64,000 bases of DNA from an uncultured Clostridium sp. GTDB taxonomy: Bacteria > Bacillota > Clostridia > TANB77 > CAG-508. Of this stretch, positions 1 to 64,000 are shown piece after piece. Within the stretch, counting starts at the first letter, position 1. Each line of letters begins with the position of its first letter. The stretch spans positions 104,153 to 168,152 of the forward strand of contig CAKNQJ010000001.1 in the NCBI GenBank assembly GCA_930990645.1, in the 5' to 3' direction. A program made the translations under genes and the position numbers. Below the pieces are notes generated by a model that was not told where the DNA came from, searched no databases, and worked only from the letters and a program-made list of their open reading frames with translations.

Positions 1-348
1 CTAGAGAGTGTAGATGTTACAGCAGGACTTAAAGAAGACGGAGCAATAGTAATTAACACAACTAAAGATGGAGAAGAATTGAAAAAATTATTAAAAGGAT
101 ATAAAGGAAAAGTGTATACCATAGATGCTAGAAAAGTATCTATGGAAACATTAGGAAAATATTTTCCAAATACACCAATGCTTGCTGCAATAATTAAAGT
201 AAGCAAAATAATGAATGAAGAAGATTTTATAAAAGACATGGAAGGTTCTTTCAAGCATAAATTTGCTAAAAAGCCAGAAGTAATTGAAGGAAACATGAAA
301 GCTTTGCAAATGGCATTAAGCGAAGTAAAAGAAGTGGGTGGAATTTAG
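1..348 (+). CDS. porG: 2-oxoacid:ferredoxin oxidoreductase gamma subunit (pyruvate/ketoisovalerate type), 5-prime partial
   Basis: Open frame from window start to TAG at 346-348. First of a GDAB subunit gene order matching por/vor operons. Confidence 0.7.
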   Translation, partial: LESVDVTAGLKEDGAIVINTTKDGEELKKLLKGYKGKVYTIDARKVSMETLGKYFPNTPMLAAIIKVSKIMNEEDFIKDMEGSFKHKFAKKPEVIEGNMKALQMALSEVKEVGGI

Positions 349-393
349 GGACAGGTCTTAAATTCCACAATAGTGGAAAATGAGACCTGTCCC
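348..393. repeat. Nested inverted repeat GGGACAGGTCT..TTCCAC-aata-GTGGAA..AGACCTGTCCC, member of the GGGACA box family
   Basis: Perfect 11-bp outer stem plus 6-bp inner stem read directly; lies between the gamma and delta genes. Confidence 0.8.
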
Positions 394-425
394 TATTTTC
401 CACAAAACAGAAAGGAGAGAGAAAG

Positions 426-722
426 ATGACTAACATAGATAAAAATACACCAGCATGTAAAATGACAATTGGCGGAGAAATTTATGAAGCTGGTAATGCA
501 AGAGAATTTAAAACTGGTGATTGGAGAAGTGTTAGACCTGAATACATCCCAGAAAAATGTATTCAATGTGGACTTTGTTTTCCAGTATGCCCAGAAGATG
601 CTATACCAGTAGGAAAAGACCAAAAAAGAACAGACTTCAATTTTGATTATTGTAAAGGATGTGGAGTTTGCGCAAAGTTTTGTCCTTTTGGAGCTATCGT
701 TATGAAAACGGAAGGAGAGTAA
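426..722 (+). CDS. porD: 2-oxoacid:ferredoxin oxidoreductase delta subunit (2x[4Fe-4S] ferredoxin)
   Basis: Two CxxCxxCxxxCP motifs (CIQCGLCFPVCP, CKGCGVCAKFCP); RBS GGAGAG upstream. Confidence 0.85.
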   Translation: MTNIDKNTPACKMTIGGEIYEAGNAREFKTGDWRSVRPEYIPEKCIQCGLCFPVCPEDAIPVGKDQKRTDFNFDYCKGCGVCAKFCPFGAIVMKTEGE

Positions 723-948
723 GATTGAAAAAATAAACGGCGTCTTGCGTTGTTAAAATTTAGACAAAAAATCCTCAGCGTACACCAGTACGCCTCCGGT
801 GTTTTTGCTAAATTTTGCCTAGCAATACTTGTTTCTTTTTTCAATTATATTTAACTAACCTTCTAATGATTTTTTAATAAAAACAAATGTATGTAAAAAA
901 AAACGCAAAAGGGGTCCGTCCCCAATTGCAAAAAAAGGAGAGGATACA

Positions 949-2133
949 ATGAGTATAAGAGAGCGTTTAAGTGGAAATGAAGCAGCAGCTACAGCTATGA
1001 AACAAATTAATCCTGATGTAGTGGCAGCATTTCCGATAACACCATCAACAGAAATTCCACAATATTTTTCTACTTTTGTGGATAATGGTATGGTAGATAC
1101 AGAGTTTGTTGCAGTTGAGAGTGAGCATAGTGCGATGAGTGCTTGTATTGGAGCAGAAGCTGCAGGTGCAAGAGCTATGACTGCTACATCTGCAAATGGT
1201 TTATCTTTAATGTGGGAGATGGTATATATAGCATCTGGTATGAGACTTCCAATAGTAATGTCTCTAGTAAACAGAGCAGTATCAGGACCACTAAATATCC
1301 ATAACGACCATTCAGATGCAATGGGAGTTAGAGATGCAGGCTGGATTATGCTTTTCTCAGAGACTAATCAAGAAGCATACGATAATTTACTTATGGCACA
1401 TAGAATTGCAGAAAATGAAAATGTTTTACTTCCATTAATGGTATGCCAAGATGGATTTATAACATCACATTCTATTGAGAACATAGAACTTTTAGAAGAT
1501 GAGAAAGTAAAAGAGTTTGTTGGTAAGTATACACCAAAACATTACTTATTAAATGAGAAAGAACCAGTTGCAATGGGACCAATGGACTTACAAGCATTCT
1601 TGTTTGAGCACAAGTATCAACAAGCAGAAGCTATGAGAAATGCAAAGCAAGTTATACTTGATGTTGCAAAAGATTTTGAAAAATTAACAGGAAGAAAATA
1701 TGGATTATTTGAAGAATACAGATTAGATGATGCTGAAATTGCAATAGTTTGTATGAATTCAACAGCTGGAACAACAAAAGAGATTGTTGATAGCTTAAGA
1801 GAAAAGAGAATAAAAGCAGGACTTTTAAAAATTCGTGTATTTAGACCATTCCCAGCAGAAGAAATTGCAAAAGCACTTTCTCATGTAAAAGCTGTTGCAG
1901 TTTTAGATAAAGCTGATTCACTAAATGGTGTAGGAGGAGCTTTATTTACAGATATAACTTCTGCAATGCAAGTAAATGGTGTCCAAGTTCCTACTTCAAG
2001 CTATGTGTATGGTATAGGTGGAAGAGATACTACAGCAACAGATATTGAATCAGTATATAATGATTTAATGGAAGATAGCAAAAAAGAAAAAATAGAAAAT
2101 CCATATAGATATCTTGGATTAAGAAAGGAGTAG
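949..2133 (+). CDS. porA: 2-oxoacid:ferredoxin oxidoreductase alpha subunit
   Basis: 394 aa with POR alpha-like domain-order sequence; RBS AAAGGAGAGG; stop overlaps start of the next gene. Confidence 0.85.
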   Translation: MSIRERLSGNEAAATAMKQINPDVVAAFPITPSTEIPQYFSTFVDNGMVDTEFVAVESEHSAMSACIGAEAAGARAMTATSANGLSLMWEMVYIASGMRLPIVMSLVNRAVSGPLNIHNDHSDAMGVRDAGWIMLFSETNQEAYDNLLMAHRIAENENVLLPLMVCQDGFITSHSIENIELLEDEKVKEFVGKYTPKHYLLNEKEPVAMGPMDLQAFLFEHKYQQAEAMRNAKQVILDVAKDFEKLTGRKYGLFEEYRLDDAEIAIVCMNSTAGTTKEIVDSLREKRIKAGLLKIRVFRPFPAEEIAKALSHVKAVAVLDKADSLNGVGGALFTDITSAMQVNGVQVPTSSYVYGIGGRDTTATDIESVYNDLMEDSKKEKIENPYRYLGLRKE

Positions 2134-3093
2134 ATGATAATGGCATATAATATGAAGGAAATAGTAGCTGAAAAGAAATCAAGATTTACTTCAGGACATA
2201 GAATGTGTGCTGGATGTGGAGCTCCACCAGTAACAAGGATGATTTTAAGAGCTTTAAAACCAGAAGACCACGCAGTAATAGCAAATGCTACAGGATGTAT
2301 GGAAGTTTCAAGTTTTATATACCCATATACAGCTTGGACAGAATCATATATTCATACAGCTTTTGAATGTGCAGCTGCAACTTGCTCTGGAGTAGAAGCA
2401 GCATATAAATCAATGAAAAAACAAGGAAAATTACCAGAAGATGTTCATACAAAATTCATAGCTTTTGGTGGAGATGGAGGAACATATGATATAGGTCTTC
2501 AAAGTTTATCTGGAGCTATGGAAAGAGGCCATGACATGACATATGTATGTTATGATAATGGTGCATACATGAATACTGGTATTCAACGTTCATCTGCAAC
2601 ACCAAGATTTGCTGACACAACAACAAGTCCAGCAGGAAGCGTAATTCCTGGAAAAATGCAATCAAGAAAAGACTTAACTGAGATTATGGAAGCACATCAC
2701 TTACCATATGTTGCACAAACAGCAGCATATATGAATTTTAAAGATTTGTATGAAAAAGCAGAAAAAGCAATTTATACAGAAGGACCAACATTCCTAAATG
2801 TACTTGCTCCATGTCCAAGGGGATGGGGATACCCAACAGAAGATTTAATGAACATCAATAAATTAGCTGTAGAGACATGCTACTGGCCATTATATGAGAT
2901 TGAAAATGGTAAATACAAAATAACATATAAGCCAGCTAAGAAACTTCCTATAGAAGAATTTTTGAAACCACAAAAACGTTTTAAACATATGTTTAAACCA
3001 GGAAATGAATGTATGATAGAAGAATTCCAAAAAGAAGTCGATAGAAGATGGGAAGCTTTATTAAAGCTAGAAGAAATGAGCAATAAGGAATAA
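2134..3093 (+). CDS. porB: 2-oxoacid:ferredoxin oxidoreductase beta subunit (TPP-binding)
   Basis: 319 aa; GDGG TPP-binding motif (FGGDGGTYDIG); cysteine cluster CAGCG near the N-terminus. Confidence 0.85.
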   Translation: MIMAYNMKEIVAEKKSRFTSGHRMCAGCGAPPVTRMILRALKPEDHAVIANATGCMEVSSFIYPYTAWTESYIHTAFECAAATCSGVEAAYKSMKKQGKLPEDVHTKFIAFGGDGGTYDIGLQSLSGAMERGHDMTYVCYDNGAYMNTGIQRSSATPRFADTTTSPAGSVIPGKMQSRKDLTEIMEAHHLPYVAQTAAYMNFKDLYEKAEKAIYTEGPTFLNVLAPCPRGWGYPTEDLMNINKLAVETCYWPLYEIENGKYKITYKPAKKLPIEEFLKPQKRFKHMFKPGNECMIEEFQKEVDRRWEALLKLEEMSNKE

Positions 3094-3102
3094 AATTTTT
3101 AC

Positions 3103-3290
3103 TTGGACAAAAGGGACACTCCTTTTTGTTCAAGTTTTTGGATGTTTGGGACACTCCTTAAATTAGCTCTAGCATATGAAATATTTTATTCTATTTTTGT
3201 TAAATATTTAACTAATAGACCTGTCCCTTTTGTCCAAGTTCTTGGACGAAAAGGAGTGTCCCAAAAGTCCAAGTCCGACTATAAATAATA
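3103..3290. repeat. Cluster of GGGACACTCC / GACCTGTCCC / GGAGTGTCCC boxes with an internal GTCCAAG-ttc-TTGGAC inverted repeat
   Basis: Boxes at 3113-3122, 3148-3157, 3218-3227 and 3253-3262. Lies between convergent porB and lgt and overlaps the lgt 3-prime end. Confidence 0.85.
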
Positions 3291-4008
3291 CAATGCTAAT
3301 CCATTGTGAAGTTGATAAACTAAAGTATATTCCACGTATTAGGTCTCCTCTAAAGAATTCTAGAGTAAATCTAACTATGCTGTATAAAACTAAGTAAAGT
3401 CCAACAGTTTTGTATGTTCCTAAGAATTTTTTGTAAGTTAAAAGTAATACTATAAAAATTATAAAATTACATATCGCTTCTACAATTTGCATTGGGAATA
3501 ATGGTACATCATTTGGTGCAAGCAAAGAATCATGGAATGTAATAGCACCAAAGCCATGATATTCCATGCCATAACAGCAACCTGCACATAAGCAACCTAT
3601 TCTGCCAATACTATGAATTAGAGGTACTACAGGAAGTAAAATTAAAAGCAATTCTTTAAATGAAATTTTAAATTGTTTAGAATAAATAAATACTCCTAAA
3701 ATTCCTCCAATTAATCCACCATAAAATACGAATCCGCCTTTCAACATTTGCAAAAATGTATCATATAAATCCAGTGATTGATAATTTTCTACTAAGAATG
3801 GAATGTTAGTTATAATATATAAAAGTTTAGCTCCAATTCCAAGTCCAATAACAGCATATAGTATACAGTAAAAAACATCTTCTTTTTTTATATTAAAAAA
3901 CTTTGAAAAATAAAAAATTGAGATAATTGCACCAATAAAAATGCCTATAAAAATAATTAGACCATATGTTGCAATTTTATATCCAAATATATTAATGTAT
4001 GGTAACAT
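3208..4008 (-). CDS. lgt: Prolipoprotein diacylglyceryl transferase
   Basis: Lgt signature region (GRIGCLCAGCCYG) and multiple TM segments; RBS GGAGGA; last ~25 codons lie inside the repeat cluster. Confidence 0.85.
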   Translation of the reverse strand: MLPYINIFGYKIATYGLIIFIGIFIGAIISIFYFSKFFNIKKEDVFYCILYAVIGLGIGAKLLYIITNIPFLVENYQSLDLYDTFLQMLKGGFVFYGGLIGGILGVFIYSKQFKISFKELLLILLPVVPLIHSIGRIGCLCAGCCYGMEYHGFGAITFHDSLLAPNDVPLFPMQIVEAICNFIIFIVLLLTYKKFLGTYKTVGLYLVLYSIVRFTLEFFRGDLIRGIYFSLSTSQWISIVLFIVGLGLLGHSFSSKNLDKRDRSIS

Positions 4009-4265
4009 ATATCCTCCTCACGCAATTTACATTATACAAAGTAGTTTTGCAAATATGCACATTTAAAAGCTGCATGTTCTATTGTATAAAAAGTATAATA
4101 AAAAATAGGTAAACAAATAATTTGTTTACCATTAAGAGTACAACATTGCAAAGCAATTTGTACATATGTGCATAAAAAGTTTTGATTTTCTATATGCACG
4201 TTTTTCTTACAATTTTAAATATTTAAACAAATAACAAATTATATTTCTTATTTATCTAAAAATGA

Positions 4266-4547
4266 TTAATATAATGAAGAACCAATAGTTCCAGCTGTTC
4301 CAAGTGCACCGATACAAGCAATGCAAGCTATAAATATTAAAGCACAAAGAATTGTACCAATTATAGAAAGTACTAAACCAGCTGTTGCCATTCCACATGG
4401 ATTCTTCTTTTTAGCCATAACACCTAGTACTATACCAACTATACCAATGATTAATCCTAACCATTGTAGGAAGAAGCTAAATACAATTGCTACAATACCA
4501 AGAACTAAAGAAGCTATTGCTAATCCATTAGATTTCTTTTCTTCCAT
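4266..4547 (-). CDS. Small integral membrane protein (DUF4190-like, two TM segments)
   Basis: 93 aa, hydrophobic; RBS AAGGAGG 7 nt upstream. Confidence 0.5.
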   Translation of the reverse strand: MEEKKSNGLAIASLVLGIVAIVFSFFLQWLGLIIGIVGIVLGVMAKKKNPCGMATAGLVLSIIGTILCALIFIACIACIGALGTAGTIGSSLY

Positions 4548-4700
4548 AATACATCCTCCTTATTTCGACATAATATAACTAAATTATACAATAAATACGC
4601 ATTTATTGCAATAGAAAATCAAGAAAAAATTAAGAAACTTGAGCAAAACAAAATAGAATGTATAAAATATACATTCTATTATATGCAAATATGTATACTC

Positions 4701-4874
4701 TTATTCATTTGATTCTGGTGCTCCCATAGGGCATACATTAGCACAAGTTCCGCATCCGATACATACTGACTCATCTATTACATATCTGTCATCTCCTTGA
4801 GATATACATTGCATAGGACAAGCTCCTGCACATGCACCACAACTAATACATTTCTCACTTATTTTATATGTCAT
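4701..4874 (-). CDS. fdx: Clostridial-type 2x[4Fe-4S] ferredoxin (57 aa)
   Basis: Hand translation gives MTYKISEKCISCGACAGACPMQCISQGDDRYVIDESVCIGCGTCANVCPMGAPESNE; RBS GGAGGTG 8 nt upstream. Missing from the ORF track because it is under 60 aa. Confidence 0.8.
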   Translation of the reverse strand: MTYKISEKCISCGACAGACPMQCISQGDDRYVIDESVCIGCGTCANVCPMGAPESNE

Positions 4875-5029
4875 AACTAATTCACCTCCTTAAAGTTATT
4901 TATATATATTTTTTTAGTATTGTCTTGAAGGGTATTTGTATCTCCAAAAACAAACTTTAAAGCTATTTATATATACTTTTTAGCTAGAATAAATTGTTTT
5001 ATCAAAGTACTTAAGCAAAATAGTGATAA

Positions 5030-5956
5030 TTAAAAAATGTCATCCTCATTTTTGGTTTCTTTATCTTGCTTTTCTAATTCCTCTAGCTTTTGAAGTTCTT
5101 CCATATTTTCTTTTTCTTCCTCATCCATTACTTCAGAAGAAACATTTTTAATAATTTTTAAATCTGAGGCATTGAATTTCTTAAAATATGTTTCATCACT
5201 ATCGTCTTTTAATCTTACTTTGACAATCTCCTTCAAGGTCTCTATGGAATCCACAGTGCCTTCTCCATCGGGAGTCATAACAATTGCTCCTATTTTTGGT
5301 AAATGTTTTAGTTTTTCCTCATACACATCTTGCTCATATTTTAGACAACACATAAGTCTTCCACAATTTCCAGAGATTTTAGATGGATTTAAAGACATAT
5401 TTTGCTCTTTAGCCATCTTTATAGACACGGTTTCGAAGTTATTTAGAAAAGAACAACAACAAAGTTCTCTACCACAAACCCCGTTTCCACCAATTCGTCT
5501 TACTTCATCTCTAACACCAATTTGCCTTAGTTCAATTCTTGTTTTGAAAATTGCAGCAAGTTCTTTTACTAGTTCTCTAAAATCAATCCTACCATCTGCA
5601 GTAAAGTAAAATAACAATTTACTATTATCAAAACTGTACTCAACATCGGTTAGATGCATATCTAATTTTAATTTTTTAATTTTTTGCTCACAGATTTTAA
5701 AAGCTTCTTCTTCTTGTTTTTTGTTTTCTTCATAGTGCTTAATATCTTTGTAATTTGCGATACGAATTACCTTTTTCAATGGAGTGCTAAGTTTTGTTTC
5801 AGGATGCATTTTCTTTTTAACAACAACCTCACCTAGCTCTTCTCCTAAAGCGGTCTCAACAATAACTTTATTTTTAACATATATATGTAAGTTTCCTGGG
5901 TCAAAGAAATATACTTTGCCAGGCTTTTTAAATCTTACGCCTATTATAACCTTCAT
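5030..5956 (-). CDS. ricT: PSP1 domain protein RicT/YaaT (stage 0 sporulation / RNase Y regulator)
   Basis: PSP1 C-terminal cysteine motifs (GVCGRELCCCSFL, CGRLMCCLKYE); sits next to holB as in Bacillus. Confidence 0.8.
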   Translation of the reverse strand: MKVIIGVRFKKPGKVYFFDPGNLHIYVKNKVIVETALGEELGEVVVKKKMHPETKLSTPLKKVIRIANYKDIKHYEENKKQEEEAFKICEQKIKKLKLDMHLTDVEYSFDNSKLLFYFTADGRIDFRELVKELAAIFKTRIELRQIGVRDEVRRIGGNGVCGRELCCCSFLNNFETVSIKMAKEQNMSLNPSKISGNCGRLMCCLKYEQDVYEEKLKHLPKIGAIVMTPDGEGTVDSIETLKEIVKVRLKDDSDETYFKKFNASDLKIIKNVSSEVMDEEEKENMEELQKLEELEKQDKETKNEDDIF

Positions 5957-6030
5957 GTAAATACCTCCGTTTTTGATATATCTAAGTAAGTTTTCTATTC
6001 ATAGAATAAGTTTGAATATTACTATTAATA

Positions 6031-6927
6031 CTAATGATTAAATTTCCATAATTGCAACAAAAGATTATCAATACACATATCATAATTTGCATTAGAAGAT
6101 AACTTCTTTTTGCTTATCTCAACAAATTTAACTGCATTAACATATTTATAATCATTAGTTGTACGCAATTTATTTAAAAATACAATATTAAAATAATCTA
6201 GCATATTTGCAATATTTTCTTTAGATTTATACAATATTTCAGAATCATTCCAAATATCAATTATATTTTTATTTTCAAGACTATCTATAATCTTATCCAA
6301 TGAATCGTATAAATCACTTTCAGTGCTTAAAGCAATCAATTTTGCAATACTACCATCATAAACAGGCAATAAATTAAAGTTTATATTTATACTATGTGTT
6401 TCAGCATATTTTTTTAAATCATCATCAGTTAGCTTTTTAAAGGATATCTTAGTACATCTTGATTTGATTGTATTTAAAAGTTTGCTCTCATTTGAGGCAA
6501 CCAAAATTAAATTTGCATATTCTGGTGGCTCTTCTAATGTTTTAAGTAAACAATTCTGAGCTTCAGTTGTCATTAAATCACTATTATTTATAACATATAC
6601 TTTATTTGAAGAGACAATAGGCTTTTCTGCAATACTTTCTTGCATTAATCTTATTTGACCAATTTTAATGCTCTTGCCATCTTCACTATCTATAAATGCA
6701 AAATCAGGATGGTTGCCACTATCGAACTTTATACAAGAAGAGCAGTTGCCACAAGCTTTTTCAGCTGTCTCACATAAAATCATTTTGGCTAACTCTTTAG
6801 CAAAAAGACTTTTGCCAATGCCATCAGAGCCAATAAACATATAACTATGCACTAAATTTTTGGTTTCTAGTGATTTACTTAATAATTCTTTTATATCATC
6901 GTTTCCAATAATATTGCTAAAGTTCAA
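6031..6927 (-). CDS. holB: DNA polymerase III delta-prime subunit
   Basis: AAA+ P-loop GSDGIGKS and zinc module CGNCSSC. Start taken as TTG at 6927 with RBS GGGAGTG 7 nt upstream; the ORF track extends to 6996, into the repeat element. Confidence 0.75.
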   Translation of the reverse strand: MNFSNIIGNDDIKELLSKSLETKNLVHSYMFIGSDGIGKSLFAKELAKMILCETAEKACGNCSSCIKFDSGNHPDFAFIDSEDGKSIKIGQIRLMQESIAEKPIVSSNKVYVINNSDLMTTEAQNCLLKTLEEPPEYANLILVASNESKLLNTIKSRCTKISFKKLTDDDLKKYAETHSININFNLLPVYDGSIAKLIALSTESDLYDSLDKIIDSLENKNIIDIWNDSEILYKSKENIANMLDYFNIVFLNKLRTTNDYKYVNAVKFVEISKKKLSSNANYDMCIDNLLLQLWKFNH

Positions 6928-6955
6928 AATATCACTCCCATTTTGGTATTTAAAA

Positions 6956-7034
6956 TCCGTTCCATTTTGCTGGCACATATATTTTATCTTCTCCAAGTAT
7001 TCGAATAGAAAATATATGTGCCACGTGGAACTAC
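6956..7034. repeat. 79-bp MITE-like palindromic element, copy A
   Basis: TCCGTTCCATTTTGCTGG-CACATATATTTT-...-AAAATATATGTG-CCACGTGGAACTAC. The internal inverted repeat is a perfect 12 bp; related copies at 33320-33468 and 45037-45115. Confidence 0.8.
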
Positions 7035-7057
7035 TTAGATAAATTATTTATGTGTAA

Positions 7058-7699
7058 CTATTCTACTTTTCCAAATAAATTTAATGGCCAAAATCTAATC
7101 CACACTGTTCCTTCGATTTTTTCTAAAGGAATACAACCAAATGCTCTACAATCTGTAGAATGATCTCTATTATCTCCCATAGCAAATACACAATTTTCTG
7201 GAACAACTAAATCTGAGAATATGCCATTTCCCATAGTTGTTGTGACACCGTCTTGTAAGTATGGCTCATCTAACTCTTCATTATTAACATAAACTTTTCC
7301 ATCTTTAATTTGTACATGGTCACCGGGAAGTCCAATAACTCTCTTGATATAACTTTCTTTGCCAATTTCTAAAACATAATAAACAAATTTGCTAAACCAA
7401 TTTGTAGGCTCATTATTATATCTAGCAATTACATTATTATCAAGATCATCTGCAGACACATATGTTTCAGAAGGTGCCTCAAATGTAATGATGTCGCCAC
7501 GTTCAGGCATTTGATCTGTGGTTCGGCTCCATCTATTTAAAATAAGTCTTTGATTTTGCATTAATGTTGGGTACATAGATGATTGTTTTACAATAGTTGG
7601 AGTTCCTATAAAATATCTTATTAATAATGCTAAAATAAATGCAATTAATATGCATACTATCCATTCTATAATATCTTTTGTTTTATCACGTATGCTCAT
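7058..7699 (-). CDS. lepB: Signal peptidase I
   Basis: N-terminal TM segment; GDNRDHSTDCR box E region. Confidence 0.85.
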   Translation of the reverse strand: MSIRDKTKDIIEWIVCILIAFILALLIRYFIGTPTIVKQSSMYPTLMQNQRLILNRWSRTTDQMPERGDIITFEAPSETYVSADDLDNNVIARYNNEPTNWFSKFVYYVLEIGKESYIKRVIGLPGDHVQIKDGKVYVNNEELDEPYLQDGVTTTMGNGIFSDLVVPENCVFAMGDNRDHSTDCRAFGCIPLEKIEGTVWIRFWPLNLFGKVE

Positions 7700-7894
7700 G
7701 ATTTATATCAATTCCTTTCTAAAAGTCAATAAATTACTATAATATTATATAATTTTTTGGACAACTTATCAATGGTTTTGCGAAATTTTGAATAAATTTG
7801 TAAAAATAAGAAAAAATAAAAACTAATTGACAATTAAAAAAAGTTGAATTATTATATAAGTATGGTAAAGAAGAGTTTAACAAAGGAGGACATT

Positions 7895-8518
7895 ATGCGA
7901 GTAATAAAAGAACAAAAAGGCTCAATGGCTGTGTATGTCTCGATAGTGCTTATAAGTATGCTATTTATACTTTTAGCTGTGTTTATATCATCAAATGCAG
8001 TATTAAAGTCGCAAATGGAGACTACAGTTGGTATAAAGCAAAGCTATGAATTAGATAATAATAGGGCATCTGAAATATATGATAGCGTTATAAACAAAGA
8101 AGAAGAGAAGTACGTATTTGTTGAAGAATTTAATACATTACCAACATATGATTCTAGTAATACTGATATGTCAGTAGAAAATGGAATAATAACCCTGACT
8201 GCGACTGGAATCGATCCAATGATTTTTATGTATAATGTCACTTCATTTAATCCAAATGAATACAGATACATTGATGTTAGATATAGAGTTATTTCAGGAA
8301 ATGATATGATGGAGTTCTTTATGATAGAAAATCCATCAGACCAAACATATTCTTGTGGAGCTTCTCTAGAGAGTGATGGGCAGTGGCATGTGTTAACAAT
8401 AGATTTAATGAATTATCCAAATATAATAAATAGAGGAACAATAACCGGTTGGAGATGGGACTGGGTAGGAGATCAAACAACATCAATTCAAGTTGATTAT
8501 ATTAGGATTAGAAAATAA
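7895..8518 (+). CDS. Hypothetical membrane-anchored protein (one N-terminal TM, extracellular domain)
   Basis: RBS AAGGAGG 5 nt before the ATG at 7895. The ORF-track start at 7844 has no RBS. No recognisable family. Confidence 0.5.
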   Translation: MRVIKEQKGSMAVYVSIVLISMLFILLAVFISSNAVLKSQMETTVGIKQSYELDNNRASEIYDSVINKEEEKYVFVEEFNTLPTYDSSNTDMSVENGIITLTATGIDPMIFMYNVTSFNPNEYRYIDVRYRVISGNDMMEFFMIENPSDQTYSCGASLESDGQWHVLTIDLMNYPNIINRGTITGWRWDWVGDQTTSIQVDYIRIRK

Positions 8519-8650
8519 ATTATGATTATGTATGAGTTTTTTTGTATAGTTAAAAATACATTAATCTATACAGTTTCAAAATTTATAATAAAAATAGTGT
8601 TAATTTGAAATAAATGGCACTATTTTTTTGCGAAAATTTTACGTAAAACA

Positions 8651-8679
8651 TTGACGTTTCGCTTATTTCCGTATATAAT
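8651..8679 (+). promoter_or_regulatory. Sigma-A-like promoter TTGACG-17 bp-TATAAT upstream of minD
   Basis: Near-consensus hexamers with a 17-bp spacer, read directly. Confidence 0.5.
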
Positions 8680-8762
8680 ATTAATGTCTAAAATTATGCA
8701 TTTTTATTGTGAGCAAAATATGCCAACAAAAGTTGGCTTTAAATTTACAAGGAGGAGAACAT

Positions 8763-9563
8763 ATGGGAGAGGTTATAGTTATAACATCCGGAAAAGGCGG
8801 CGTAGGAAAAACAACTACAACAGCTAATCTTGGTGCAGCTTTGGCTTTAAGAAACAAAAAAGTTGCATTAGTAGATACAGACATTGGTTTAAGAAACCTA
8901 GATGTTGTAATGGGACTAGAAAACAGAATAGTATATGACATAGTTGATGTTGTAGAAGAAAAATGTAAACTAAGACAAGCTCTTATAAAAGACAAGCGTT
9001 TTAATGAATTATTCTTACTACCAGCAGCCCAAACAAGAGATAAAAGTGCAGTTAATGAAGAACAAATGAAAGAACTAATAGGGAAACTAAAAGACGAATT
9101 TGATTATATATTAATAGATTGTCCAGCAGGAATAGAGCAAGGATTTAAAAATGCTATTGCTGGAGCAGATAGAGCAATTGTAGTAACAACAGCAGAAATA
9201 TCAGCGATAAGAGATGCTGATAGAATAATTGGTTTATTGGAAGCATCTGAAATAAAAAATCCAGAATTAATAATAAATAGGATAAGACCTAATATGATTA
9301 AAAAAGGCGAAATGATGGACGTTGATGATATTGTGGACTTGCTATCTATTGATTTGATTGGCGTTGTCCCAGATGATGAGTACATAATAACACAAACTAA
9401 TAAAGGAGAGCCTGTAGTTATTAAGGAAAAAGCTCCATCAGGTAAAGCATATACTGAAATAGCCAGAAGGATTTTAGGAGAAAATATAGATGTAACAGTT
9501 CCTGGAAGAAAAGAAGGTCTTTTTAGTAAAATGAAAGGTTTTTTCGCAAAAGGTAAACATTAA
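8763..9563 (+). CDS. minD: Septum site-determining ATPase MinD
   Basis: Deviant Walker A GKGGVGKTT; RBS GGAGGAG. Confidence 0.9.
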   Translation: MGEVIVITSGKGGVGKTTTTANLGAALALRNKKVALVDTDIGLRNLDVVMGLENRIVYDIVDVVEEKCKLRQALIKDKRFNELFLLPAAQTRDKSAVNEEQMKELIGKLKDEFDYILIDCPAGIEQGFKNAIAGADRAIVVTTAEISAIRDADRIIGLLEASEIKNPELIINRIRPNMIKKGEMMDVDDIVDLLSIDLIGVVPDDEYIITQTNKGEPVVIKEKAPSGKAYTEIARRILGENIDVTVPGRKEGLFSKMKGFFAKGKH

Positions 9564-9581
9564 TACTATTGGAGGTAAAAT

Positions 9582-10370
9582 ATGTTTGAAAACATAACAC
9601 ATTTTTTTAAGAAATTCAAAAAAAGCGAAAAATTAGAATCTAAAAGTACTGCTAAAGAAAGATTGCATCTTGTTTTAGCGCAAGATAGAGCAAATATTTC
9701 AGCAGACTTTTTAGAAATGATGAAACAAGAGATTTTAGAAGTAATTAAAAAATATATAGATATAGATGAAAAAGCAATAGATGTAAGACTTACAAATAAA
9801 GAAAGTGAAGATGGATCTGTAGGAGCGCCTGCTTTATATGCTAATATCCCTATCATAACTATAAAAAATGAGGCTAGGATGTTAGAGGGCTCAATAAACA
9901 AAGAAAAAGTAGCAAAAAATAAAGTTGATGAAATAGGAGAAAATGTGCCTGAAACAGTTGCAGAAGAAAAAGATGGGCAGAAAGAAGAGGTCTCAGAAAA
10001 TGCCGAAAGAGTTATAGAAGAGGCCTTAGAAAATGAAAGTGACGAAGAAATTGTAGGAAAGGTTTTAGAAAAGAAAAACAACGCAGGCGTTATAGAAAAG
10101 GCTTCAGAAAAGGAAAACAGCGCAGGAGGTATAGAAGAAGTCTCAGAAAATGAAGATAATGCAGGCGTTATAAAAAAAGTCTCAGAAAAAGAAAATGATA
10201 AAGAAAATACTGATTGGATAAAAGAAGAAGTTTTGGAGAGAATAAGCAATGGAAAGGAAATAGATGCTGGTTTTCAAAAACAGAACAAAGAAGAAATAAA
10301 AAATAGATCACGTAATAAGAAAAATAAGAAATATAATAAAATAAAAAGCAATAAAAAATATAGAAATTAG
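9582..10370 (+). CDS. minE: Cell division topological specificity factor MinE with a long acidic repeat-containing C-terminal extension
   Basis: N-terminal ~90 aa match MinE (KERLHLVLAQDRANIS...). The frame continues ~170 aa further with 13-aa repeats (NAGVIEKASEKEN, SAGGIEEVSENED, NAGVIKKVSEKEN). Confidence 0.8.
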   Translation: MFENITHFFKKFKKSEKLESKSTAKERLHLVLAQDRANISADFLEMMKQEILEVIKKYIDIDEKAIDVRLTNKESEDGSVGAPALYANIPIITIKNEARMLEGSINKEKVAKNKVDEIGENVPETVAEEKDGQKEEVSENAERVIEEALENESDEEIVGKVLEKKNNAGVIEKASEKENSAGGIEEVSENEDNAGVIKKVSEKENDKENTDWIKEEVLERISNGKEIDAGFQKQNKEEIKNRSRNKKNKKYNKIKSNKKYRN

Positions 10371-10433
10371 TGTGAAAAAATGAGGCTAAAAACCAGGGAA
10401 AACAAGAAAATGATAATGTAGACGAGGTTGATA

Positions 10434-11541
10434 ATGAAGAGAAAAATTCTAAAAAATGTAGAATGGGGGATATTAATTTGTACTATTATTTTATTGATAA
10501 TAGGACTTGTAGCTTTAACATCAGCAACAAAAAATTCTGATTATGATGAATTAAAAAGACAAATCATGTGGATTGCTATAAGTATCCCTGTAATGATTAT
10601 TATAATTTTTATTGATTATGACTTAATAGCAAAATTAGCACCTGTTCTGTATGGGATAATAATTGCTTTGCTAATAGGAGTTTTATTTACAGAACCAATA
10701 AATGGTGCAACAAGTTGGTTTAACATAGGCTCATTTTCATTACAGCCAGCAGAGTTTGCAAAAATCATATGTATACTTATGCTAGCACTAGTAATGACAA
10801 AAATACAAAAAAGAGGCAGAGACGAAATAAGTAGAGTGCCAAAACTATTATTAGTATTACTAGTATTTGCAGTGCCTACACTTTTAATTATAAAACAACC
10901 AGACTATGGCACAGCACTTGCATTTGTTATGGCATTAATATTTATGTTGTTTGCCGCAGGAATAAAAAAGAGATACATTATAGCATCAATATTATTAGTA
11001 GTTATTGCCGTACCACTACTATATTTCTTTGTATTACCAGAACATGCAAAAACAAGAATAGATGTATATTTAAATCCAGAATTGGATCCAAGAGGAGCAG
11101 GATACAACATAATTCAATCTAAGCTTGCAATAGGAGCAGGAGAATTATTTGGAATGGGATTATTTAAAGGAAATCAAACACAATTAGGTTTCTTATATCC
11201 AAAAACAACTGACTTCATCTTCTCACTTATTGGAGAAGAGATGGGCTTTATTGTAGCAGCAGGAGTAATAATACTATATGTAGTTCTGATTACTAAGGCT
11301 ATATATGTTGCTAAGACTGCAAAAGATGACTTGGGCTCATACATAGCGATGGGAATAGCACGGTGTATTTTTCTTTCATATGGTAGAAAACATCGGAATG
11401 ACAATGGGACTACTTCCAATAACAGGTATACCACTTCCATTTGTAAGTTATGGAGGAAGTTCGCTACTAAGTAACTTTATCATGATAGGAATATTGCTAA
11501 ATATTTCGGGCAGAAGGCAAAAGGCAATTTTTATTGATTAA
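10434..11541 (+). pseudogene. rodA: Rod shape-determining protein RodA (FtsW/RodA/SpoVE family), frameshifted near 11361
   Basis: The frame from 10434 ends at 11474 with a non-homologous tail. The +1 frame from ~11362 encodes the conserved GVFFFHMVENIGMTMGLLPITGIPLPFVSYGGSS to a stop at 11541. Deleting the C at 11361 restores GIAGVFFF. Confidence 0.75.
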
Positions 11542-11830
11542 AGTATTTGTGTGAGTTGTATTTGAAAATTCACATAAGTTATAGAAAAAATTATAATATG
11601 TGCATTGCAAAGTTATATAATAGAAAAATTACACTTATGGCTCGGCTACCTTACGTTCGCTAAGAAATTATATAAATACATCTATGGCCTCCGCCCAAAA
11701 GGATTCGGTTTCCTCCATAGCTGTATTTTAATAATTTCTAACGCTCCTTCAGTCGCATTCGCCATTTCGTATAATTTTTCTATTATATAACTTTGCTAAT
11801 AATTAATAATATAATTGAAGGGAATAAAAA

Positions 11831-12802
11831 ATGTACTTAAAAAAACTAAAAATAGGAAATGTAGAATTACGAAATAACATACTCTTAGCTCCAATGGCAG
11901 GGATAACAGACCTGCCATTTAGATTGATATGCGAAAAATACGGAGCAGGGCTTTGTTGCACAGAAATGATAAGTAGCAAAGGTTTGTATTATAATGACTC
12001 AAAGACTAAGCTCTTTCTAAATTTAAAAGGAGAGCAAAGACCAGTAGCAGCCCAAATATTTGGAAGTGATATAGAAGCATTAAAATACGCAGCAGGCTAT
12101 GTTAGCGATTTTGTGGATATTGTAGATATAAATATGGGCTGCCCTGCACCTAAAATAGTAAAAAATGGAGATGGAAGTAAGCTACTTTTAAATTTAGAAT
12201 TAGTAGAAAAAATAGCAACAGAGGTTGTAAAAGCATCAAAAGTCCCAGTAACAGCAAAAATAAGAAAAGGCTGGGATGCTAACCACATAGTTGCAGTGAA
12301 AACGGCTAAAATACTAGAAAAATCAGGAATATCTGCAATAACAATACATGGAAGAACAAGAGAAGAATACTACTCCGGAAATGCAGATTGGGAAATTATT
12401 AAAAAAGTAAAAGAGACAGTAAATATACCTGTAATAGGAAACGGGGATATAAAGAGTAAAGAAGATGCTTTAAAAATGTTTAAAGAAACAAATGTAGATG
12501 GAATAATGGTAGGAAGAGCTGCAATAGGGAATCCATGGATATTTGAGGAGATAGTAGGTTATCTACAAGGAAAAGAGCAAAGACAAATTACAAAAAGCGA
12601 AAGACTTGAAACAATATTAGAACATATTAATCTGGCAGTAGAAGTAAAAGGAGAAAACATAGCAATAAAAGAAATGCGAAAACATTTAGCATACTATATA
12701 AAGAATACGAAAGATGCAAGTAGATTAAGAGAAAAGATAAACAAAATTGACACAAAAGCAGAATTAATAGATTGTCTAAACGAATACTTTAAAAACATAT
12801 AG
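11831..12802 (+). CDS. dusB: tRNA-dihydrouridine synthase
   Basis: Dus family FMN-binding motifs (LAPMAGITD, DINMGCP). Confidence 0.85.
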   Translation: MYLKKLKIGNVELRNNILLAPMAGITDLPFRLICEKYGAGLCCTEMISSKGLYYNDSKTKLFLNLKGEQRPVAAQIFGSDIEALKYAAGYVSDFVDIVDINMGCPAPKIVKNGDGSKLLLNLELVEKIATEVVKASKVPVTAKIRKGWDANHIVAVKTAKILEKSGISAITIHGRTREEYYSGNADWEIIKKVKETVNIPVIGNGDIKSKEDALKMFKETNVDGIMVGRAAIGNPWIFEEIVGYLQGKEQRQITKSERLETILEHINLAVEVKGENIAIKEMRKHLAYYIKNTKDASRLREKINKIDTKAELIDCLNEYFKNI

Positions 12803-12810
12803 AATAAATT

Positions 12811-12955
12811 GACAAAAGGGACACTCCTAAAGTGTCAAAAAAGTTTTACAAAAGGGACACTCCTAAATATTAGAAGAGTTGGATGTGGAGGAGTGTCCCA
12901 AAATGTAAAAAAAGATTTACAAAAAAGAGTGTCCCTTTTGTAAAATTTTTGTAAA
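12811..12955. repeat. GGGACACTCC / GGAGTGTCCC box cluster (TTGACAAAAGGGACACTCC units)
   Basis: Four boxes in 145 bp between dusB and the next gene. Confidence 0.85.
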
Positions 12956-12970
12956 GGAAAGTGATGTTAG

Positions 12971-13687
12971 ATGATCGAAAAGTTAAAAAATAAGAAAAGG
13001 ATAATTGTAATTTCAATAGTTATAATTATTCTTTTAATTTTTTTCATAATTTTTTCAAAAAACAATTATAAAATTTCAGAAATTGGCAATACTATGAGTA
13101 ACAAAAATATTGAGGAAATTGAAGAATATATTTTAAATATTAGTTCATATGAAGCAACGATAGAAGTAATAGTTGAAAGCAACAAAAACACAAATAAATA
13201 TGTACTTTTACAAAAATATGTCTCACCAAACATGTCAAGACAAACAGTAGTAGAGCCAAGCAACCTGGAAAGAATTGAAATATTGTATGATGGACAAAAT
13301 TTGAGTATAAAAAATTCTAGATTTAATTTAAGCAAAATATATGAAAATTACGAATATGTTGTAGATAATGTATTATGCTTGGAGTCTTTTATAGCAGATT
13401 ATAAACAATGCAAAACAGAAGGTAATACAAACGGCAATGAAGAAATCGAAAAAGCAAGTGACAAGGAAGATTACGCGAAAGCTTATGAGGAAAACGGCGA
13501 ATATGTCTTTGAAACTTGTATAACAAACAGCAATAAATATAGACAAAGCAAGAAACTATATGTTGACAAAAATACAGCAAAACCAACTAAATTACTAGTC
13601 CAAGATATTAACGAAAAAACAGTAGTTTACATATTATATAATGAGATAGAGATAAATGATTTAGATAAAAATGATATGCTTGCATAA
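12971..13687 (+). CDS. Hypothetical membrane-anchored protein (possible YdcC/LolA-like)
   Basis: N-terminal TM, then a soluble domain. It sits upstream of mazF, the position ydcC occupies in Bacillus. The family call is weak. Confidence 0.45.
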   Translation: MIEKLKNKKRIIVISIVIIILLIFFIIFSKNNYKISEIGNTMSNKNIEEIEEYILNISSYEATIEVIVESNKNTNKYVLLQKYVSPNMSRQTVVEPSNLERIEILYDGQNLSIKNSRFNLSKIYENYEYVVDNVLCLESFIADYKQCKTEGNTNGNEEIEKASDKEDYAKAYEENGEYVFETCITNSNKYRQSKKLYVDKNTAKPTKLLVQDINEKTVVYILYNEIEINDLDKNDMLA

Positions 13688-13811
13688 AAAAAATTGAAAT
13701 GTATGCAGTGGCGATATAAATTAATCATAAATCATGTTACTATATCTCAAACTAATTTTAAAATATATTAGAAAATAAGCCTTAAATATAGAACTAATAG
13801 GAGTGAAGGAC

Positions 13812-14159
13812 ATGGTAATTAAAAGAGGAGATATGTTTTATGCTGATTTAAGTCCAGTGGTTGGCTCAGAGCAAGGAGGGGTTAGACCAGTATTGATAAT
13901 ACAAAATGATGTTGGAAATAAACACAGTCCAACAGTTATTGCAGCAGCAATTACATCACAAACAGGAAAAAATAAATTACCAACACATATAGAAATAGGT
14001 TCAGAAGAAAATGGATTAAAGGCTGACTCAGTTGTTCTAACTGAGCAGATACGAACAATAGATAAAAGTAGATTAAAAGAAAAAATAGGACATATAGATG
14101 ATGAAAATGTAATATCTCAAATAAATAATGCTCTGGGAGTAAGCTTTGGACTAGAATAA
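13812..14159 (+). CDS. mazF: MazF/PemK/EndoA-family endoribonuclease toxin
   Basis: [33 protein letters not shown] closely matches B. subtilis EndoA. RBS AGGAGTGAAGG supports the ATG at 13812. Confidence 0.85.
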
Positions 14160-14300
14160 AAATCGAACAAAGGTGACGGAGCATTTGTTTCAAGTTATCC
14201 ACACAATTCTGAAAAATTGTGGAAAAACTGCAACGAAAACTCCGTCCCATTTGTTTTATTTGTTCAAATTTCCGCAAAATTACTCCGTCCCCTTTTGTAA
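14160..14300. repeat. GACGGAGCATTTG / CTCCGTCCC box cluster (GGGACGGAG variant)
   Basis: Boxes at 14166, 14243 and 14283; lies between mazF and the convergent HD gene. Confidence 0.75.
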
Positions 14301-14305
14301 AAAAA

Positions 14306-15238
14306 TTAAACTTCCAATTTCTTTATAATCTTAATCTCATTATATAGCTTTTTTACTCTGTCTGACCTAAGTTCTAAAGCATTTTTGTAATCTTCATAAA
14401 CTTGTCTGTAATTATCAAAATTTTCATCTACTTGGAAAAGCATTCTCATACCTTCTTTGTAATATGACTTTTTCTTATCAGTTTTTGCTTCTTCCATTTT
14501 ATCTGCATATTTACATACAAGCTCAAGCCTTTTTATATTTTCTTTTAGATAATCTAAATACTCATATAAACAGCTGATTTCATACAAAATATCGTCTATA
14601 ACAACCTTAAATAAAACTTTCAAAACACGTTTATTAATCTTTCCAACTTTTGAATTCTGAGACAAATAGTCAAGAGCGACAAACTTAGGATCTGGCTGTG
14701 CATCTTTAATTAAGTCTTTTAAAGTTTCAGAAATATTAACGTGGGTTTTGTACTGCCTTTTTGTAACTATAGCATCGTATTCATCAGCTACACGCACAAT
14801 CTGTGCTTCCATAGGTACTTTCGTTATTCCATTTGGATATCCAGAGCCATTTAGTGCCTCATGGTGGTCAAGAGCAACTATTGAATATGGTCGTAAGTTT
14901 AAGTCTTTCATACACATTTCATAACCTTGTGTAGTATGAGTTTTCATTATTTCAAACTCTTCATCTGTAAGCTTATCTGGTTTGTTTAGAATTTCTGATG
15001 GAATAAATAATTTTCCGATGTCATGCAAATACGCAGAAATTGTGCAATAAATAGTAAAAGTTTTGCTACAATGTAAATACTCACAAATTCTACATGTTAA
15101 GTTTGCAACGTTTTCACTATGCCTTCTAGTAAAGAAATCCAAACTTCCAAGGATATCTAATTGATATCTCATAGTTTTATCTAAGTTATATGATTTTAAA
15201 TTAACTGGACTATAAAAATCAAATTTTTCAGCTTTCAT
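14306..15238 (-). CDS. HD-GYP/HD domain phosphohydrolase
   Basis: HD motif (HDIGK) and GYP-like region (HHEALNGSGYPNG). Confidence 0.7.
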   Translation of the reverse strand: MKAEKFDFYSPVNLKSYNLDKTMRYQLDILGSLDFFTRRHSENVANLTCRICEYLHCSKTFTIYCTISAYLHDIGKLFIPSEILNKPDKLTDEEFEIMKTHTTQGYEMCMKDLNLRPYSIVALDHHEALNGSGYPNGITKVPMEAQIVRVADEYDAIVTKRQYKTHVNISETLKDLIKDAQPDPKFVALDYLSQNSKVGKINKRVLKVLFKVVIDDILYEISCLYEYLDYLKENIKRLELVCKYADKMEEAKTDKKKSYYKEGMRMLFQVDENFDNYRQVYEDYKNALELRSDRVKKLYNEIKIIKKLEV

Positions 15239-15239
15239 T

Positions 15240-16066
15240 AGAAACCTCCATTCGAGCTATAATATGCTATAAAAAATTAATAACCTCTAAATTGCGAGAA
15301 TGAAAGAGGTTTTGGTTAGCTCCATTTTTCTTAAGTACAATTTAATAATACTATAAAATACAAAAAAAAACAATAGAAATTAATAGTATATAATAATTTT
15401 TCGTTACTATTTAAAGATTTTGAGTAAAATCTAGGAAATATGTATGTTGTAAATGTTTGCTTTCGACCCCAACATCGTACAAACTTGTGATATAAGGATA
15501 TTTAAAAAATTAAAAAAATTTTTAAAAAAATGTATAATAAAAAAATTATTGGCCATAATAATACCATAAGATTGATATTAGTTGAAATAAGAGTAATATG
15601 AGATGTTTATATAATGTTTTGTATTGTTCGAGCAAAGATGTATAATAGTGTAATGACCTTATATTATTATATGTCGGCGATGAGAGTATATTATTTGTGT
15701 TATGGCTGCATAAAAATTATTTCTATTGTACTTAGTATTTATAGTTATAATTAGAAAATGTGTGGTTGAACCATAGGTAATATATTCGAAGTTAAGATTA
15801 TACTTGTATTTGATAATAGTTGTTACTAGTCCCACGCTGGATGAATATGGTTATTATGTGTGCATTTATAGTCGGGCAACTGATTGATATATTTGGTGAT
15901 TAGCTTATTTATACAGCAATGTATATTAGGTTATAAGTTAGGTATATTGGTTTTAGCTGGAGATTAATATCAGTTTTATGATTAAATGTCGCTATAGGTG
16001 TCATCCCTATAGCGGCATTTAAAATGTCACAAAAACTTGAAATGCTGCCTGAAATAGTGTACACTT
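15240..16066. other. 0.83-kb ORF-free AT-rich region with strong strand skew (C-depleted, G+T-rich on the plus strand); ends in the hairpin GTCGCTATAGG-tgtcatc-CCTATAGCGGC
   Basis: No ORF over ~25 codons in any frame. C is ~5% versus G ~19% over 15590-15990. Candidate large ncRNA or leader. Confidence 0.4.
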
Positions 16067-16087
16067 ATGCAAAAGGAGTTGAGCGCA

Positions 16088-17359
16088 ATGTTAATAAAAA
16101 ATGGAAAAGTCATAATTTTTGAAGATAATGATGTTAAAGTAAAAGAATTGGACATAAAAGTAAAAGGAAATAAAATAGAGAAATTAGCAAAGAACATAGA
16201 ACAAGAGGATGGCGAAAAAGTTATAGATGCAAGCCACAAAGTTGTTATGCCAGGATTAATAAATACACATGCACATATAGCAATGAGTATTTTTAGAGGT
16301 ACTTTTGAGGGTTGCGATTTATATACATGGCTAAATCAAAAGATATGGCCAATTGAAGCGAAATTAACTGAAGAGGATGTATATGATGCAAGTATGCTTT
16401 CAATATTAGAGATGATTTCAACTGGAACAACATGTGTTAATGATCATTACTTCTTTTCAGAGAAGATAAGAGAGGCTCTTACTGAATCAAAAATGAGAGC
16501 TGTTATCACAAGAGTTCTAATGGATAATGATGGAGAAGAGGCATCACAAAATAGAATAGATGAATTTGTACATCTATATGAAACAAGAGATGTAAATAAC
16601 AATTTAATTACATACACTGTATCTCCACATGGACTATATACATGCTCAGGAAAGGTTTTAGAAAAATCAAGAGAACTTGCTCTTAAATATAATTTACCAG
16701 TTCATGTTCACTTTTTGGAGAGCGTAAGTGAAATAGAAGATATAAAGAAACTACATGGCGAGTCTGCATCAAAAGTGTTAAAAAAATATTTTGATGGTAT
16801 ACACACGATTTTAGCGCATGGAGTAAAGCTAAATGATGAAGATGTAGAAATTTTGAAAACAACGGACTGCGGAATTGCACATAATCCTATATCTAATTTT
16901 AGACTTGGCTGCAAAATAGCTGATGTTACAAAATATTTAAAAAACGGAATAAATGTAGCTTTAGGAACAGATGGACAGGGTTCAGGAAACAACTTAGACA
17001 TGTTCGAGGCAATGAAGATAGCAGCTTTAGCACAAGGAGGAATTCATGAAAACGAGGAAAGAATTAGTTCAAAAGATATTATAAAAATGGCGACAATAAA
17101 TGGAGCAAAATTATTAGGAATTGATGATAAAGTTGGTAGCATAGAAGAGGGGAAAGAAGCGGATATAATAATTGTAGACATTTCGCCAAGATTAGATAAT
17201 ATAAAGACCATTCCAAATAATGATATTGTATCGAATTTGGTATATAATACTGAAGGAAGAAGTGTAGATACAACAATAGTAAATGGAGAAATTTTGATGG
17301 AAAGTAGACAAATTAAATACATAGATACAGAAAAAATAATCAACAAATTCGTAAAATAA
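16088..17359 (+). CDS. mtaD: 5-methylthioadenosine/S-adenosylhomocysteine deaminase (amidohydrolase family)
   Basis: Metal-binding HAH motif (PGLINTHAHIAMS); RBS AAAGGAG before the ATG at 16088. Confidence 0.75.
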   Translation: MLIKNGKVIIFEDNDVKVKELDIKVKGNKIEKLAKNIEQEDGEKVIDASHKVVMPGLINTHAHIAMSIFRGTFEGCDLYTWLNQKIWPIEAKLTEEDVYDASMLSILEMISTGTTCVNDHYFFSEKIREALTESKMRAVITRVLMDNDGEEASQNRIDEFVHLYETRDVNNNLITYTVSPHGLYTCSGKVLEKSRELALKYNLPVHVHFLESVSEIEDIKKLHGESASKVLKKYFDGIHTILAHGVKLNDEDVEILKTTDCGIAHNPISNFRLGCKIADVTKYLKNGINVALGTDGQGSGNNLDMFEAMKIAALAQGGIHENEERISSKDIIKMATINGAKLLGIDDKVGSIEEGKEADIIIVDISPRLDNIKTIPNNDIVSNLVYNTEGRSVDTTIVNGEILMESRQIKYIDTEKIINKFVK

Positions 17360-17503
17360 AACTAATAATTAAACCGCTGATGTTGCAGAATTGCAAGTTA
17401 TACTAGGAAATAAAAATACATCAAATACGCTTGCATTTCGTTTTATATCTTTAGTTCCTTTGATATCATATAATGGTAATTTTATATGAGAAGGGGCAAT
17501 GAT

Positions 17504-17839
17504 ATGAAGAAACCAAGGGTAATAAAAATCGGAAAAAATATTCAAGCTATTAGAAAAAGTCATGGATACACTCAAGAAAAATTAGCAGAAGCAGTTGAAT
17601 GCTCACCTAGATATATAGGGGACATTGAACAAGATAGGTCAAAGCCATCATATGAGGTATTAGTGAAAATATGTAATTTATTCAACATAGGATTAAATGA
17701 TGTATTTAGCGAATATCTTGATGTAAAAGGCAAGAAAGAAATCAATGGAGCATTATTTGGATTTGATGCACTTAAACCAAATAATCAAGACACTATAGTT
17801 CATATGATAGAATATTTTAACAAAAGCAATGTATCATAA
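17504..17839 (+). CDS. XRE-family HTH transcriptional regulator
   Basis: HTH GYTQEKLAEAVECSPRYIGDIE; RBS AAGGGG. Confidence 0.7.
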   Translation: MKKPRVIKIGKNIQAIRKSHGYTQEKLAEAVECSPRYIGDIEQDRSKPSYEVLVKICNLFNIGLNDVFSEYLDVKGKKEINGALFGFDALKPNNQDTIVHMIEYFNKSNVS

Positions 17840-17986
17840 TTCGGATTTGGACATTTGTCTGTGAGCTTGTCAACACTTATGGAAAGTTTTATATAAGGAT
17901 TGACAGGCTCTAAAAAAATCCTATATACCGGAAGAGTGCAATGTTTTTACAATATTTGATACTATAGGTGAAAAATGGTGACAGGT

Positions 17987-18024
17987 ATAAAATAAAAAAT
18001 AAACTAGAAAATTTAATCTAGTTT
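17987..18024. terminator. Bidirectional intrinsic terminator (AAATAAACTAG / CTAGTTTATTT stem, 11 bp)
   Basis: Perfect stem followed by a T-run; lies at the 3-prime end of the minus-strand XRE gene. Confidence 0.5.
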
Positions 18025-18246
18025 ATTTTTGCCTTTAGGATAGGGAGAGGAATTATCAGTTCTATATATTAAATAATCTATACTAGTATTATAAAAATCA
18101 GCTAGTTTTGATAGTAGTTCTAACGGAATACTACGCTTGCCAAGCTCATAATAAGAGTAAGCTACTTGTGAAATATTGAGGTACTTACTCATATCAGTTT
18201 GAGTAAGATCTTTATCTTCTCTTAAACTTTTTATTCTAGTTTTCAT
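18013..18246 (-). CDS. XRE-family HTH regulator (77 aa)
   Basis: HTH LTQTDMSKYLNISQVAYSYYE; divergent from the pilin-like gene at 18409. Confidence 0.7.
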   Translation of the reverse strand: MKTRIKSLREDKDLTQTDMSKYLNISQVAYSYYELGKRSIPLELLSKLADFYNTSIDYLIYRTDNSSPYPKGKNKLD

Positions 18247-18408
18247 TTTATATCCTTTCGTTATAAAAATATCTAATAAAAATGCAGAATCATAAAATTA
18301 GTTTTGATAGTAATAATAAAATTATAAAATAAAACAAAATGTTATATTGACATTTAAAACAAATTGTTTTAAAATAAGAATAATTTAATAAAACGAAAGG
18401 AGAAAAAA

Positions 18409-18606
18409 ATGGATTTTAAGAGAAAAAACAAAGGAATAACGCTAGTGGCACTTGTAATCACAATTATAATCATAATAATTCTATCAACAATAGCAATCAA
18501 TTTCACATTTGGAGAAAATGGATTAATAACAAGGGCAGAGCAAGCAAAAGAGCTAGCAGAAGTTTTACAGGAGGAACAGGAGAAGAAGGAGACCCATATA
18601 CCTTAG
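18409..18606 (+). CDS. Short pilin-like N-terminal domain protein (65 aa), truncated paralog of the 53173 gene
   Basis: KGITLVALVITIIIIIILSTIAINFTFGENGL is nearly identical to the N-terminus of the 277-aa protein at 53173; RBS AAAGGAG. Confidence 0.5.
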   Translation: MDFKRKNKGITLVALVITIIIIIILSTIAINFTFGENGLITRAEQAKELAEVLQEEQEKKETHIP

Positions 18607-18729
18607 GTACATAGTGAATAAATAGATAAATTCGGAATTCAATTCCGGATTTATCTATTTATTATAGACTTTTTCTAAAAAATAGTGTACAATATATATA
18701 TAGAAATTTTAAGGAAGGTGAACTTAAAA

Positions 18730-19995
18730 ATGGAAGTATACAGAAAGAGAACTATTGAGAAAAGTTTAAATAGTTTATTAGGAAAATGCCCTGTAATAAT
18801 AATAACTGGACCTAGGCAAGTTGGAAAAACCACATTATTAAATCATTTAGCAGCAACTGCGAATAAAAAAATAAATTATGTATCGCTAGACAATTTATTA
18901 CTAAGAAGTCAAGCAATTGAAGATCCCGAGTTATTTTTAAGAACTTTTGAGCCGCCTCTTATTATAGATGAGTTTCAATATGCTCCAAACTTGTTATCAT
19001 ATATTAAAATTAAAGTAGATGAGGCAAGAAAAAATGCTATGTTTGGAGACGGCAAAGAAGTTGGCACATTGTATTGCCTAACAGGTTCACAAGTGTTTCA
19101 AACAATGAAAAATGTAAGCGAGTCACTTGCTGGAAGAGTTGGAATATTAGATTTATATGGATTTTCTGAAAGAGAGTTAGAAGAGAAAGAAGAAACTATC
19201 TTTTTACCTAAAATAGAGGAACTAAAGAAGAAAGATAAAACAAAAACAAAATCAACTCACGAATTATTTGAAAAAATATTAAATGGAAGTTATCCAGAAG
19301 TAAATAATGATGGAGGAAGAGATAGAGAACAATTTTATGAGACATATATACGAACATATGTAGAAAGAGATGTTAGACAGCTTATAAATATAAAAGATGA
19401 AAGCAAGTTTGTTAAATTTATTTCTTCAATTGCAGCTAGAACTGCACAAGAGTATAATGCTTCAGATATAGCAAATGATGTAGAAGTTGATTCAAAAACA
19501 ATTGATGAATGGACGTCGATATTAAAGAATACAGGTTTAATTTACATGCTTCAGTCTTATTCGAATAATAATATACAAAAAGCTATTAAAAGACCTAAAA
19601 TTTATTTTATGGATACAGGGTTAGCTTGCTATTTAACTGGATACATGAGCAGTGAAACATTAGAGAAAAGTGCATATAATGGTGCAATATTTGAAACCTA
19701 TATAATAAGTGAAATTATAAAATCATATACAAATAATGGAAAAGACCCAAGGGCAAGATTATATTATTATAGAGATACAAATCAAAAAGAAATAGATTTA
19801 TTAATATTTTATGATAATACAGTATATCCGGTAGAGATAAAGAAAAGTGCTAATCCAGGAAAAGATGCAATAAAGAACTTTGATATTGCAAATAAATTTG
19901 GAATGCAAGTAGGCAATGGAATTGTTTTATGCATGATGGAAAATATATTGGCAATAGATGATAGCAACTATTTTGTTCCAATAGAATACGTGTAA
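18730..19995 (+). CDS. AAA+ ATPase with DUF4143-like C-terminal domain
   Basis: P-loop GPRQVGKTT; typical length and architecture. Confidence 0.75.
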   Translation: MEVYRKRTIEKSLNSLLGKCPVIIITGPRQVGKTTLLNHLAATANKKINYVSLDNLLLRSQAIEDPELFLRTFEPPLIIDEFQYAPNLLSYIKIKVDEARKNAMFGDGKEVGTLYCLTGSQVFQTMKNVSESLAGRVGILDLYGFSERELEEKEETIFLPKIEELKKKDKTKTKSTHELFEKILNGSYPEVNNDGGRDREQFYETYIRTYVERDVRQLINIKDESKFVKFISSIAARTAQEYNASDIANDVEVDSKTIDEWTSILKNTGLIYMLQSYSNNNIQKAIKRPKIYFMDTGLACYLTGYMSSETLEKSAYNGAIFETYIISEIIKSYTNNGKDPRARLYYYRDTNQKEIDLLIFYDNTVYPVEIKKSANPGKDAIKNFDIANKFGMQVGNGIVLCMMENILAIDDSNYFVPIEYV

Positions 19996-20248
19996 AGGAA
20001 AATAAAGAAAATCTATATATTCCATTTTGTTACCTAATATAAAATTAGAGATGAATCCTTGTACTAGAGTGTATAAACTAGTAGAATTATTAACAAAGTT
20101 TATGTAGACAAAATATCCCAATCTTTTTTTTATTCTCCCCTTGTGCTTAAATAATATAGAAACTTGTTGAAAAAAAGCTAAAAGTGCTATATAATCTACA
20201 AAGTGATTTATTAAAAATGTATAACTAATGCAATAATTTGGAATAAGA

Positions 20249-20300
20249 GGAGTGTCCCAAATGTCCAAAAACTTGGACAAAAAGGAGTGTCCCAAACGTC
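20249..20300. repeat. Paired GGAGTGTCCC boxes flanking a GTCCAAAAACTTGGAC inverted repeat
   Basis: Boxes at 20249-20258 and 20284-20293; lies 25 bp upstream of the smc ATG. Confidence 0.85.
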
Positions 20301-20318
20301 CAACAAAAGGAGAACTAT

Positions 20319-23300
20319 ATGTATTTAAAAAGATTAGAGTTACAAGGATTTAAATCCTTTGCAGATAAAACAGTTTTAGAATTTAAGAGTGGTATTACTT
20401 CTGTTATTGGGCCAAATGGTTCTGGAAAGAGCAATATTTCTGATGCCATAAGATGGGTACTTGGTGAGCAAAGTATGAAGTCTTTGAGAGGTGCAAAGTC
20501 AGAGGATATAATTTTTGCTGGTACTCAAGCGAGAAAGTCGCTTGGGTTTGCAGAAGTGTCTATGGTTATTGATAATACTGATGGAAAGCTTCCTATTGAG
20601 TATAGCGAGGTTACTGTTACAAGAAAGTTATATAGAAGCGGTGAAACAGGATATTATATAAATAAAGTACCTTGCAGATTAAAAGATGTGCTAGAGCTTT
20701 TTATGGATACTGGAATTGGAAAAGATGGATATAGCATTATTGGGCAAGGTAAGATTGATGAGATTTTGAGCAATAAATCAGAGGATAGAAGAAAGATATT
20801 TGAAGAGGCTGCAGGTATTGTAAAGTATAGAACTAGAAAGGCTGAGTCTGAGAAAAAGCTTGAACAAACAAAGCTTAATTTACTTAGAATAAATGATATT
20901 TTATCTGAGATTGAGGCAAATATAGAGCCACTTAAAATGCAGTCTGATAAAGCTAGAAAGTATTTGGACTTACGTGAAGAGTTAAAGAATATTGAGGTAG
21001 GGCTATTTTTGCATAATATTAGTGAATACAAAGAAAAGTTAGAAAAAATAGTAGAAGATATTCAAATTGTAGAAGGTCAAAATGAGGCGGAAAATCAGAA
21101 AATGATTAATTTGCAAGATGCTAAAGAAGAATTAAAAGAGCAAATTGATGAGATTACTGCTAAAATTGAAGAAATGCAAAACTTAGGTTTTGAAAGTACA
21201 AATAAGATAGAAAAGATAAATTCTGAGATTGGTATTTCAAAAGAAAGAATACAGAATAATAAAGGAAATAAAGAGAGATTAGAAAAAGAAATTGAAGAAG
21301 TAAAACAAAGAATTTTAGAATTAGAAGATGAGCAAAAACAAAAGTTAGAGAAAAAAGATAATTTATCTCAAAATAGAGAGAAATTCCAAAAGGAATTAGA
21401 TGAAAAGCAAAAAGAGTTAGATGAACTAACTAAGAAATTGTCTGACAAAGAGTTAGAAATAGAAGGAAAAAAGCAGGAGATAGAAAAGCATACTGATAGA
21501 AAATATGAAATTGCATCTGAGATAAGTAGCTTGGATACAAATTTGGAAAATATAGAAAAGAGAGAGAAGACTACTAAAAATGAGATTGATAGTTTGACAT
21601 TAGAAATAGATAGTGCAAGAGATGATAAACAGGAGAAGTCAAAAGCATTTTATGAAATAGAGCATAAGAAAAATGAAATTACTAAAGCTTTGCAAGAGAA
21701 ATCTAGCAAAAAAGAAGAGAGCATGGCAAAAATAAAAGAGTTTGATACGAATCTAAATAATTTAAATTATGATGCAAGAATGAAAGATTCAAGATTAAAA
21801 TTCTTAATTGAGACTGAAAAAGAAAAAGAAGGATATTTAAGAAGTGTTAAAGCATTACTTGTAGATTGCGAGAAAGATGCTAACCTTAATAAAGGAATGA
21901 ATGGAGTTCTAGCAAACTTGATTTCAGTGGATAAAAAATATGAAACTGCCATTGAAATGTGCTTAGGGCAAGCATTGCAAAATATTGTAACTGATACAGA
22001 AGAAGATGCAAAAAAATTAGTAGAGCATCTAAGAAACAACAAATTAGGTAGAGCATCATTTTTACCAGTATCATCAATTAGAGGAAAAAAGTTAGACAGA
22101 ATTATAAGAAACAATGTTGACGGCGTAATAGGAGTTGCATCAGATTTAGTAAAATGCGATAAAAAATATGAGCAAATTGTGCTTAACCTTTTAGGAAGAA
22201 CTTTAATTGTAGAAAATATGGATACTGCTATCCAAATGGCAAAAATGAATTCATATTCTTTCAGAATAGTTACATTAGAGGGAGATATCATAAGTAACAC
22301 AGGAGCAATTACTGGTGGATCTATTCAAACTAAAACAGTAAATATTTTGGGAAGAAGTAGAGAAATAGAGGAATTAGAAAAGTCTATAAAAGAGATAAAT
22401 AGCAAGATAGAAAAGATTACTAAAGAAAAGACGGAGTATACAGAGTCTGTAACTGATGTAATAGAAGAAGTAACAAGACTAGAAAAAGAGTTACAAGACA
22501 TAGAAGTTACATATGCGGCAGAAAACCAGAAAATGCTAAATATAGAGGATGGAATTGCTAAATTAGAAGCGAGACGTGAGAAGTTAAAGAAAGAATTAGA
22601 GGAATTAGCAAAGCAAAAAATTGATAATAGAACAGAAAAAGAAGAAAAACAAGAAGAGACAAATTACTTACAAGAAGAAATAGAAAAATTAAGCAAAATA
22701 GTGGAAGAATTTGCTATTCACAATAAAGATAATCAAAAATATATAGATGACTTGAATTTCGATATCACAAATTTAAAAATATCTGTATCTTCTTTTGACG
22801 AAAGTGGAACATCAATTGACGAAATGGTAGAAAGAATAAAACAAGATATTGATAGTAATAAAATATCTATAGAAAATAAAGAAAAGAACATTACTGAAGT
22901 TTTAGAAGAGAATGCAAATCTAGAGCAAAAAATCACAGATTTAGAAAACGAAATTGCAAAGATTAAATCAGATGTAGAAAATAGCTCTAATATAGTAGAA
23001 AAATTGAAAAAAGATAGAACTGAAAAAAGCGAAAAATTAAAAACTTCAGAAGCAAGCATTACTGAGCAATTCAGTGTGATAGAAGATATAAAAGGGCAAA
23101 TTGTAAAATTAGATGTAAGAAAAACAAAGCTAGAGCAGGACTTAGAACAAGTCGTAAACAACTTGTGGGTAGAATACGAATTAACTCCTAACAATGCAGA
23201 AGATTATCCAAAGCCACAAAATGTTCAAAAAGCAGCAAGAGATGTAAATGTTTTGCGTAACCAAATAAAAGAGCTTGGAAGCATAAATGTTGACGCAATA

Positions 23301-23870
23301 GAGGAATATAAAAAGACTAAAGAAAGATATGATTTCATGTGCGAGCAACGTTTAGACTTAGAAAACACAGCAACAAAGCTAAGAAATTTAATCTCAGATA
23401 TGACACAAACAATGAAAGAACAATTCGTAGAAAAATTTGAATTAATAAACAAGAACTTTAATGAAACATTTGTAGAACTATTTGGTGGAGGAAAAGCAGA
23501 ATTAAGACTAGAAGATGAGGAAAATGTACTAGAGTGTGGCATAGACATCCATGTACAACCAACAGGAAAGAAACTACAAAACATGATGCTTTTGTCAGGA
23601 GGAGAAAAGGCATTTACAGCAATAGCACTTTTATTTGCAATATTAAAAATAAACCCAGCACCATTCTGTGTATTAGACGAAATCGAAGCAGCACTAGATG
23701 ATGTAAATGTATACAGATTTGCAGAATACTTAAAGAAATTTAGCAAAGAAACACAATTCTTAGTAATAACACATAGAAAAGGAACAATGGAAGCAGCAAA
23801 CACAGTATACGGAGTAACCATGGAGGAGAATGGAGTGAGTAAGTTGCTTTCAATGAAATTGGGACAATAA
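20319..23870 (+). CDS. smc: Chromosome segregation protein SMC
   Basis: N-terminal Walker A GPNGSGKSN, long coiled coils, hinge, and C-terminal signature LSGGEKA..DEIEAALD. Confidence 0.95.
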   Translation: MYLKRLELQGFKSFADKTVLEFKSGITSVIGPNGSGKSNISDAIRWVLGEQSMKSLRGAKSEDIIFAGTQARKSLGFAEVSMVIDNTDGKLPIEYSEVTVTRKLYRSGETGYYINKVPCRLKDVLELFMDTGIGKDGYSIIGQGKIDEILSNKSEDRRKIFEEAAGIVKYRTRKAESEKKLEQTKLNLLRINDILSEIEANIEPLKMQSDKARKYLDLREELKNIEVGLFLHNISEYKEKLEKIVEDIQIVEGQNEAENQKMINLQDAKEELKEQIDEITAKIEEMQNLGFESTNKIEKINSEIGISKERIQNNKGNKERLEKEIEEVKQRILELEDEQKQKLEKKDNLSQNREKFQKELDEKQKELDELTKKLSDKELEIEGKKQEIEKHTDRKYEIASEISSLDTNLENIEKREKTTKNEIDSLTLEIDSARDDKQEKSKAFYEIEHKKNEITKALQEKSSKKEESMAKIKEFDTNLNNLNYDARMKDSRLKFLIETEKEKEGYLRSVKALLVDCEKDANLNKGMNGVLANLISVDKKYETAIEMCLGQALQNIVTDTEEDAKKLVEHLRNNKLGRASFLPVSSIRGKKLDRIIRNNVDGVIGVASDLVKCDKKYEQIVLNLLGRTLIVENMDTAIQMAKMNSYSFRIVTLEGDIISNTGAITGGSIQTKTVNILGRSREIEELEKSIKEINSKIEKITKEKTEYTESVTDVIEEVTRLEKELQDIEVTYAAENQKMLNIEDGIAKLEARREKLKKELEELAKQKIDNRTEKEEKQEETNYLQEEIEKLSKIVEEFAIHNKDNQKYIDDLNFDITNLKISVSSFDESGTSIDEMVERIKQDIDSNKISIENKEKNITEVLEENANLEQKITDLENEIAKIKSDVENSSNIVEKLKKDRTEKSEKLKTSEASITEQFSVIEDIKGQIVKLDVRKTKLEQDLEQVVNNLWVEYELTPNNAEDYPKPQNVQKAARDVNVLRNQIKELGSINVDAIEEYKKTKERYDFMCEQRLDLENTATKLRNLISDMTQTMKEQFVEKFELINKNFNETFVELFGGGKAELRLEDEENVLECGIDIHVQPTGKKLQNMMLLSGGEKAFTAIALLFAILKINPAPFCVLDEIEAALDDVNVYRFAEYLKKFSKETQFLVITHRKGTMEAANTVYGVTMEENGVSKLLSMKLGQ

Positions 23871-23878
23871 ATTATGGT

Positions 23879-23923
23879 AACTAATTGTGCAGTTGGGGAC
23901 AGACCCCAATTGCACAATTAGTT
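23879..23923. repeat. 45-bp palindrome AACTAATTGTGCAGTTGGGG-acaga-CCCCAATTGCACAATTAGTT
   Basis: Begins 8 bp after the smc stop. Near-identical copy at 27906-27947 with the loop inverted. Confidence 0.85.
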
Positions 23924-23982
23924 GACAAAAGAATATAAAAGTACTACAATAGTAGCTAAATCACTTTTTTGGAGGCTTTTTT

Positions 23983-24285
23983 ATGTGGCGGAAGATAGAA
24001 TTTAGTGTGGACATTTGTGGTTACAAATCATGCAAGCTAGATGGCAAATGCATAGGAGTTCCAACTTCATTTAAGGCTGGACAATTGAAAATTGTGGATA
24101 ATAAAAAGGGAGAACAGTATGAAACTATAGCAATCTATGGTTTTGTTGATGAAAGTGGGAATTTTATTCCTGCTTGTGTCAAAGGCAAATGTAACAATTG
24201 CAAGAAACGAGGCAAAGGAAACTGCAGATATAATAAAGGTTTGAAACCAGAAGCAGGATACTATATCGAAGTCAAAGAAAGCTAA
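23983..24285 (+). CDS. Hypothetical cysteine- and lysine-rich small protein (100 aa)
   Basis: RBS GGAGG; 10 Cys in 100 aa, including a CxxCxxxxxxxC (C70/C73/C81) cluster. No recognisable family. Confidence 0.5.
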   Translation: MWRKIEFSVDICGYKSCKLDGKCIGVPTSFKAGQLKIVDNKKGEQYETIAIYGFVDESGNFIPACVKGKCNNCKKRGKGNCRYNKGLKPEAGYYIEVKES

Positions 24286-24624
24286 TTCTACTCATTATTT
24301 TGAGTAAGAAAAAACAAGCAAATACCAGAATTATTTTCTGGCATAATACAAATACCGGAAGATTTGCTAAAATATAATGGTATATAAAAACAAAAGACTA
24401 TTCAATATAATAAAAAAACGGACAGAGATTAGAATATAGTAAGAGTGAAAATAAGAAATGAGGATTAAGGTTGAAAAATAATTACAATTTTGACGTTGTC
24501 GAACATCGTTTAAAATTTAATCAACGTACACAGAGTACGCCTCATAAATTTTAAACTCGTTTTCCTAGTCAAAATTTAATTCTTTTCCAACCAGACTTGT
24601 GCCTTAGGAAGGAATTGATTAATT

Positions 24625-27600
24625 ATGCTAATAAAACCACCAGAAATTGAAAGATTAAAAAAAGAAATGAGTAATGCTAGAATTGGCAAAGCTGAAAAAT
24701 TGTGCAGAGATAAAAGTGTAAGCATAGAAAAAATGAATTTAACATATAATCTAAAATATGTTACTTTAGAAGGACATGTTTATGATGGGAGCAAAGTAAT
24801 ACCAACAGAGATTATGATTGATATACGAGAGCAAACTATTCATGCACCATATTGTGCAGTAGACTTTCTTAGTGATGTATGTGAACATGTTCTTGCAATG
24901 GCATTAACTATAAATGATAATGAAAGCATAGAAGAACAAGTTTTTAATGCGATTAATAACATACAAGAAAAAAATCAAAAAGAACAATTTGACAATATGT
25001 TAAGAGCTTTCAATAATTTAAAAGAGGAAGAGAGAAATATTAAAGGAGACCGTGAATTAGGTTCGATCGATATAGTACCAGTTTTATCCAAGAAAAATGG
25101 AGAGTATGAGTTAAGTTTTAAAATTGGAAAGAAAAAGATGTATAAAATAAAAAGTATTATCGAATTTAGTAATACTCTTAAGAAAAAAGAAAGTATTTAC
25201 TTTGGAGAGCAACTTTTTTATATCAATGAAGATGAAGCTTATTCGCAAAATGCAAAAGCATATTTAAATTGGTTAGTAAGATATGGAGAGACAATTAAAT
25301 ATGCAACTGATATGGCAGATAGAAAAGCAAATTATCATTTGAAAATCCCAGATAGCAAAATTATTTTAGATGAGAATAATATAGAAGATTTTATTGGATG
25401 TTTTAAAAATAGTAATCATTATATAGAAATAGGTAAAGACAAAAAGGTATTGGAGATTGAAACAGGAGAGCCTAAGATAAGCTTTTCTATTTTAAAGAAT
25501 GACAATAAGTATAACATGAAGTTAAAAGGAAAAGTGCCAGAAATCATAAGAGGCAATATTAATTCGTATATAATTCAAGAAGATAAAATAGTTGAGTTCA
25601 ATACAAAAAGATATGCTAATTTGTTAAATTTATTAATGATATACAAAAATTCTGGAGTAGAGAAATATACTTTTGATGAGGAAGGTATGAAGATTTTTGT
25701 ATCAAATATAATGATGAAAATTCCAGAAGGGATTGATATATCAGAACTTCCAGAAGAGGACAAGGATAAATATATTCCAAAGAAACTTTCGGTTATAATG
25801 AAGCTTGATATTGATGAGATGGGCTGGATTGAAAATAATATCACATTCTGTTACGGAGATTTTGAGTTCAATCCATTTGCACCAAATAGTATTTCAATAC
25901 CAAGAAATATGGAGCAAGAAAGAGATGTTTTAAATATACTACGTGAAGATGGTTTCTTACAAAACCCAAGATTAAATAATATGGTATTAATAGACGAAGA
26001 AAAAACATATGAATTCTTAAATGACAGAATTGATGAGTATATGGCAAAATATGAGGTGTTGATTTCAGAAGAATTCAAGAAAAAGCAAATTATTCAACCT
26101 AGAATTGGTACAATAGGAGTGAAAATTCAAAATGACTTGCTAAGCATAGATTTGTCTAACATCAACTATGACCCTACAGAGCTAGAAGACATAATGGAAA
26201 AATATAAGCTAAAGAAAAGATACTATAAATTAAAAGATGGTAGCTTCTTAAAGCTTGAACAAAACGAAAACATGGACTTTTTGGACAAACTTGTTGATGG
26301 AATGGATATTGATTTCAAGAAAGTTAAGGACGGAAAAATAAAATTACCTGTAAATAGAAGTTTGTATTTGAACAGATTACTAGAGAAAAATCCTGAGATA
26401 GATGTAGTTGAAGATGGAGAATATAAGAAGTTAATTGATGAAACTACAAATGCAAGAAATGATGAAGAAGTAACAATTCCAGAGAATTTAGAGGGAGTTT
26501 TAAGGGATTACCAAAAAAATGGTTACAAATGGCTAAAAATATTAGATAGATATAAATTTGGAGGAATTCTTGCAGATGATATGGGACTTGGAAAAACACT
26601 TCAAGTAATATCATTATTCCAAACACAAGAAAAAGGAGAAACATCAATTGTTGTGTGTCCAAGTTCACTTTCATTAAACTGGAGAAATGAGATAAATAAA
26701 TTTACTCCAAATACAAAAGTATGTGTAGTTAGAGGAAATGCATCAGAAAGAGAAGAAATAATAAAAAATGCAAAAAAATATGATGTGATTGTAACTTCAT
26801 ATGATTTACTAAAAAGAGATATTGATGTATATGAAGAAGCAAACTTGCAATTTAGATACATTATTGCAGATGAGGCACAATACATTAAAAATAGTAATAC
26901 GCAAAATGCAAAAGCACTTAAATCTTTGCAAGGAAAAGAAAGATTTGCATTAACAGGAACACCAATAGAAAATTCTTTAGCAGAGCTATGGTCAATATTT
27001 GACTACATAATGCCAGGATATCTATTTAGTTATAGTAAGTTCAAAAAGCAATTTGAGACAGAAATAGTAAAATATAATGACGAAAATAAGTTGCAGAAAT
27101 TAAAAACAATGATAGAGCCATTTATATTAAGAAGAACGAAAAGACAAGTATTAACGGAACTTCCAGACAAAACAATAACTGTTCTAAACAATGAAATGGA
27201 AGGAGAGCAACAAAAAATATATCTGTCATATTTAGCAAAAGCTAAAAAAGAAATAATGCAAACAATCAAAGATGAAGGATTTGAAAAGTCACAAATAAAA
27301 ATATTATCAGTACTTACAAGATTAAGACAAATTTGTTGCCATCCAAGCCTATTTATCGAAAATTACAAGGGAGAAAGCAGTAAATTAAATCAATGCGTAG
27401 AAATAATAGAAGATGCAATAGAATCTGGACACAAAATATTGCTATTTTCAGGATATACACAAATGTTTCCATTAATAGAAAAAGAGTTAAATAAGAGATT
27501 TATAGAATATTATAAGCTAACAGGAGAAACAAAAACAGATGAGAGAATAGAAATGGTAGACAAATTCAATAAAGACCCAGATGTGAAAATATTCTTAATC

Positions 27601-27891
27601 TCACTAAAGGCAGGAGGAACAGGACTCAACCTTACAGGAGCGGACATGGTAATACATTATGACCCATGGTGGAACTTATCAGCAGAAAACCAAGCAACAG
27701 ATAGAGCATATCGTATTGGACAGAAGAATAATGTACAAGTGTACAAATTAATAACAAGTAATTCGATAGAAGAAAAGATACAAGAATTACAAGAAAAGAA
27801 AGCAAAATTAATAGATGATGTATTAGATACAAAACAAACATTTATCAGCAAATTGTCAAAAGACGAGATTATGTCGTTGTTTGCAGAATAA
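24625..27891 (+). CDS. SNF2-family helicase with N-terminal SWIM zinc finger (YwqA-like)
   Basis: SWIM-like region CAVDFLSDVCEHVLA; DEAH-box helicase motifs (DDMGLGKT, DEAQYIKN) and a C-terminal helicase domain. Confidence 0.9.
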   Translation: MLIKPPEIERLKKEMSNARIGKAEKLCRDKSVSIEKMNLTYNLKYVTLEGHVYDGSKVIPTEIMIDIREQTIHAPYCAVDFLSDVCEHVLAMALTINDNESIEEQVFNAINNIQEKNQKEQFDNMLRAFNNLKEEERNIKGDRELGSIDIVPVLSKKNGEYELSFKIGKKKMYKIKSIIEFSNTLKKKESIYFGEQLFYINEDEAYSQNAKAYLNWLVRYGETIKYATDMADRKANYHLKIPDSKIILDENNIEDFIGCFKNSNHYIEIGKDKKVLEIETGEPKISFSILKNDNKYNMKLKGKVPEIIRGNINSYIIQEDKIVEFNTKRYANLLNLLMIYKNSGVEKYTFDEEGMKIFVSNIMMKIPEGIDISELPEEDKDKYIPKKLSVIMKLDIDEMGWIENNITFCYGDFEFNPFAPNSISIPRNMEQERDVLNILREDGFLQNPRLNNMVLIDEEKTYEFLNDRIDEYMAKYEVLISEEFKKKQIIQPRIGTIGVKIQNDLLSIDLSNINYDPTELEDIMEKYKLKKRYYKLKDGSFLKLEQNENMDFLDKLVDGMDIDFKKVKDGKIKLPVNRSLYLNRLLEKNPEIDVVEDGEYKKLIDETTNARNDEEVTIPENLEGVLRDYQKNGYKWLKILDRYKFGGILADDMGLGKTLQVISLFQTQEKGETSIVVCPSSLSLNWRNEINKFTPNTKVCVVRGNASEREEIIKNAKKYDVIVTSYDLLKRDIDVYEEANLQFRYIIADEAQYIKNSNTQNAKALKSLQGKERFALTGTPIENSLAELWSIFDYIMPGYLFSYSKFKKQFETEIVKYNDENKLQKLKTMIEPFILRRTKRQVLTELPDKTITVLNNEMEGEQQKIYLSYLAKAKKEIMQTIKDEGFEKSQIKILSVLTRLRQICCHPSLFIENYKGESSKLNQCVEIIEDAIESGHKILLFSGYTQMFPLIEKELNKRFIEYYKLTGETKTDERIEMVDKFNKDPDVKIFLISLKAGGTGLNLTGADMVIHYDPWWNLSAENQATDRAYRIGQKNNVQVYKLITSNSIEEKIQELQEKKAKLIDDVLDTKQTFISKLSKDEIMSLFAE

Positions 27892-27905
27892 GTTAGAAAT
27901 ATATT

Positions 27906-27947
27906 AACTAATTGTGCAGTTGGGGTCTGTCCCCAATTGCACAATTA
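27906..27947. repeat. Second copy of the 45-bp palindrome, loop tctgt (inverted relative to copy 1)
   Basis: AACTAATTGTGCAGTTGGGG-tctgt-CCCCAATTGCACAATTA, read directly; begins 15 bp after the SNF2 stop. Confidence 0.85.
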
Positions 27948-28016
27948 ATAGTCATAAAATTTAATACTGCTGCATATATATTAATATAACCTAAAAACAA
28001 AGGAGAGTTGATATAT

Positions 28017-30821
28017 ATGTGGCAGTCTTTTAATATTAATGAGGTTGCAAGAAGACTTAAGACAAACATAGGACAAGGATTATCGAAGAAAGAGGCAGAA
28101 GAAAGGCATAATAAGCATGGACCAAATAAGTTAGATGAGCAAAAGAAAGAAAGCATTTTAGTAAGATTTATAAAACAGTTTCAAGATTTTATGATAATAA
28201 TTCTTTTAATTGCAGCAATAATTTCAGCAGGTGTTTCTTTTGTACAAGGAGAGAATGATTACATAGATTCCATCATTATTGTAGCAATTGTAGTGTTAAA
28301 TGCAATTATGGGACTAGTTCAAGAGGCTAAGGCAGAAAAGTCTTTAGAGGCTCTTAAAGATATGTCAGCACCTGTTGCAAAGGTAAGAAGAGATGGCAGA
28401 ATATTTACAGTCAAAGGGACAGAGGTTGTACCAGGAGATGTTGTTTTGCTAGAAGCGGGAAATTTTGTTCCAGCAGATTGCAGGTTAATTAATAGCTATA
28501 ACCTAAAAATTGAGGAATCGAGCTTAACAGGTGAAACAGTTCCAGTAACGAAAGATGCGGAGGTATTGTTAGATGAGAAAACAGCTTTAGGAGATACTTT
28601 AAATATGGCTTTTGCTAATACGATTGTAGTAAATGGACATGCAGAAGCAATTGTTACAGATATAGGAATGAATACAAAAGTAGGAAAAATAGCAAAAATG
28701 ATTATTACAAATGAGTCGCCAGAGACACCGATACAGAAGAAGCTTGGAGAGGTTGGAAAGACATTGGGAATGGGTTGCTTAATAATTTGTGCTATCATAT
28801 TTGTAATAGGAGTATTAAAAAAGATAGAGCCAATAGAAATGTTCATGACATCAGTAGGACTAGCAGTAGCTGCTATTCCAGAAGGATTACCAGCAATAGT
28901 AACAATAATGCTTTCAATAGGTGTTACTAGAATGGCAAGAAAGAATACTATAATAAGAAAACTGCCAGCAGTAGAAACATTAGGAAGCAGTAGTGTGATT
29001 TGTTCGGACAAGACAGGAACATTAACACAAAATAAAATGCAAGTAACAAAAGTGATGGATGTAAAAGGAGAATGCCTTAATTTTCAGAGAGACTTCATAT
29101 TAGAACTTGGAACAATGTGTACAGATGTTGAAGAAGATGTTGGAGAAGCGACAGAACTTGCGATTGTAAATGCGGCAAAAGAACAAGGAAAGTTTAAAGA
29201 ACGACTGTATCAAAAGTTCAATAGGATTAATGACATACCATTTGACTCAGAAAGAAAAATGATGAGTACAATACATAGGGGAGAGAATGAAAATACGATA
29301 AATTCATATACTAATGAAAGAGTAGGAAATATAGATGGGCATATGTTTGTAAATACAAAAGAAGGTAAACAGTTATTAGCAGAAAATAATTATAGTGCAC
29401 GAAATTTTAATAATACAGAAGATAGTAGTTCAATAGGTCAGATTTTTAAGGATAGTCAATACATAACAATAACCAAAGGTGCACCAGATGTACTTCTAAA
29501 ACATTGTACGAAATATTTCTTGAATGGAGAAATACATTCTCTAGATAGGTCAGTAATGGAAAAAATAGAAAAAATAAATAGTAAAATGGCAGATGATGCT
29601 TTAAGAGTAATTGCAGTAGCATATGCCCAGATGCCAAGGCTTCCAACTAATATAGATAGTGAAACAATCGAAAATAACCTTACATTTGTAGGATTGATAG
29701 GAATGATAGACCCACCACGTGAAGGTGTGGAAAGTGCTGTTGCGACATGCAGAAAAGCTGGAATAAAAACAGTAATGATAACAGGAGACCATATTGCAAC
29801 AGCTAAGGCAATAGCAAAAGATTTGGGAATACTGAAGAAAAATGATTTGGCGATAACAGGTAAAGAACTTGATGAAATACCGCAAAAAGAATTAGAAAAG
29901 AATATCTCGAAATATTCTGTTTTTGCAAGAGTTTCACCTGAACACAAAGTAAGAATAGTTGAAGCATTTCAAAAAAATGGTGCAGTAGTTGCGATGACAG
30001 GAGATGGTGTAAATGACGCACCTGCACTAAAAAAAGCTGATATAGGAATTGCAATGGGGAAAAATGGTACAGATGTTGCAAAAAATGCTTCTGATATGAT
30101 TTTAACAGATGATAATTTTGTTACAATTGTTGAGGCTGTAAAACAAGGAAGAAATATTTTCGAAAACATAAAAAAAGCAGTTCACTTTTTAATTGCTACG
30201 AATATTGGAGAAATTGTAACTATATTTGTAGGACTACTTTTAGGAATGAAAGCACCACTTTTGGCGATACAACTTTTGTGGGTTAATTTAGTTACAGACT
30301 CTCTACCAGCAATAGCGATTGGGTTAGAGCCACCTGATAAGGACATCATGAGTAGAAAACCTCGTGACGCTAAGAAAAGTATTTTTGCAGATGGATTATG
30401 GGGCAAAATATTTGTAGAGGGAACAATGCTTGGAATGCTCACACTACTTATATTTAGCATAGGAAACAATCTCTATGGCTTAGAAGTAGGAAGAAGTATG
30501 GCATTTGTAGCATTAGGAATGCTTGAATTAGTACATAGTTTTAATGCCAAAAGTGATGAATCGATATTTAAAGTTGGACTATTTGAAAATAAATACTTAA
30601 TAGGAGCATTTGTACTAGGCACACTATTACAAGTAGTTGTTGTAATGGTACCAGTATTTGCAAATGTATTTAAGCTAGTACCACTAAATGGTACGCAATG
30701 GTTATATACAATCGGAATTTCAATACTTCCAATTGTTATTATAGAGGCACAAAAGAAATTAAATGAGATAAAATTCGGAAAAAGGGTAAGTTTTTCCATT
30801 TGTCAATATACGAAAAAGTGA
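28017..30821 (+). CDS. Calcium-translocating P-type ATPase (PMCA/SERCA-like, YloB-type)
   Basis: DKTGTLT phosphorylation site, TGDGVNDAPALKKADIGIAMG hinge, 10 TM segments. A ~55-aa insertion lies in the N domain (29270-29440). Confidence 0.9.
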   Translation: MWQSFNINEVARRLKTNIGQGLSKKEAEERHNKHGPNKLDEQKKESILVRFIKQFQDFMIIILLIAAIISAGVSFVQGENDYIDSIIIVAIVVLNAIMGLVQEAKAEKSLEALKDMSAPVAKVRRDGRIFTVKGTEVVPGDVVLLEAGNFVPADCRLINSYNLKIEESSLTGETVPVTKDAEVLLDEKTALGDTLNMAFANTIVVNGHAEAIVTDIGMNTKVGKIAKMIITNESPETPIQKKLGEVGKTLGMGCLIICAIIFVIGVLKKIEPIEMFMTSVGLAVAAIPEGLPAIVTIMLSIGVTRMARKNTIIRKLPAVETLGSSSVICSDKTGTLTQNKMQVTKVMDVKGECLNFQRDFILELGTMCTDVEEDVGEATELAIVNAAKEQGKFKERLYQKFNRINDIPFDSERKMMSTIHRGENENTINSYTNERVGNIDGHMFVNTKEGKQLLAENNYSARNFNNTEDSSSIGQIFKDSQYITITKGAPDVLLKHCTKYFLNGEIHSLDRSVMEKIEKINSKMADDALRVIAVAYAQMPRLPTNIDSETIENNLTFVGLIGMIDPPREGVESAVATCRKAGIKTVMITGDHIATAKAIAKDLGILKKNDLAITGKELDEIPQKELEKNISKYSVFARVSPEHKVRIVEAFQKNGAVVAMTGDGVNDAPALKKADIGIAMGKNGTDVAKNASDMILTDDNFVTIVEAVKQGRNIFENIKKAVHFLIATNIGEIVTIFVGLLLGMKAPLLAIQLLWVNLVTDSLPAIAIGLEPPDKDIMSRKPRDAKKSIFADGLWGKIFVEGTMLGMLTLLIFSIGNNLYGLEVGRSMAFVALGMLELVHSFNAKSDESIFKVGLFENKYLIGAFVLGTLLQVVVVMVPVFANVFKLVPLNGTQWLYTIGISILPIVIIEAQKKLNEIKFGKRVSFSICQYTKK

Positions 30822-31079
30822 GAAAAACGGAGAAAAAGCAAGAAAAAACGAGCAATGTATACAATAATTTGATTTGTAAAATGCACGGAATGTCTTAAAA
30901 ATGACAAATTTGAAAAAAAATAGAATATATAATTTGAAATTGAATAGAATATATAGTATAATTAACTTTGTGTCACGTCAAAAAAAGGAGTGTGAAATTA
31001 TATTTTAAACAGGAAAATTAAATACTACACAAAAGAAATTTTTAGGCTTATAAATATAGTAGCAATTGCACTGTTTATA

Positions 31080-31988
31080 ATGATGATAATAATATTTTTC
31101 AAATTCAATATGCTTTGTGAAGTTACAATAGCAGGAGAAACTGTAGGTTATGTAGCAAACAAGGATGAGTTTGAAAGCAAAGTAAATGAAATATTAAATA
31201 AAGAAGAAGAATCAAAATTATATACAACTATTGAAGATATGCCTGAATATCACTTAAAACTTGTTGATAAATCAGAGCAAACAAATGAAGATGTTATATT
31301 AGGACAATTAGAGGCAAAGGCTGAAACTACCTATAAATTATATGCCGTGACAATAGATGGTGAAGAAAAAGCCATTATAGCAAGCTTAGATGAAGCTGAA
31401 AAAATAGTTGATGAAATGACAGAAAAATATGAAGACGAAATAGAATTAGATATAGGTATCACAGAAAAAATTACGACAGACAAGACAATACAAAACTCAG
31501 TAAAACTAGCAAAATCAAGAGTAAACTCTTCTATAGAAAATGCAGTAGAAGAAAAAGAAGCTGAAGAGGCAGAGCAAAGAGAGATTGAATCTCATACTGT
31601 ACAAGGAGTTTACTTAGAGGCAACTCCAGTATCTGGAATAATTACATCCAGATTTGGAAATAGAGAAAGTATAAGAACAAGTGGACATACAGGACTAGAT
31701 ATTGCAGCACCTGCTGGAACACCAATCAAAGCCGCAGCAAGCGGTACAGTTACATTTGCAGGTTACAGTGGAGGATATGGATATGTTGTAAAGCTAGATA
31801 ACGGAAATGGAGTACAAACATATTATGGACACTGTAGCAGATTGTATGTATCTACAGGTGAAAAGGTTGAGGCAGGAGAAGTAATTGCAGCAGTTGGTTC
31901 GACAGGTAACTCAACAGGTAACCATTTACATTTTGAGGTAAGAGTTAATGGAAGTGTGGTAAACCCACAAAACTATTTGTATAATTAG
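31080..31988 (+). CDS. M23 family metallopeptidase (LytM-like)
   Basis: HTGLD and GNHLHFE zinc motifs. Confidence 0.85.
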   Translation: MMIIIFFKFNMLCEVTIAGETVGYVANKDEFESKVNEILNKEEESKLYTTIEDMPEYHLKLVDKSEQTNEDVILGQLEAKAETTYKLYAVTIDGEEKAIIASLDEAEKIVDEMTEKYEDEIELDIGITEKITTDKTIQNSVKLAKSRVNSSIENAVEEKEAEEAEQREIESHTVQGVYLEATPVSGIITSRFGNRESIRTSGHTGLDIAAPAGTPIKAAASGTVTFAGYSGGYGYVVKLDNGNGVQTYYGHCSRLYVSTGEKVEAGEVIAAVGSTGNSTGNHLHFEVRVNGSVVNPQNYLYN

Positions 31989-31994
31989 AAAAAT

Positions 31995-32026
31995 GCAGAA
32001 GGCTATAAGGCTTTCTGCTAATTTTC
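31995..32026 (+). terminator. Intrinsic terminator GCAGAAGGC-tataag-GCTTTCTGC plus a T-rich tail
   Basis: 9-bp stem (one G-U pair) followed by TAATTTTCTG. Confidence 0.5.
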
Positions 32027-32189
32027 TGCTTCAACTATTCGTTCAAATTTGCAAAATATAATTGACTTTACAAGGTAGAAGTTATAAAATAGAAACTGTA
32101 AAAATAATGAATATTAGAGCGAAACCAGTTCTAATAACAAATAAAGCAAATATATTATATAAAAATATACAATTATTGGAGGAAACAAT

Positions 32190-33230
32190 ATGATAATTTT
32201 ACTAGATGCAATGGGTGGAGATAATGCACCAGATGCCAATATAAAAGGTGCAGTGGCTGCAATAAGTCAAATACAGGCAAAAGTAGTTTTGATAGGTAAA
32301 GAGGAAGTAATAAAAAGCCGTATTAAAGAATTATATGGAAAAGACGATATAAATGATATCTCTCCTAGATTAAGCATAAAAAACGCAACAGAGACAATAG
32401 AAATGGAGGATATACCAACCCAAGCGATAAAGCACAAAAAGGATTCTTCAATGGTTGTAGGATTTAACATGCTTAAATCTGGAGAAGGTGATGTGTTCAT
32501 TTCAGCAGGAAATTCAGGTGCACTTCTTACAGGAGCAACACTTTTGGTAGGAAGAATTAAAGGAATTGATAGACCAGCTTTGGCAGGAATACTCCCAGCA
32601 TACAAAAGCAGATTGCTATTAATGGATTGTGGCTCAAATACGAATTGCAAGCCAATTAATTTACTTCAATTTGCACAAATGTCAAGTATATATTTAAAAA
32701 ATACATTTGGAATGGAAGCACCAGCAGTAGGTTTGTTAAATATTGGAACTGAAGAAACCAAGGGAAATGAACTTACAAAAGAGTCATACCAACTATTAAA
32801 AGAAAATGCTGAAAAACTAGATATAAACTTTATTGGAAATGTTGAGGGAAGAGATGCCTTTTCTGGAAAAGTGGATGTAATTGTAACAGATGGATTTACA
32901 GGTAATGTATTCTTAAAATCTGTTGAAGGTTTGGGAAAATTCGTGAAAAAGAGCTTAACAGAAAGCTTAACACATAATTTACTAGCTAAAATCGCTGCAA
33001 TACCAAGTCTTCCAGCAATAAAGAAATTTTCTAAGACAGTAGATTACAAAGAATATGGTGGAGCTTTATTCCTAGGAGTAAAAAAACCAGTTGTAAAAGC
33101 ACATGGCAGTAGTGATGAAAAATTATTTGAATTTACAATTAAACAAGCAGAACAATTTGTAGAAAACAAGGCAGTTGACAAAATGATTGAGTCTTTTGAA
33201 GGACAAAAAATTGAAAAAGAAAACAATTAA
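32190..33230 (+). CDS. plsX: Phosphate acyltransferase PlsX
   Basis: LDAMGGDNAP N-terminus typical of PlsX; RBS GGAGGAAAC. Confidence 0.9.
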   Translation: MIILLDAMGGDNAPDANIKGAVAAISQIQAKVVLIGKEEVIKSRIKELYGKDDINDISPRLSIKNATETIEMEDIPTQAIKHKKDSSMVVGFNMLKSGEGDVFISAGNSGALLTGATLLVGRIKGIDRPALAGILPAYKSRLLLMDCGSNTNCKPINLLQFAQMSSIYLKNTFGMEAPAVGLLNIGTEETKGNELTKESYQLLKENAEKLDINFIGNVEGRDAFSGKVDVIVTDGFTGNVFLKSVEGLGKFVKKSLTESLTHNLLAKIAAIPSLPAIKKFSKTVDYKEYGGALFLGVKKPVVKAHGSSDEKLFEFTIKQAEQFVENKAVDKMIESFEGQKIEKENN

Positions 33231-33319
33231 GAAATTGACTACATAGTATAAAAAATAATAGGTTATTACTGTTTAGTATGATGTACTTTAAATAATTAAT
33301 AAACTTATTTTTATGCTAA

Positions 33320-33468
33320 GTAGTTCCACGTGGTAAATTTTTTTACAATACAGCCTCACGTGTCACATATATTTTTTACTCGAAAACATGGAGAGTACAA
33401 AATATATGTGACAGTAAGATGAGGCGGAATTTAGATGCTATATATATCTACCAGCAAGATGGAACGGA
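33320..33468. repeat. MITE-like palindromic element, copy B (inverse orientation, 149 bp with extra internal sequence)
   Basis: GTAGTTCCACGTGG...TGTCACATATATTTT...AAAATATATGTGACA...CCAGCAAGATGGAACGGA. Confidence 0.75.
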
Positions 33469-33648
33469 CTTTGCATATCTAGTCTTACACTGAATAGTAA
33501 CAAAAGATTTGTTACTATTCATAGCCTAAATTTAAAAGAATGATTTTACAATTTAAAGATTTTTTTAAAAATATATTGACAATTAATTTAATATGTATTA
33601 TTGTTAGATAAAGTAACTAACCAATGTTTAAGGAGGTGAACTTATACA

Positions 33649-33891
33649 ATGAGTTCAGAAGAAGTTTTCGAAAAAGTAAAAGGAATAATAGTTGAACAAC
33701 TAGGAGTAGCTGAAACAGCAGTTACAATGGAAGCATCTTTTATAGATGACTTAGGAGCTGATTCACTTGATATAGTTGAATTAATAATGGCCTTAGAAGA
33801 AGAATTCGATATAGAAATACCAGATGCTGATGCAGAAAAGGTTGTTTCTGTAGGAGATGTTGTAGATTATATAAAAGACCATTTAGCATAA
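33649..33891 (+). CDS. acpP: Acyl carrier protein
   Basis: DLGADSLD phosphopantetheine-attachment motif. Confidence 0.9.
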
Positions 33892-33892
33892 G

Positions 33893-33938
33893 ACAAAAAA
33901 ACAAAGAAATCTTTTGATTACTTTGTTTTTTTGTGCAA
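33893..33938 (+). terminator. Hairpin ACAAAAAAACAAAG / CTTTGTTTTTTTGT (14-bp perfect stem) after acpP
   Basis: AT-rich stem with a U-run built in. Confidence 0.4.
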
Positions 33939-34081
33939 AAAATGCATATACAAATTGGGAATACAATTCCAAATTTGTATAAAGTATAGAGGAACTTTTA
34001 GTAAAAACTTTGACTTAAAAGCTTTCTTTTTAGTAAAAAAAGGTGTATAATGTAAAAGTATAAATGAAAAGGAGGAGTGTA

Positions 34082-34750
34082 ATGGATTTTGAAAAAATAG
34101 AAAAAAGTATAGGATATACCTTTAAAGAAAAAGGACTGCTAAAAAAAGCGTTAACACATACGTCATATGCATATGAGCACAATGTTGAGAGTAATGAAAA
34201 ATTAGAATTCTTAGGAGATAGTATATTAGAATTTATTTCGAGTAAATACATTTATAATAATTACAAAAAACTTAAAGAAGGTGAAATGACTAAAGTTAGA
34301 GCAGAGGTAGTGTGTGAAACTAGCTTGTACAAAGTAGCTAAAGCACATAATTTTAGTGATTTTATCTTAATAGGAAAAAGTGAAGCAAATAATAACGGAA
34401 ACCATAAGCCAGCAATTCTTGCCGACAGTATAGAAGCGACAATAGCTGCAATATACTTTGATGGAGGGTTAGATGAGGCAGAGAGATTTATAATTTCTAA
34501 TTTAAAGGATGCAATAGAAAATTCTACAAAGCATGTAGGAATGAAAGACTTTAAAACTGTATTACAGGAAAAATTGCAAGAAAACGGAGATGTTAATATA
34601 AAATACACAGTTATAAAAGAAACAGGACCTGACCATGACAAAACATTTACTGTTAAAGTTGAAGTGAATGGAAGAGAACTCGCAACAGGAGAAGGAAAAA
34701 CAAAAAAACATGCAGAGATGGATGCTGCAAGAAAGGCTCTGGAAAACTGA
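34082..34750 (+). CDS. rnc: Ribonuclease III
   Basis: RNase III signature ERLEFLGDS (here EKLEFLGDSILE) and a C-terminal dsRBD; RBS AAAGGAGGAG. Confidence 0.9.
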   Translation: MDFEKIEKSIGYTFKEKGLLKKALTHTSYAYEHNVESNEKLEFLGDSILEFISSKYIYNNYKKLKEGEMTKVRAEVVCETSLYKVAKAHNFSDFILIGKSEANNNGNHKPAILADSIEATIAAIYFDGGLDEAERFIISNLKDAIENSTKHVGMKDFKTVLQEKLQENGDVNIKYTVIKETGPDHDKTFTVKVEVNGRELATGEGKTKKHAEMDAARKALEN

Positions 34751-34756
34751 AACAAA

Positions 34757-35055
34757 AGGGACACACCTAAACATCCAAGAACTTGGACATTAGGGACACT
34801 CCTTTTTGTCAAAAAAATTTGACAAAAGGGACAGGTCTTATACTGACCATAGATGTATGCAGAACTGTATCATAAATGCATTTGAAACTTGTACTAATAG
34901 AGAGGCTACGTAATGGATTACAACATATGTCTTATACTAACAATAATTGTGTGGAGAATTTGTATAAGAGAAGTGTCCCGGAGTGTAAAAAAGTTTGACA
35001 AAAAAGAGTGTCCCGAAGTGTAAAAAAAGATTGACAAAAAAGAGTGTCCCAAAGC
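34757..35055. repeat. Two clusters of GGGACAC/GGGACAGGTC/GAGTGTCCC boxes (34757-34850 and 34960-35055)
   Basis: At least 7 boxes, several as TTTGACAAAA(A)GAGTGTCCC; fills the 326-bp rnc to radical-SAM spacer. Confidence 0.85.
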
Positions 35056-35076
35056 GTAAAGAGAGGAGGTAGGCTG

Positions 35077-36090
35077 ATGAAAAAAGAGTACATAATTCCA
35101 ATTTTTGTTCCACATTTAGGTTGTCCGAATAATTGTACATTTTGTAATCAAAAAAGGATTAGTGGGCAAACTAAAATGGTAACTGCAAAAGATGTACAAG
35201 ATACAATAGAATATTATCTAAAGAATTTTAAAGATGACCATAAATATGTTGAAGTTGCATTTTTTGGTGGTAGCTTTACTGCAATTGAAGCAGAAAAGCA
35301 AATAGAGTTGTTAGAAGCTGCTCAAAAATATATACAAGCAAAATTAGTCAATAGCATTAGAGTTTCTACCAGACCAGATTGTATAGATAAAGAAGTTCTT
35401 AAGAGAATGAAAAAATATCATGTAAAAACAATCGAGCTTGGAGTACAGTCTACAAATAATTATATTCTAGAAAGATGCAAGAGAGGGCATACAGGAGAAG
35501 ATGTAAAAAAAGCCTCAAAATTAATTCGTATGCATGGATTTATATTAGGCCACCAAATGATGGTAGGACTACCAGAAAGTACAAAACAAGATGAAATAAA
35601 CACGGCAAAGGAACTGATAAAACTAAAACCTAAAATAGTAAGAATTTATCCAGTACTTGTAATAAAAGACACGGAGCTTGAAGATGAGTATGAAAATGGA
35701 ACATATACACCTCTTACAGTAGGTCAAGCTGTGGAAAGATGCAAAGATATTGTTGATTTGTTTAATAGAAGTAAGATAAATGTAATAAGAATAGGACTCC
35801 AAAATACAGAAGAGATTTCAGATCCTAATTCAGAAAAAAGCAGCGTAGTGGCAGGACCATATCATCCAGCATTTAGGCAACTTGTTGAATCTAGCATGTG
35901 GTACGATAGTATAGTAAATAAGATAAAAAAAGTTAATGCAAAAGTTAAAAAAGTAAAGATCATAGCAAATGATATAAATATAAACAATATTATAGGACAC
36001 AAAAAAGAGAATATAACAAAGCTTAGAGATGTATATGATGTTGATGTGGTAATCGAAAAAAGCGATAAAATAAAACCACGGAAAATTTGA
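35077..36090 (+). CDS. Radical SAM protein (ELP3/TIGR01212-like)
   Basis: CPNNCTFC radical SAM cysteine motif; RBS GAGAGGAGG. Confidence 0.8.
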   Translation: MKKEYIIPIFVPHLGCPNNCTFCNQKRISGQTKMVTAKDVQDTIEYYLKNFKDDHKYVEVAFFGGSFTAIEAEKQIELLEAAQKYIQAKLVNSIRVSTRPDCIDKEVLKRMKKYHVKTIELGVQSTNNYILERCKRGHTGEDVKKASKLIRMHGFILGHQMMVGLPESTKQDEINTAKELIKLKPKIVRIYPVLVIKDTELEDEYENGTYTPLTVGQAVERCKDIVDLFNRSKINVIRIGLQNTEEISDPNSEKSSVVAGPYHPAFRQLVESSMWYDSIVNKIKKVNAKVKKVKIIANDININNIIGHKKENITKLRDVYDVDVVIEKSDKIKPRKI

Positions 36091-36127
36091 AATAGAGATT
36101 TTGGAATCATATGAATAATGGTATAAA

Positions 36128-36171
36128 ATCACCTACTATTGGAAATAATACCAATAGTAGGTGATTTTTTT
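36128..36171 (+). terminator. Intrinsic terminator ATCACCTACTATTGG / CCAATAGTAGGTGAT plus T7
   Basis: 15-bp perfect inverted repeat followed by TTTTTTT. Confidence 0.6.
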
Positions 36172-37032
36172 ATGAGAAAATTAACTCGAAAGCAGATATT
36201 GGTAAGGAAATATTTTAAAGAATTTATAGAGATAATAATAGGCTCGTTGCTAATGGCAGCAGGAACATCGCTATTTTTGCTACCAAATCAATTGTCATCA
36301 GGTGGATTTGCAGGTATAGCGACAATTATTTATTATCTTTTTGGATTGCCTCTTGGAACTACAATGCTTATTTTAAATATACCGCTATTTATTTTAACTA
36401 TTATTAGAGTAGGAAGAGAAACTGCAATAAAAGGATTGATAGGAACAATAGCACTATCAGTATTTATAGATATTTTAGAAAACTTTGATCCATTAACAGA
36501 GGATAGATTTCTTGCATGCATATATGGTGGAATATTGGTAGGACTAGGAACTGCAATTGTACTAAAAGCAAATGCATCAACAGGGGGAACAGATTTATTA
36601 ACCTACATTGTGCGCTCATATAAACCAACATACAGAGCAAGTAACCTTATTGTAATAGTAGACACAGCGATAGTATTATTAAACGTATTATTTTTCAAAG
36701 AAGTTGAAATCGGCTTATATTCAGCAATAGCGATTTATTTAAGTGGAAAAATGATAGATATTGTATTCGAAGGTATATATTTTACAAAAACAATGTTTAT
36801 AGTTTCGAATAAATATAAGGAGATTGCTCAAGAAATAGGAGAGAAGTTGGACAGGGGAAGTACGGCAATTTATGCAAAAGGAATGTATACAAGAGAAAAG
36901 AAAATGATGCTTTGGTGTGTTGCATCGAGGGGAGAAGTGGCTAAAATAAAACAAATAGCGGAAGAAATAGATCCAAAGGCATTTATAGTAATCTCAAGTG
37001 CAAGAGAGGCTTGGGGAAAAGGGTTTAAGTAG
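36172..37032 (+). CDS. YitT family membrane protein (DUF161/DUF2179)
   Basis: Multi-TM N-terminal region and a C-terminal DUF2179-like domain. Confidence 0.75.
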   Translation: MRKLTRKQILVRKYFKEFIEIIIGSLLMAAGTSLFLLPNQLSSGGFAGIATIIYYLFGLPLGTTMLILNIPLFILTIIRVGRETAIKGLIGTIALSVFIDILENFDPLTEDRFLACIYGGILVGLGTAIVLKANASTGGTDLLTYIVRSYKPTYRASNLIVIVDTAIVLLNVLFFKEVEIGLYSAIAIYLSGKMIDIVFEGIYFTKTMFIVSNKYKEIAQEIGEKLDRGSTAIYAKGMYTREKKMMLWCVASRGEVAKIKQIAEEIDPKAFIVISSAREAWGKGFK

Positions 37033-37207
37033 AAAAACAACCAAATTTTACCAAAAAGCTTGACATTTACGAACTTAGATGTTATATAAAATATATAGCA
37101 TCTAGGTCTTTTTTTCAATTAATTTTTATTCTAAAGACATTTTTTCTAAATTAAACTTCCAAAATGTTTAAAGAATTAAATAATTATGATATAATGGAGG
37201 TGATAAT

Positions 37208-37474
37208 TTGCCGCTTATTTCACAGTTTTATGGTATACTCATATATATTTATAAAGAAATTGGAGGACATCATAATGAGCCTCATATACATATAAAGTAT
37301 AATGAATTTGAAATGTCTTTGTCCTTATCTGGCAAAGTTTTAGATGGATATATTCCTAATAAGCAAAAGAAACTAGTAGATGCATGGATAGCAATTCATG
37401 AGGAAGAATTAAAAGCAGCATGGTATTCTTATAATGAAGATGGAGAAATTATAAAAATAAAAGGATTGGAGTGA
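37208..37474 (+). CDS. DUF4160 domain protein
   Basis: TTG start with RBS GGAGGTG; GGHHNEPHIH motif. Confidence 0.6.
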   Translation: MPLISQFYGILIYIYKEIGGHHNEPHIHIKYNEFEMSLSLSGKVLDGYIPNKQKKLVDAWIAIHEEELKAAWYSYNEDGEIIKIKGLE

Positions 37475-37479
37475 TTTAG

Positions 37480-37716
37480 ATGAGACCTAGAGCTATAGAT
37501 GTAAAACCATTACAAGATTATAAATTACTAATAACTTTTAGTAATAATGAAAAGAAAATTTTTGATGTGACTCCATATTTAAAATATAAACAATTTGAAG
37601 AATTAAAAAATCCAACTATATTTAAGACTGTTAAGATAGCTGGGCTTTCTATAGAATGGATTAATGGAGCAGATATTTGTCCAGATGAATTGTATAATAA
37701 TAGTGAGAAAATATAG
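37480..37716 (+). CDS. DUF2442 domain protein
   Basis: 78 aa; paired with the DUF4160 gene 5 bp upstream. Confidence 0.6.
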   Translation: MRPRAIDVKPLQDYKLLITFSNNEKKIFDVTPYLKYKQFEELKNPTIFKTVKIAGLSIEWINGADICPDELYNNSEKI

Positions 37717-37733
37717 GTACGGAGGAAATAGAA

Positions 37734-38603
37734 ATGCAAGAACAAAAATACATACTAGAAAATGCTACATCATTTGAGCCAAAGCACATATTTGAGTGTG
37801 GACAATGTTTTAGATGGGACGAAGAGCAAGATGGAAGCTATACAGGAATAGTAAAAAGCAATGTGATAAATGTGAAAAAAGTGGATAACTCCATTGCTTT
37901 TGAGAGTCTAGGTGCAGATAATTTAGAAGAATTAGTTATAGACTATTTCGACTTAAATAGAGATTATGAGAAAATAAAAGATGAGCTTTCTAAAATAGAT
38001 GAATACTTAGCAAATAGCATAAAGTATGGAAGCGGAATTAGAATATTAAATCAAGATTTATGGGAGACAATTATCTCATTTATAATTTCAGCAAATAATA
38101 ATATACCTAGAATAAAGGGAATAATAAATAGAATATCGCAAAAGTATGGAACTGAAATTGAATGGAAAGGAAAAAAGTACTACACTTTTCCTACAGTAGA
38201 AAATTTAGCTAAAGCCACAGTAGAAGATTTAAGAAGTTTAGGATTAGGCTTTAGAGATATACGTGTATATAATACAACTCATAAAATACTAGAAAAACAA
38301 GTGGATTTAGAAAAGCTTCATCAAGAGGTGGATACACAAAAGGTAAGAGACACATTGCTTACTTTAGATGGAGTTGGACCAAAAGTTGCAGATTGCATAC
38401 TACTTTTCTCTACTTTAAAAAGATTTGATGTTTTCCCTATAGATGTATGGGTAAGACGAGTAATGAATGAATTATACATAAAAAATGAAGATGAAACAAA
38501 AGTAAATAAAAAAGATATAGAAAAGTTAGCAAAAGAAAAGTACGGCAATTTAGAGGGAATAGCACAGCAATACTTATTTTATTGGAAGAGGGATACGGCA
38601 TAG
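37734..38603 (+). CDS. 8-oxoguanine DNA glycosylase/AP lyase (HhH-GPD family, Ogg-like)
   Basis: HhH-GPD motif LTLDGVGPKVADCILLFS. Confidence 0.75.
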   Translation: MQEQKYILENATSFEPKHIFECGQCFRWDEEQDGSYTGIVKSNVINVKKVDNSIAFESLGADNLEELVIDYFDLNRDYEKIKDELSKIDEYLANSIKYGSGIRILNQDLWETIISFIISANNNIPRIKGIINRISQKYGTEIEWKGKKYYTFPTVENLAKATVEDLRSLGLGFRDIRVYNTTHKILEKQVDLEKLHQEVDTQKVRDTLLTLDGVGPKVADCILLFSTLKRFDVFPIDVWVRRVMNELYIKNEDETKVNKKDIEKLAKEKYGNLEGIAQQYLFYWKRDTA

Positions 38604-38609
38604 TGAGAA

Positions 38610-38745
38610 TTTGAGGTCTGTCCCCGAAACGAAAAATTTTTCAGTCTGGGGACAGGTCTGAAAACGAAAAAAATTGCGTCCGGAGACCTGTCCCCAAAAC
38701 GAAAATTTTTTCGCTGGGAGACCTGTCCCTAAAACGAAAAAGGAG
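38610..38745. repeat. Four tandem ~35-bp units, each a GACCTGTCCCC or GGGGACAGGTC box followed by AAAACGAAAA(A)TTTTT
   Basis: Read directly. The last unit runs into the RBS of addB. Confidence 0.85.
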
Positions 38746-38751
38746 ATAGTT

Positions 38752-41700
38752 ATGAGCTTAAGAATTATCTATGGTAAGTCTGGTACTGGGAAGAGTACAT
38801 ACATATTTAATGAAATAGCAGACAAAATAAAGCAAAGCAATAGAAAAATATATATTATAACGCCTGAGCAGTTTTCTTTTACTGCGGAGAAGAAGCTACT
38901 AGATTCAATTGATGCTCCTTCTGTGATTTCTGCTGAGGTTTTGACTTTTAATCGTATGGCATATAGAGTTATGAAAGAGCTTGGAAATGCCAACATAAAT
39001 AACTTATCTTCAACAGGCAAGTCAATGCTTATTTTTGACATTTTGTCTGAGCAGAAAAACAATCTAAAGTTTATTGGAAAGTCTTCTGAAAATATAGAGA
39101 TGATTGGCACTCAAATAACTGAGTTTAAGAAACATGGTATTACAGCAGAAAATTTGAAGAATGTCATGGAGAATACAGAGGATAAGTATTTGAAGGCAAA
39201 GATTAATGATATGCTAAGTGTGTATGAAAAGTATACAGAAGAGATTTCAAATGATTATATAGATGAAAATGATAGTTTGACGATACTTGCAGAAAAGTTA
39301 GACTATGTACATGATTTCGATAATACAGATATATACATAGATGAGTTTGTGGGCTTTACTCACCAAGAATATGAGATAATAAGGAAACTTTTAACTAAGG
39401 CGAATGAAGTAAATATTACTGTATGCACAGATGATACGAATTTAAGCGAAAACCAAGATACAGATGTATTTTGTGCAAATAAAACAACTTTGGATAAAGT
39501 ATATTACATAGCCAAACAAGAAGGTGTAAAAATAGAAAAGCCTATATGCTTAGACACATTATATAGGTTTAAAAGTGATGAGTTAAAGCATTTGGAAGAA
39601 AATATATATGCATTTCCATATAAAAAATATGATAGAAATGTGAAAGATATAGAGCTATTTTTGGCTAAAAATCAATATTCTGAGATAGAGCATGTGGCAG
39701 AGAAAATCGTAAAACTTGTACGAGATAATAATTACAGATACAATGATATATCAGTTATTACTAAGGATTTGGAGGGATATTCAAGCCTATGTAAGGCTAT
39801 ATTTAATGAATATGATATACCAGTGTTCATAGATGAGAAAAAGGATTTGAGTCAAAATATTTTAGTAAAATATTTGCTATCTGTGATAAATATTTTCGCT
39901 AAGAATTGGTCTGCATCAAGTATTTTTGAATATTTGAAAACAGGGCTTGTAAACGACATAGATGATGACGATATATGGACAATAGAAAATTATGTATTAA
40001 GATGGGGAATAAAAGGCTCTAAATGGTATAATGGAGAGTGGAATTTCTATAACGAAACTGAAGAAATCCAAGAAAAAATTTTGCATATTAGAGAGAAAAT
40101 AGCAAGCCCTTTGCTAAAATTAAAAAATGAATTATCTGGTAGTAAAGATGTAAGAACGATTACAACTAAATTATATGAATTTTTGATTAACAATGGAATT
40201 AATGCGAACTTAGAGAAGAAAATCGAAGAATTAGAGGAAATGGGCGAGGTTGAAAAAGCAAAAGAATATGAGACAAGCTACAAACTAATTATGGACTTAC
40301 TAGATGAGATGGTAATGCTCTTTGACGATAAAAAAGTAAGTTTTGATAAATATGCAGAAATGCTAAAAATAGGATTAGGAAATAGTGGACTTGGAAAAAT
40401 ACCTGGTACACAAGACCAAGTTATTGTGGGAGATGTGGATAGGTCTAGGTCGCACAAGGTAAAAGCTGTATTTATTATAGGTTTAAATGATGGAATGTTC
40501 CCTAGTGTGAATAAGAACGAGGGCTATTTTAATGATAATGATAGAGAAGTTTTAAAAGGTGTAGGTGCAGAACTTGCAAAGGGGACAACAGAGAAACTTT
40601 ATGATGATAATTTTAATATATATAAAGCGTTTTCTACTTCGGAAGAAAAGCTATACTTATCATATGCTTCATCTGATTTGGAAGGAAAATCACTTAGACC
40701 ATCTATATTAATTAACAGAATAAAAAAGATATTTCCTAAACTAGAGGAGCAAAGTGATGTTGTAGAAAAGCAAAGTGAAATAATAACAAAGATGAGTACT
40801 TTCGAGACACTTTTGCATAAATTAAGTGAATTTAGAGATGGAAAAGATATAGAAGAAAAGTGGTTTGAAGTATATAATTATTATGCAAATAGTGATGAAT
40901 GGAAGGAAAAATTAGAAAATAGTTTAAAGGCTCTAAACTTTAACATTGAACCAGATAAAATAGATAAAAATATTGTCCAAAAGTTATATGGAGACACATT
41001 AAAAACCAGTGTATCGAGATTGGAACAATACAAGTCATGCCCATTTTCATACTATTTGAAATATGGATTAAGTCTTTCAGAAAGAGAAGAATTCAAAATA
41101 CAAGCAATAGACACAGGAACATTTATGCATGATGTAATAGATAGCTTTTTCGACAAAGTACAAGAAAAAGGTATTGGGTTAAAAAGCATAGAACAAGAGC
41201 AAATTGAGGAAATAGTAGACGAAATTATTGAAGAAAAGTTACAATTAAAGAAAAACTATATTTTCACAAGTATTCCGAAATATAGGGTTTTAGCAAATAG
41301 GCTAAGAAAAGTAATAAAGAAGTCCATGATATACATTGTAGACAGTTTAAAATATAGTGACTTTGAAGTAATGGGGCATGAGCTAGAATTTAAGAATGGC
41401 AAACAATATCAAGCAATACAAATGGAATTAGAAAATGGCAAAAAGGTAGAAATAACAGGGAAGATTGATAGGATAGACATAGCCAAAACTCCAGAAGGAA
41501 ACTATATAAGGATAATAGATTACAAATCATCTACAAAAGATATTAACTTAAATGAAGTTGTTGCAGGACTGCAATTGCAACTACTTACATATTTAGATGC
41601 GGTTTGCAATATCGAAGATGTAATGCCAGCAGGAGTGCTATATTTTAACCTAATTGACCCTAGCATAAAAGAGGAAAGCAAGATTAGCGAAGAAAAGTTG

Positions 41701-42102
41701 CAAGATGAGATAAGAAAACAATTTAAAATGAAGGGGCTTATTCTAGCAGATGTGGATATAGTAAAAAAGATGGACACAAAATTAGAAAAGGGAAATTCTA
41801 ACATAATTCCTGCATATATAGATAAGGATGGCAATTTATCTAATAAATCTAGTACAATAACAAGAGAGCAGTTTGAAAATTTGCAGAAATATACGAACAA
41901 AATAATCAAGCAAATCTCAAATGAAATTATGTCAGGGGATATTAATGTAAAACCATATTACAAGATCAAGAATGGTCAAACACCATGCAGTTACTGTAAA
42001 TACAAATCTGTATGCAATTTTAATACTGGCATCTGCAAAAAGCAGTATAATTATATTGGTAATGAGAGTAAGGATGCTGTGCTAGAAGAAATAGGCGGTT
42101 AG
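38752..42102 (+). CDS. addB: ATP-dependent helicase/deoxyribonuclease subunit B (AddB)
   Basis: N-terminal GKSGTGKST P-loop and a C-terminal Fe-S nuclease cysteine cluster (CPFSYY...CSYCKYKSVC); RBS AAAAAGGAG. Confidence 0.9.
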   Translation: MSLRIIYGKSGTGKSTYIFNEIADKIKQSNRKIYIITPEQFSFTAEKKLLDSIDAPSVISAEVLTFNRMAYRVMKELGNANINNLSSTGKSMLIFDILSEQKNNLKFIGKSSENIEMIGTQITEFKKHGITAENLKNVMENTEDKYLKAKINDMLSVYEKYTEEISNDYIDENDSLTILAEKLDYVHDFDNTDIYIDEFVGFTHQEYEIIRKLLTKANEVNITVCTDDTNLSENQDTDVFCANKTTLDKVYYIAKQEGVKIEKPICLDTLYRFKSDELKHLEENIYAFPYKKYDRNVKDIELFLAKNQYSEIEHVAEKIVKLVRDNNYRYNDISVITKDLEGYSSLCKAIFNEYDIPVFIDEKKDLSQNILVKYLLSVINIFAKNWSASSIFEYLKTGLVNDIDDDDIWTIENYVLRWGIKGSKWYNGEWNFYNETEEIQEKILHIREKIASPLLKLKNELSGSKDVRTITTKLYEFLINNGINANLEKKIEELEEMGEVEKAKEYETSYKLIMDLLDEMVMLFDDKKVSFDKYAEMLKIGLGNSGLGKIPGTQDQVIVGDVDRSRSHKVKAVFIIGLNDGMFPSVNKNEGYFNDNDREVLKGVGAELAKGTTEKLYDDNFNIYKAFSTSEEKLYLSYASSDLEGKSLRPSILINRIKKIFPKLEEQSDVVEKQSEIITKMSTFETLLHKLSEFRDGKDIEEKWFEVYNYYANSDEWKEKLENSLKALNFNIEPDKIDKNIVQKLYGDTLKTSVSRLEQYKSCPFSYYLKYGLSLSEREEFKIQAIDTGTFMHDVIDSFFDKVQEKGIGLKSIEQEQIEEIVDEIIEEKLQLKKNYIFTSIPKYRVLANRLRKVIKKSMIYIVDSLKYSDFEVMGHELEFKNGKQYQAIQMELENGKKVEITGKIDRIDIAKTPEGNYIRIIDYKSSTKDINLNEVVAGLQLQLLTYLDAVCNIEDVMPAGVLYFNLIDPSIKEESKISEEKLQDEIRKQFKMKGLILADVDIVKKMDTKLEKGNSNIIPAYIDKDGNLSNKSSTITREQFENLQKYTNKIIKQISNEIMSGDINVKPYYKIKNGQTPCSYCKYKSVCNFNTGICKKQYNYIGNESKDAVLEEIGG

Positions 42103-42266
42103 CGATAGAAATTTGTAGCTAAAATTTAAAAAGTCTCAAAGAACATTAAAAAAAAATTTTGAATATGTTGGTCAAGTTTCAAATTACATTTCATATTCTA
42201 ATAATTTTTTAATTGTTTTCGGGACTTTTTATAATTTAATAACGTTCTTTACTTTTACAGTAAAAA

Positions 42267-42926
42267 TCATAATGAAAAGTCTTTCTCAGCTACAGGTTGA
42301 TTTTGCTTAGTAGAAATTGACCTAGGAGAATTAATTTTTTCTAATAGTGAATTAATAGAATTAGTTAATTCTTCAGGTAATTCATTTTGTAGTTGCAAAT
42401 CACATAATACTTTTAGGTTTGAACCAAAAGAATATCTATCAAACAAATCCGGATGAAAAGTCTTTAGCGAACTTGAACATTCTAGCAATTGTAGCAATTC
42501 AGCAGGATTATTGTATGAGATTGTTCCTTTGTCTCTTTGCATTTGCTTAAGGTATAATCCTATTCCAGCCATTTTCCTTAATGCATGGTGTGAATTTTCA
42601 TCGTTTAATAGAGGTTTACCAGATAAAATGGAATTATATGCATCTTGGCATATGTGATATACAAAGTTATTTGTAGAAATATTACACCTTTCAAAATCTT
42701 TTGAACGTATATCCCACATTTGTGAAAGAGTATCGACATTTACAGGATGTCCCTCGTGGGCATACTTTGCACCAAATAAAAACAAATTTGTCATTTCGTA
42801 AGCATTTGGGTCTTTTGCCCAATCAAAAGCATCTCTGTTTTCTTTTATCCAATTTAAAACATTCTCAGCAGTGTTATTAAAACTATAACTTGGAATGTTA
42901 TCTTGAAAATTAAAATTATAATCCAT
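42267..42926 (-). CDS. Hypothetical protein
   Basis: 219 aa; RBS AGGTGA; no recognisable family. Confidence 0.45.
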   Translation of the reverse strand: MDYNFNFQDNIPSYSFNNTAENVLNWIKENRDAFDWAKDPNAYEMTNLFLFGAKYAHEGHPVNVDTLSQMWDIRSKDFERCNISTNNFVYHICQDAYNSILSGKPLLNDENSHHALRKMAGIGLYLKQMQRDKGTISYNNPAELLQLLECSSSLKTFHPDLFDRYSFGSNLKVLCDLQLQNELPEELTNSINSLLEKINSPRSISTKQNQPVAEKDFSL

Positions 42927-43207
42927 ATAAAATCACCTACTCATAATATTTGCAATCTAAGAATAAAAATACAGGTAATAATTGGTTAGTATTTAAATTC
43001 AGTATCAAGAGCAAAATTTTCTTGATATCGAATTCAAATAATGATAATATAATTATACTATGTAATATATAAAAAGTAAAAGAAAGAAAAAGTTGAAAAA
43101 TAATGCAGAAATATAGTTACTACTACGAAATATATTATCTATTTGAATTATAACTAATATAATTTTTTTCTAAAATAATTTGATTTTAAGGGAAGGAATG
43201 AGAAAAA

Positions 43208-43999
43208 ATGTTTAATAATGAAATAGTGCTAAAGAAGGATAGTGATGGAACCGAAATTTTGCAATTCAAGAGATTGCTTGAGTTTCCAAATCTAAAACAC
43301 TGCTATACTTTAAGAAAAAATGGCATTAATGTTTATGCAAAACATAATGAACAAGATTTGATCGAAAGCTATAAAAAAGTAGCTAAGGCATTAGATTTTG
43401 ATTATAGAAATATAGTAAAACCACATCAAACTCATACTGATAGAATAGAAAATGTAAATAATTCTAATGAAGAATTTGAAGAAGTTGATGGGCTAATTAC
43501 TGATAGACAAAATATTTTTCTTTGCACTACTTCTGCAGATTGCACATCTTTATTATTTTATGATGATAACAAAAAAGTTATTGCAGATATCCACTCTGGG
43601 TGGAAAGGAACTTTAAAGCAAATAGGTAGAAAAGCAGTAGAGAAAATGATCAAAGAATATAATTGTAATCCAAAAGACATTATATGCTGTATAGGACCAT
43701 GCATACGAAAATGTCATTTTGAAGTAGATGAAGATGTAATGAAACTATTTAAAAATGAGTTTGAATATACTGGAAGAATTGATGAAATAATAGAAAAAGG
43801 TAGGGTAATAGAGAATGTTCAAAAATACAATATAGATACCACTTTGATAAATAAAATCATACTAGAAGAAGCGGGCTTATTAAAAGAAAACATTATAGAT
43901 AGTGAACTTTGTACAGTATGCAATTCAAGTTTATTTCATTCATACAGAGCAGACAAAGAAAAATCAGGAAGAAATGGTGCTTTTATAGGAATGATGTAG
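43208..43999 (+). CDS. pgeF: Purine nucleoside phosphorylase / peptidoglycan editing factor PgeF (YfiH/DUF152)
   Basis: Conserved H...C...H motifs (HQTHTD, CTSADC, HSGWKG). Confidence 0.85.
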   Translation: MFNNEIVLKKDSDGTEILQFKRLLEFPNLKHCYTLRKNGINVYAKHNEQDLIESYKKVAKALDFDYRNIVKPHQTHTDRIENVNNSNEEFEEVDGLITDRQNIFLCTTSADCTSLLFYDDNKKVIADIHSGWKGTLKQIGRKAVEKMIKEYNCNPKDIICCIGPCIRKCHFEVDEDVMKLFKNEFEYTGRIDEIIEKGRVIENVQKYNIDTTLINKIILEEAGLLKENIIDSELCTVCNSSLFHSYRADKEKSGRNGAFIGMM

Positions 44000-44129
44000 T
44001 AAACTAGAAATAAAATTAATAACACAGAAAAAAGTATCAAACAAGTTGAAAAAGAACAATTTAAAAGATTAAAAGATAAGAAAACAAAGCTAATGCTAGA
44101 TGACTAATAAGAAACTTCGATTTTTTCTA

Positions 44130-44169
44130 TACAATAATAAATAAACCGGAGACCGCAAAAGCGGTCTCC
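44130..44169 (-). terminator. Intrinsic terminator GGAGACCGC-tttt-GCGGTCTCC plus a U-rich tail (minus strand)
   Basis: 9-bp GC-rich stem; the T-run lies on the minus strand side. Confidence 0.6.
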
Positions 44170-44178
44170 TAAAAAAAA

Positions 44179-44868
44179 TTAACGGATTTCGGTCATGATC
44201 TCTTCAATCATGCCTCCTACATGTCCGGCAAACGGATTGAATGAACGAAGATACGTAAGAGTATTTTCCATAACATCCCAATCTAAGAACATCAACTCTC
44301 GCTCAATACTTGAAGTCTGGAATAAGTTCAAGTCCTTAGCCACAGGCACTTCTTCAATGTAAGGAAAAAGAAGACGTAATTTACAATCTACTTTGTTCCA
44401 ATCTTCGCTTAACAATCTGGTTTGAAGTTGCAAAACTTCATAACTGCTACTTGTTAACACAAACTGATTATCTAAGCACTTCTTGAGTTTTTCCTCAATG
44501 CCCAGACGAAAGTTTACTATAGCATCAGTGATTAGATGCCATAGGTAGCCCTTCCAGAAAGGATTATTCTTTTCAGAAGGGTCTAGTTCTCCCCAGAACA
44601 CGTTGACATGAGGGAAGGTTTCCCTTCCAAAGTGCATGCCAGAAGTATGAGAAAAACGCTCCTTCTGACGAACACGTGAGGCAAATGCTTCCTCAAAGTT
44701 AGGCATGTCTTCCGTTTGACACGAAAGATAAAAATCTCTTGCAGCTTCGAATCCGTCTGATTTGTATTTTGCTTTTAACAGATTTGGAAGTAGACAACCA
44801 GTTACAAAACTCCGGTTGTCGAGAACTGCAGGAGAACATGCCGCCAGATACACTGCATAACTATGCAT
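44179..44868 (-). CDS. Hypothetical protein in a higher-GC segment
   Basis: ~40% GC versus ~28% background; RBS GGAGAC at the internal ATG (MHSYAV...); no recognisable family. Confidence 0.45.
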   Translation of the reverse strand: MHSYAVYLAACSPAVLDNRSFVTGCLLPNLLKAKYKSDGFEAARDFYLSCQTEDMPNFEEAFASRVRQKERFSHTSGMHFGRETFPHVNVFWGELDPSEKNNPFWKGYLWHLITDAIVNFRLGIEEKLKKCLDNQFVLTSSSYEVLQLQTRLLSEDWNKVDCKLRLLFPYIEEVPVAKDLNLFQTSSIERELMFLDWDVMENTLTYLRSFNPFAGHVGGMIEEIMTEIR

Positions 44869-45036
44869 AATGTCTCCTTTCATCCGGCGTTCCATTTAAT
44901 TGTATGGAACTATGCTAATGACCTACATAAATTATTATACTATGAATATGTACTTATGTCAATAAACTTATAGATAAAATTTACAATCATTTCCAATGAT
45001 TATTACAATTCACAGATAAAAATAATCTATTAAAAG

Positions 45037-45115
45037 TCCGTTCCATCTTGCTGGTAGATATATATTGTGTTCTCCACGCATTCGAACAAAATATATATCT
45101 ACCACGTGGAACTAC
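45037..45115. repeat. 79-bp MITE-like palindromic element, copy C
   Basis: TCCGTTCCATCTTGCTGG-TAGATATATATT-...-AATATATATCTA-CCACGTGGAACTAC. Confidence 0.8.
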
Positions 45116-45272
45116 AAAGCATAGAAATTAGGTAAAGTAATTCTTTAAAGCATATCATACTGAACAGAAACCAAATAGTGACATTTAAAGTAACTTTTCT
45201 GCGAAAGCAATTGAAAATTCGTTAAAAAAGTGGTAAGATAGAAGGGCAGTTATAAAAAAGGAGAGTAAAAAA

Positions 45273-46181
45273 ATGTTTGAAAAAATAAAGAAAGGTGATA
45301 CGATAGGTGTAATTGCACCATCATCGAAGATAGATAAAGACGATTTAGAAGTTATAAATAATTCTGTACTTTTAATGGAAAGCACTGGACTTAAAATTAA
45401 GTTTGGAAAAAATGCTTTTAAAAACACATTAGGATATGGAGCAACACCTAAGGAAAAGGCAGAAGATATAAATGAGATGTTTGCAGATAAAGAAGTAAAA
45501 ATGATTTTTTGTGTAAGTGGGGGATTTAATTCAAATACAGTTTTTGAGTATTTAGATTATGAGTTAATAAAACAAAATCCAAAGCCATTATGTGGATTTA
45601 GTGATAGCACATCTTTGGAAAATGTAATATATTCTAAAACAGGAGTGATTGCCTTTAACGGACCTACTTTTAAAGCTTTGACATCATGGGCGACTCCATA
45701 TGCATATGAAGAAGTGATAAAAAGATTTATAAAAGGTGAAATGACACTTGGACAAGATGATGATGAATACATAACTGTGCAAGAAGGAATAGCAGAAGGA
45801 GTACTAGTTGGTGGAAACTTAAGCTTAGTAAATGAAATGTCATGTGGAAATTATAGTATAGACTTTACAGATAAAATATTATTTATAGAAGAATTTTGCT
45901 TAGAATCACCGCCAGAACTTGTGTCAAATTATTTATACCATATGAAGCAAAATGGTGTATTTGATAAGCTAAGAGGTATATGGGTAGGAAATTATGATGG
46001 CAGTGTGGCATTAGAAAAAATATTGTTAGATGTTTTAGAAGGAGAATATAAATTTCCAATAATAAAGTCAAATAATTTTGGACACACAGAAAAGAAAACT
46101 GTAATACCAGTTGGAGGAAAAGCTAGAATTGATACTAGTAAAAAGGTAAAAATAGAGATAATAGAGAATTTTATGGCTTAA
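45273..46181 (+). CDS. LD-carboxypeptidase (peptidase S66)
   Basis: GFSDST serine nucleophile region and conserved E/H. Confidence 0.8.
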   Translation: MFEKIKKGDTIGVIAPSSKIDKDDLEVINNSVLLMESTGLKIKFGKNAFKNTLGYGATPKEKAEDINEMFADKEVKMIFCVSGGFNSNTVFEYLDYELIKQNPKPLCGFSDSTSLENVIYSKTGVIAFNGPTFKALTSWATPYAYEEVIKRFIKGEMTLGQDDDEYITVQEGIAEGVLVGGNLSLVNEMSCGNYSIDFTDKILFIEEFCLESPPELVSNYLYHMKQNGVFDKLRGIWVGNYDGSVALEKILLDVLEGEYKFPIIKSNNFGHTEKKTVIPVGGKARIDTSKKVKIEIIENFMA

Positions 46182-46184
46182 TGA

Positions 46185-46250
46185 GGCTCGAACGAAGGAA
46201 ACGGAGCATTCGTTCGACATTTCGAATAAGATGGACACACCTTTTAATTT
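46185..46250. repeat. Hairpin TCGAACGAA-ggaaACGGAGCA-TTCGTTCGA plus a GACACACCT box
   Basis: Contains the ACGGAGCATT variant motif. Confidence 0.6.
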
Positions 46251-46332
46251 AAAAGACTGAAAGAGTGAAAACCTAATTTTTCGAAAGCTGGAAAATTGAG
46301 AATATTTTTTGTCCAATGAGAAAGGAAAAGAA

Positions 46333-46896
46333 ATGTACAATAATTGGGAAGAACTAGAAGAATCAATAGAAAAATGTAATAAATGTAAATTATGTAAGAC
46401 TAGACAAAATATTGTCTTTGGAGTAGGAAATAGAAATGCAGATATTATGCTAATTGGTGAAGGTCCAGGAGCAGATGAGGATAGGCAAGGTTTTCCTTTT
46501 GTTGGAAGAGCAGGACAACTTATGGACAAGGCTTTTGAAGGCTTGGGAATAGAAAGAAATAACGTATATATTGCAAATATAGTAAAATGTAGACCGCCTG
46601 GGAACAGAGTACCAGAAGATGATGAAGCAGCATCATGCTTAGATTATTTACGTAATCAAGTGATTTTAGTTAAACCAAAAATAATTGTACTACTGGGAAG
46701 CACAGCACTAAAAAATATCTGTGGTAAAGAATATGGCATAACATCGGCAAGAGGTAAATGGATAGAAAAGAAAGGAATACTGTATATGCCAACATGGCAT
46801 CCTGCAGCACTTTTAAGAGATGAAAACAAAAAGATAGAGTTTTGGAAGGATCTTAAGGAAGTTGTAAGAAAGTACAAGGAGATAGAAAATAATTAA
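46333..46896 (+). CDS. Uracil-DNA glycosylase, family 4
   Basis: CNKCKLCKTR Fe-S motif, GEGPG and FVGRAGQLMD motifs. Confidence 0.8.
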   Translation: MYNNWEELEESIEKCNKCKLCKTRQNIVFGVGNRNADIMLIGEGPGADEDRQGFPFVGRAGQLMDKAFEGLGIERNNVYIANIVKCRPPGNRVPEDDEAASCLDYLRNQVILVKPKIIVLLGSTALKNICGKEYGITSARGKWIEKKGILYMPTWHPAALLRDENKKIEFWKDLKEVVRKYKEIENN

Positions 46897-46922
46897 TATA
46901 GATACAAGGAATGTGATAAAAA

Positions 46923-47480
46923 ATGAATAGTAAATATTATGAAAAAATAGATTATGAATTGTTAAATAAAAGAGTAGCATATCGTGGAAAAAGAGTTACA
47001 GTTAATGAATTATATTTTAGAAATCCAAGAACTGACCAGATGATATATAGAGAGCATGTTTTGGCAGGAAATGCAGCTATAATAGTGCCTGTTACAGATG
47101 ATGGGAACTTTATTATGATTAGGGAGCCACGTACACCTATAAGATTAAAAGTTTTAGCATTTCCCGCAGGAATGATAGAAAAAGGTGAAACTCCAGAAGT
47201 GGCGGCATTAAGAGAATTAGAGGAAGAAACAGGATATAAAGCAGAATATATAAAAAAGATGCTTGAAGTATATACTGAAATAGGATATTCTGATGAAAAA
47301 ATAACAATATTTTTAGCTAAAGATTTAAAATATACACACAGGCATTTAGATGAAACAGAAGACATAGAAGTAGTCAAAGTACCAATTGAAGAAGTAAGAG
47401 AGATGTTAAAGAAAAATGAGATAATTACTTCGACTGAGACTGTGGCTTTGCTTCATTATTTTATGTATGAAAGGAACTAG
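46923..47480 (+). CDS. NUDIX hydrolase (ADP-ribose pyrophosphatase-like)
   Basis: Nudix box GMIEKGETPEVAALRELEEETGY. Confidence 0.85.
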   Translation: MNSKYYEKIDYELLNKRVAYRGKRVTVNELYFRNPRTDQMIYREHVLAGNAAIIVPVTDDGNFIMIREPRTPIRLKVLAFPAGMIEKGETPEVAALRELEEETGYKAEYIKKMLEVYTEIGYSDEKITIFLAKDLKYTHRHLDETEDIEVVKVPIEEVREMLKKNEIITSTETVALLHYFMYERN

Positions 47481-47484
47481 AAAA

Positions 47485-48810
47485 ATGAACGAAGAGATAC
47501 AAAAATATGCGGAGTATTGTTTGAACTGCCCAATGAAACCATGTAGTCAAAAGGGGTGTCCTTTAAACAACGATATACCAGCATTTATAAAACAAGTTAA
47601 AGAAGGAAATATAGAAGAAGCATTTAAAATTTTGTCGAGAACCACTGTATTAGGTAGTATTTGTGGAAGAATATGCCCACATATGAAACAGTGTCAAGGA
47701 AGTTGCGTAAGAGGAATTAAAGGAGAGTCTGTTCAAATAGGAAATTTAGAAGCATATATATTTGATGAAGCTTTAAAAAATGGTTGGTATAAAAACATAG
47801 AAAAAACAGATGAGCTAAAAGGCAAAAAGGTGGCCGTAGTAGGTGGTGGACCTGCGGGCCTTACATGTAGTAGCTTTTTAGCGAGAAGCGGAGCAGATGT
47901 TACTATATACGAAAAGTATGAAAAGCTTGGAGGAATACTAGAACACGGAATACCAGAATTTAGACTAGAAAAAGATATTTTAGAAAAGACCATTGAGGCT
48001 ATTTTAAGTATAGGAATAAAAGTAGAGTATAATAGAGAATTAGGTAAAAACTTGGATTTAAAAGAACTAGAAAATGAATATGATGCCATATTCTTAAGTT
48101 TTGGAGCGAATATTCCTTCAAAAATGAATATCGAAGGAGAAGATTTAGAAGGAGTATATGGCGGAAATAGTTTACTAGAATATGGAAACCATCCATCATA
48201 TAAAGGCAAAAAAGTAGCTGTGATAGGTGGGGGAAATGTGGCTATGGATTGTTGCAGGACGATTAAGCGTTTGGGTGCAGATAAAGTATATGTAATATAC
48301 AGAAGAGCAGAAAAGCAAATGCCAGCAGAAGTAAAAGAAATAGCAGAGGCAAAAGAAGAAGGAATAGAATTTTTATTCCAAAACAATATTGTAAGAATAA
48401 TTGGAAAGAAAGATATAGTTAAAAAAGGAGATGCAGAAAAGGCAGAAATAGAAAAAAATGTAGAGGCAACAGACAGAGTAGAAAAAATAGAATGTATAAG
48501 GACAAAGCTTGTAAAGAAAGAGGGAGAAACAAGAGAAGTACCAATAAATATAGAAGGTAGCAATTACGAAATGGACATGGATTATGTGGTAATGGCAGTA
48601 GGTTCAAGTCCAGAAAAAGAACTACTAGAGAAATTAGAACAATCAGGCATAGAGCTAAACAAATGGGGATATATACAAGTAGATGAAAATCATAGAACAT
48701 CAAATAAAAAAGTATTTGCAGGAGGAGATTTGGCAGGAGATAAGTCTACTGTTGCATGGGCAGCAAGAGCAGGAAGAGACGTAGCTCGAACGATAATGAC
48801 GGAGCATTGA
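47485..48810 (+). CDS. NAD(P)H-dependent oxidoreductase, glutamate synthase small-subunit (GltD)-like with an N-terminal Fe-S domain
   Basis: Cys clusters and two Rossmann GxGxxG motifs (VVGGGPAG, VIGGGNVA). Confidence 0.75.
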   Translation: MNEEIQKYAEYCLNCPMKPCSQKGCPLNNDIPAFIKQVKEGNIEEAFKILSRTTVLGSICGRICPHMKQCQGSCVRGIKGESVQIGNLEAYIFDEALKNGWYKNIEKTDELKGKKVAVVGGGPAGLTCSSFLARSGADVTIYEKYEKLGGILEHGIPEFRLEKDILEKTIEAILSIGIKVEYNRELGKNLDLKELENEYDAIFLSFGANIPSKMNIEGEDLEGVYGGNSLLEYGNHPSYKGKKVAVIGGGNVAMDCCRTIKRLGADKVYVIYRRAEKQMPAEVKEIAEAKEEGIEFLFQNNIVRIIGKKDIVKKGDAEKAEIEKNVEATDRVEKIECIRTKLVKKEGETREVPINIEGSNYEMDMDYVVMAVGSSPEKELLEKLEQSGIELNKWGYIQVDENHRTSNKKVFAGGDLAGDKSTVAWAARAGRDVARTIMTEH

Positions 48811-48950
48811 CAAAGGGGACACTTCTTTTTGTCAATCTTTCTTTACACTTGGGGACACTTCTAAAGTGTAAAAAAACTTTGACAAAAGGGACACTTCTAA
48901 AGTATAAAAAACTTTTATAAAAAAAGAGTGACCTCTTTGTCAATTTTGTA
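48798..48950. repeat. GACGGAGCATTGA / GGGGACACTTC box cluster (4 boxes)
   Basis: The first box overlaps the stop codon of the preceding gene; also contains TTGACAAAAGGGACACTTC units. Confidence 0.8.
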
Positions 48951-49047
48951 ACAATCTTGTAACATAAATGTAATATAATTGTAATATTACTTTTGCATTT
49001 TTTGTAGTATAATATTGATATATGTAAGAAACTAAGGAGAAATACGT

Positions 49048-50124
49048 ATGAGTATTGAGTCAGATTTAAGAAAAGATGGAATAACAGTTATTGGACCTTT
49101 AGATACACTAAGCATAAATACAATAGCAAGAGATACTGCTGATAGGTTATGCAAGGCATTTCCTGAGCAAAATTTTATATTTCAAAATTTGTTTATAGCT
49201 TTATCTCGTATACCAATGTATATTGCAGATATACCAAAGGGATTTGCAGAAGCAACATATTTTTATAAAAACTCATCAATGTATTTTAGACAGGGATTGA
49301 GTGTAGACGAGATGGAAAAATTTGCAGTACATGAGTTTATACACTATTTGCAAGAGATAAAAGACAAAAAAGGACGTTTAGTTAGGCTAGGTCTTTGTGA
49401 CTATGACGATATAAAAGTTTATGGAATGGGGTTAAATGAAGGAGCAGTACAATTAATGGCTTCAAAAGCTATTGGATCTCAAGAAGAGATTGTAAAGTAT
49501 TATGGCATATCACTTCCTACAAATAGTCCATCATACTATCCACTACTTTGTAATTTGGTTAATCAAATGGCATACGTTACTGGAAAAGATGCTTTATATG
49601 ATAGTACGCTTTATGGAACGGATACTTTTAAGAGAATATTTTCTGAATTATGTGGGCTTGACAATTTATTAAAAGTCCAATCTAATTTAGATAAGATTTT
49701 AGAGATTGAAGAAAAAGCAATTAAGCTTGATAATAAATTAATGAGTGACAAATGCGAGGGAATGAAGGCTCAAAAAGTTGCTAAGAAAATAGAAAAATGC
49801 AAGGAAAAAATAAAGGACTTATTTTTCCAAACGCAAAACTTGATTTATACTTCATACTTTAATACACAATTTGCTAAAATAACTACAACAGCCGATATTG
49901 ACGAGTATAGAGTAAGATTATATAATTACAAAAATTATATAGGAATATCTGATAGTTATTCTGACTTTAATGATTTTTATATCAACAAAATGATGGATTT
50001 AGATAATAAATATGAAAGTATAATGAATAATACAAGTTTGACTGTTGTAAGCACATCTAGAATAGCTAGATTTTTTAGAAGAATTAAAGAAATTTTATCA
50101 GCATCAGTTGAATTGAAAAAATGA
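49048..50124 (+). CDS. Hypothetical protein with an HExxH motif (putative metallopeptidase-like)
   Basis: HEFIHYLQE; good RBS; the C-terminal half is predicted helical/coiled. Confidence 0.45.
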   Translation: MSIESDLRKDGITVIGPLDTLSINTIARDTADRLCKAFPEQNFIFQNLFIALSRIPMYIADIPKGFAEATYFYKNSSMYFRQGLSVDEMEKFAVHEFIHYLQEIKDKKGRLVRLGLCDYDDIKVYGMGLNEGAVQLMASKAIGSQEEIVKYYGISLPTNSPSYYPLLCNLVNQMAYVTGKDALYDSTLYGTDTFKRIFSELCGLDNLLKVQSNLDKILEIEEKAIKLDNKLMSDKCEGMKAQKVAKKIEKCKEKIKDLFFQTQNLIYTSYFNTQFAKITTTADIDEYRVRLYNYKNYIGISDSYSDFNDFYINKMMDLDNKYESIMNNTSLTVVSTSRIARFFRRIKEILSASVELKK

Positions 50125-50310
50125 CGGAGCATTTGTAGCAAGTTATTCACTGTAGTGTATAATTCGTTAACAATATAAAATGTATAATGCTTAAAAATAA
50201 AATCACACCAATTCATTAGTGAAAAGGTGTGATTTTGTTTGACTATTTTTAGGAGTGTCCCAAACGTCCAAGTTCTTGGACAAAAAGGAGTGTCCCTAAT
50301 GTCCAAGTAC
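50125..50310. repeat. TGACGGAGCATTTG box, the terminator hairpin AAATCACACC / GGTGTGATTT (50200-50240), and paired GGAGTGTCCC boxes
   Basis: Read directly; lies between convergent genes. Confidence 0.8.
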
Positions 50311-52734
50311 AATGTTATAAATCTTATTCTTTACATAGATTTCTTTAACAACGGTTTTTCCTTCAAGTTGAGTTTTAACATTAGCATTTTCATGAACAAT
50401 ATTTTTTACTTCTTCTTCGCTGGCATCTACTGCAATCTGAACGGTGGCTCTAACTTTGCCATTTACTTGAACAGGAATTTCTATAGTATCTTCTACTAAT
50501 TTGGCTTCATCATATGTAGGCCAAGCTTCATAAGTGATTGTATCATTATGTCCAAGTCTATTCCATAGTTCTTCTGCAATGTGTGGTGCTACTGGACTTA
50601 GTAATTTTACAAATCCTTCTGCATATTCTTTTGGAAGTATATCTTCCTTAGTTGCAGCATTTACAAATATCATCATTTGAGAAATTGCTGTGTTAAAGAA
50701 CATGTTTTCATAGTCGTTTGTAACTTTCTTTACAGTATAGTTGTATACTTTTTCAAGTGCTTTTATAGATGCTTGGATTTTTTCATCATTTTGACTTTCT
50801 AGTGAAGCAGTATCTTGAACTTTGCCAGATTCTACAAATAATCTCCAAACTCTATCCAAGAATTTCTTTGAGCCATCTATACCGTTTGGGTCCCAAGGCT
50901 TAGCTGCATCTATAGGTCCCATAAACATTTCATATACTCTTAGAGCGTCTGCACCATATTCTTTTACCATATCATCAGGATTGATTACATTTCCCTTAGA
51001 TTTACTCATTTTTTCTCCATTTGAGCCAAGTATCATACCTTGATGACGTAGTTTTGCAAATGGCTCTTTTGTAGGAGCAATTCCTTTGTTGTATAGATAA
51101 TTGTTCCAAAATCTTGAATATAGCAAATGTCCTACTGCATGTTCTGGTCCACCAACATAAAGGTCAACAGGCATCCAATGTTTAAGAAGTTCTGGGTCTG
51201 CAATTTCGGTTTCATTATGTGGGTCAATATATCTTAAGAAATACCAGCTAGAGCCAGCACTACCTGGCATTGTGCTTGTCTCGCGCTTAGCAGGTTTTCC
51301 TTCAAAAGTAGTGTTTACCCAATCTGTTGCTTTATCAAGTGGAGAAGCTCCTGTTTTAGATGGAGCATAGTCTTCTAGTTCTGGTAAAACTAGAGGTAAA
51401 TCTTCATCTGCCAAAACATGGATTTCATTTCCTTCTGTAAATACAATTGGAATTGGCTCGCCCCAATAACGTTGTCTTGCAAATATCCATTCACGTAGTT
51501 TGTAATTTACTTTTTTGTCTCCTATGCCTTTATCTTCAAGCCATGAAATCATCTTATCTATTGCTTCTTGCTTTCCAAGTCCATTTAAGAAATCAGAATT
51601 AATGTGAACACCATCTCCTGTAAATGCTTCTTTAGAGATGTCTCCACCTTCAAGAACAGGAATAATCTCAATTCCAAATTTCTTTGCAAATTCATAATCT
51701 CTTTCATCATGTGCAGGTACTGCCATAATAGCACCTGTACCATATGTTGCTAAAACATAGTCAGAAATCCAAATTGGAATTTCTTTTCCATTTACAGGAT
51801 TTATGGCATAAGCACCTGTAAAGCATCCTGTTTTCTCTTTATTCAATTCAGTTCTTTCTAAGTCAGACTTAGCAGCAGCCTGTGCTTTGTATTCTTTTAC
51901 AGCATCTTTTTGCTCAGACGTTGTAATTTCATCTACTAATGCATGTTCAGGTGAAAGAACACAATATGTAGCACCAAATAATGTATCTGCTCTAGTTGTA
52001 AATACAGTAAACTCTTTATCTGTATTTGCTACTTTAAATCTAACCTCAGCACCAACTGATTTACCAATCCAATTTCTTTGAATTTCTTTTGTAGACTCAG
52101 GCCAATCAATTTCATCCAAACCAGAAAGAAGAATTTCTGCATATTTAGGAATATCCATAACCCATTGTTTCATATTTTTACGAACAACAGGGAAACCTCC
52201 TCTTTCACTCTTTCCATTTATAACCTCATCATTTGAAAGAACACAGCCTAATCCCTCACACCAGTTTACAGGCATTTCTACAAGCTTAGCTAATCCATCA
52301 TTATATAATTGTTTAAAAATCCATTGTGTCCATTTGTAGTAACTAGGGTCACATGTAGAAATTTCTTTGCTCCAATCAAATGAAAGACCAAGCATTTTTA
52401 GTTGCTTTTTAAATGTCTCTATATTTTTAGCAGTAAAACCAGCAGGATGATTTCCTGTTTTTATAGCATATTGCTCAGCAGGAAGTCCAAAAGCATCCCA
52501 TCCCATTGGATGAAGTACATTGTAACCTTGCATTCTTCTCATTCTAGACATTATGTCTGTTGCTGTATATCCCTCTGGATGTCCAACATGAAGACCTTGT
52601 CCAGATGGGTAAGGAAACATATCTAAGGCATAATACTTAGGTTTAGAAAAATCCCATACATCAGTTTTAAATGTTTCGTTTTCATCCCAATAGTCTTGCC
52701 ATTTTTTCTCGATTTCATTAAAGTTATATGACAT
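50296..52734 (-). CDS. leuS: Leucyl-tRNA synthetase
   Basis: HMGH and KMSKS class I motifs; start chosen at [13 protein letters not shown] with RBS AAGGACTG. Confidence 0.9.
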
Positions 52735-52799
52735 ATCATCAGTCCTTATTTTGTAAATTTGCAATCAATTTCTATGAGTACATTACATTAAATGAATGA

Positions 52800-53006
52800 T
52801 TACATAAGAAAATTTAATGTAACGATGTTATTACTATACCACAAAATGGGGAAAAATTCCATAGTTTTAGAGAGTTTTTTTAAAACATCTCTTCTAGGTA
52901 AATCTTCTTCTTGGTCAATACGAACATATTGCCTTAGGCTAATACCTAAAAGGTTAGCCATCTGTTCTTGTGTATAATGTTTTTCTTTCCTTTTCTCTTT
53001 AATCAT
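52800..53006 (-). CDS. XRE-family HTH regulator (68 aa)
   Basis: HTH YTQEQMANLLGISLRQYVRIDQ; divergent from the pilin-like gene at 53173. Confidence 0.6.
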   Translation of the reverse strand: MIKEKRKEKHYTQEQMANLLGISLRQYVRIDQEEDLPRRDVLKKLSKTMEFFPILWYSNNIVTLNFLM

Positions 53007-53172
53007 ATAATCAGTCCTTTATAGTAGTTATTATAGAAAATTATTTGAAAAATATTACTATATTTAAATTATCCCATAATTAATACAAAAAATATATTAA
53101 CATTAAACGTCATGTTTGATAATATTGTTGTAGTAAAAACAAACGAATAAATTAATTAGGGGGAATAACGAA

Positions 53173-54006
53173 ATGGAGAAGTATTTTAAAGAATACAAAG
53201 GAATTACGCTCTTAGCAATGGCAATAAGTATAGTGATAATCATTATACTGTCAGTAATAGCGATAAATGCAACATTCGGAGAAAATGGCTTAGTAACAAG
53301 CGCAAAAACAGCAAAAGAAGAAACAGAGAAGGAAAGGGCAAGAGAAGAATTAGGAACGGTATTAGCAGATGCTTTTGCAGAAAAGATTGTCAACAAAGAA
53401 TATAACCAAAATGAATTTTTAGATGAATTTATAAAACAAAGAATAGAAAAAGTTGAAATATTAGGAGATATTGTAACTGTAAATGGCTACAGTTTTGAAA
53501 TTGATAGAAGTATACCACAAATAGGAAGATATTTGGGAAAATTTGAAGATTTAACATTTCCTACGATATCTACAGAAGTAGTTTTGGCGGATGATTTTAA
53601 ATCAGCTAATATAGCTATAAAGGCAAAAGAAGAAGAAAATGGAATAAGCAAGATAGAAATTATACAGGCAGGTGAGGTTATTCAAACTTATACATATGAT
53701 AATGTAAAAGAAGAAATAACAGAAACATATACTGTAAAAAGTGTAGGGACATATAATGTGAAAGTATATTCTAATACGAATATGTCGCAATATGTAAAAG
53801 TAGAAGGAATTGTTACAACAGTAAATTTCACACCAAATGGAAGTACAGAATATAAGAAAGAGTATTCAGTTCAATTATCTGCAGAAGAAAGTATGGATAA
53901 AATAAAAAACATAAAATATCAATGGCTACAAACAGTGGTAGAGCCATCGGCAGATAGTTTTCAAGAAAGTTGTAATAATAATGACACAATAAAGAAAATA
54001 GATTAA
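53173..54006 (+). CDS. Pilin-like N-terminal TM protein with an extracellular domain; probably continues into the next ORF after a frame change
   Basis: N-terminus KGITLLAMAISIVIIIILSVIAINATFGENGL is paralogous to the 18409 gene; RBS GGGGGAA. Confidence 0.55.
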   Translation: MEKYFKEYKGITLLAMAISIVIIIILSVIAINATFGENGLVTSAKTAKEETEKERAREELGTVLADAFAEKIVNKEYNQNEFLDEFIKQRIEKVEILGDIVTVNGYSFEIDRSIPQIGRYLGKFEDLTFPTISTEVVLADDFKSANIAIKAKEEENGISKIEIIQAGEVIQTYTYDNVKEEITETYTVKSVGTYNVKVYSNTNMSQYVKVEGIVTTVNFTPNGSTEYKKEYSVQLSAEESMDKIKNIKYQWLQTVVEPSADSFQESCNNNDTIKKID

Positions 54007-54029
54007 CAGGAACATGGTATTTATGGGCA

Positions 54030-54797
54030 TTGGTTGAGACAGAGAGTGGAAAGACAAATATCAACAGAAGTGAAGCATTTAATTTTGATAATACTGGACC
54101 CGTAACTACATTAACATCAACTCCAGTATCTGAAAACTCATTTACACTAAGTGCGACAGCAAGTGATAATGAAACACAAGTTACTAGTTACAAGTTCTAT
54201 GTAAATGATGAATTAAAAGAAACTATCGAAACAAATGAAGACATAGCATCATATACAGAGACAGGCGAAGATATGGGAGAAGTAAAATGCTATGTTATTG
54301 CAACTGATAGACTTGGAAACGAAACAAAACAAACAGTAACAGCGAGAACTCAAATGTATACTTGGGAAAGATGGAATGTGATAGCTACTAAAATATATAA
54401 GCAAGCAGTGGGAAGTATTGTGAGCACAAATTATAGAGTATTTGCTAATACGGGCACTTCTTTTCTATATAGAACTATTTTTAATAATACAACAGGAAGT
54501 TATTCGCAAGGTTCTCGATTTACATGCTTTGGACAGATAGGTAGTACTTATGTATATGGAAAGGGTAGTTCTGCTCAACAAAATGGAGCATTATATTATT
54601 GTTATTTAGGCTCTCAGAATAGCTATGGAAGTATATTTAAATGTTATAAAATATACAGAGCAACATCTGAATTATCCTCTTCTGTAGACTCTAAAGGAAC
54701 AATACAGTATGAAGATGCTACTAGTACATCAAGTACAGAATATCCAACAAACGGAAAAAGCGGTGAATACTGGTATGTATATAAAGGTATTCAATAA
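54030..54797 (+). CDS. Probable C-terminal portion of the preceding gene (Thr/Ser-rich beta-rich domain)
   Basis: No ATG or RBS. The frame is open from 53985 and overlaps the upstream stop in an A-rich tract. Confidence 0.45.
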   Translation: MVETESGKTNINRSEAFNFDNTGPVTTLTSTPVSENSFTLSATASDNETQVTSYKFYVNDELKETIETNEDIASYTETGEDMGEVKCYVIATDRLGNETKQTVTARTQMYTWERWNVIATKIYKQAVGSIVSTNYRVFANTGTSFLYRTIFNNTTGSYSQGSRFTCFGQIGSTYVYGKGSSAQQNGALYYCYLGSQNSYGSIFKCYKIYRATSELSSSVDSKGTIQYEDATSTSSTEYPTNGKSGEYWYVYKGIQ

Positions 54798-54809
54798 AAA
54801 GGAGCAATA

Positions 54810-55175
54810 ATGAAAAAGAATAAAAAAGATATAATAAAAATCATTTTAGAATTAGCAGTATTAATACTACTAATTCTATGGATTATTCAATTAATAAGTG
54901 CACAGGGAGGATTATCTGATTCTGTAAAAGCAGGAACCGCACAAGAAAAACTAGATGAAGCAATTAAAATTTTTACATCTTCAAATGGAATGAAATTAGA
55001 AGATGCCATAAACAATATTGAGGGGCTAGAAAGTTTAGAAATCAATGCAGAGACTGGGGAGTATCACATGATAATAGACGGACAAAGTTTTATGGTTATT
55101 AGTCAAGAGACTTTTCCAGAAGAAGGAAAGAATTCAATAAATGAAGTTGAGGTAAAAGATGGACAAGAAAACTAA
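54810..55175 (+). CDS. Small membrane-anchored hypothetical protein
   Basis: RBS AAAGGAG; one N-terminal TM segment. Confidence 0.5.
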   Translation: MKKNKKDIIKIILELAVLILLILWIIQLISAQGGLSDSVKAGTAQEKLDEAIKIFTSSNGMKLEDAINNIEGLESLEINAETGEYHMIIDGQSFMVISQETFPEEGKNSINEVEVKDGQEN

Positions 55176-55753
55176 ACGAAAATTTAATATAGTAATTAGT
55201 ATAGCTATCGTTTTGCTAGCAATAGCAACAATTCCAAAAACATTTCAAGAAGACACATTCTATATGATAAAAGTGGGAGAATACATATGTGAAAATGGAA
55301 TGCAAGTAATACAAGACAGAATAGAGCCATTCTCATGGCATGACGGCTTAATATATACATATTAAAAATATCGTAGTGCAACCATATATTGATACTAATT
55401 CGTATCCAGTATCTGCAGTGAAATGGCTAAAGGACAATGTCAATGTAAAGGAAATGAGACTTTTTAACGACTTTAATTATGGAAGCTATTTGTTGTTTGA
55501 GGATATTCCTGTATTCATTGATGGAAGGGCAGATGTTTACGACCCAGTATTTAATGGAAAAGAAGATGATGTGTTTTTAGACTACATGCAAGCAAGCTCA
55601 TTACAAGTATGGTATGAAGATGTTTTCAAAAAATATGATGTCACACACATAATAACAGTGACAAATTCACAATTAGATATTTATCTGCAAAGAAATATTG
55701 ATTATAAAAATATGTATAATGATGGAACTTTTTCAATTTATGAGGTTAGATAG
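55159..55753 (+). pseudogene. Remnant of a larger membrane protein (GT-C/YfhO-like?): an N-terminal 68-aa fragment and a C-terminal 125-aa fragment in different frames
   Basis: The first ORF is a TM-anchored N-terminus ending at 55365. The second, at 55376-55753, has no start context and looks like a soluble C-terminal domain. Confidence 0.35.
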
Positions 55754-56029
55754 AAAATAAGATTATAAAAATATAGTATTAGTTAATAATACTATATTTT
55801 TTGCAATTCGTATAAAAAATGGCAAAATTAAAATTTTCTTCTTACAGTCGGAAACTTAAATCGTAACGAACAAGGTTGATTTACCTTGTTATGAGAAATA
55901 AAATGTAGTAACATATAGTTGACTATGTTTACAAATTTTGCTATAACTATTATGAAAAAGTTCTAAAAACGGTGATGGATGCTAGGAATAGTTTATGATA
56001 TTAGTAAAAAATCGAAAGGAGAGATTAGC

Positions 56030-56491
56030 ATGAACGAATACATGAAAATAGCAAAAGAATGTGCTAAACATGGAGTAAGTTATAACGAGGGGGGGCCATT
56101 TGGCGCAGTTATAACTGACAAAGACGGAAACATTATTGCAAAAGGAAATAACATGGTACTTGTAAAAAATGACCCAACTGCACATGCAGAGGTAACAGTT
56201 ATAAGAAAGGTTTGTGAAAAATTAGGAACATATGACCTATCAGGATATATTCTATATACATCATGTGAGCCATGTCCAATGTGCTTATCTGCAATAATTT
56301 GGTCAAATATTAAAGAAGTATATTATGCATGTACAAAAGATGATGCCGGAAAGATTGGCTTTAGAGATGATGTGATTTATGAATATTTGGAAGGAAAGAA
56401 TAGAGATTTAATAAATCTAAAACAAATCGATAGAGAAGAATGCATAAATTTATTCGAAGAATATGAGAAAAATAATAAAACGATCTATTAA
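56030..56491 (+). CDS. Nucleoside/guanine deaminase (CMP/dCMP deaminase zinc-binding family)
   Basis: HAE and PCPMC zinc-binding motifs; RBS AAAGGAGAG. Confidence 0.8.
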   Translation: MNEYMKIAKECAKHGVSYNEGGPFGAVITDKDGNIIAKGNNMVLVKNDPTAHAEVTVIRKVCEKLGTYDLSGYILYTSCEPCPMCLSAIIWSNIKEVYYACTKDDAGKIGFRDDVIYEYLEGKNRDLINLKQIDREECINLFEEYEKNNKTIY

Positions 56492-56559
56492 AGCATTGGA
56501 ATTTGACTTAAAATGTGGTATAATAAAGTTGTAATAATTATTATAAGGAAGGTGTAACT

Positions 56560-56988
56560 TTGAAGAAAAAATCTGAAGAGACTCGGGTGGTTAAGACCAT
56601 TCCGGTGAAGAGTTCCCATCAGGTAGAGCGAGCAATAAAGCTATTTATTGCTAAGACTCGCAAGAATCGTAACATCAATCTGACGATTGAGGAAAGACCT
56701 ATATCTGCTGATGGAAAGATGGTAGTTGAATTTCTTGGCGAAACAATTCACCATATTAAGCTACCTTTTTCAAAGAAGAGGTGGGTGCCTGAAAAACTTA
56801 CTGTAGTCAAGAGCATCAAGGACATTCAGTTCTTACAAGAGATTATCTGTGATACAGAAGATCGCTTGGAAGAGAGATTTGGCAAAAAGTTTGCAGTAAA
56901 ACTTGTCAGCCTGACAATGCATGAGGCTGATGGGAAATACCTTCTGATCCTACTTGCGACCAAAGTGTGTCGTAAAAAGAAAAAATGA
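56560..56988 (+). CDS. Hypothetical basic protein in a higher-GC segment
   Basis: TTG start with RBS AGGAAGGTG; ~42% GC; no recognisable family. Confidence 0.45.
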   Translation: MKKKSEETRVVKTIPVKSSHQVERAIKLFIAKTRKNRNINLTIEERPISADGKMVVEFLGETIHHIKLPFSKKRWVPEKLTVVKSIKDIQFLQEIICDTEDRLEERFGKKFAVKLVSLTMHEADGKYLLILLATKVCRKKKK

Positions 56989-57156
56989 GGGTAGGATTTT
57001 ACATAGCGTCACATTGTGGCGCTACTTTTATGTAAAAAAATTACAATCTTAACAATAGAATTTAACATTATTCATATATTTTGTATCCGATAACTTTCAA
57101 AAATACTAGGCAAATTTAAGACCTCCTTCTCGTGAATATTTATAAAAAATTTCAGC

Positions 57157-57185
57157 TTGACATTAAGGCAAAATTTATATATGAT
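57157..57185 (+). promoter_or_regulatory. Sigma-A-like promoter TTGACA-17 bp-TATGAT, ~200 nt upstream of adhE
   Basis: Consensus -35 and a good -10, read directly. Confidence 0.5.
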
Positions 57186-57389
57186 AAAGGCTGAAAGAAA
57201 AATATATTAGGGACTTGCTATAGCGGACAAACTTTAAATTACTTAAGTAACAGCATTAAAGAATTTTAGATAAAAGACGATTTATTCAAGGTTTGACTGA
57301 TAAATGACAAAAGTAGTGTTATAACCTAAGTGCTTAAAGACAAAAGTGTCGCCAAAAGGCCTGTCCCTAAAGTGACAAGGAGGTAAGTT

Positions 57390-59993
57390 ATGGGTAAAGA
57401 AATTAGCACAGAGGAGCAAGAGAAAATAAAGGGCATGATTGATGGACTTATTGAGAAAGCTAAAAAGGCATCTGAGGAGTACTTGAAATTAACTCAAGAG
57501 GATGTAGACAGAATAGTAAAGGCTATGTCTATGGCTGGATTAGAGCATCACATGCAGCTTGCTAAAATGGCAGTAGAGGAGACTGGAAGAGGTATTTACG
57601 AAGACAAAATAACTAAGAATATGTTTGCTACAGAGTATGTTTATCATAGCATTAAGTATGATAAAACTGTAGGAATTATTTCTGAAAATGAGGAAGAAGG
57701 GTATGTAGAAATTGCAGAGCCTATTGGTATTATTGCAGGTGTTACACCAGTTACAAATCCAACTTCTACTACTATGTTTAAGTCTATGATTGCAGCTAAA
57801 ACAAGAAATGTTATAATTTTTGGATTCCATCCATCTGCACAAAAGTGTAGTGTAGAGGCAGCAAAAATAGTTAGAGATGCTGCAATTGCTGCAGGTGCAC
57901 CAGAAAATTGTATTTTATGGATAGAAGAGCCATCAGTAACTGCAACAAATATGCTTATGCATCATCCAGATGTTAATTTGATTTTGGCTACAGGAGGAAC
58001 TGGAATGGTCAAGGCTGCATATTCATGTGGTAAACCAGCATTAGGAGTAGGTCCTGGAAATGTTCCATGTTATATAGATAAAACAGCAAAATTAAAAACT
58101 TCAGTAAATGATTTAGTAATGTCAAAATCATTTGATAATGGTATGATTTGTGCATCAGAGCAATCAGTTATTGTTGATAAAGATATAAAAGATGAATTTG
58201 AAAGATTGATGAAAGAGGCAGGATGTTATTTCTTATCTGATGATGAGACGCAAAAATTAAGAGACACAATGTTTATTAAAGAAAAGGATGGAGCTTTAAA
58301 TTCTGCGATAGTAGGTCAAAGTCCATACAAGATAGCATCACAAGCTGGAATAGAAGTTCCAGAAGATACAAAAGTATTAGTATTAAAAGAAAATGGTGTT
58401 GGAATTGAGTATCCATTTTCTAAGGAAAAGCTAAGCCCAGTTCTAGCATATTATGTGGTAGAAAATTCAGATGAGGGAATAGATTTAGCAGAAAAGCTAA
58501 TTGAATTTGGAGGACTTGGTCATTCAGCAGTAATTCATTCAGAGGACAAAGAAACAATACTAAAATTCTCAGAAAAAGTTAAAGTAGGAAGAATAATCGT
58601 TAATTCTCCATCAACTCATGGTGCAATTGGTGATATATACAATACAAATATGCCATCACTCACACTTGGATGTGGTACATTTGGTGGAAACTCAACAACA
58701 GCAAATGTATCAAGCGTAAACTTAATAAATATAAAAAGAGTTGCAGATAGGAGGGTTAATATGCAATGGTTTAAAGTTCCAGAAAAGATATATTTTGAAG
58801 CTGGCTCAATAGGATATTTAGAGAAAATGCCAGAAATAACAAGAGCATTTATAGTAACAGACCCATCAATGGTACAATTAGGGTACATAGACAAAATATT
58901 ATATCACTTAAGAAAAAGACAGAGTTACGTACATTCTGAGATATTCTCAGATGTAGAATCAGACCCATCATTTGACACAATAAATAGAGGAGTTCAAATG
59001 ATGAATGAATTCAAGCCTGATGTAATTATCTCAGTAGGTGGAGGAAGCCCAATAGATGCTGCAAAAGGAATGTGGCTATTCTATGAACATCCAGATGCAG
59101 ATGTAGAAGGATTAAAACTTAAATTTATGGATATTAGAAAACGTACATACAAATTCCCAAAACTAGGAGAAAAAGCAAAATTTGTAGCAATACCAACAAC
59201 TTCAGGAACAGGCTCAGAAGTTACATCATTTGCAGTTTTAACAGACAAGAAAATAAATAAGAAATATCCATTAGCAGACTATGAGTTAACACCAGATGTT
59301 GCAATAGTTGACCCAGACTTAGTAATGAGCTTACCAAAAAGAATTACAGCAGATACAGGAATGGATGTATTGACACATGCAATAGAAGCATATGTATCAA
59401 ATATGGCATCTGATTATACAGATGGATTAGCTGAAAAAGCAGTAGAACTTGTATTCAAAAATTTAAGAGAAGCATATAACCATGGAGACAACAAAGAAGC
59501 AAGGGAACATATGCATAATGCAAGTACTATAGCAGGAATGGCATTCACAAATGCATTCTTGGGAATAAACCACTCTTTGGCACACAAAATAGGAGCAGAA
59601 TTCCACATGGCACATGGTAGAATAAATGCAATCTTATTACCATATGTTATAAAATACAACAGCAGTAGACCTACAAAATTTGTATCATTCCCAAAATACG
59701 AATACTTCATAGCAGACCAAAAATATGCAGACTTAGCTAGAAGAATGCACTTTAAAGCAGATACAAATGAAGAAGGTGTAAATTCATTAATAGAGGAAAT
59801 AAAGAAATTAAACGAAGACTTAGGAATAGAAAAATGCTTCAAAGACGCAGGAATAGACGAGAATGAATTCATGGCAAAAGTAGATATGCTTGCAGATAGA
59901 GCATTTGAAGACCAATGTACAACAGCAAATCCAAGAGTACCGCTAGTAAGCGAACTAAAACAAATTTTGATAGACAGCTATTATGGAAATTAA
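57390..59993 (+). CDS. adhE: Bifunctional acetaldehyde-CoA/alcohol dehydrogenase
   Basis: N-terminal ALDH domain (catalytic ICASEQS) and a C-terminal iron-containing ADH domain. Confidence 0.95.
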
Positions 59994-60019
59994 AAAATTG
60001 GGGGAAACCCCAATTTTTT
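59994..60019. terminator. Bidirectional terminator AAAATTGGGG-gaaa-CCCCAATTTT between convergent adhE and aspS
   Basis: Perfect 10-bp stem, GAAA loop, T-run; same TTGGGG/CCCCAA core as the 23879 palindrome. Confidence 0.7.
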
Positions 60020-61763
60020 AATTTTCTATTCTAATATGCACATCTCTTAATTGCTCTCTTGTTACTTCTCCTGGTGCTCCCATTAGCAAGTCTTCTGCTT
60101 TACTGTTCATAGGGAATGCTATAACATCACGGATTGTATCGCTATTTGTTAGAAGCATTAGCATTCTATCTATTCCAGGCGCTATACCTGCATGTGGTGG
60201 AGCTCCAAATTGGAATGCATTGAATAATGCAGAAAATCTTTTTTCTATTTCTTCTTTATCATATCCTGCTATTTTAAATGCTTTTATCATAATCTCTGGG
60301 TCATGATTTCTTACAGCTCCAGATGAAAGTTCAATTCCATTACATACTATATCATATTGATAAGCTACAATATCTAGTGGATTTTGCGCATTCAATGCTT
60401 CTAATCCACCTTGTGGCATTGAAAATGGATTATGGCAGAATGTTAAGTTGTCATGTTCATCTAATTCATACATTGGAAAGTCAACTATCCAGCAGAATTT
60501 GAACATACTTTCATCTATTAAATTCAATCTGTTTGCAAGTTCTGTTCTTATTTGTCCGGCAAGCTCTGTTGCTCTTTTTTCGTTATCTGCTATAAAGAAT
60601 ATTGTGTCTCCTTTTTCCAAATCTGCTAGTTTAAGTAATTCTGGTTTTAATTCAGCTGGAATGAATTTGTCAATAGGTCCTTTGTAAGACATATCTTCTT
60701 GTACTTCTAAGTAACCAAGTCCACCCATTCCAATAGACATTGCAAAAGAAAGCATTTTTTCATGGAATCCTTTTGACATATGTCCTTTTACTTTTATAGC
60801 TCTAACAGTTCTATCTATAAATGGTTTAAATGTACATTTTTTAAAGAAATCAGATAAATCAATAATTATTAAAGGATTTCTTAAATCTGGTTTGTCAGTT
60901 CCATACTTAACCATTGATTCTTTATATGGAATTCTTGGGAATGGATATTCAGCTACTTTTTTATCTGAGAATTGTGTAAATGTGTTATAAATTACTGGCT
61001 CGATTGCTGCAAAAACATCCTCTTGAGAAGCATATGCCATTTCCATATCTAACTGATAAAACTCTCCAGGAGCACGGTCTGCTCTTGCATCTTCATCTCT
61101 AAAGCATGGTGCTATTTGGAAATATTTATCTATTCCAGATACCATAAGTAGTTGTTTGAATTGTTGAGGAGCTTGTGGTAATGCATAAAACTTACCTGGA
61201 TGTAATCTACTTGGTACTAAATAATCTCTTGCACCTTCTGGTGATGAACTAGTAAGTACTGGAGTTTGTACCTCTAAAAATCCTTGTTCTATCATTTGAC
61301 TTCTTAAAAATTGAAGTACTTTAGCTCTTAATATTAAATTTTGTTGTAGTTTAGTAGAACGTAGATCCAAAAATCTATATTTCAATCTTAAATCTTCACG
61401 TACATCTTGGTCTTTATTTACTTCAAAAGGAAGCATTTTTGTTCTTTTACCAAGAACATTAACATTTTTTATTACAATTTCAACTTCACCAGTTGCAATA
61501 TTTGGGTTGTATGTTTCTGGGTCTCTTTTTCTTACAGTTCCTTCTATACATACACTAGACTCAATAGGAATTCTTGAAGAAAAATCAACTATATCTTCCT
61601 TTCCAGATGTAACAACTTGTGTTATTCCGTACATATCTCTAATATCTAGAAATACAAGACCCCCCAAGTCTCTAATTGTCTCTACAAAACCACATATCTT
61701 TACTTCTTTTCCAACATCATTTAAACTTAATTCTCCACATGTGTGAGTTCTAAAACTTGTCAT
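60018..61763 (-). CDS. aspS: Aspartyl-tRNA synthetase
   Basis: Class II motifs and anticodon-binding OB fold; start at MTSFRTHTCGEL with RBS GGAGGT. Confidence 0.9.
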   Translation of the reverse strand: MTSFRTHTCGELSLNDVGKEVKICGFVETIRDLGGLVFLDIRDMYGITQVVTSGKEDIVDFSSRIPIESSVCIEGTVRKRDPETYNPNIATGEVEIVIKNVNVLGKRTKMLPFEVNKDQDVREDLRLKYRFLDLRSTKLQQNLILRAKVLQFLRSQMIEQGFLEVQTPVLTSSSPEGARDYLVPSRLHPGKFYALPQAPQQFKQLLMVSGIDKYFQIAPCFRDEDARADRAPGEFYQLDMEMAYASQEDVFAAIEPVIYNTFTQFSDKKVAEYPFPRIPYKESMVKYGTDKPDLRNPLIIIDLSDFFKKCTFKPFIDRTVRAIKVKGHMSKGFHEKMLSFAMSIGMGGLGYLEVQEDMSYKGPIDKFIPAELKPELLKLADLEKGDTIFFIADNEKRATELAGQIRTELANRLNLIDESMFKFCWIVDFPMYELDEHDNLTFCHNPFSMPQGGLEALNAQNPLDIVAYQYDIVCNGIELSSGAVRNHDPEIMIKAFKIAGYDKEEIEKRFSALFNAFQFGAPPHAGIAPGIDRMLMLLTNSDTIRDVIAFPMNSKAEDLLMGAPGEVTREQLRDVHIRIEN

Positions 61764-61953
61764 TATTTTGACCTCCATTTGAGTGAGTTTGTTCATAGCA
61801 AAAAAATATTAAATAACCTCTACTGAATTAACTAAAATTGATAGAGGTTAAAATATAATTTTAATCCAGTCTATATTTTACAACAGTATAAGCCGTAAAG
61901 TCAAGAGTTATACGGAAAAAGTGACGACTTTGTAAAAAATCTTCCAAATTCTC

Positions 61954-61982
61954 TTGCGTAAACTTCGAAACTATGCTAAAAT
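61954..61982 (+). promoter_or_regulatory. Candidate promoter TTGCGT-17 bp-TAAAAT for rpsF-ssb-rpsR
   Basis: Hexamers read directly; weaker match than the others. Confidence 0.35.
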
Positions 61983-62066
61983 AATACTGTTAGAAAATAG
62001 CAATGCTATTTTTTCCTTACTTATGACTAGTTCATAGGTTATATATCCAAGAGGAGGTGAACGGTA

Positions 62067-62345
62067 ATGAACAAATACGAAAGTGTTGTCATTATTAATC
62101 CTAATGTCGAAGAAACAGCTTTAAAAGCATTAATCGAGAGATTTGAGACATTAATTAATACTGACGGAAAAGTAGAAAAAGTTAATGAATTAGGTAAAAA
62201 GAAATTAGCTTATGAAGTTAAGAAAAACAAAGAAGGATACTATGTTGTATATGATTTCGAAGCTAACCCAAATCTAATTGCAGAACTTGAAAGAAATTAC
62301 AGAATAACAGATGACGTAATTAAATTTATAGTAGTTAAAAAATAG
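62067..62345 (+). CDS. rpsF: 30S ribosomal protein S6
   Basis: MNKYESVVIINPNV typical S6 N-terminus; RBS GGAGGTG. Confidence 0.9.
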   Translation: MNKYESVVIINPNVEETALKALIERFETLINTDGKVEKVNELGKKKLAYEVKKNKEGYYVVYDFEANPNLIAELERNYRITDDVIKFIVVKK

Positions 62346-62407
62346 TAATAATTGCTATAACCCAACTAAAAGGGGCCTTTATAAAAGAAAGGTAAAAGGT
62401 GAAAAAT

Positions 62408-62839
62408 ATGAACAAAGTAATTTTAATGGGTAGACTAACAAGAGACCCAGAAGTAAGATACACACAAACAAATAATACATTAGTTGCTACATTTACTTTA
62501 GCAGTTAATAGAAGATTTGTAAGACAAGGAGAAGAAAGACAAGCTGATTTTATAAACGTAGTAGCTTGGGGAAAATTAGGAGAATTCTGTAGTAAATACT
62601 ATAAAAAAGGTCAACAAGTAGCTATAACAGGAAGAATTCAAACAAGAACTTGGGATGATGACCAAGGACAAAAGCATTATGTTACAGAAGTTGTAGCAGA
62701 GGAAGCATATTTTGCAGATAGCAAAAGAGATGGAGAAAGCACTTCATCAAACTTTGATGCAACATTTGGAGCAATGCCAACAGCTGGAGGAGCAAATTCA
62801 GATTTTGAAATTTCTTCTGGAGATGATTTACCATTCTAG
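62408..62839 (+). CDS. ssb: Single-stranded DNA-binding protein
   Basis: OB fold and the C-terminal acidic tail DDLPF. Confidence 0.9.
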   Translation: MNKVILMGRLTRDPEVRYTQTNNTLVATFTLAVNRRFVRQGEERQADFINVVAWGKLGEFCSKYYKKGQQVAITGRIQTRTWDDDQGQKHYVTEVVAEEAYFADSKRDGESTSSNFDATFGAMPTAGGANSDFEISSGDDLPF

Positions 62840-62894
62840 GTAAGCTATAGCAAAATGACCTTACAAATTATGAAAGGTAAGGAGTGAAATTAAA

Positions 62895-63179
62895 ATGGCT
62901 GATAACAAAAAGAATAAAAGAAATAATAGAAACAACAATGCTGATAATGATTACAATCCAAAATTTAGAAAAATGAGAAAGAAAGTATGTCCTTTATGTG
63001 CAGATAAGGATTTAGTATTAGATTACAAAAATGCTGACCAAATAAGAAAATTTGTTAATGATAAAGGAAAAATACTTCCAAGAAGAGCAACAGGAGCATG
63101 TGCAAAACATCAAAGAGATATAACATTAGCAGTAAAAAGAGCAAGACAAATAGCAGTATTACCATATACAGCTGAATAA
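62895..63179 (+). CDS. rpsR: 30S ribosomal protein S18 (Asn/Lys-rich N-terminal extension)
   Basis: KKVCPLC and [15 protein letters not shown] conserved core. Confidence 0.85.
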
Positions 63180-63184
63180 AATGA

Positions 63185-63290
63185 AACCAAAGGGGACACA
63201 CCTAATAATGTTTTTATGACATTTAAATTAAGGTGTGTCCCTTTTGTTGGAAAAATGAAACAAATGCTCCGTCCCCTTTGTTTCATTTTG
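63185..63290. repeat. GGGGACACACCT / AGGTGTGTCCC inverted pair plus a GCTCCGTCCCC box
   Basis: Read directly downstream of rpsR. Confidence 0.8.
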
Positions 63291-63355
63291 CTGTTTAAAA
63301 TTCACCCAAAAAGCTAATAATATATACAATAATATAAAAGGAGAATTATTGTTGT

Positions 63356-64000
63356 ATGAAGATAGGATTAGCTTTGTCTGGTGGAGGAATTAGAGGAATT
63401 GCTCATGCAGGAGTTATAAAGGCATTAGAGGAAAATGATATAAAAATAGATATAATTGGTGGAACGAGTGCTGGTAGTATGGTGGCTAGCTTATATGCTG
63501 TTGGGTATAAGCCAGATGAGATATATAATTTGTTTAAATCAAATTACAATAAGATAATTGGAGAAAGTAGGTTTCATATATTTAATGGCATTAGAAATTT
63601 GATTGATAAAAAAACTGTGTTAAGAGGATTTAGAAAAGGAGAGAGTATTGAAGAAGTATTTGATATGCTTGCGCAAAATAAGAATATAAATAAAATAAGT
63701 AATGTAAAAATGCCTATTGTAATTCCAACTGTTGATATTTTGAGTGAAAGAGAATATGTATTCACTAATCAAATACCAGAAGACAATGCAGAGGGAAAGT
63801 ATATAACAGATATAAATATTGGAAAAGCTGTAAGAGCTAGTAGTAGTTTCCCAGCAGTTTTTAATTTGTGTACAATGCAAGAACATGTTTTTATGGATGG
63901 AGGAGCTTTAGATAATGTGCCAGTTGAAGAAGTGCGAAAACAAGGGGCAGATAAGGTACTAGCAGTTAAATTTGATGGAGACCAACTTGAAAAAGATAGC
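63356..64000 (+). CDS. Patatin-like phospholipase, 3-prime partial
   Basis: GGGIRG and GTSAGS patatin motifs. The frame is open to the window end, so it is absent from the ORF track. Confidence 0.75.
   Translation, partial: MKIGLALSGGGIRGIAHAGVIKALEENDIKIDIIGGTSAGSMVASLYAVGYKPDEIYNLFKSNYNKIIGESRFHIFNGIRNLIDKKTVLRGFRKGESIEEVFDMLAQNKNINKISNVKMPIVIPTVDILSEREYVFTNQIPEDNAEGKYITDINIGKAVRASSSFPAVFNLCTMQEHVFMDGGALDNVPVEEVRKQGADKVLAVKFDGDQLEKDS

Follow-up and report, generated by a model that had tools for sequence, protein, structure and literature searches.

A probable REP-like family of phased, box-bearing palindromic repeats in the intergenic spacers of a small-genome gut Clostridium

Short repeats occupying the spacers between bacterial genes have been described in several forms. 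The BOX, RUP and SPRITE repeats of Streptococcus pneumoniae and the enterobacterial ERIC sequences are modular intergenic repeats with a variable number of modules, which form stem-loops when transcribed; they are longer (~50-130+ nt) and their sequence is conserved over the full length. Tandem direct repeats of ~36 nt are known from ToxI, the RNA partner in type III toxin-antitoxin systems, where they occupy one locus immediately ahead of the gene for a ToxN-family toxin. REPs are extragenic palindromes of 20-40 bp, often found as head-to-head dimers or regularly spaced clusters, and carry a tag that reads GTAG in RAYT-associated families or CGTC/TGTC in those without a dedicated transposase; the host phyla listed number eight, Firmicutes not included, and head-to-tail dimers are negligible in the catalogued families (PMC3733652). 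In canonical RAYT-linked REPs the hairpin carries a GT[AG]G foot; the distribution of Class-2 Y1 genes is patchy, sparse beyond a few phyla and linked to larger genomes, and REPs are known to stabilise the upstream mRNA (PMC6006769). The biology of REPs and REPINs has been worked out almost entirely in Proteobacteria, whereas the repeats described here reside in a small-genome gut Clostridium.

The DNA analysed, hereafter the window, is a 64-kb stretch of a 157-kb metagenomic contig, and all coordinates refer to it. It carries ~40 boxes of the form GGGAC[A/G]NNNC in 15 intergenic clusters, a total that takes in three GGGACACTCT boxes and degenerate (G/A)NGACGGAGC units. We consider it probable, with some reserve, that these boxes belong to a lineage-specific family of non-coding palindromic repeats of the REP/BIME type (REPIN-like) that has colonised the short spacers of this low-GC genome, HUH/RAYT-like propagation included. 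An earlier note on the same DNA had put the density at about 40 boxes in 64 kb, far above chance, and the counts agree: GGGACA occurs 39 times against 9.66 +/- 2.99 in dinucleotide shuffles, the degenerate 10-mer GGGACRSNNC 31 times against 0.56 expected, and the twin-box pattern GGGACACTCC-N24-27-GGGACACTCC four times against 0 expected. Every cluster listed in that note was recovered on reading the window, as were its variants GGGACACTCC, GGGACAGGTC, GGGACACACC, GGGACACTTC and GGGACGGAGC; the further variants GGGACAGACC, GGGACAGGCC and GGGACGGACC and three solo hairpins (898-936, 23882-23920 and 27909-27947) can now be added, and its GC content of 28% has to be corrected to 30.9%. The + strand shows an overall A>T skew. 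ORFs make up ~85% of the window, and the clusters total ~1.7 kb, that is 2.7% of its length and ~18% of its non-coding DNA. The proposed enrichment of the motif in intergenic over coding DNA is borne out at the scale of the window, whose coding DNA holds two weak matches only (9361 and 47553), and the ~24 matches to a covariance model of the unit at E<0.1 all fall within the intergenic clusters. The high copy number, dispersal and exclusively extragenic placement of a REP/BIME family are thus found together within these 64 kb.

The unit is ~35 nt long and is composed of the 10-nt box, A/T runs on both sides of it and an inverted repeat of 5-7 bp, S/S'. The box is invariant and asymmetric, GGGAC[A/G]NNNC, with the core YGTCCC on the other strand. 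In an alignment of 262 boxes from the window and its low-GC relatives, anchored on the 10-mer, the box alone is fixed and its surroundings vary; positions -11..-5 pair with +15..+21 across the box in a covarying manner, one such pair being A-T in 117, G-C in 31 and C-G in 28 of these boxes. This pairing is corroborated by a curated set of 60 units, in which 80.2% of the cells of the S/S' helix are paired against 54.4% in shuffles and double-sided stem changes number 120 against 43.8 expected, a value reached in 0 of 500 shuffles; slid controls of the helix are 26-47% paired. The sequence of S/S' differs among subfamilies while its complementarity is retained, and the unit has the form expected of a REP or BIME, a short imperfect palindrome of 20-40 bp that makes a stem-loop. 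The four bases on each side of the box are runs of A or runs of T and are not complementary, so that the hairpin normally does not continue through the linkers. Mismatches in the stems are strand-symmetric (G-U type 0.49, A-C type 0.45, summed), with no preference for one strand as RNA; this fits palindromes at the DNA level, and on this count the RNA-processing motif that the earlier note had suggested is not favoured. Within the family S and box are co-copied, the box subtype tracking the stem type: ACTCC is found with TTGAAC/TTGGAC, AGGTC with TGTCG, AGACC with GTGCA, and GGTTC with TGAGA/TGGGA. Such subfamilies with co-inherited stems indicate copying.

Units are chained head-to-tail in the grammar S-box-S'-S-box. 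In protein-anchored sequence, which was not selected by pattern, 23 of 27 same-orientation neighbours are spaced by 34-36 nt, and the junctions are convergent in 60 cases and divergent in two (11:1 in the protein-anchored sequence, 49:1 in pattern-selected loci). An S/S' of 5 bp or more accompanies the first, outermost box of an array in 84% of cases (background 10%), and the last, innermost box is usually without S'. Two such chains are set opposite one another, box ends towards the middle, and a complete element is a long imperfect palindrome around a centre whose sequence is unique to each locus and lies outside the repeat. The claim of the earlier note that the boxes occur as inverted pairs holds in that + arrays do face inverted arrays, but the main layout is that of head-to-tail tandems. 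Regularly spaced composite clusters with inverted units are a REP/BIME feature that is found here, with the spacing and convergence just given; the frequent head-to-tail tandems differ from it. The hairpin foot lacks the unpaired tag of REPs, GT[AG]G or CGTC: GTAG was not found in the unit consensus, and the tetramer YGTC lies inside the box, set apart from the stem by the A/T runs. Two further tandem systems were considered for the period and rejected, namely a CRISPR array (the 35-nt repeats have no unique spacers, occupy many loci and have inverted partners) and a ToxI-type array (again many loci and inverted partners, with no toxin match among the neighbours tested).

The strongly non-random orientation (60:2) bears on the main rival to the REP-like reading, a conserved host protein-binding site. 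The boxes would then be arrays of sites for one sequence-specific host protein, which might bind DNA as a nucleoid, insulator or operator factor or might bind RNA, presented by the 35-nt scaffold and kept by selection instead of transposition. We regard this as unlikely. It would account, besides the orientation, for the invariance of the 10-nt box amid variable surroundings, and for homopolymeric A/T linkers that need not pair, as expected of spacers or bent DNA; it is harder to reconcile with the copying seen in the co-inherited stems, and no candidate binding protein was found.

Because the arrays are convergent, box-end to box-end, the whole intergenic element folds into a long hairpin. 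Predicted folds of three complete elements reach -57, -74.5 and -82.6 kcal/mol (z = -8.9, -10.0 and -4.7 against shuffles), and the expectation of the earlier note that a readthrough transcript would form hairpins is upheld by whole-element predictions that far surpass the shuffled sequences (z to -10.0). It could be proposed on this basis that the elements are primarily RNA, that is, stem-loops between cistrons or in 3' UTRs, under selection as sites of RNase III processing, as barriers to exonucleases or as weak terminators, in which the box is the GC clamp of long-range helices. Their location in transcribed spacers of operon-like gene strings, with folds of z = -5 to -10, agrees with this proposal, as do the pairing of left and right boxes in GC-rich helices of 10 bp and the stabilisation of upstream mRNA by REPs (PMC6006769). 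The absence of strand asymmetry between G-U and A-C mismatches argues in the other direction, as do the frequent half elements and solo units, a close relative in which the same spacer lacks the element and measures 4 nt, and the lack of an Rfam family; the proposal moreover accounts for an effect and not for the origin or spread of the family. A scan for intrinsic terminators over the region 32000-51000 returned only 48806-48836 (+) and one site on the - strand; the former is a terminator-like unit as an RNA function would predict, while the restriction of a U tract to 1-2 units is not. Intrinsic termination as the identity of the elements was rejected, U tracts of the required kind being confined to two sites in that region, and we judge the RNA proposal as a whole to be quite improbable.

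At the level of gene context, the elements span flush from a stop codon to the Shine-Dalgarno sequence or ribosome-binding site of the next gene. The first box starts 1-27 nt past the stop and the last box starts 24-37 nt ahead of the next start codon, in line with earlier remarks that boxes sit right after stops and again before starts and that elements run into the ribosome-binding site, the end of the element being the Shine-Dalgarno sequence itself; the two gene names given with those remarks, addB (start 38752) and the radical-SAM gene (start 35077), are correct. Mimicry of the Shine-Dalgarno or anti-Shine-Dalgarno sequence was considered, since the box in reverse reads AAGGAG, similar to the 16S 3' end, and was dismissed: AAGGAG does not occur in the box types GGTC, GACC and GGAGC, and the flanks of the high-GC versions differ. 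The genes next to the elements have no function in common and comprise those for PFOR subunits, ferredoxin, lgt, dus, mazF, smc, an SNF2 helicase and rnc as well as radical SAM, ogg, addB, LD-carboxypeptidase, udg, leuS, adhE and rpsR, and the neighbour genes tested gave no toxin or defence match except a generic SNF2 match and a weak HD-domain match. The window also contains prepilin-type ORFs (18409-18606).

The first element (334..407) lies between the stop of the POR-gamma gene (348) and the ferredoxin gene (426), with model matches at 334-372 (+) and 369-407 (-); its + box at 348-357 (GGGACAGGTC) is overlapped by the stop TAG, its - box is at 384-393, and each has its own S/S' hairpin, GGAATTTA/TAAATTCC and GTGGAAAA/TTTTCCAC. 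A solo hairpin unit on the - strand (898..936) follows, whose box GGGACGGACC (913-922) is 28 nt upstream of the PFOR alpha start (949). The element flagged in the earlier note (3099..3276) occupies the spacer between the convergent genes for PFOR-beta (stop 3093) and lgt, and a unique centre of 60 nt separates its + boxes (3113-3122; 3148-3157) from its - boxes (3218-3227, GGTC type; 3253-3262); its whole-region fold has the -74.5 kcal/mol and z = -10 cited above, and the final ~17 codons of the lgt ORF (3208-4008, - strand) come from the repeat. Between dus (stop 12802) and the next gene (12971), the element 12805..12949 (-57.1 kcal/mol, z = -8.9) contains two + boxes (12818-12827; 12854-12863) and two - boxes (12890-12899; 12926-12935, GGGACACTCT). 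The spacer between a mazF-like gene (stop 14159) and an HD-domain gene (14306-15238, - strand) holds a degenerate element (14160..14300), with a + unit GTGACGGAGC at 14173-14182 and - units with CTCCGTCCC at 14240-14248 and 14283-14291. In the 5' region of smc (start 20319), a half element on the - strand (20238..20307), with two - boxes at 20249-20258 and 20284-20293, lies downstream of a promoter-like TTGAAA...TATAAT. Past the same gene, 27 nt from its stop, the box at 23896-23905 belongs to a solo perfect hairpin on the + strand, AATTGTGCAGTTGGGGACAGACCCCAATTGCACAATT (23882..23920), whose near-identical inverted twin (27909..27947, -; box 27924-27933) is found past the stop of the SNF2 helicase (27891).

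The largest element (34750..35060) extends from the rnc stop (34750) to the radical-SAM gene (Shine-Dalgarno sequence 35065, ATG 35077) and contains + boxes at 34758, 34793 and 34828, a unique centre of 132 nt and - boxes at 34970-34979, 35005-35014 and 35041-35050. From the ogg stop (38603) to addB (ATG 38752), the element 38605..38745 is made of GGTC/GACC types with S = CGAAAA/TTTTCG, its boxes being at 38615-38624 (-), 38649-38658 (+), 38685-38694 (-) and 38720-38729 (-). Degenerate + units (GGAAACGGAGCA, 46198-46209; TGGACACACC, 46232-46241) occupy 46185..46245, past the LD-carboxypeptidase stop (46181). The array past a gltD-like gene (48798..48935) opens with a degenerate unit, ATGACGGAGC, from 48798, after which the stop TGA of that gene (48808-48810) falls within the stem TTGACA; + boxes at 48816, 48852 and 48888 (GGGACACTTC) and a decayed - box, GAGTGACCTC (48926-48935), complete it. 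A promoter of the form TTGACA-N17/18-TATAAA was rejected as an explanation of the units, the one at 48888 alone fitting it. In the element between convergent genes at 50123..50310, the degenerate + unit ATGACGGAGC provides the TGA stop of the ORF 49048-50124, and a unique centre is followed by - boxes at 50252-50261 and 50287-50296, which abut the leuS stop (50296). ORFs enclosed by inverted arrays were examined as possible associated genes (the 358-aa HExxH protein encoded at 49048-50124 and seven others) and set aside, having no mutual similarity and no transposase among them; the ORFs of the window that were tested gave no Pfam, NCBIfam or PADLOC match. Finally, a solo unit on the - strand (57343..57381) carries its box GGGACAGGCC (57358-57367) 24 nt upstream of adhE (57390), and the element past rpsR (stop 63179; 63180..63289) has boxes at 63193-63202 (+, CACC), 63232-63241 (-, CACC) and 63266-63275 (-, GGAGC).

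The twin-box pattern also matches at least 12 species-level low-GC MAGs labelled 'uncultured Clostridium/Clostridia'. Contigs of relatives in this lineage reach 1.65 Mb, and from the longest of these contigs the genomes of the lineage are ~1.6 Mb. A metagenome scan with one neighbouring protein returned three loci. There were 0 matches of the pattern in viral contigs, the flagged element had no blastn match among PLSDB plasmids or INPHARED phages, and a full-text literature search for the 10-mer returned unrelated primer sequences only. The search against Rfam that the earlier note advised was run on the whole window and gave 0 matches at the gathering score of Rfam 15, and at E<=10 two elements returned nothing specific, with sub-threshold generic long-hairpin matches to miRNA models; membership of an Rfam structured-RNA family was rejected on the gathering score, and the view that the repeats cannot be assigned to a described family is sustained at that threshold.

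Comparison of orthologous spacers reveals both turnover and persistence. The rnc|radical-SAM spacer has 294 nt and 3+3 boxes in the window as against 4 nt in L102 and L103 (96% aa identity), in which the rnc ORF reads through an element remnant, CTTGGACAAAAAGAG; in L104 and L105 it is without boxes. L107 and L108 have an empty znuA|ABC ATPase spacer, which in L106, the window's own contig, contains a palindromic element of 110 nt; there 16 nt of target are replaced with no target duplication (the sole clean filled/empty pair, n=1) and the ZnuA ORF runs into the element and acquires a new C-terminus. At rpsR, L107 and L108 retain the symmetric four-box form, from which exactly one outer unit of 34-35 nt is gone in the window genome; a single unit of the same length has been gained in L102 upstream of addB. 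Past mreB, L106 and L107 have S in common and differ in the box type and array that come after it, the GGGAC core marking the break, and the degenerate units at 46185..46245 are missing from the orthologous spacer of L059. The spacers flanking smc are arranged differently in three lineages, once with boxes upstream of the promoter (L104) and twice in the 5' UTR, as in the window. Antisense boxes lie directly past the smc stop in L104, which breaks an apparent rule of sense boxes after stops and antisense boxes before starts; this rule was rejected, being in any case a trivial outcome of convergent symmetric elements. The - box directly upstream of the addB ribosome-binding site is kept in four lineages (the window, L102, L096 and L105), and boxes persist in the addB and smc spacers across genus-level divergence with 10/10 identity despite changed flanks. 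Near-identical long copies of the kind that would prove recent transposition were not seen. Since the lgt, znuA and rnc ORFs run into or through elements, the family offers an explanation for the polymorphism of spacer length and of protein C-termini between strains.

This persistence at addB and smc would also be explained by a selected host function, and the addB box kept in four lineages and the smc-spacer boxes kept in three are what sites for a host protein would predict. The turnover argues against such sites, as arrays are present or absent between 96%-identical relatives, ORFs run into them and the position of the box relative to the smc promoter varies between lineages; the neighbouring genes, moreover, share no function. 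The operator suggested in the earlier note is likewise not favoured, given the unrelated flanking genes and the gain and loss of sites between relatives of 96% identity.

The clean pair at znuA bears also on the idea that the elements are MITEs of a DDE transposon whose ends, like those of Tn7 or Mu, hold several sites bound by the transposase, which we find very improbable. Sites directly repeated within each end and inverted between ends would suit it, and IS256-family transposases and at least one true MITE-like family are present in the lineage; the absence of a target-site duplication at that pair, IS256 ends unrelated to the box, unique centres with no conserved internal sequence, stems that vary around a mere 10 fixed nt and lone 35-nt units that move or vanish are all opposed to it. 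Membership of a MITE family in the strict sense, with a conserved interior, terminal inverted repeats and target-site duplication, was rejected on the same unique centres, missing duplication and unrelated IS256 ends. The boxes have species-level dialects, CTCC in the window and GGTC in L104, and a heavily over-represented 10-mer with such dialects, in inverted pairs past genes as for the Neisseria DUS, could recall the DUS/USS sequences of DNA uptake or self-recognition, for which the prepilin-type ORFs mentioned above would be a further argument. Uptake sequences also occur within genes, whereas the boxes are practically absent from coding DNA, and neither a fixed 35-nt tandem scaffold nor covarying stems are features of uptake signals; we consider this origin extremely improbable.

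The twin-box scan also returned tandem hairpin repeats of 34-37 nt bearing GGGACACTCC in many high-GC MAGs, and in four of ~36 high-GC 8-kb loci, from four unrelated genomes of other phyla, a Y1 transposase lies beside the repeats. In L025 it is a REP-associated tyrosine transposase (NF047646, REP_Tyr_transpos, 87.3 bits against a cutoff of 80; also PF01797); in L003 a PF01797 gene has ++ boxes upstream and a - box downstream, in L054 the Y1 gene has a + box upstream and seven - boxes downstream, and in L028 a C-terminal Y1 fragment is ~60 nt from the boxes. As RAYT genes are typically single-copy (PMC5581495), four of them in so few 8-kb loci would be unexpected by chance, and the high-GC repeats are therefore REPs. 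Their 10-mer forms the stem plus loop in PVC and Nitrospinota, in L025 and PVC that of a GTAG-type REP, and elsewhere an apical hairpin GGGG-ACACU-CCCC. The 10-mer common to the high-GC and Clostridial repeats may reflect coincidence or convergence; homology between the two is no more than possible. The window and ~0.6 Mb of sequence from low-GC relatives yielded no RAYT, IS200-like or Y1 ORF. A wider hypothesis, which we hold to be rather doubtful, is that hairpins of the GGGACACTCC type are a REP class apart from the GTAG and CGTC super-families and spread over many phyla. They would be coupled to RAYTs in some of these (Actinomycetota, Planctomycetota and perhaps others), and in small-genome gut Clostridia would have expanded into phased 35-nt arrays in nearly every permissive spacer; there they would either be maintained by a nuclease not yet recognised or serve, once domesticated, to punctuate gene boundaries with a host factor bound to them.

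We therefore return to the REP/BIME-type reading, and the REP/BOX-like family surmised in the earlier note is supported by the covarying stems, the extragenic sites, the spaced composite arrays, the subfamilies, the turnover and the lack of an Rfam family. From the anatomy, extragenic restriction, stem covariation, subfamilies and turnover observed here, we infer mobilisation by a RAYT-like HUH nuclease via single-stranded hairpins, combined with slippage at the level of the unit and incidental effects on mRNA. In such a scheme the family would behave as copy-and-decay DNA. Single-stranded box hairpins would be recognised, cut and re-joined in trans by a RAYT-type HUH/Y1 nuclease, or a functional analogue, encoded elsewhere in the genome, which would preferentially add units beside existing boxes without target-site duplication. 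Further gains and losses of 35-nt units would come from slippage or unequal recombination between them, and selection would retain only copies that spare ORFs and ribosome-binding sites, from which the flush fit between stop codon and Shine-Dalgarno sequence would follow. Transcribed copies would fold into very stable stem-loops and would probably be incidental protectors or processing sites of mRNA 3' ends. The family offers a test of the persistence of REP-like repeats without a RAYT, its elements can be used as ready-made strain markers, and it should be kept in mind as a practical caution when MAGs are assembled, genes called or ncRNAs sought in such genomes.

Compared with known systems, the Clostridial family resembles BOX, RUP, SPRITE and ERIC as a set of modular intergenic stem-loop repeats and differs from them by its invariant box and phased arrays; to our knowledge none of these four has a 10-nt invariant box with free stems or inverted arrays phased at 35 nt. 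ToxI has a similar tandem period, whereas the present repeats are found at dozens of loci beside housekeeping genes and have inverted partners. The closest likeness is to REP/BIME and the REPIN-RAYT systems of Enterobacteria and Pseudomonas, with which the family shares short imperfect palindromes placed extragenically, past stops and within operons, regularly spaced composite clusters in which inverted units are mostly head-to-head and doublets form long hairpins, subfamilies within one genome, and long persistence at the same spacers together with turnover, and the one clean filled/empty pair shows no target duplication; hundreds of copies per genome would be expected, likewise as in REP/BIME. 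In four genomes of other phyla, hairpins with the same 10-mer lie beside RAYT genes, as in REPIN-RAYT systems. Unlike REP/BIME, the family has no GT[AG]G foot, its conserved part is the 10-nt box between or inside the hairpins and not the stem, its stems are of 5-7 bp only and highly diverse, head-to-tail tandems at 34-36 nt dominate, and its host is a low-GC Clostridium of ~1.6 Mb, with no RAYT found in the window and the ~0.6 Mb of relatives. Complete elements are long hairpins as in REPINs, but have unique centres, and lone 35-nt units are gained or lost. The CGTC-tagged REPs, which include Neisseria dRS3 and Rickettsia RPE-4/-6, also lack a dedicated transposase, occur predominantly as head-to-head dimers, are found too in AT-rich, small genomes and have units that can enter ORFs, and their tag may read TGTC, to which the invariant Clostridial core YGTC-CC (TGTCCC or CGTCCC) can be compared (Di Nocera et al. 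2013, PMC3733652). In those REPs the tag abuts a stem of 8-9 bp with a loop of 4-5 nt and a CCA tail and clusters or tandems are rare, whereas the Clostridial tag lies inside the 10-mer and A/T runs precede the 5-7-bp stem. GGGAC/GTCCC does not appear in the supplementary text searched for PMC3733652. Judged by its sequence, the family appears to have no catalogued name and to follow a grammar of its own, distinct from that of described REPs in its box, its stems and its tandem layout.

The box elements, the intergenic REP/BIME-like hairpin repeats built on a GC-rich 10-nt box, extend into reading frames, as several ORFs terminate within them in the window, elsewhere on its own contig (L106) and in L102, a relative with 96% aa identity. 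The final ~17 codons of lgt are supplied by the box repeat (3208-3262), and at L106 12340-12380 a box element supplies a new C-terminus to ZnuA. The stop of ORF 47467-48810 (48808-48810) is located in a stem TTGACA adjoining a degenerate box, that of ORF 49048-50124 (50122-50124) within the degenerate box ATGACGGAGC, and in L102 the rnc ORF runs through a box-element remnant (7990-8029). ORF 49048-50124 encodes 358 aa with an HExxH motif, for which no match was found in Pfam, NCBIfam or PADLOC; it is flanked on both sides by inverted box arrays, and at the matching position of the relative L059 another ORF stands instead. The RNase III gene (34064-34750; PF00636, PF14622, PF00035) lies immediately upstream of the largest long-hairpin box element, an adjacency that may be coincidental because the element is absent from relatives.

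The window carries two further repeat families. The second, unrelated to the boxes, is a MITE-like element of ~125 nt (24469-24592) with terminal inverted repeats GGTTGAAAAATAAT...TTCTTTTCCAACC, which is also found at L106 13190-13340, 15225-15480 and 16760-16900, with equivalents in the syntenic relatives L107 and L108. Its presence or absence varies among these close relatives: L106 and L107 carry it in the ABC/ABC-3 spacer, which is empty in L108; in the znuA/ABC spacer L108 alone of the three has it; and in the trpS/obg spacer of L106 the element holds an extra insertion within it. The third family is a long hairpin of ~85 nt, arranged as TCCGTTCCATCTTGCTGG-(AT-rich stem)-CCACGTGGAAC, with copies at 6947-7034 and 45028-45115 on the + strand and at 33357-33472 on the - strand. 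Its identity to the copies in L014, L075 and L102 is 83-97%, a conservation exceeding that of the adjoining genes, and the 27-bp consensus stem shows compensatory changes at 9 pairs; a match in Rfam was not obtained.

The 39-nt tandem repeat at 10067-10195 (3.3 copies, 76% matches) has no relation to the boxes; it is part of the coding sequence of ORF 9582-10370, to which the annotation of L098, a locus on the same contig, assigns a MinE domain. Just upstream of the window, a giant gene with RCC1 and WD40_RLD repeats (L098 1-9210) encodes a product of 5170 aa, extends past the locus end and contains no boxes. ORF 18409-18606 encodes 65 aa with a hydrophobic, prepilin-type N-terminus (KGITLVALVITIIIIIIL), and stretches resembling it occur in L035, L068, L084 and L102. 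The degenerate box element of the mazF/HD-domain spacer has a perfect match to the DnaA-box consensus, TTATCCACA, within its unique centre (14195-14203); this consensus occurs once on this strand and twice on the other, both within ORFs.

Follow-up and report, generated by a model that had tools for sequence, protein, structure and literature searches.

The window analysed here is a 64,000-nt stretch of a contig from an uncultured Clostridium sp., in which a short palindromic repeat is found three times. Copy A is located between the lepB stop codon (7058) and holB, copy B between the plsX stop codon (33230) and acpP (33649), and copy C between the members of a divergent gene pair (44895, 45273). 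An initial annotation had described a MITE-like element with exact common termini, 79 bp long in copies A and C and 149 bp long and inverted in copy B, with perfect inverted repeats inside the copies. We read these sequences at their positions and found them as quoted, and a check of the ORF positions agreed with its claim that all copies are intergenic. The terminal word CCACGTGGAACTAC occurs exactly at 7021-7034 (+), 33320-33333 (-) and 45102-45115 (+), and the other terminal word, TCCGTTCCATNTTGCTGG, at 6956-6973 (+), 33451-33468 (-) and 45037-45054 (+). Their chance expectations in the window are 0.08 and 0.06, respectively, and three occurrences of each word were reached in 0 of 100 shuffles of the window. 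A covariance model, run with filters off, found no further copies in the window, and the three copies contain no ORFs save artefactual extensions. The features are listed in Table 1.

Table 1. Positions of the three repeat copies and of their parts in the window.
Feature	Length	Positions	Strand	Description
Copy A, hairpin core	79 nt	6956-7034	-	GTAG-P1-CG-P2...P2'-GCAAAA-P1'-CGGA; MFE -28.6 kcal/mol, z -5.3; covariance model 94.8 bits
Copy A, whole insert	119 nt	6939-7057	-	From the alignment of lepB-holB junctions
Copy B, full composite MITE	237 bp	33265-33501	+	TIRs ATTACTGTTTAGT (33265-33277) and ACTGAATAGTAAC (33489-33501)
Copy B, outer hairpin	149 bp	33320-33468	+	P1 GUUCCA:UGGAAC; P2 arms degenerate; inner copy in place of apex
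Copy B, inner complete hairpin core		33350-33428	+	MFE -33.1 kcal/mol, z -8.0; covariance model 85.7 bits
Second element, truncated left end		33511-33560	+	GTTACTATTCATAGCC...TTTAAAAGAATGATTTTAC; 9 bp past copy B; compared with left arm of copy C
Copy C, full MITE	170 bp	45002-45171	-	Left repeat GTTTCTGTTCAGT (45171-45159, -); right end of type ATTACAATTCACAG (45002-45015, +)
Copy C, hairpin core	79 nt	45037-45115	-	MFE -31.3 kcal/mol; covariance model 93.4 bits

The strand that begins with GTAG folds into a single hairpin, consisting of a 6-bp helix P1 (GUUCCA:UGGAAC), an internal loop with CG opposite GCAAGA, a second helix P2, a short P3 and an 11-nt loop. In the window cores P2 is AT-rich, has 15 bp and contains a U·C mismatch, and across the family it ranges from 12 to 18 bp with a variable apex. 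The folds of the window copies have an MFE of -28 to -33 kcal/mol with z -5 to -8, and the complementary strand folds as well.

The insert of copy A is bounded by the lepB stop codon (7058-7060) and by the RBS and start of holB (GGAGTG 6938-6933, TTG 6927-6925). Its shell is truncated, and the right terminal repeat is unrecognisable. The conserved RBS/start GGAGTGATATTTTG places the true holB start at this TTG and gives a protein of ~298 aa; the expected HolB length is about 298-306 aa. The mechanical ORF begins at TTG 6996, and public calls give 315 aa from ATG 6978 inside copy A, so the earlier remark that holB had been wrongly extended into the repeat was borne out. Since the essential holB gene starts 27 nt past the copy A hairpin, transcription must read through copy A. 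Scans of the elements revealed no promoter or terminator signatures inside them at the three window loci, and candidate outward promoters, read by eye, were inconsistent between subfamilies. An intrinsic terminator was considered and rejected, because no terminator-like sites exist at the three loci, the U-run begins 4 nt past the stem, and transcripts have to continue through copy A.

Copy B is a composite in which a complete second copy is nested. The 15-bp inverted repeat that had been assigned to copy B itself belongs to this inner copy, and the TTCGAA core attributed to all copies does not extend to B, whose apex reads TCGAA. The inner P1 is GCCUCA:UGAGGC, with UGU:ACA at the base of P2, and all changes relative to GUUCCA:UGGAAC are compensated. 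The flanking 8-mers of the composite, AATAGGTT and AAAAGATT, are identical at 6/8 positions, and its right TIR reads GTTACTATTCAGT in reverse complement. Double hairpins of this type, in the same kind of shell, are also found at two loci of the MAG CAMOBD01 (L065, L101), which indicates a subfamily that has propagated rather than a single nesting event. The P1 helices of the inner and outer hairpins are unlike in all composites (GUUCCA/GCCUCA, GUCUCA/GCACCA, GCAUCA/GUCCCA). At 33484-33523, the right repeat of copy B and the left repeat of the second element lie tail to head and form the palindrome GAATAGTAAC-N9-GTTACTATTC; shortly after it, and downstream of copy B, comes the conserved promoter of acpP (TTGACA-N17-TATTGT, 33576-33604).

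The left and right ends of copy C differ in repeat type, so these ends are chimeric, and its flanking 8-mers match at 5/8 positions. The copy is 97% identical over 139 nt to another locus of CAMOBD01 (L110), and past the hairpin copies B and C share a homologous left shell over 74 nt. Copy C sits between two outward promoter-like sites (44934-44962 and 45211-45239), neither of which is disrupted; the flanks carry a perfect TTGACA-N17-TATAAT on the minus strand and TTGAAA-N17-TAAGAT with TG on the plus strand. In the public assembly of the same strain, one contig (L137, ERZ1478606:k87_188097) starts at about window position 45029 and breaks inside copy C. Such a break is what a dispersed repeat would be expected to cause, and short-read MAGs may therefore under-represent MITE copies. 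For a polymorphism of copy C, the only matches were the strain itself and a contig that breaks off at the repeat.

The words that the initial annotation had named as termini do not end the element. They form the base of the internal hairpin, and the real transposon ends are outer TIRs of the type GTTACTGTTCAGT, located about 55 bp outside one end of the hairpin and about 35 bp outside the other. In many copies this outer inverted repeat, GTTACTGTTCAGT...ACTGAACAGTAAC, lies about 40 nt before GTAG and about 20 nt after CGGA. The TIRs of complete elements are of the type GT(T/A)AC-T-N-N-TCAG, and in relatives they match at 12-14/14 positions; further MITE ends are GTAACTACTCAGGC (L093) and GTTAATGTTCAGCC. 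Directly outside the TIRs we found the target-site duplications that had been proposed as a check. They are perfect over 8 bp in L051 (TATATTAT), L096 (ACTGAAAT), L110 (ATTTATTT), L059 (GATATACT), L093 (ATTAGGAC), L133 (GTAATTTT) and L076 (TAATATTA), the last of which has a related shell around a diverged hairpin without CACGTG/CAGCAAGATG, and they are 7/8 identical in L057. In the window, the match is 6/8 for copy B and 5/8 for copy C, and copy A has none.

One MAG carries the same TIR-bounded unit at separate sites, and copies in this and other MAGs each have their own perfect or near-perfect 8-bp duplication. The loci L051, L054, L057, L096 and L116 were considered as orthologous sites, and this was ruled out; they are paralogues within one MAG. 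Site-specific 8-bp duplications together with paralogues within one MAG are the signature of repeated DDE-type transposition. A search for target duplications at the boundaries of the hairpin core gave no offset above the shuffled null. An 8-bp repeat around the inner copy of L065 (ATTCTTTA) could not be generalised, the boundary search being at null level.

We also searched a genome collection with the pattern CACGTG-N35-65-CAGYAARATG-NNN-CGGA, which recovers all window copies. The scan gave at least 108 loci; among the matches listed, about 80 are true members, and the remainder are GC-rich chance matches. All true members among the matches listed come from uncultured Clostridia, Clostridium sp. 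or Clostridiales MAGs from animal or human guts, several of which contain at least 10-15 copies each. The family comprises at least about 90 copies in at least about 17 Clostridia MAG species, and a covariance model recovered 100 full copies in 0.76 Mb of collected loci. The pattern had 0 matches in viral contigs, and no plasmid or phage sequence matched the full element in BLAST searches. Rfam at the gathering score gave none in the window or in 5 loci, and at E <= 10 it gave generic microRNA-hairpin matches only, far below threshold. Literature matches to the sequence words of the element were parS papers only, and a search on Clostridial MITEs returned nothing relevant.

Many copies lack the shell and have an intact core, including copy A and the copy between groES and groEL (L030); their spacers are too short for the shell. 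Intact shell-less cores fit either mobility of the core itself or selection on it. We also looked for genes enclosed by single left or right halves of the hairpin, and deletion remnants were all that this yielded.

The same type of TIR also bounds long-hairpin interiors that are unrelated to the 79-nt core (L133 396-608, L065 781-917, L076 6946-7116 and window 11612-11791), so these MITEs seem to have a palindromic body in general. The example in the window is a 180-bp MITE-like element between the ORFs 10428-11474 and 11831-12802, with perfect 14/14 TIRs (GTTATATAATAGAA/TTCTATTATATAAC) and flanking 8-mers ATTGCAAA/TTTGCTAA that agree at 6/8 positions. Its interior is one long hairpin (MFE -35.8 kcal/mol, z -4.6); it has no second copy among the collected sequences and no Rfam match. 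The L133 element has GTTACAATTCACAG ends, a perfect duplication and a GC-richer structured interior (GGAGTGCTTAAGGTGGGGACCGACAAG...GTTGGGGGCC; MFE -48.8 kcal/mol, z -9.6), which recurs in another MAG (L036 4390-4480) and has no Rfam match.

Insertion polymorphism was found at two of the window junctions. Copy B is absent from the plsX-acpP junction in L001, L002, L005 and L010, where the spacer of 81-188 nt is without any element. At the lepB-holB junction, the lineages L132/L133 (LepB 85% identical to the window) have an empty site with a 17-nt spacer that reads TAA and then TTTTAAGGAGTGAAATTTTG, at the place where the window carries the 119-nt insert of copy A. In L128/L131 (LepB 91% identical) the orthologous copy is decayed, with a P1 mismatch, CACATG, TTAGCAAGATG, CAGA and an apex deletion, and its decay proceeds at about the rate of its flanks. 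In L124/L125/L127 (LepB 93% identical) the junction contains a different MITE of ~165 bp (about 1343-1510) with a perfect 18-bp TIR, ACCTTCTGCCTATAAAAT, a truncated form of which is found in L126. The occurrence of different MITEs and of an empty site at one junction indicates that lepB-holB is an insertion hotspot and that conservation of copy A does not exceed that of its flanks. L128 1343-1420 is also listed with the sister-lineage MITE sites at this junction. The interior hairpin of the sister-lineage MITE (AAGTCCGCGCAGGGA...TCCCGTTGCAGGAC) is present as well in L065 781-917, an element with GTTACTAGATAATG ends and the 8-bp duplication TGTTACAA that is inserted into the terminal repeat of another element. 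The copy number and the presence or absence of copies in related genomes agree with the MITE-like nature proposed at the outset: the elements are non-coding and shorter than 300 bp, they have TIRs and, in relatives, 8-bp duplications, and their copies are dispersed and polymorphic.

The ends of the element and the length of its duplication point to a particular group of insertion sequences. ISDge4 of Deinococcus geothermalis, a member of the ISBst12 group of the IS66 family, encodes a single transposase of 449 aa and has the TIRs GTGACTACTCAGCA / GTAACTGCTCAGCA with a direct repeat of 8 bp (PMC12898284). In the sequence of Geobacillus kaustophilus pHTA426, which we read directly, ISGka4 ends in GTAACTATTCAGCC / GTATCTATTCAGCC with AACTCGTC duplicated on both sides, and its transposase matches PF03050 DDE_Tnp_IS66 and zf-IS66. 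The TIRs of both, GTAACT(A/G)(T/C)TCAG..., resemble the ends GTTACTGTTCAGT, GTTACTATTCAGT and GTAACTACTCAGGC of the MITEs, which have the GTAA(C)T..TCAG type of ISBst12 derivatives, and the 8-bp target duplication is common to both. They differ in that elements of the ISBst12 group are 1.6-1.9 kb long and encode a transposase of ~450-485 aa, whereas the MITEs are 140-240 bp, non-coding and almost all hairpin. A tblastn search with the ISGka4 transposase found no ISBst12-like transposase in the window or in ~0.9 Mb of collected loci, and none of the collected loci contains a long TIR pair enclosing an ORF. From the ends and the 8-bp duplication of ISBst12 type, we infer that such a DDE transposase would mobilise the element in trans.

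Taken together, the three repeats are probably copies of a non-autonomous DNA transposon, a selfish MITE of ISBst12/IS66 type in low-GC gut Clostridia. A complete element of this kind is ~165-175 bp long and consists of the TIRs, a left arm of ~40 bp, the 79-nt palindromic core and a right arm of ~20 bp. Its putative mobiliser would be an ISBst12-type DDE transposase (IS66 family, single ORF) acting in trans, and insertion duplicates 8 bp of AT-rich target. Insertions persist mainly in short spacers just past stop codons, where they are transcribed through, and the DNA palindrome may be kept because it forms hairpins or cruciforms, or because template switching corrects quasi-palindromes. In the window, copy A is then an old copy with a truncated shell, copy B a propagated double-hairpin composite, and copy C a copy with chimeric ends.

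We compared the GTAG strand with the strand of the flanking genes, merging sites with similar flanks. The GTAG strand is antisense to both neighbours at 38 sites and sense to both at 17 (p = 0.006), with 12 sites between divergent and 4 between convergent genes. The MITE reading leaves this 38:17 bias unexplained. In co-directional settings, the element is located ~10-60 nt past the upstream stop codon in either orientation, for example between groES and groEL (L030). The GC skew identifies the plus strand as leading throughout the window, and the GTAG strand is minus in copy A, plus in B and minus in C. Mixed GTAG strands under a uniform leading strand indicate that the orientation in the window does not follow replication.

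The pairing of the core has been kept through massive covariation. In 74 distinct sequences, 97.2% of the cells are standard pairs, compared with 73% in shuffled sequences and 27-43% with slid partners; both sides change in 10/15 pairs, and the covariation score is 0.607 versus 0.159 in shuffles. Across the family, P1 takes many sequences, among them GUUCCA, GCUCCA, GCUUCA, GCACCA, GUCCCA and GCCUCA, and is paired throughout, and P2 and the apex are wholly different between subfamilies. Subfamilies without common stem sequence retain the asymmetric loop CG/GCAAGA and, in P2, a Y·C mismatch. Among 100 covariance-model matches, 15 deviate from the scan pattern by single substitutions at "invariant" loop positions, so the invariance of the loop is partly imposed by that pattern. 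G-U pairs occupy 6/1110 cells in the 74 sequences, and the full P2 stems contain 16 G-U versus 11 A-C mismatches, indicating that neither strand is favoured.

The compensatory changes reported in the initial annotation are therefore real, whereas selection on RNA structure, which it had offered beside a cruciform, is not supported, given the strict Watson-Crick pairing with no strand favoured, the two orientations at 38:17 and the decaying orthologue of copy A. Strict Watson-Crick covariation without a strand signal suggests upkeep of a DNA palindrome, which fits better than selection on RNA. Neither palindrome upkeep nor a transposase that binds double-stranded DNA explains the kept asymmetric loop and Y·C mismatch.

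This loop and mismatch, the shell-less copies, the 38:17 bias and the heterotypic P1 helices of the composites keep alive the reading of a functional hairpin. Counting RNA and single-stranded DNA together, we regard such a hairpin as rather unlikely. In specific terms, the core would be a folded-nucleic-acid module defined by a P1 of free sequence, the loop CG/GCAAGA, the Y·C mismatch and the flanks uAG...CGGAyUUU, and we consider this module unlikely.

The RNA version holds that MITEs carry a functional structured RNA, either a small RNA or a signal for processing or stability in intercistronic regions or 3'-UTRs, such as a site for RNase III or for a binding protein. This would account for the very strong covariation, the folding z of -5 to -8, the unpaired CG/GCAAGA, 5' uAG and 3' CGGAyUUU kept across subfamilies, and the orientation bias. 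The copies are usually transcribed, lying 10-60 nt past stops and inside operons (groES-groEL, lepB-holB), and the inner and outer P1 are always unlike in composites, as expected if mis-pairing must be avoided. However, the two strands fold equally well, G-U pairs are as rare as stated above with the 16:11 ratio favouring no strand, and ~31% of the co-directional copies have the opposite orientation. Each of the three window copies has either the minority orientation or a location between divergent promoters, the orthologue of copy A decays at about the flank rate, the apex is unconserved between subfamilies, and the loop invariance that speaks for RNA comes partly from the scan pattern, with the 15 deviating model matches. 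Even E <= 10 yielded no Rfam match beyond the generic hairpins. A functional RNA seems to us quite unlikely.

Alternatively, the core could be a single-stranded DNA hairpin of the REP/RAYT or IS200/IS605 kind, whose folded form with its conserved 5' (G)TAG would be read by an HUH tyrosine nuclease without recourse to the outer repeats. A conserved 5' nTAG beside an imperfect palindrome, strict Watson-Crick pairing with free stem sequence, the conserved asymmetric loop, mismatch and bulge, intact copies without shell, and the repeated nesting of copies in the apex of others are all consistent with it. Yet full-length copies bear the mark of DDE transposition, namely TIRs with 8-bp duplications, no RAYT or IS200-type gene was seen among the sequences analysed, the core boundaries show no consistent duplication or fixed target, the orientation in the window does not track the replication strand, and a core of 79 nt that is AT-rich is unlike the GC-rich REPs of 20-40 nt. 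We judge this reading very unlikely.

A protein might bind the DNA of the left end around CACGTG, for example ParB at a parS-like site or another regulator at its operator, and the repeat would then be a dispersed regulatory site; we hold this to be highly improbable. GTTCCACGTGGAAC is the parS core of the parS literature, and copy A reads TGTGCCACGTGGAACT, 2 mismatches from parS TGTTNCACGTGNAACA (B and C have 3), but only a single half-site is parS-like, as the P2 arm takes the place of the second one. In other subfamilies GTTCCA gives way to GCTCCA, GCTTCA or GCACCA, the free P1 covariation within one genome is incompatible with sequence-specific recognition of double-stranded DNA, and the copies are scattered and polymorphic. 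The parS-like stretches are located at 7017-7032 (copy A), 33322-33337 and 45098-45113, and P1 + CG + P1' would make a perfect parS core if P2 were removed. Because other subfamilies lose GTT/AAC, the likeness follows from the palindrome G-NNN-CACGTG-NNN-C, of which it is probably a coincidental by-product. As a candidate in its own right, the parS site, a 16-bp palindrome with both half-sites, was rejected on the mismatches given above. An integron attC site (R'' RYYYAAC and R' GTTRRRY at the hairpin base, in cassette arrays) was likewise rejected, as P1 is free in sequence and the copies are scattered and not arrayed.

The MITE described here has counterparts in other bacteria. Correia elements (CREE/NEMIS) of Neisseria and ERIC/IRU of enterobacteria are short, non-coding, TIR-bounded repeats with long hairpins, and like these MITEs they lie between genes or cistrons and are transcribed together with their neighbours. 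Correia elements belong to another lineage and have 26-bp TIRs, TA duplications and an IHF site, none of which occurs here; they are also cut by RNase III. With REP/BIME (RAYT) the family has in common a conserved 5' (G)TAG beside an imperfect palindrome, an extragenic location and many copies. REPs, in contrast, are 20-40 nt long and GC-rich and are without TIRs or duplications, whereas the core here has 79 nt and ~33% GC and lies inside a unit with TIRs and target duplications. Membership in REP/RAYT was therefore rejected: the nTAG is kept, but the core length, the GC content and the shell disagree. RUP, BOX and SPRITE of Streptococcus and Bcr of the Bacillus cereus group are also intergenic repeats or MITEs of Firmicutes with strong predicted hairpins and a modular or composite, nested build. 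They have no sequence similarity to the present element, and the target duplications (TA in RUP) and the presumed mobilising IS families differ. The repeat represents a new family within a well-known class, the MITEs, and not a new kind of system.

If the core were functional after all, the shell-less intact copies and the unlike nested P1 helices would be consequences of that function. In the single-stranded DNA version, IS66/ISBst12 transposition or host factors would read the hairpin, adding a structure-dependent step to a poorly understood IS family, and in the RNA version a new RNA motif would ride MITEs into operon spacers. Were the loop functional, the family would offer a natural covarying set of variants for testing structure-dependent transposition or RNA processing.

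As a selfish MITE, the family explains annotation errors and assembly breaks at the repeat; the called holB has 17 aa in excess, which stem from an ORF that continues into copy A. Insertions recur in short spacers within operons, for example lepB-holB, plsX-acpP and groES-groEL; these are hotspots that different MITEs fill in sister lineages. The repeats define a MITE family of uncultured gut Clostridia that had not been catalogued before, probably tied to the little-studied ISBst12 group of IS66.
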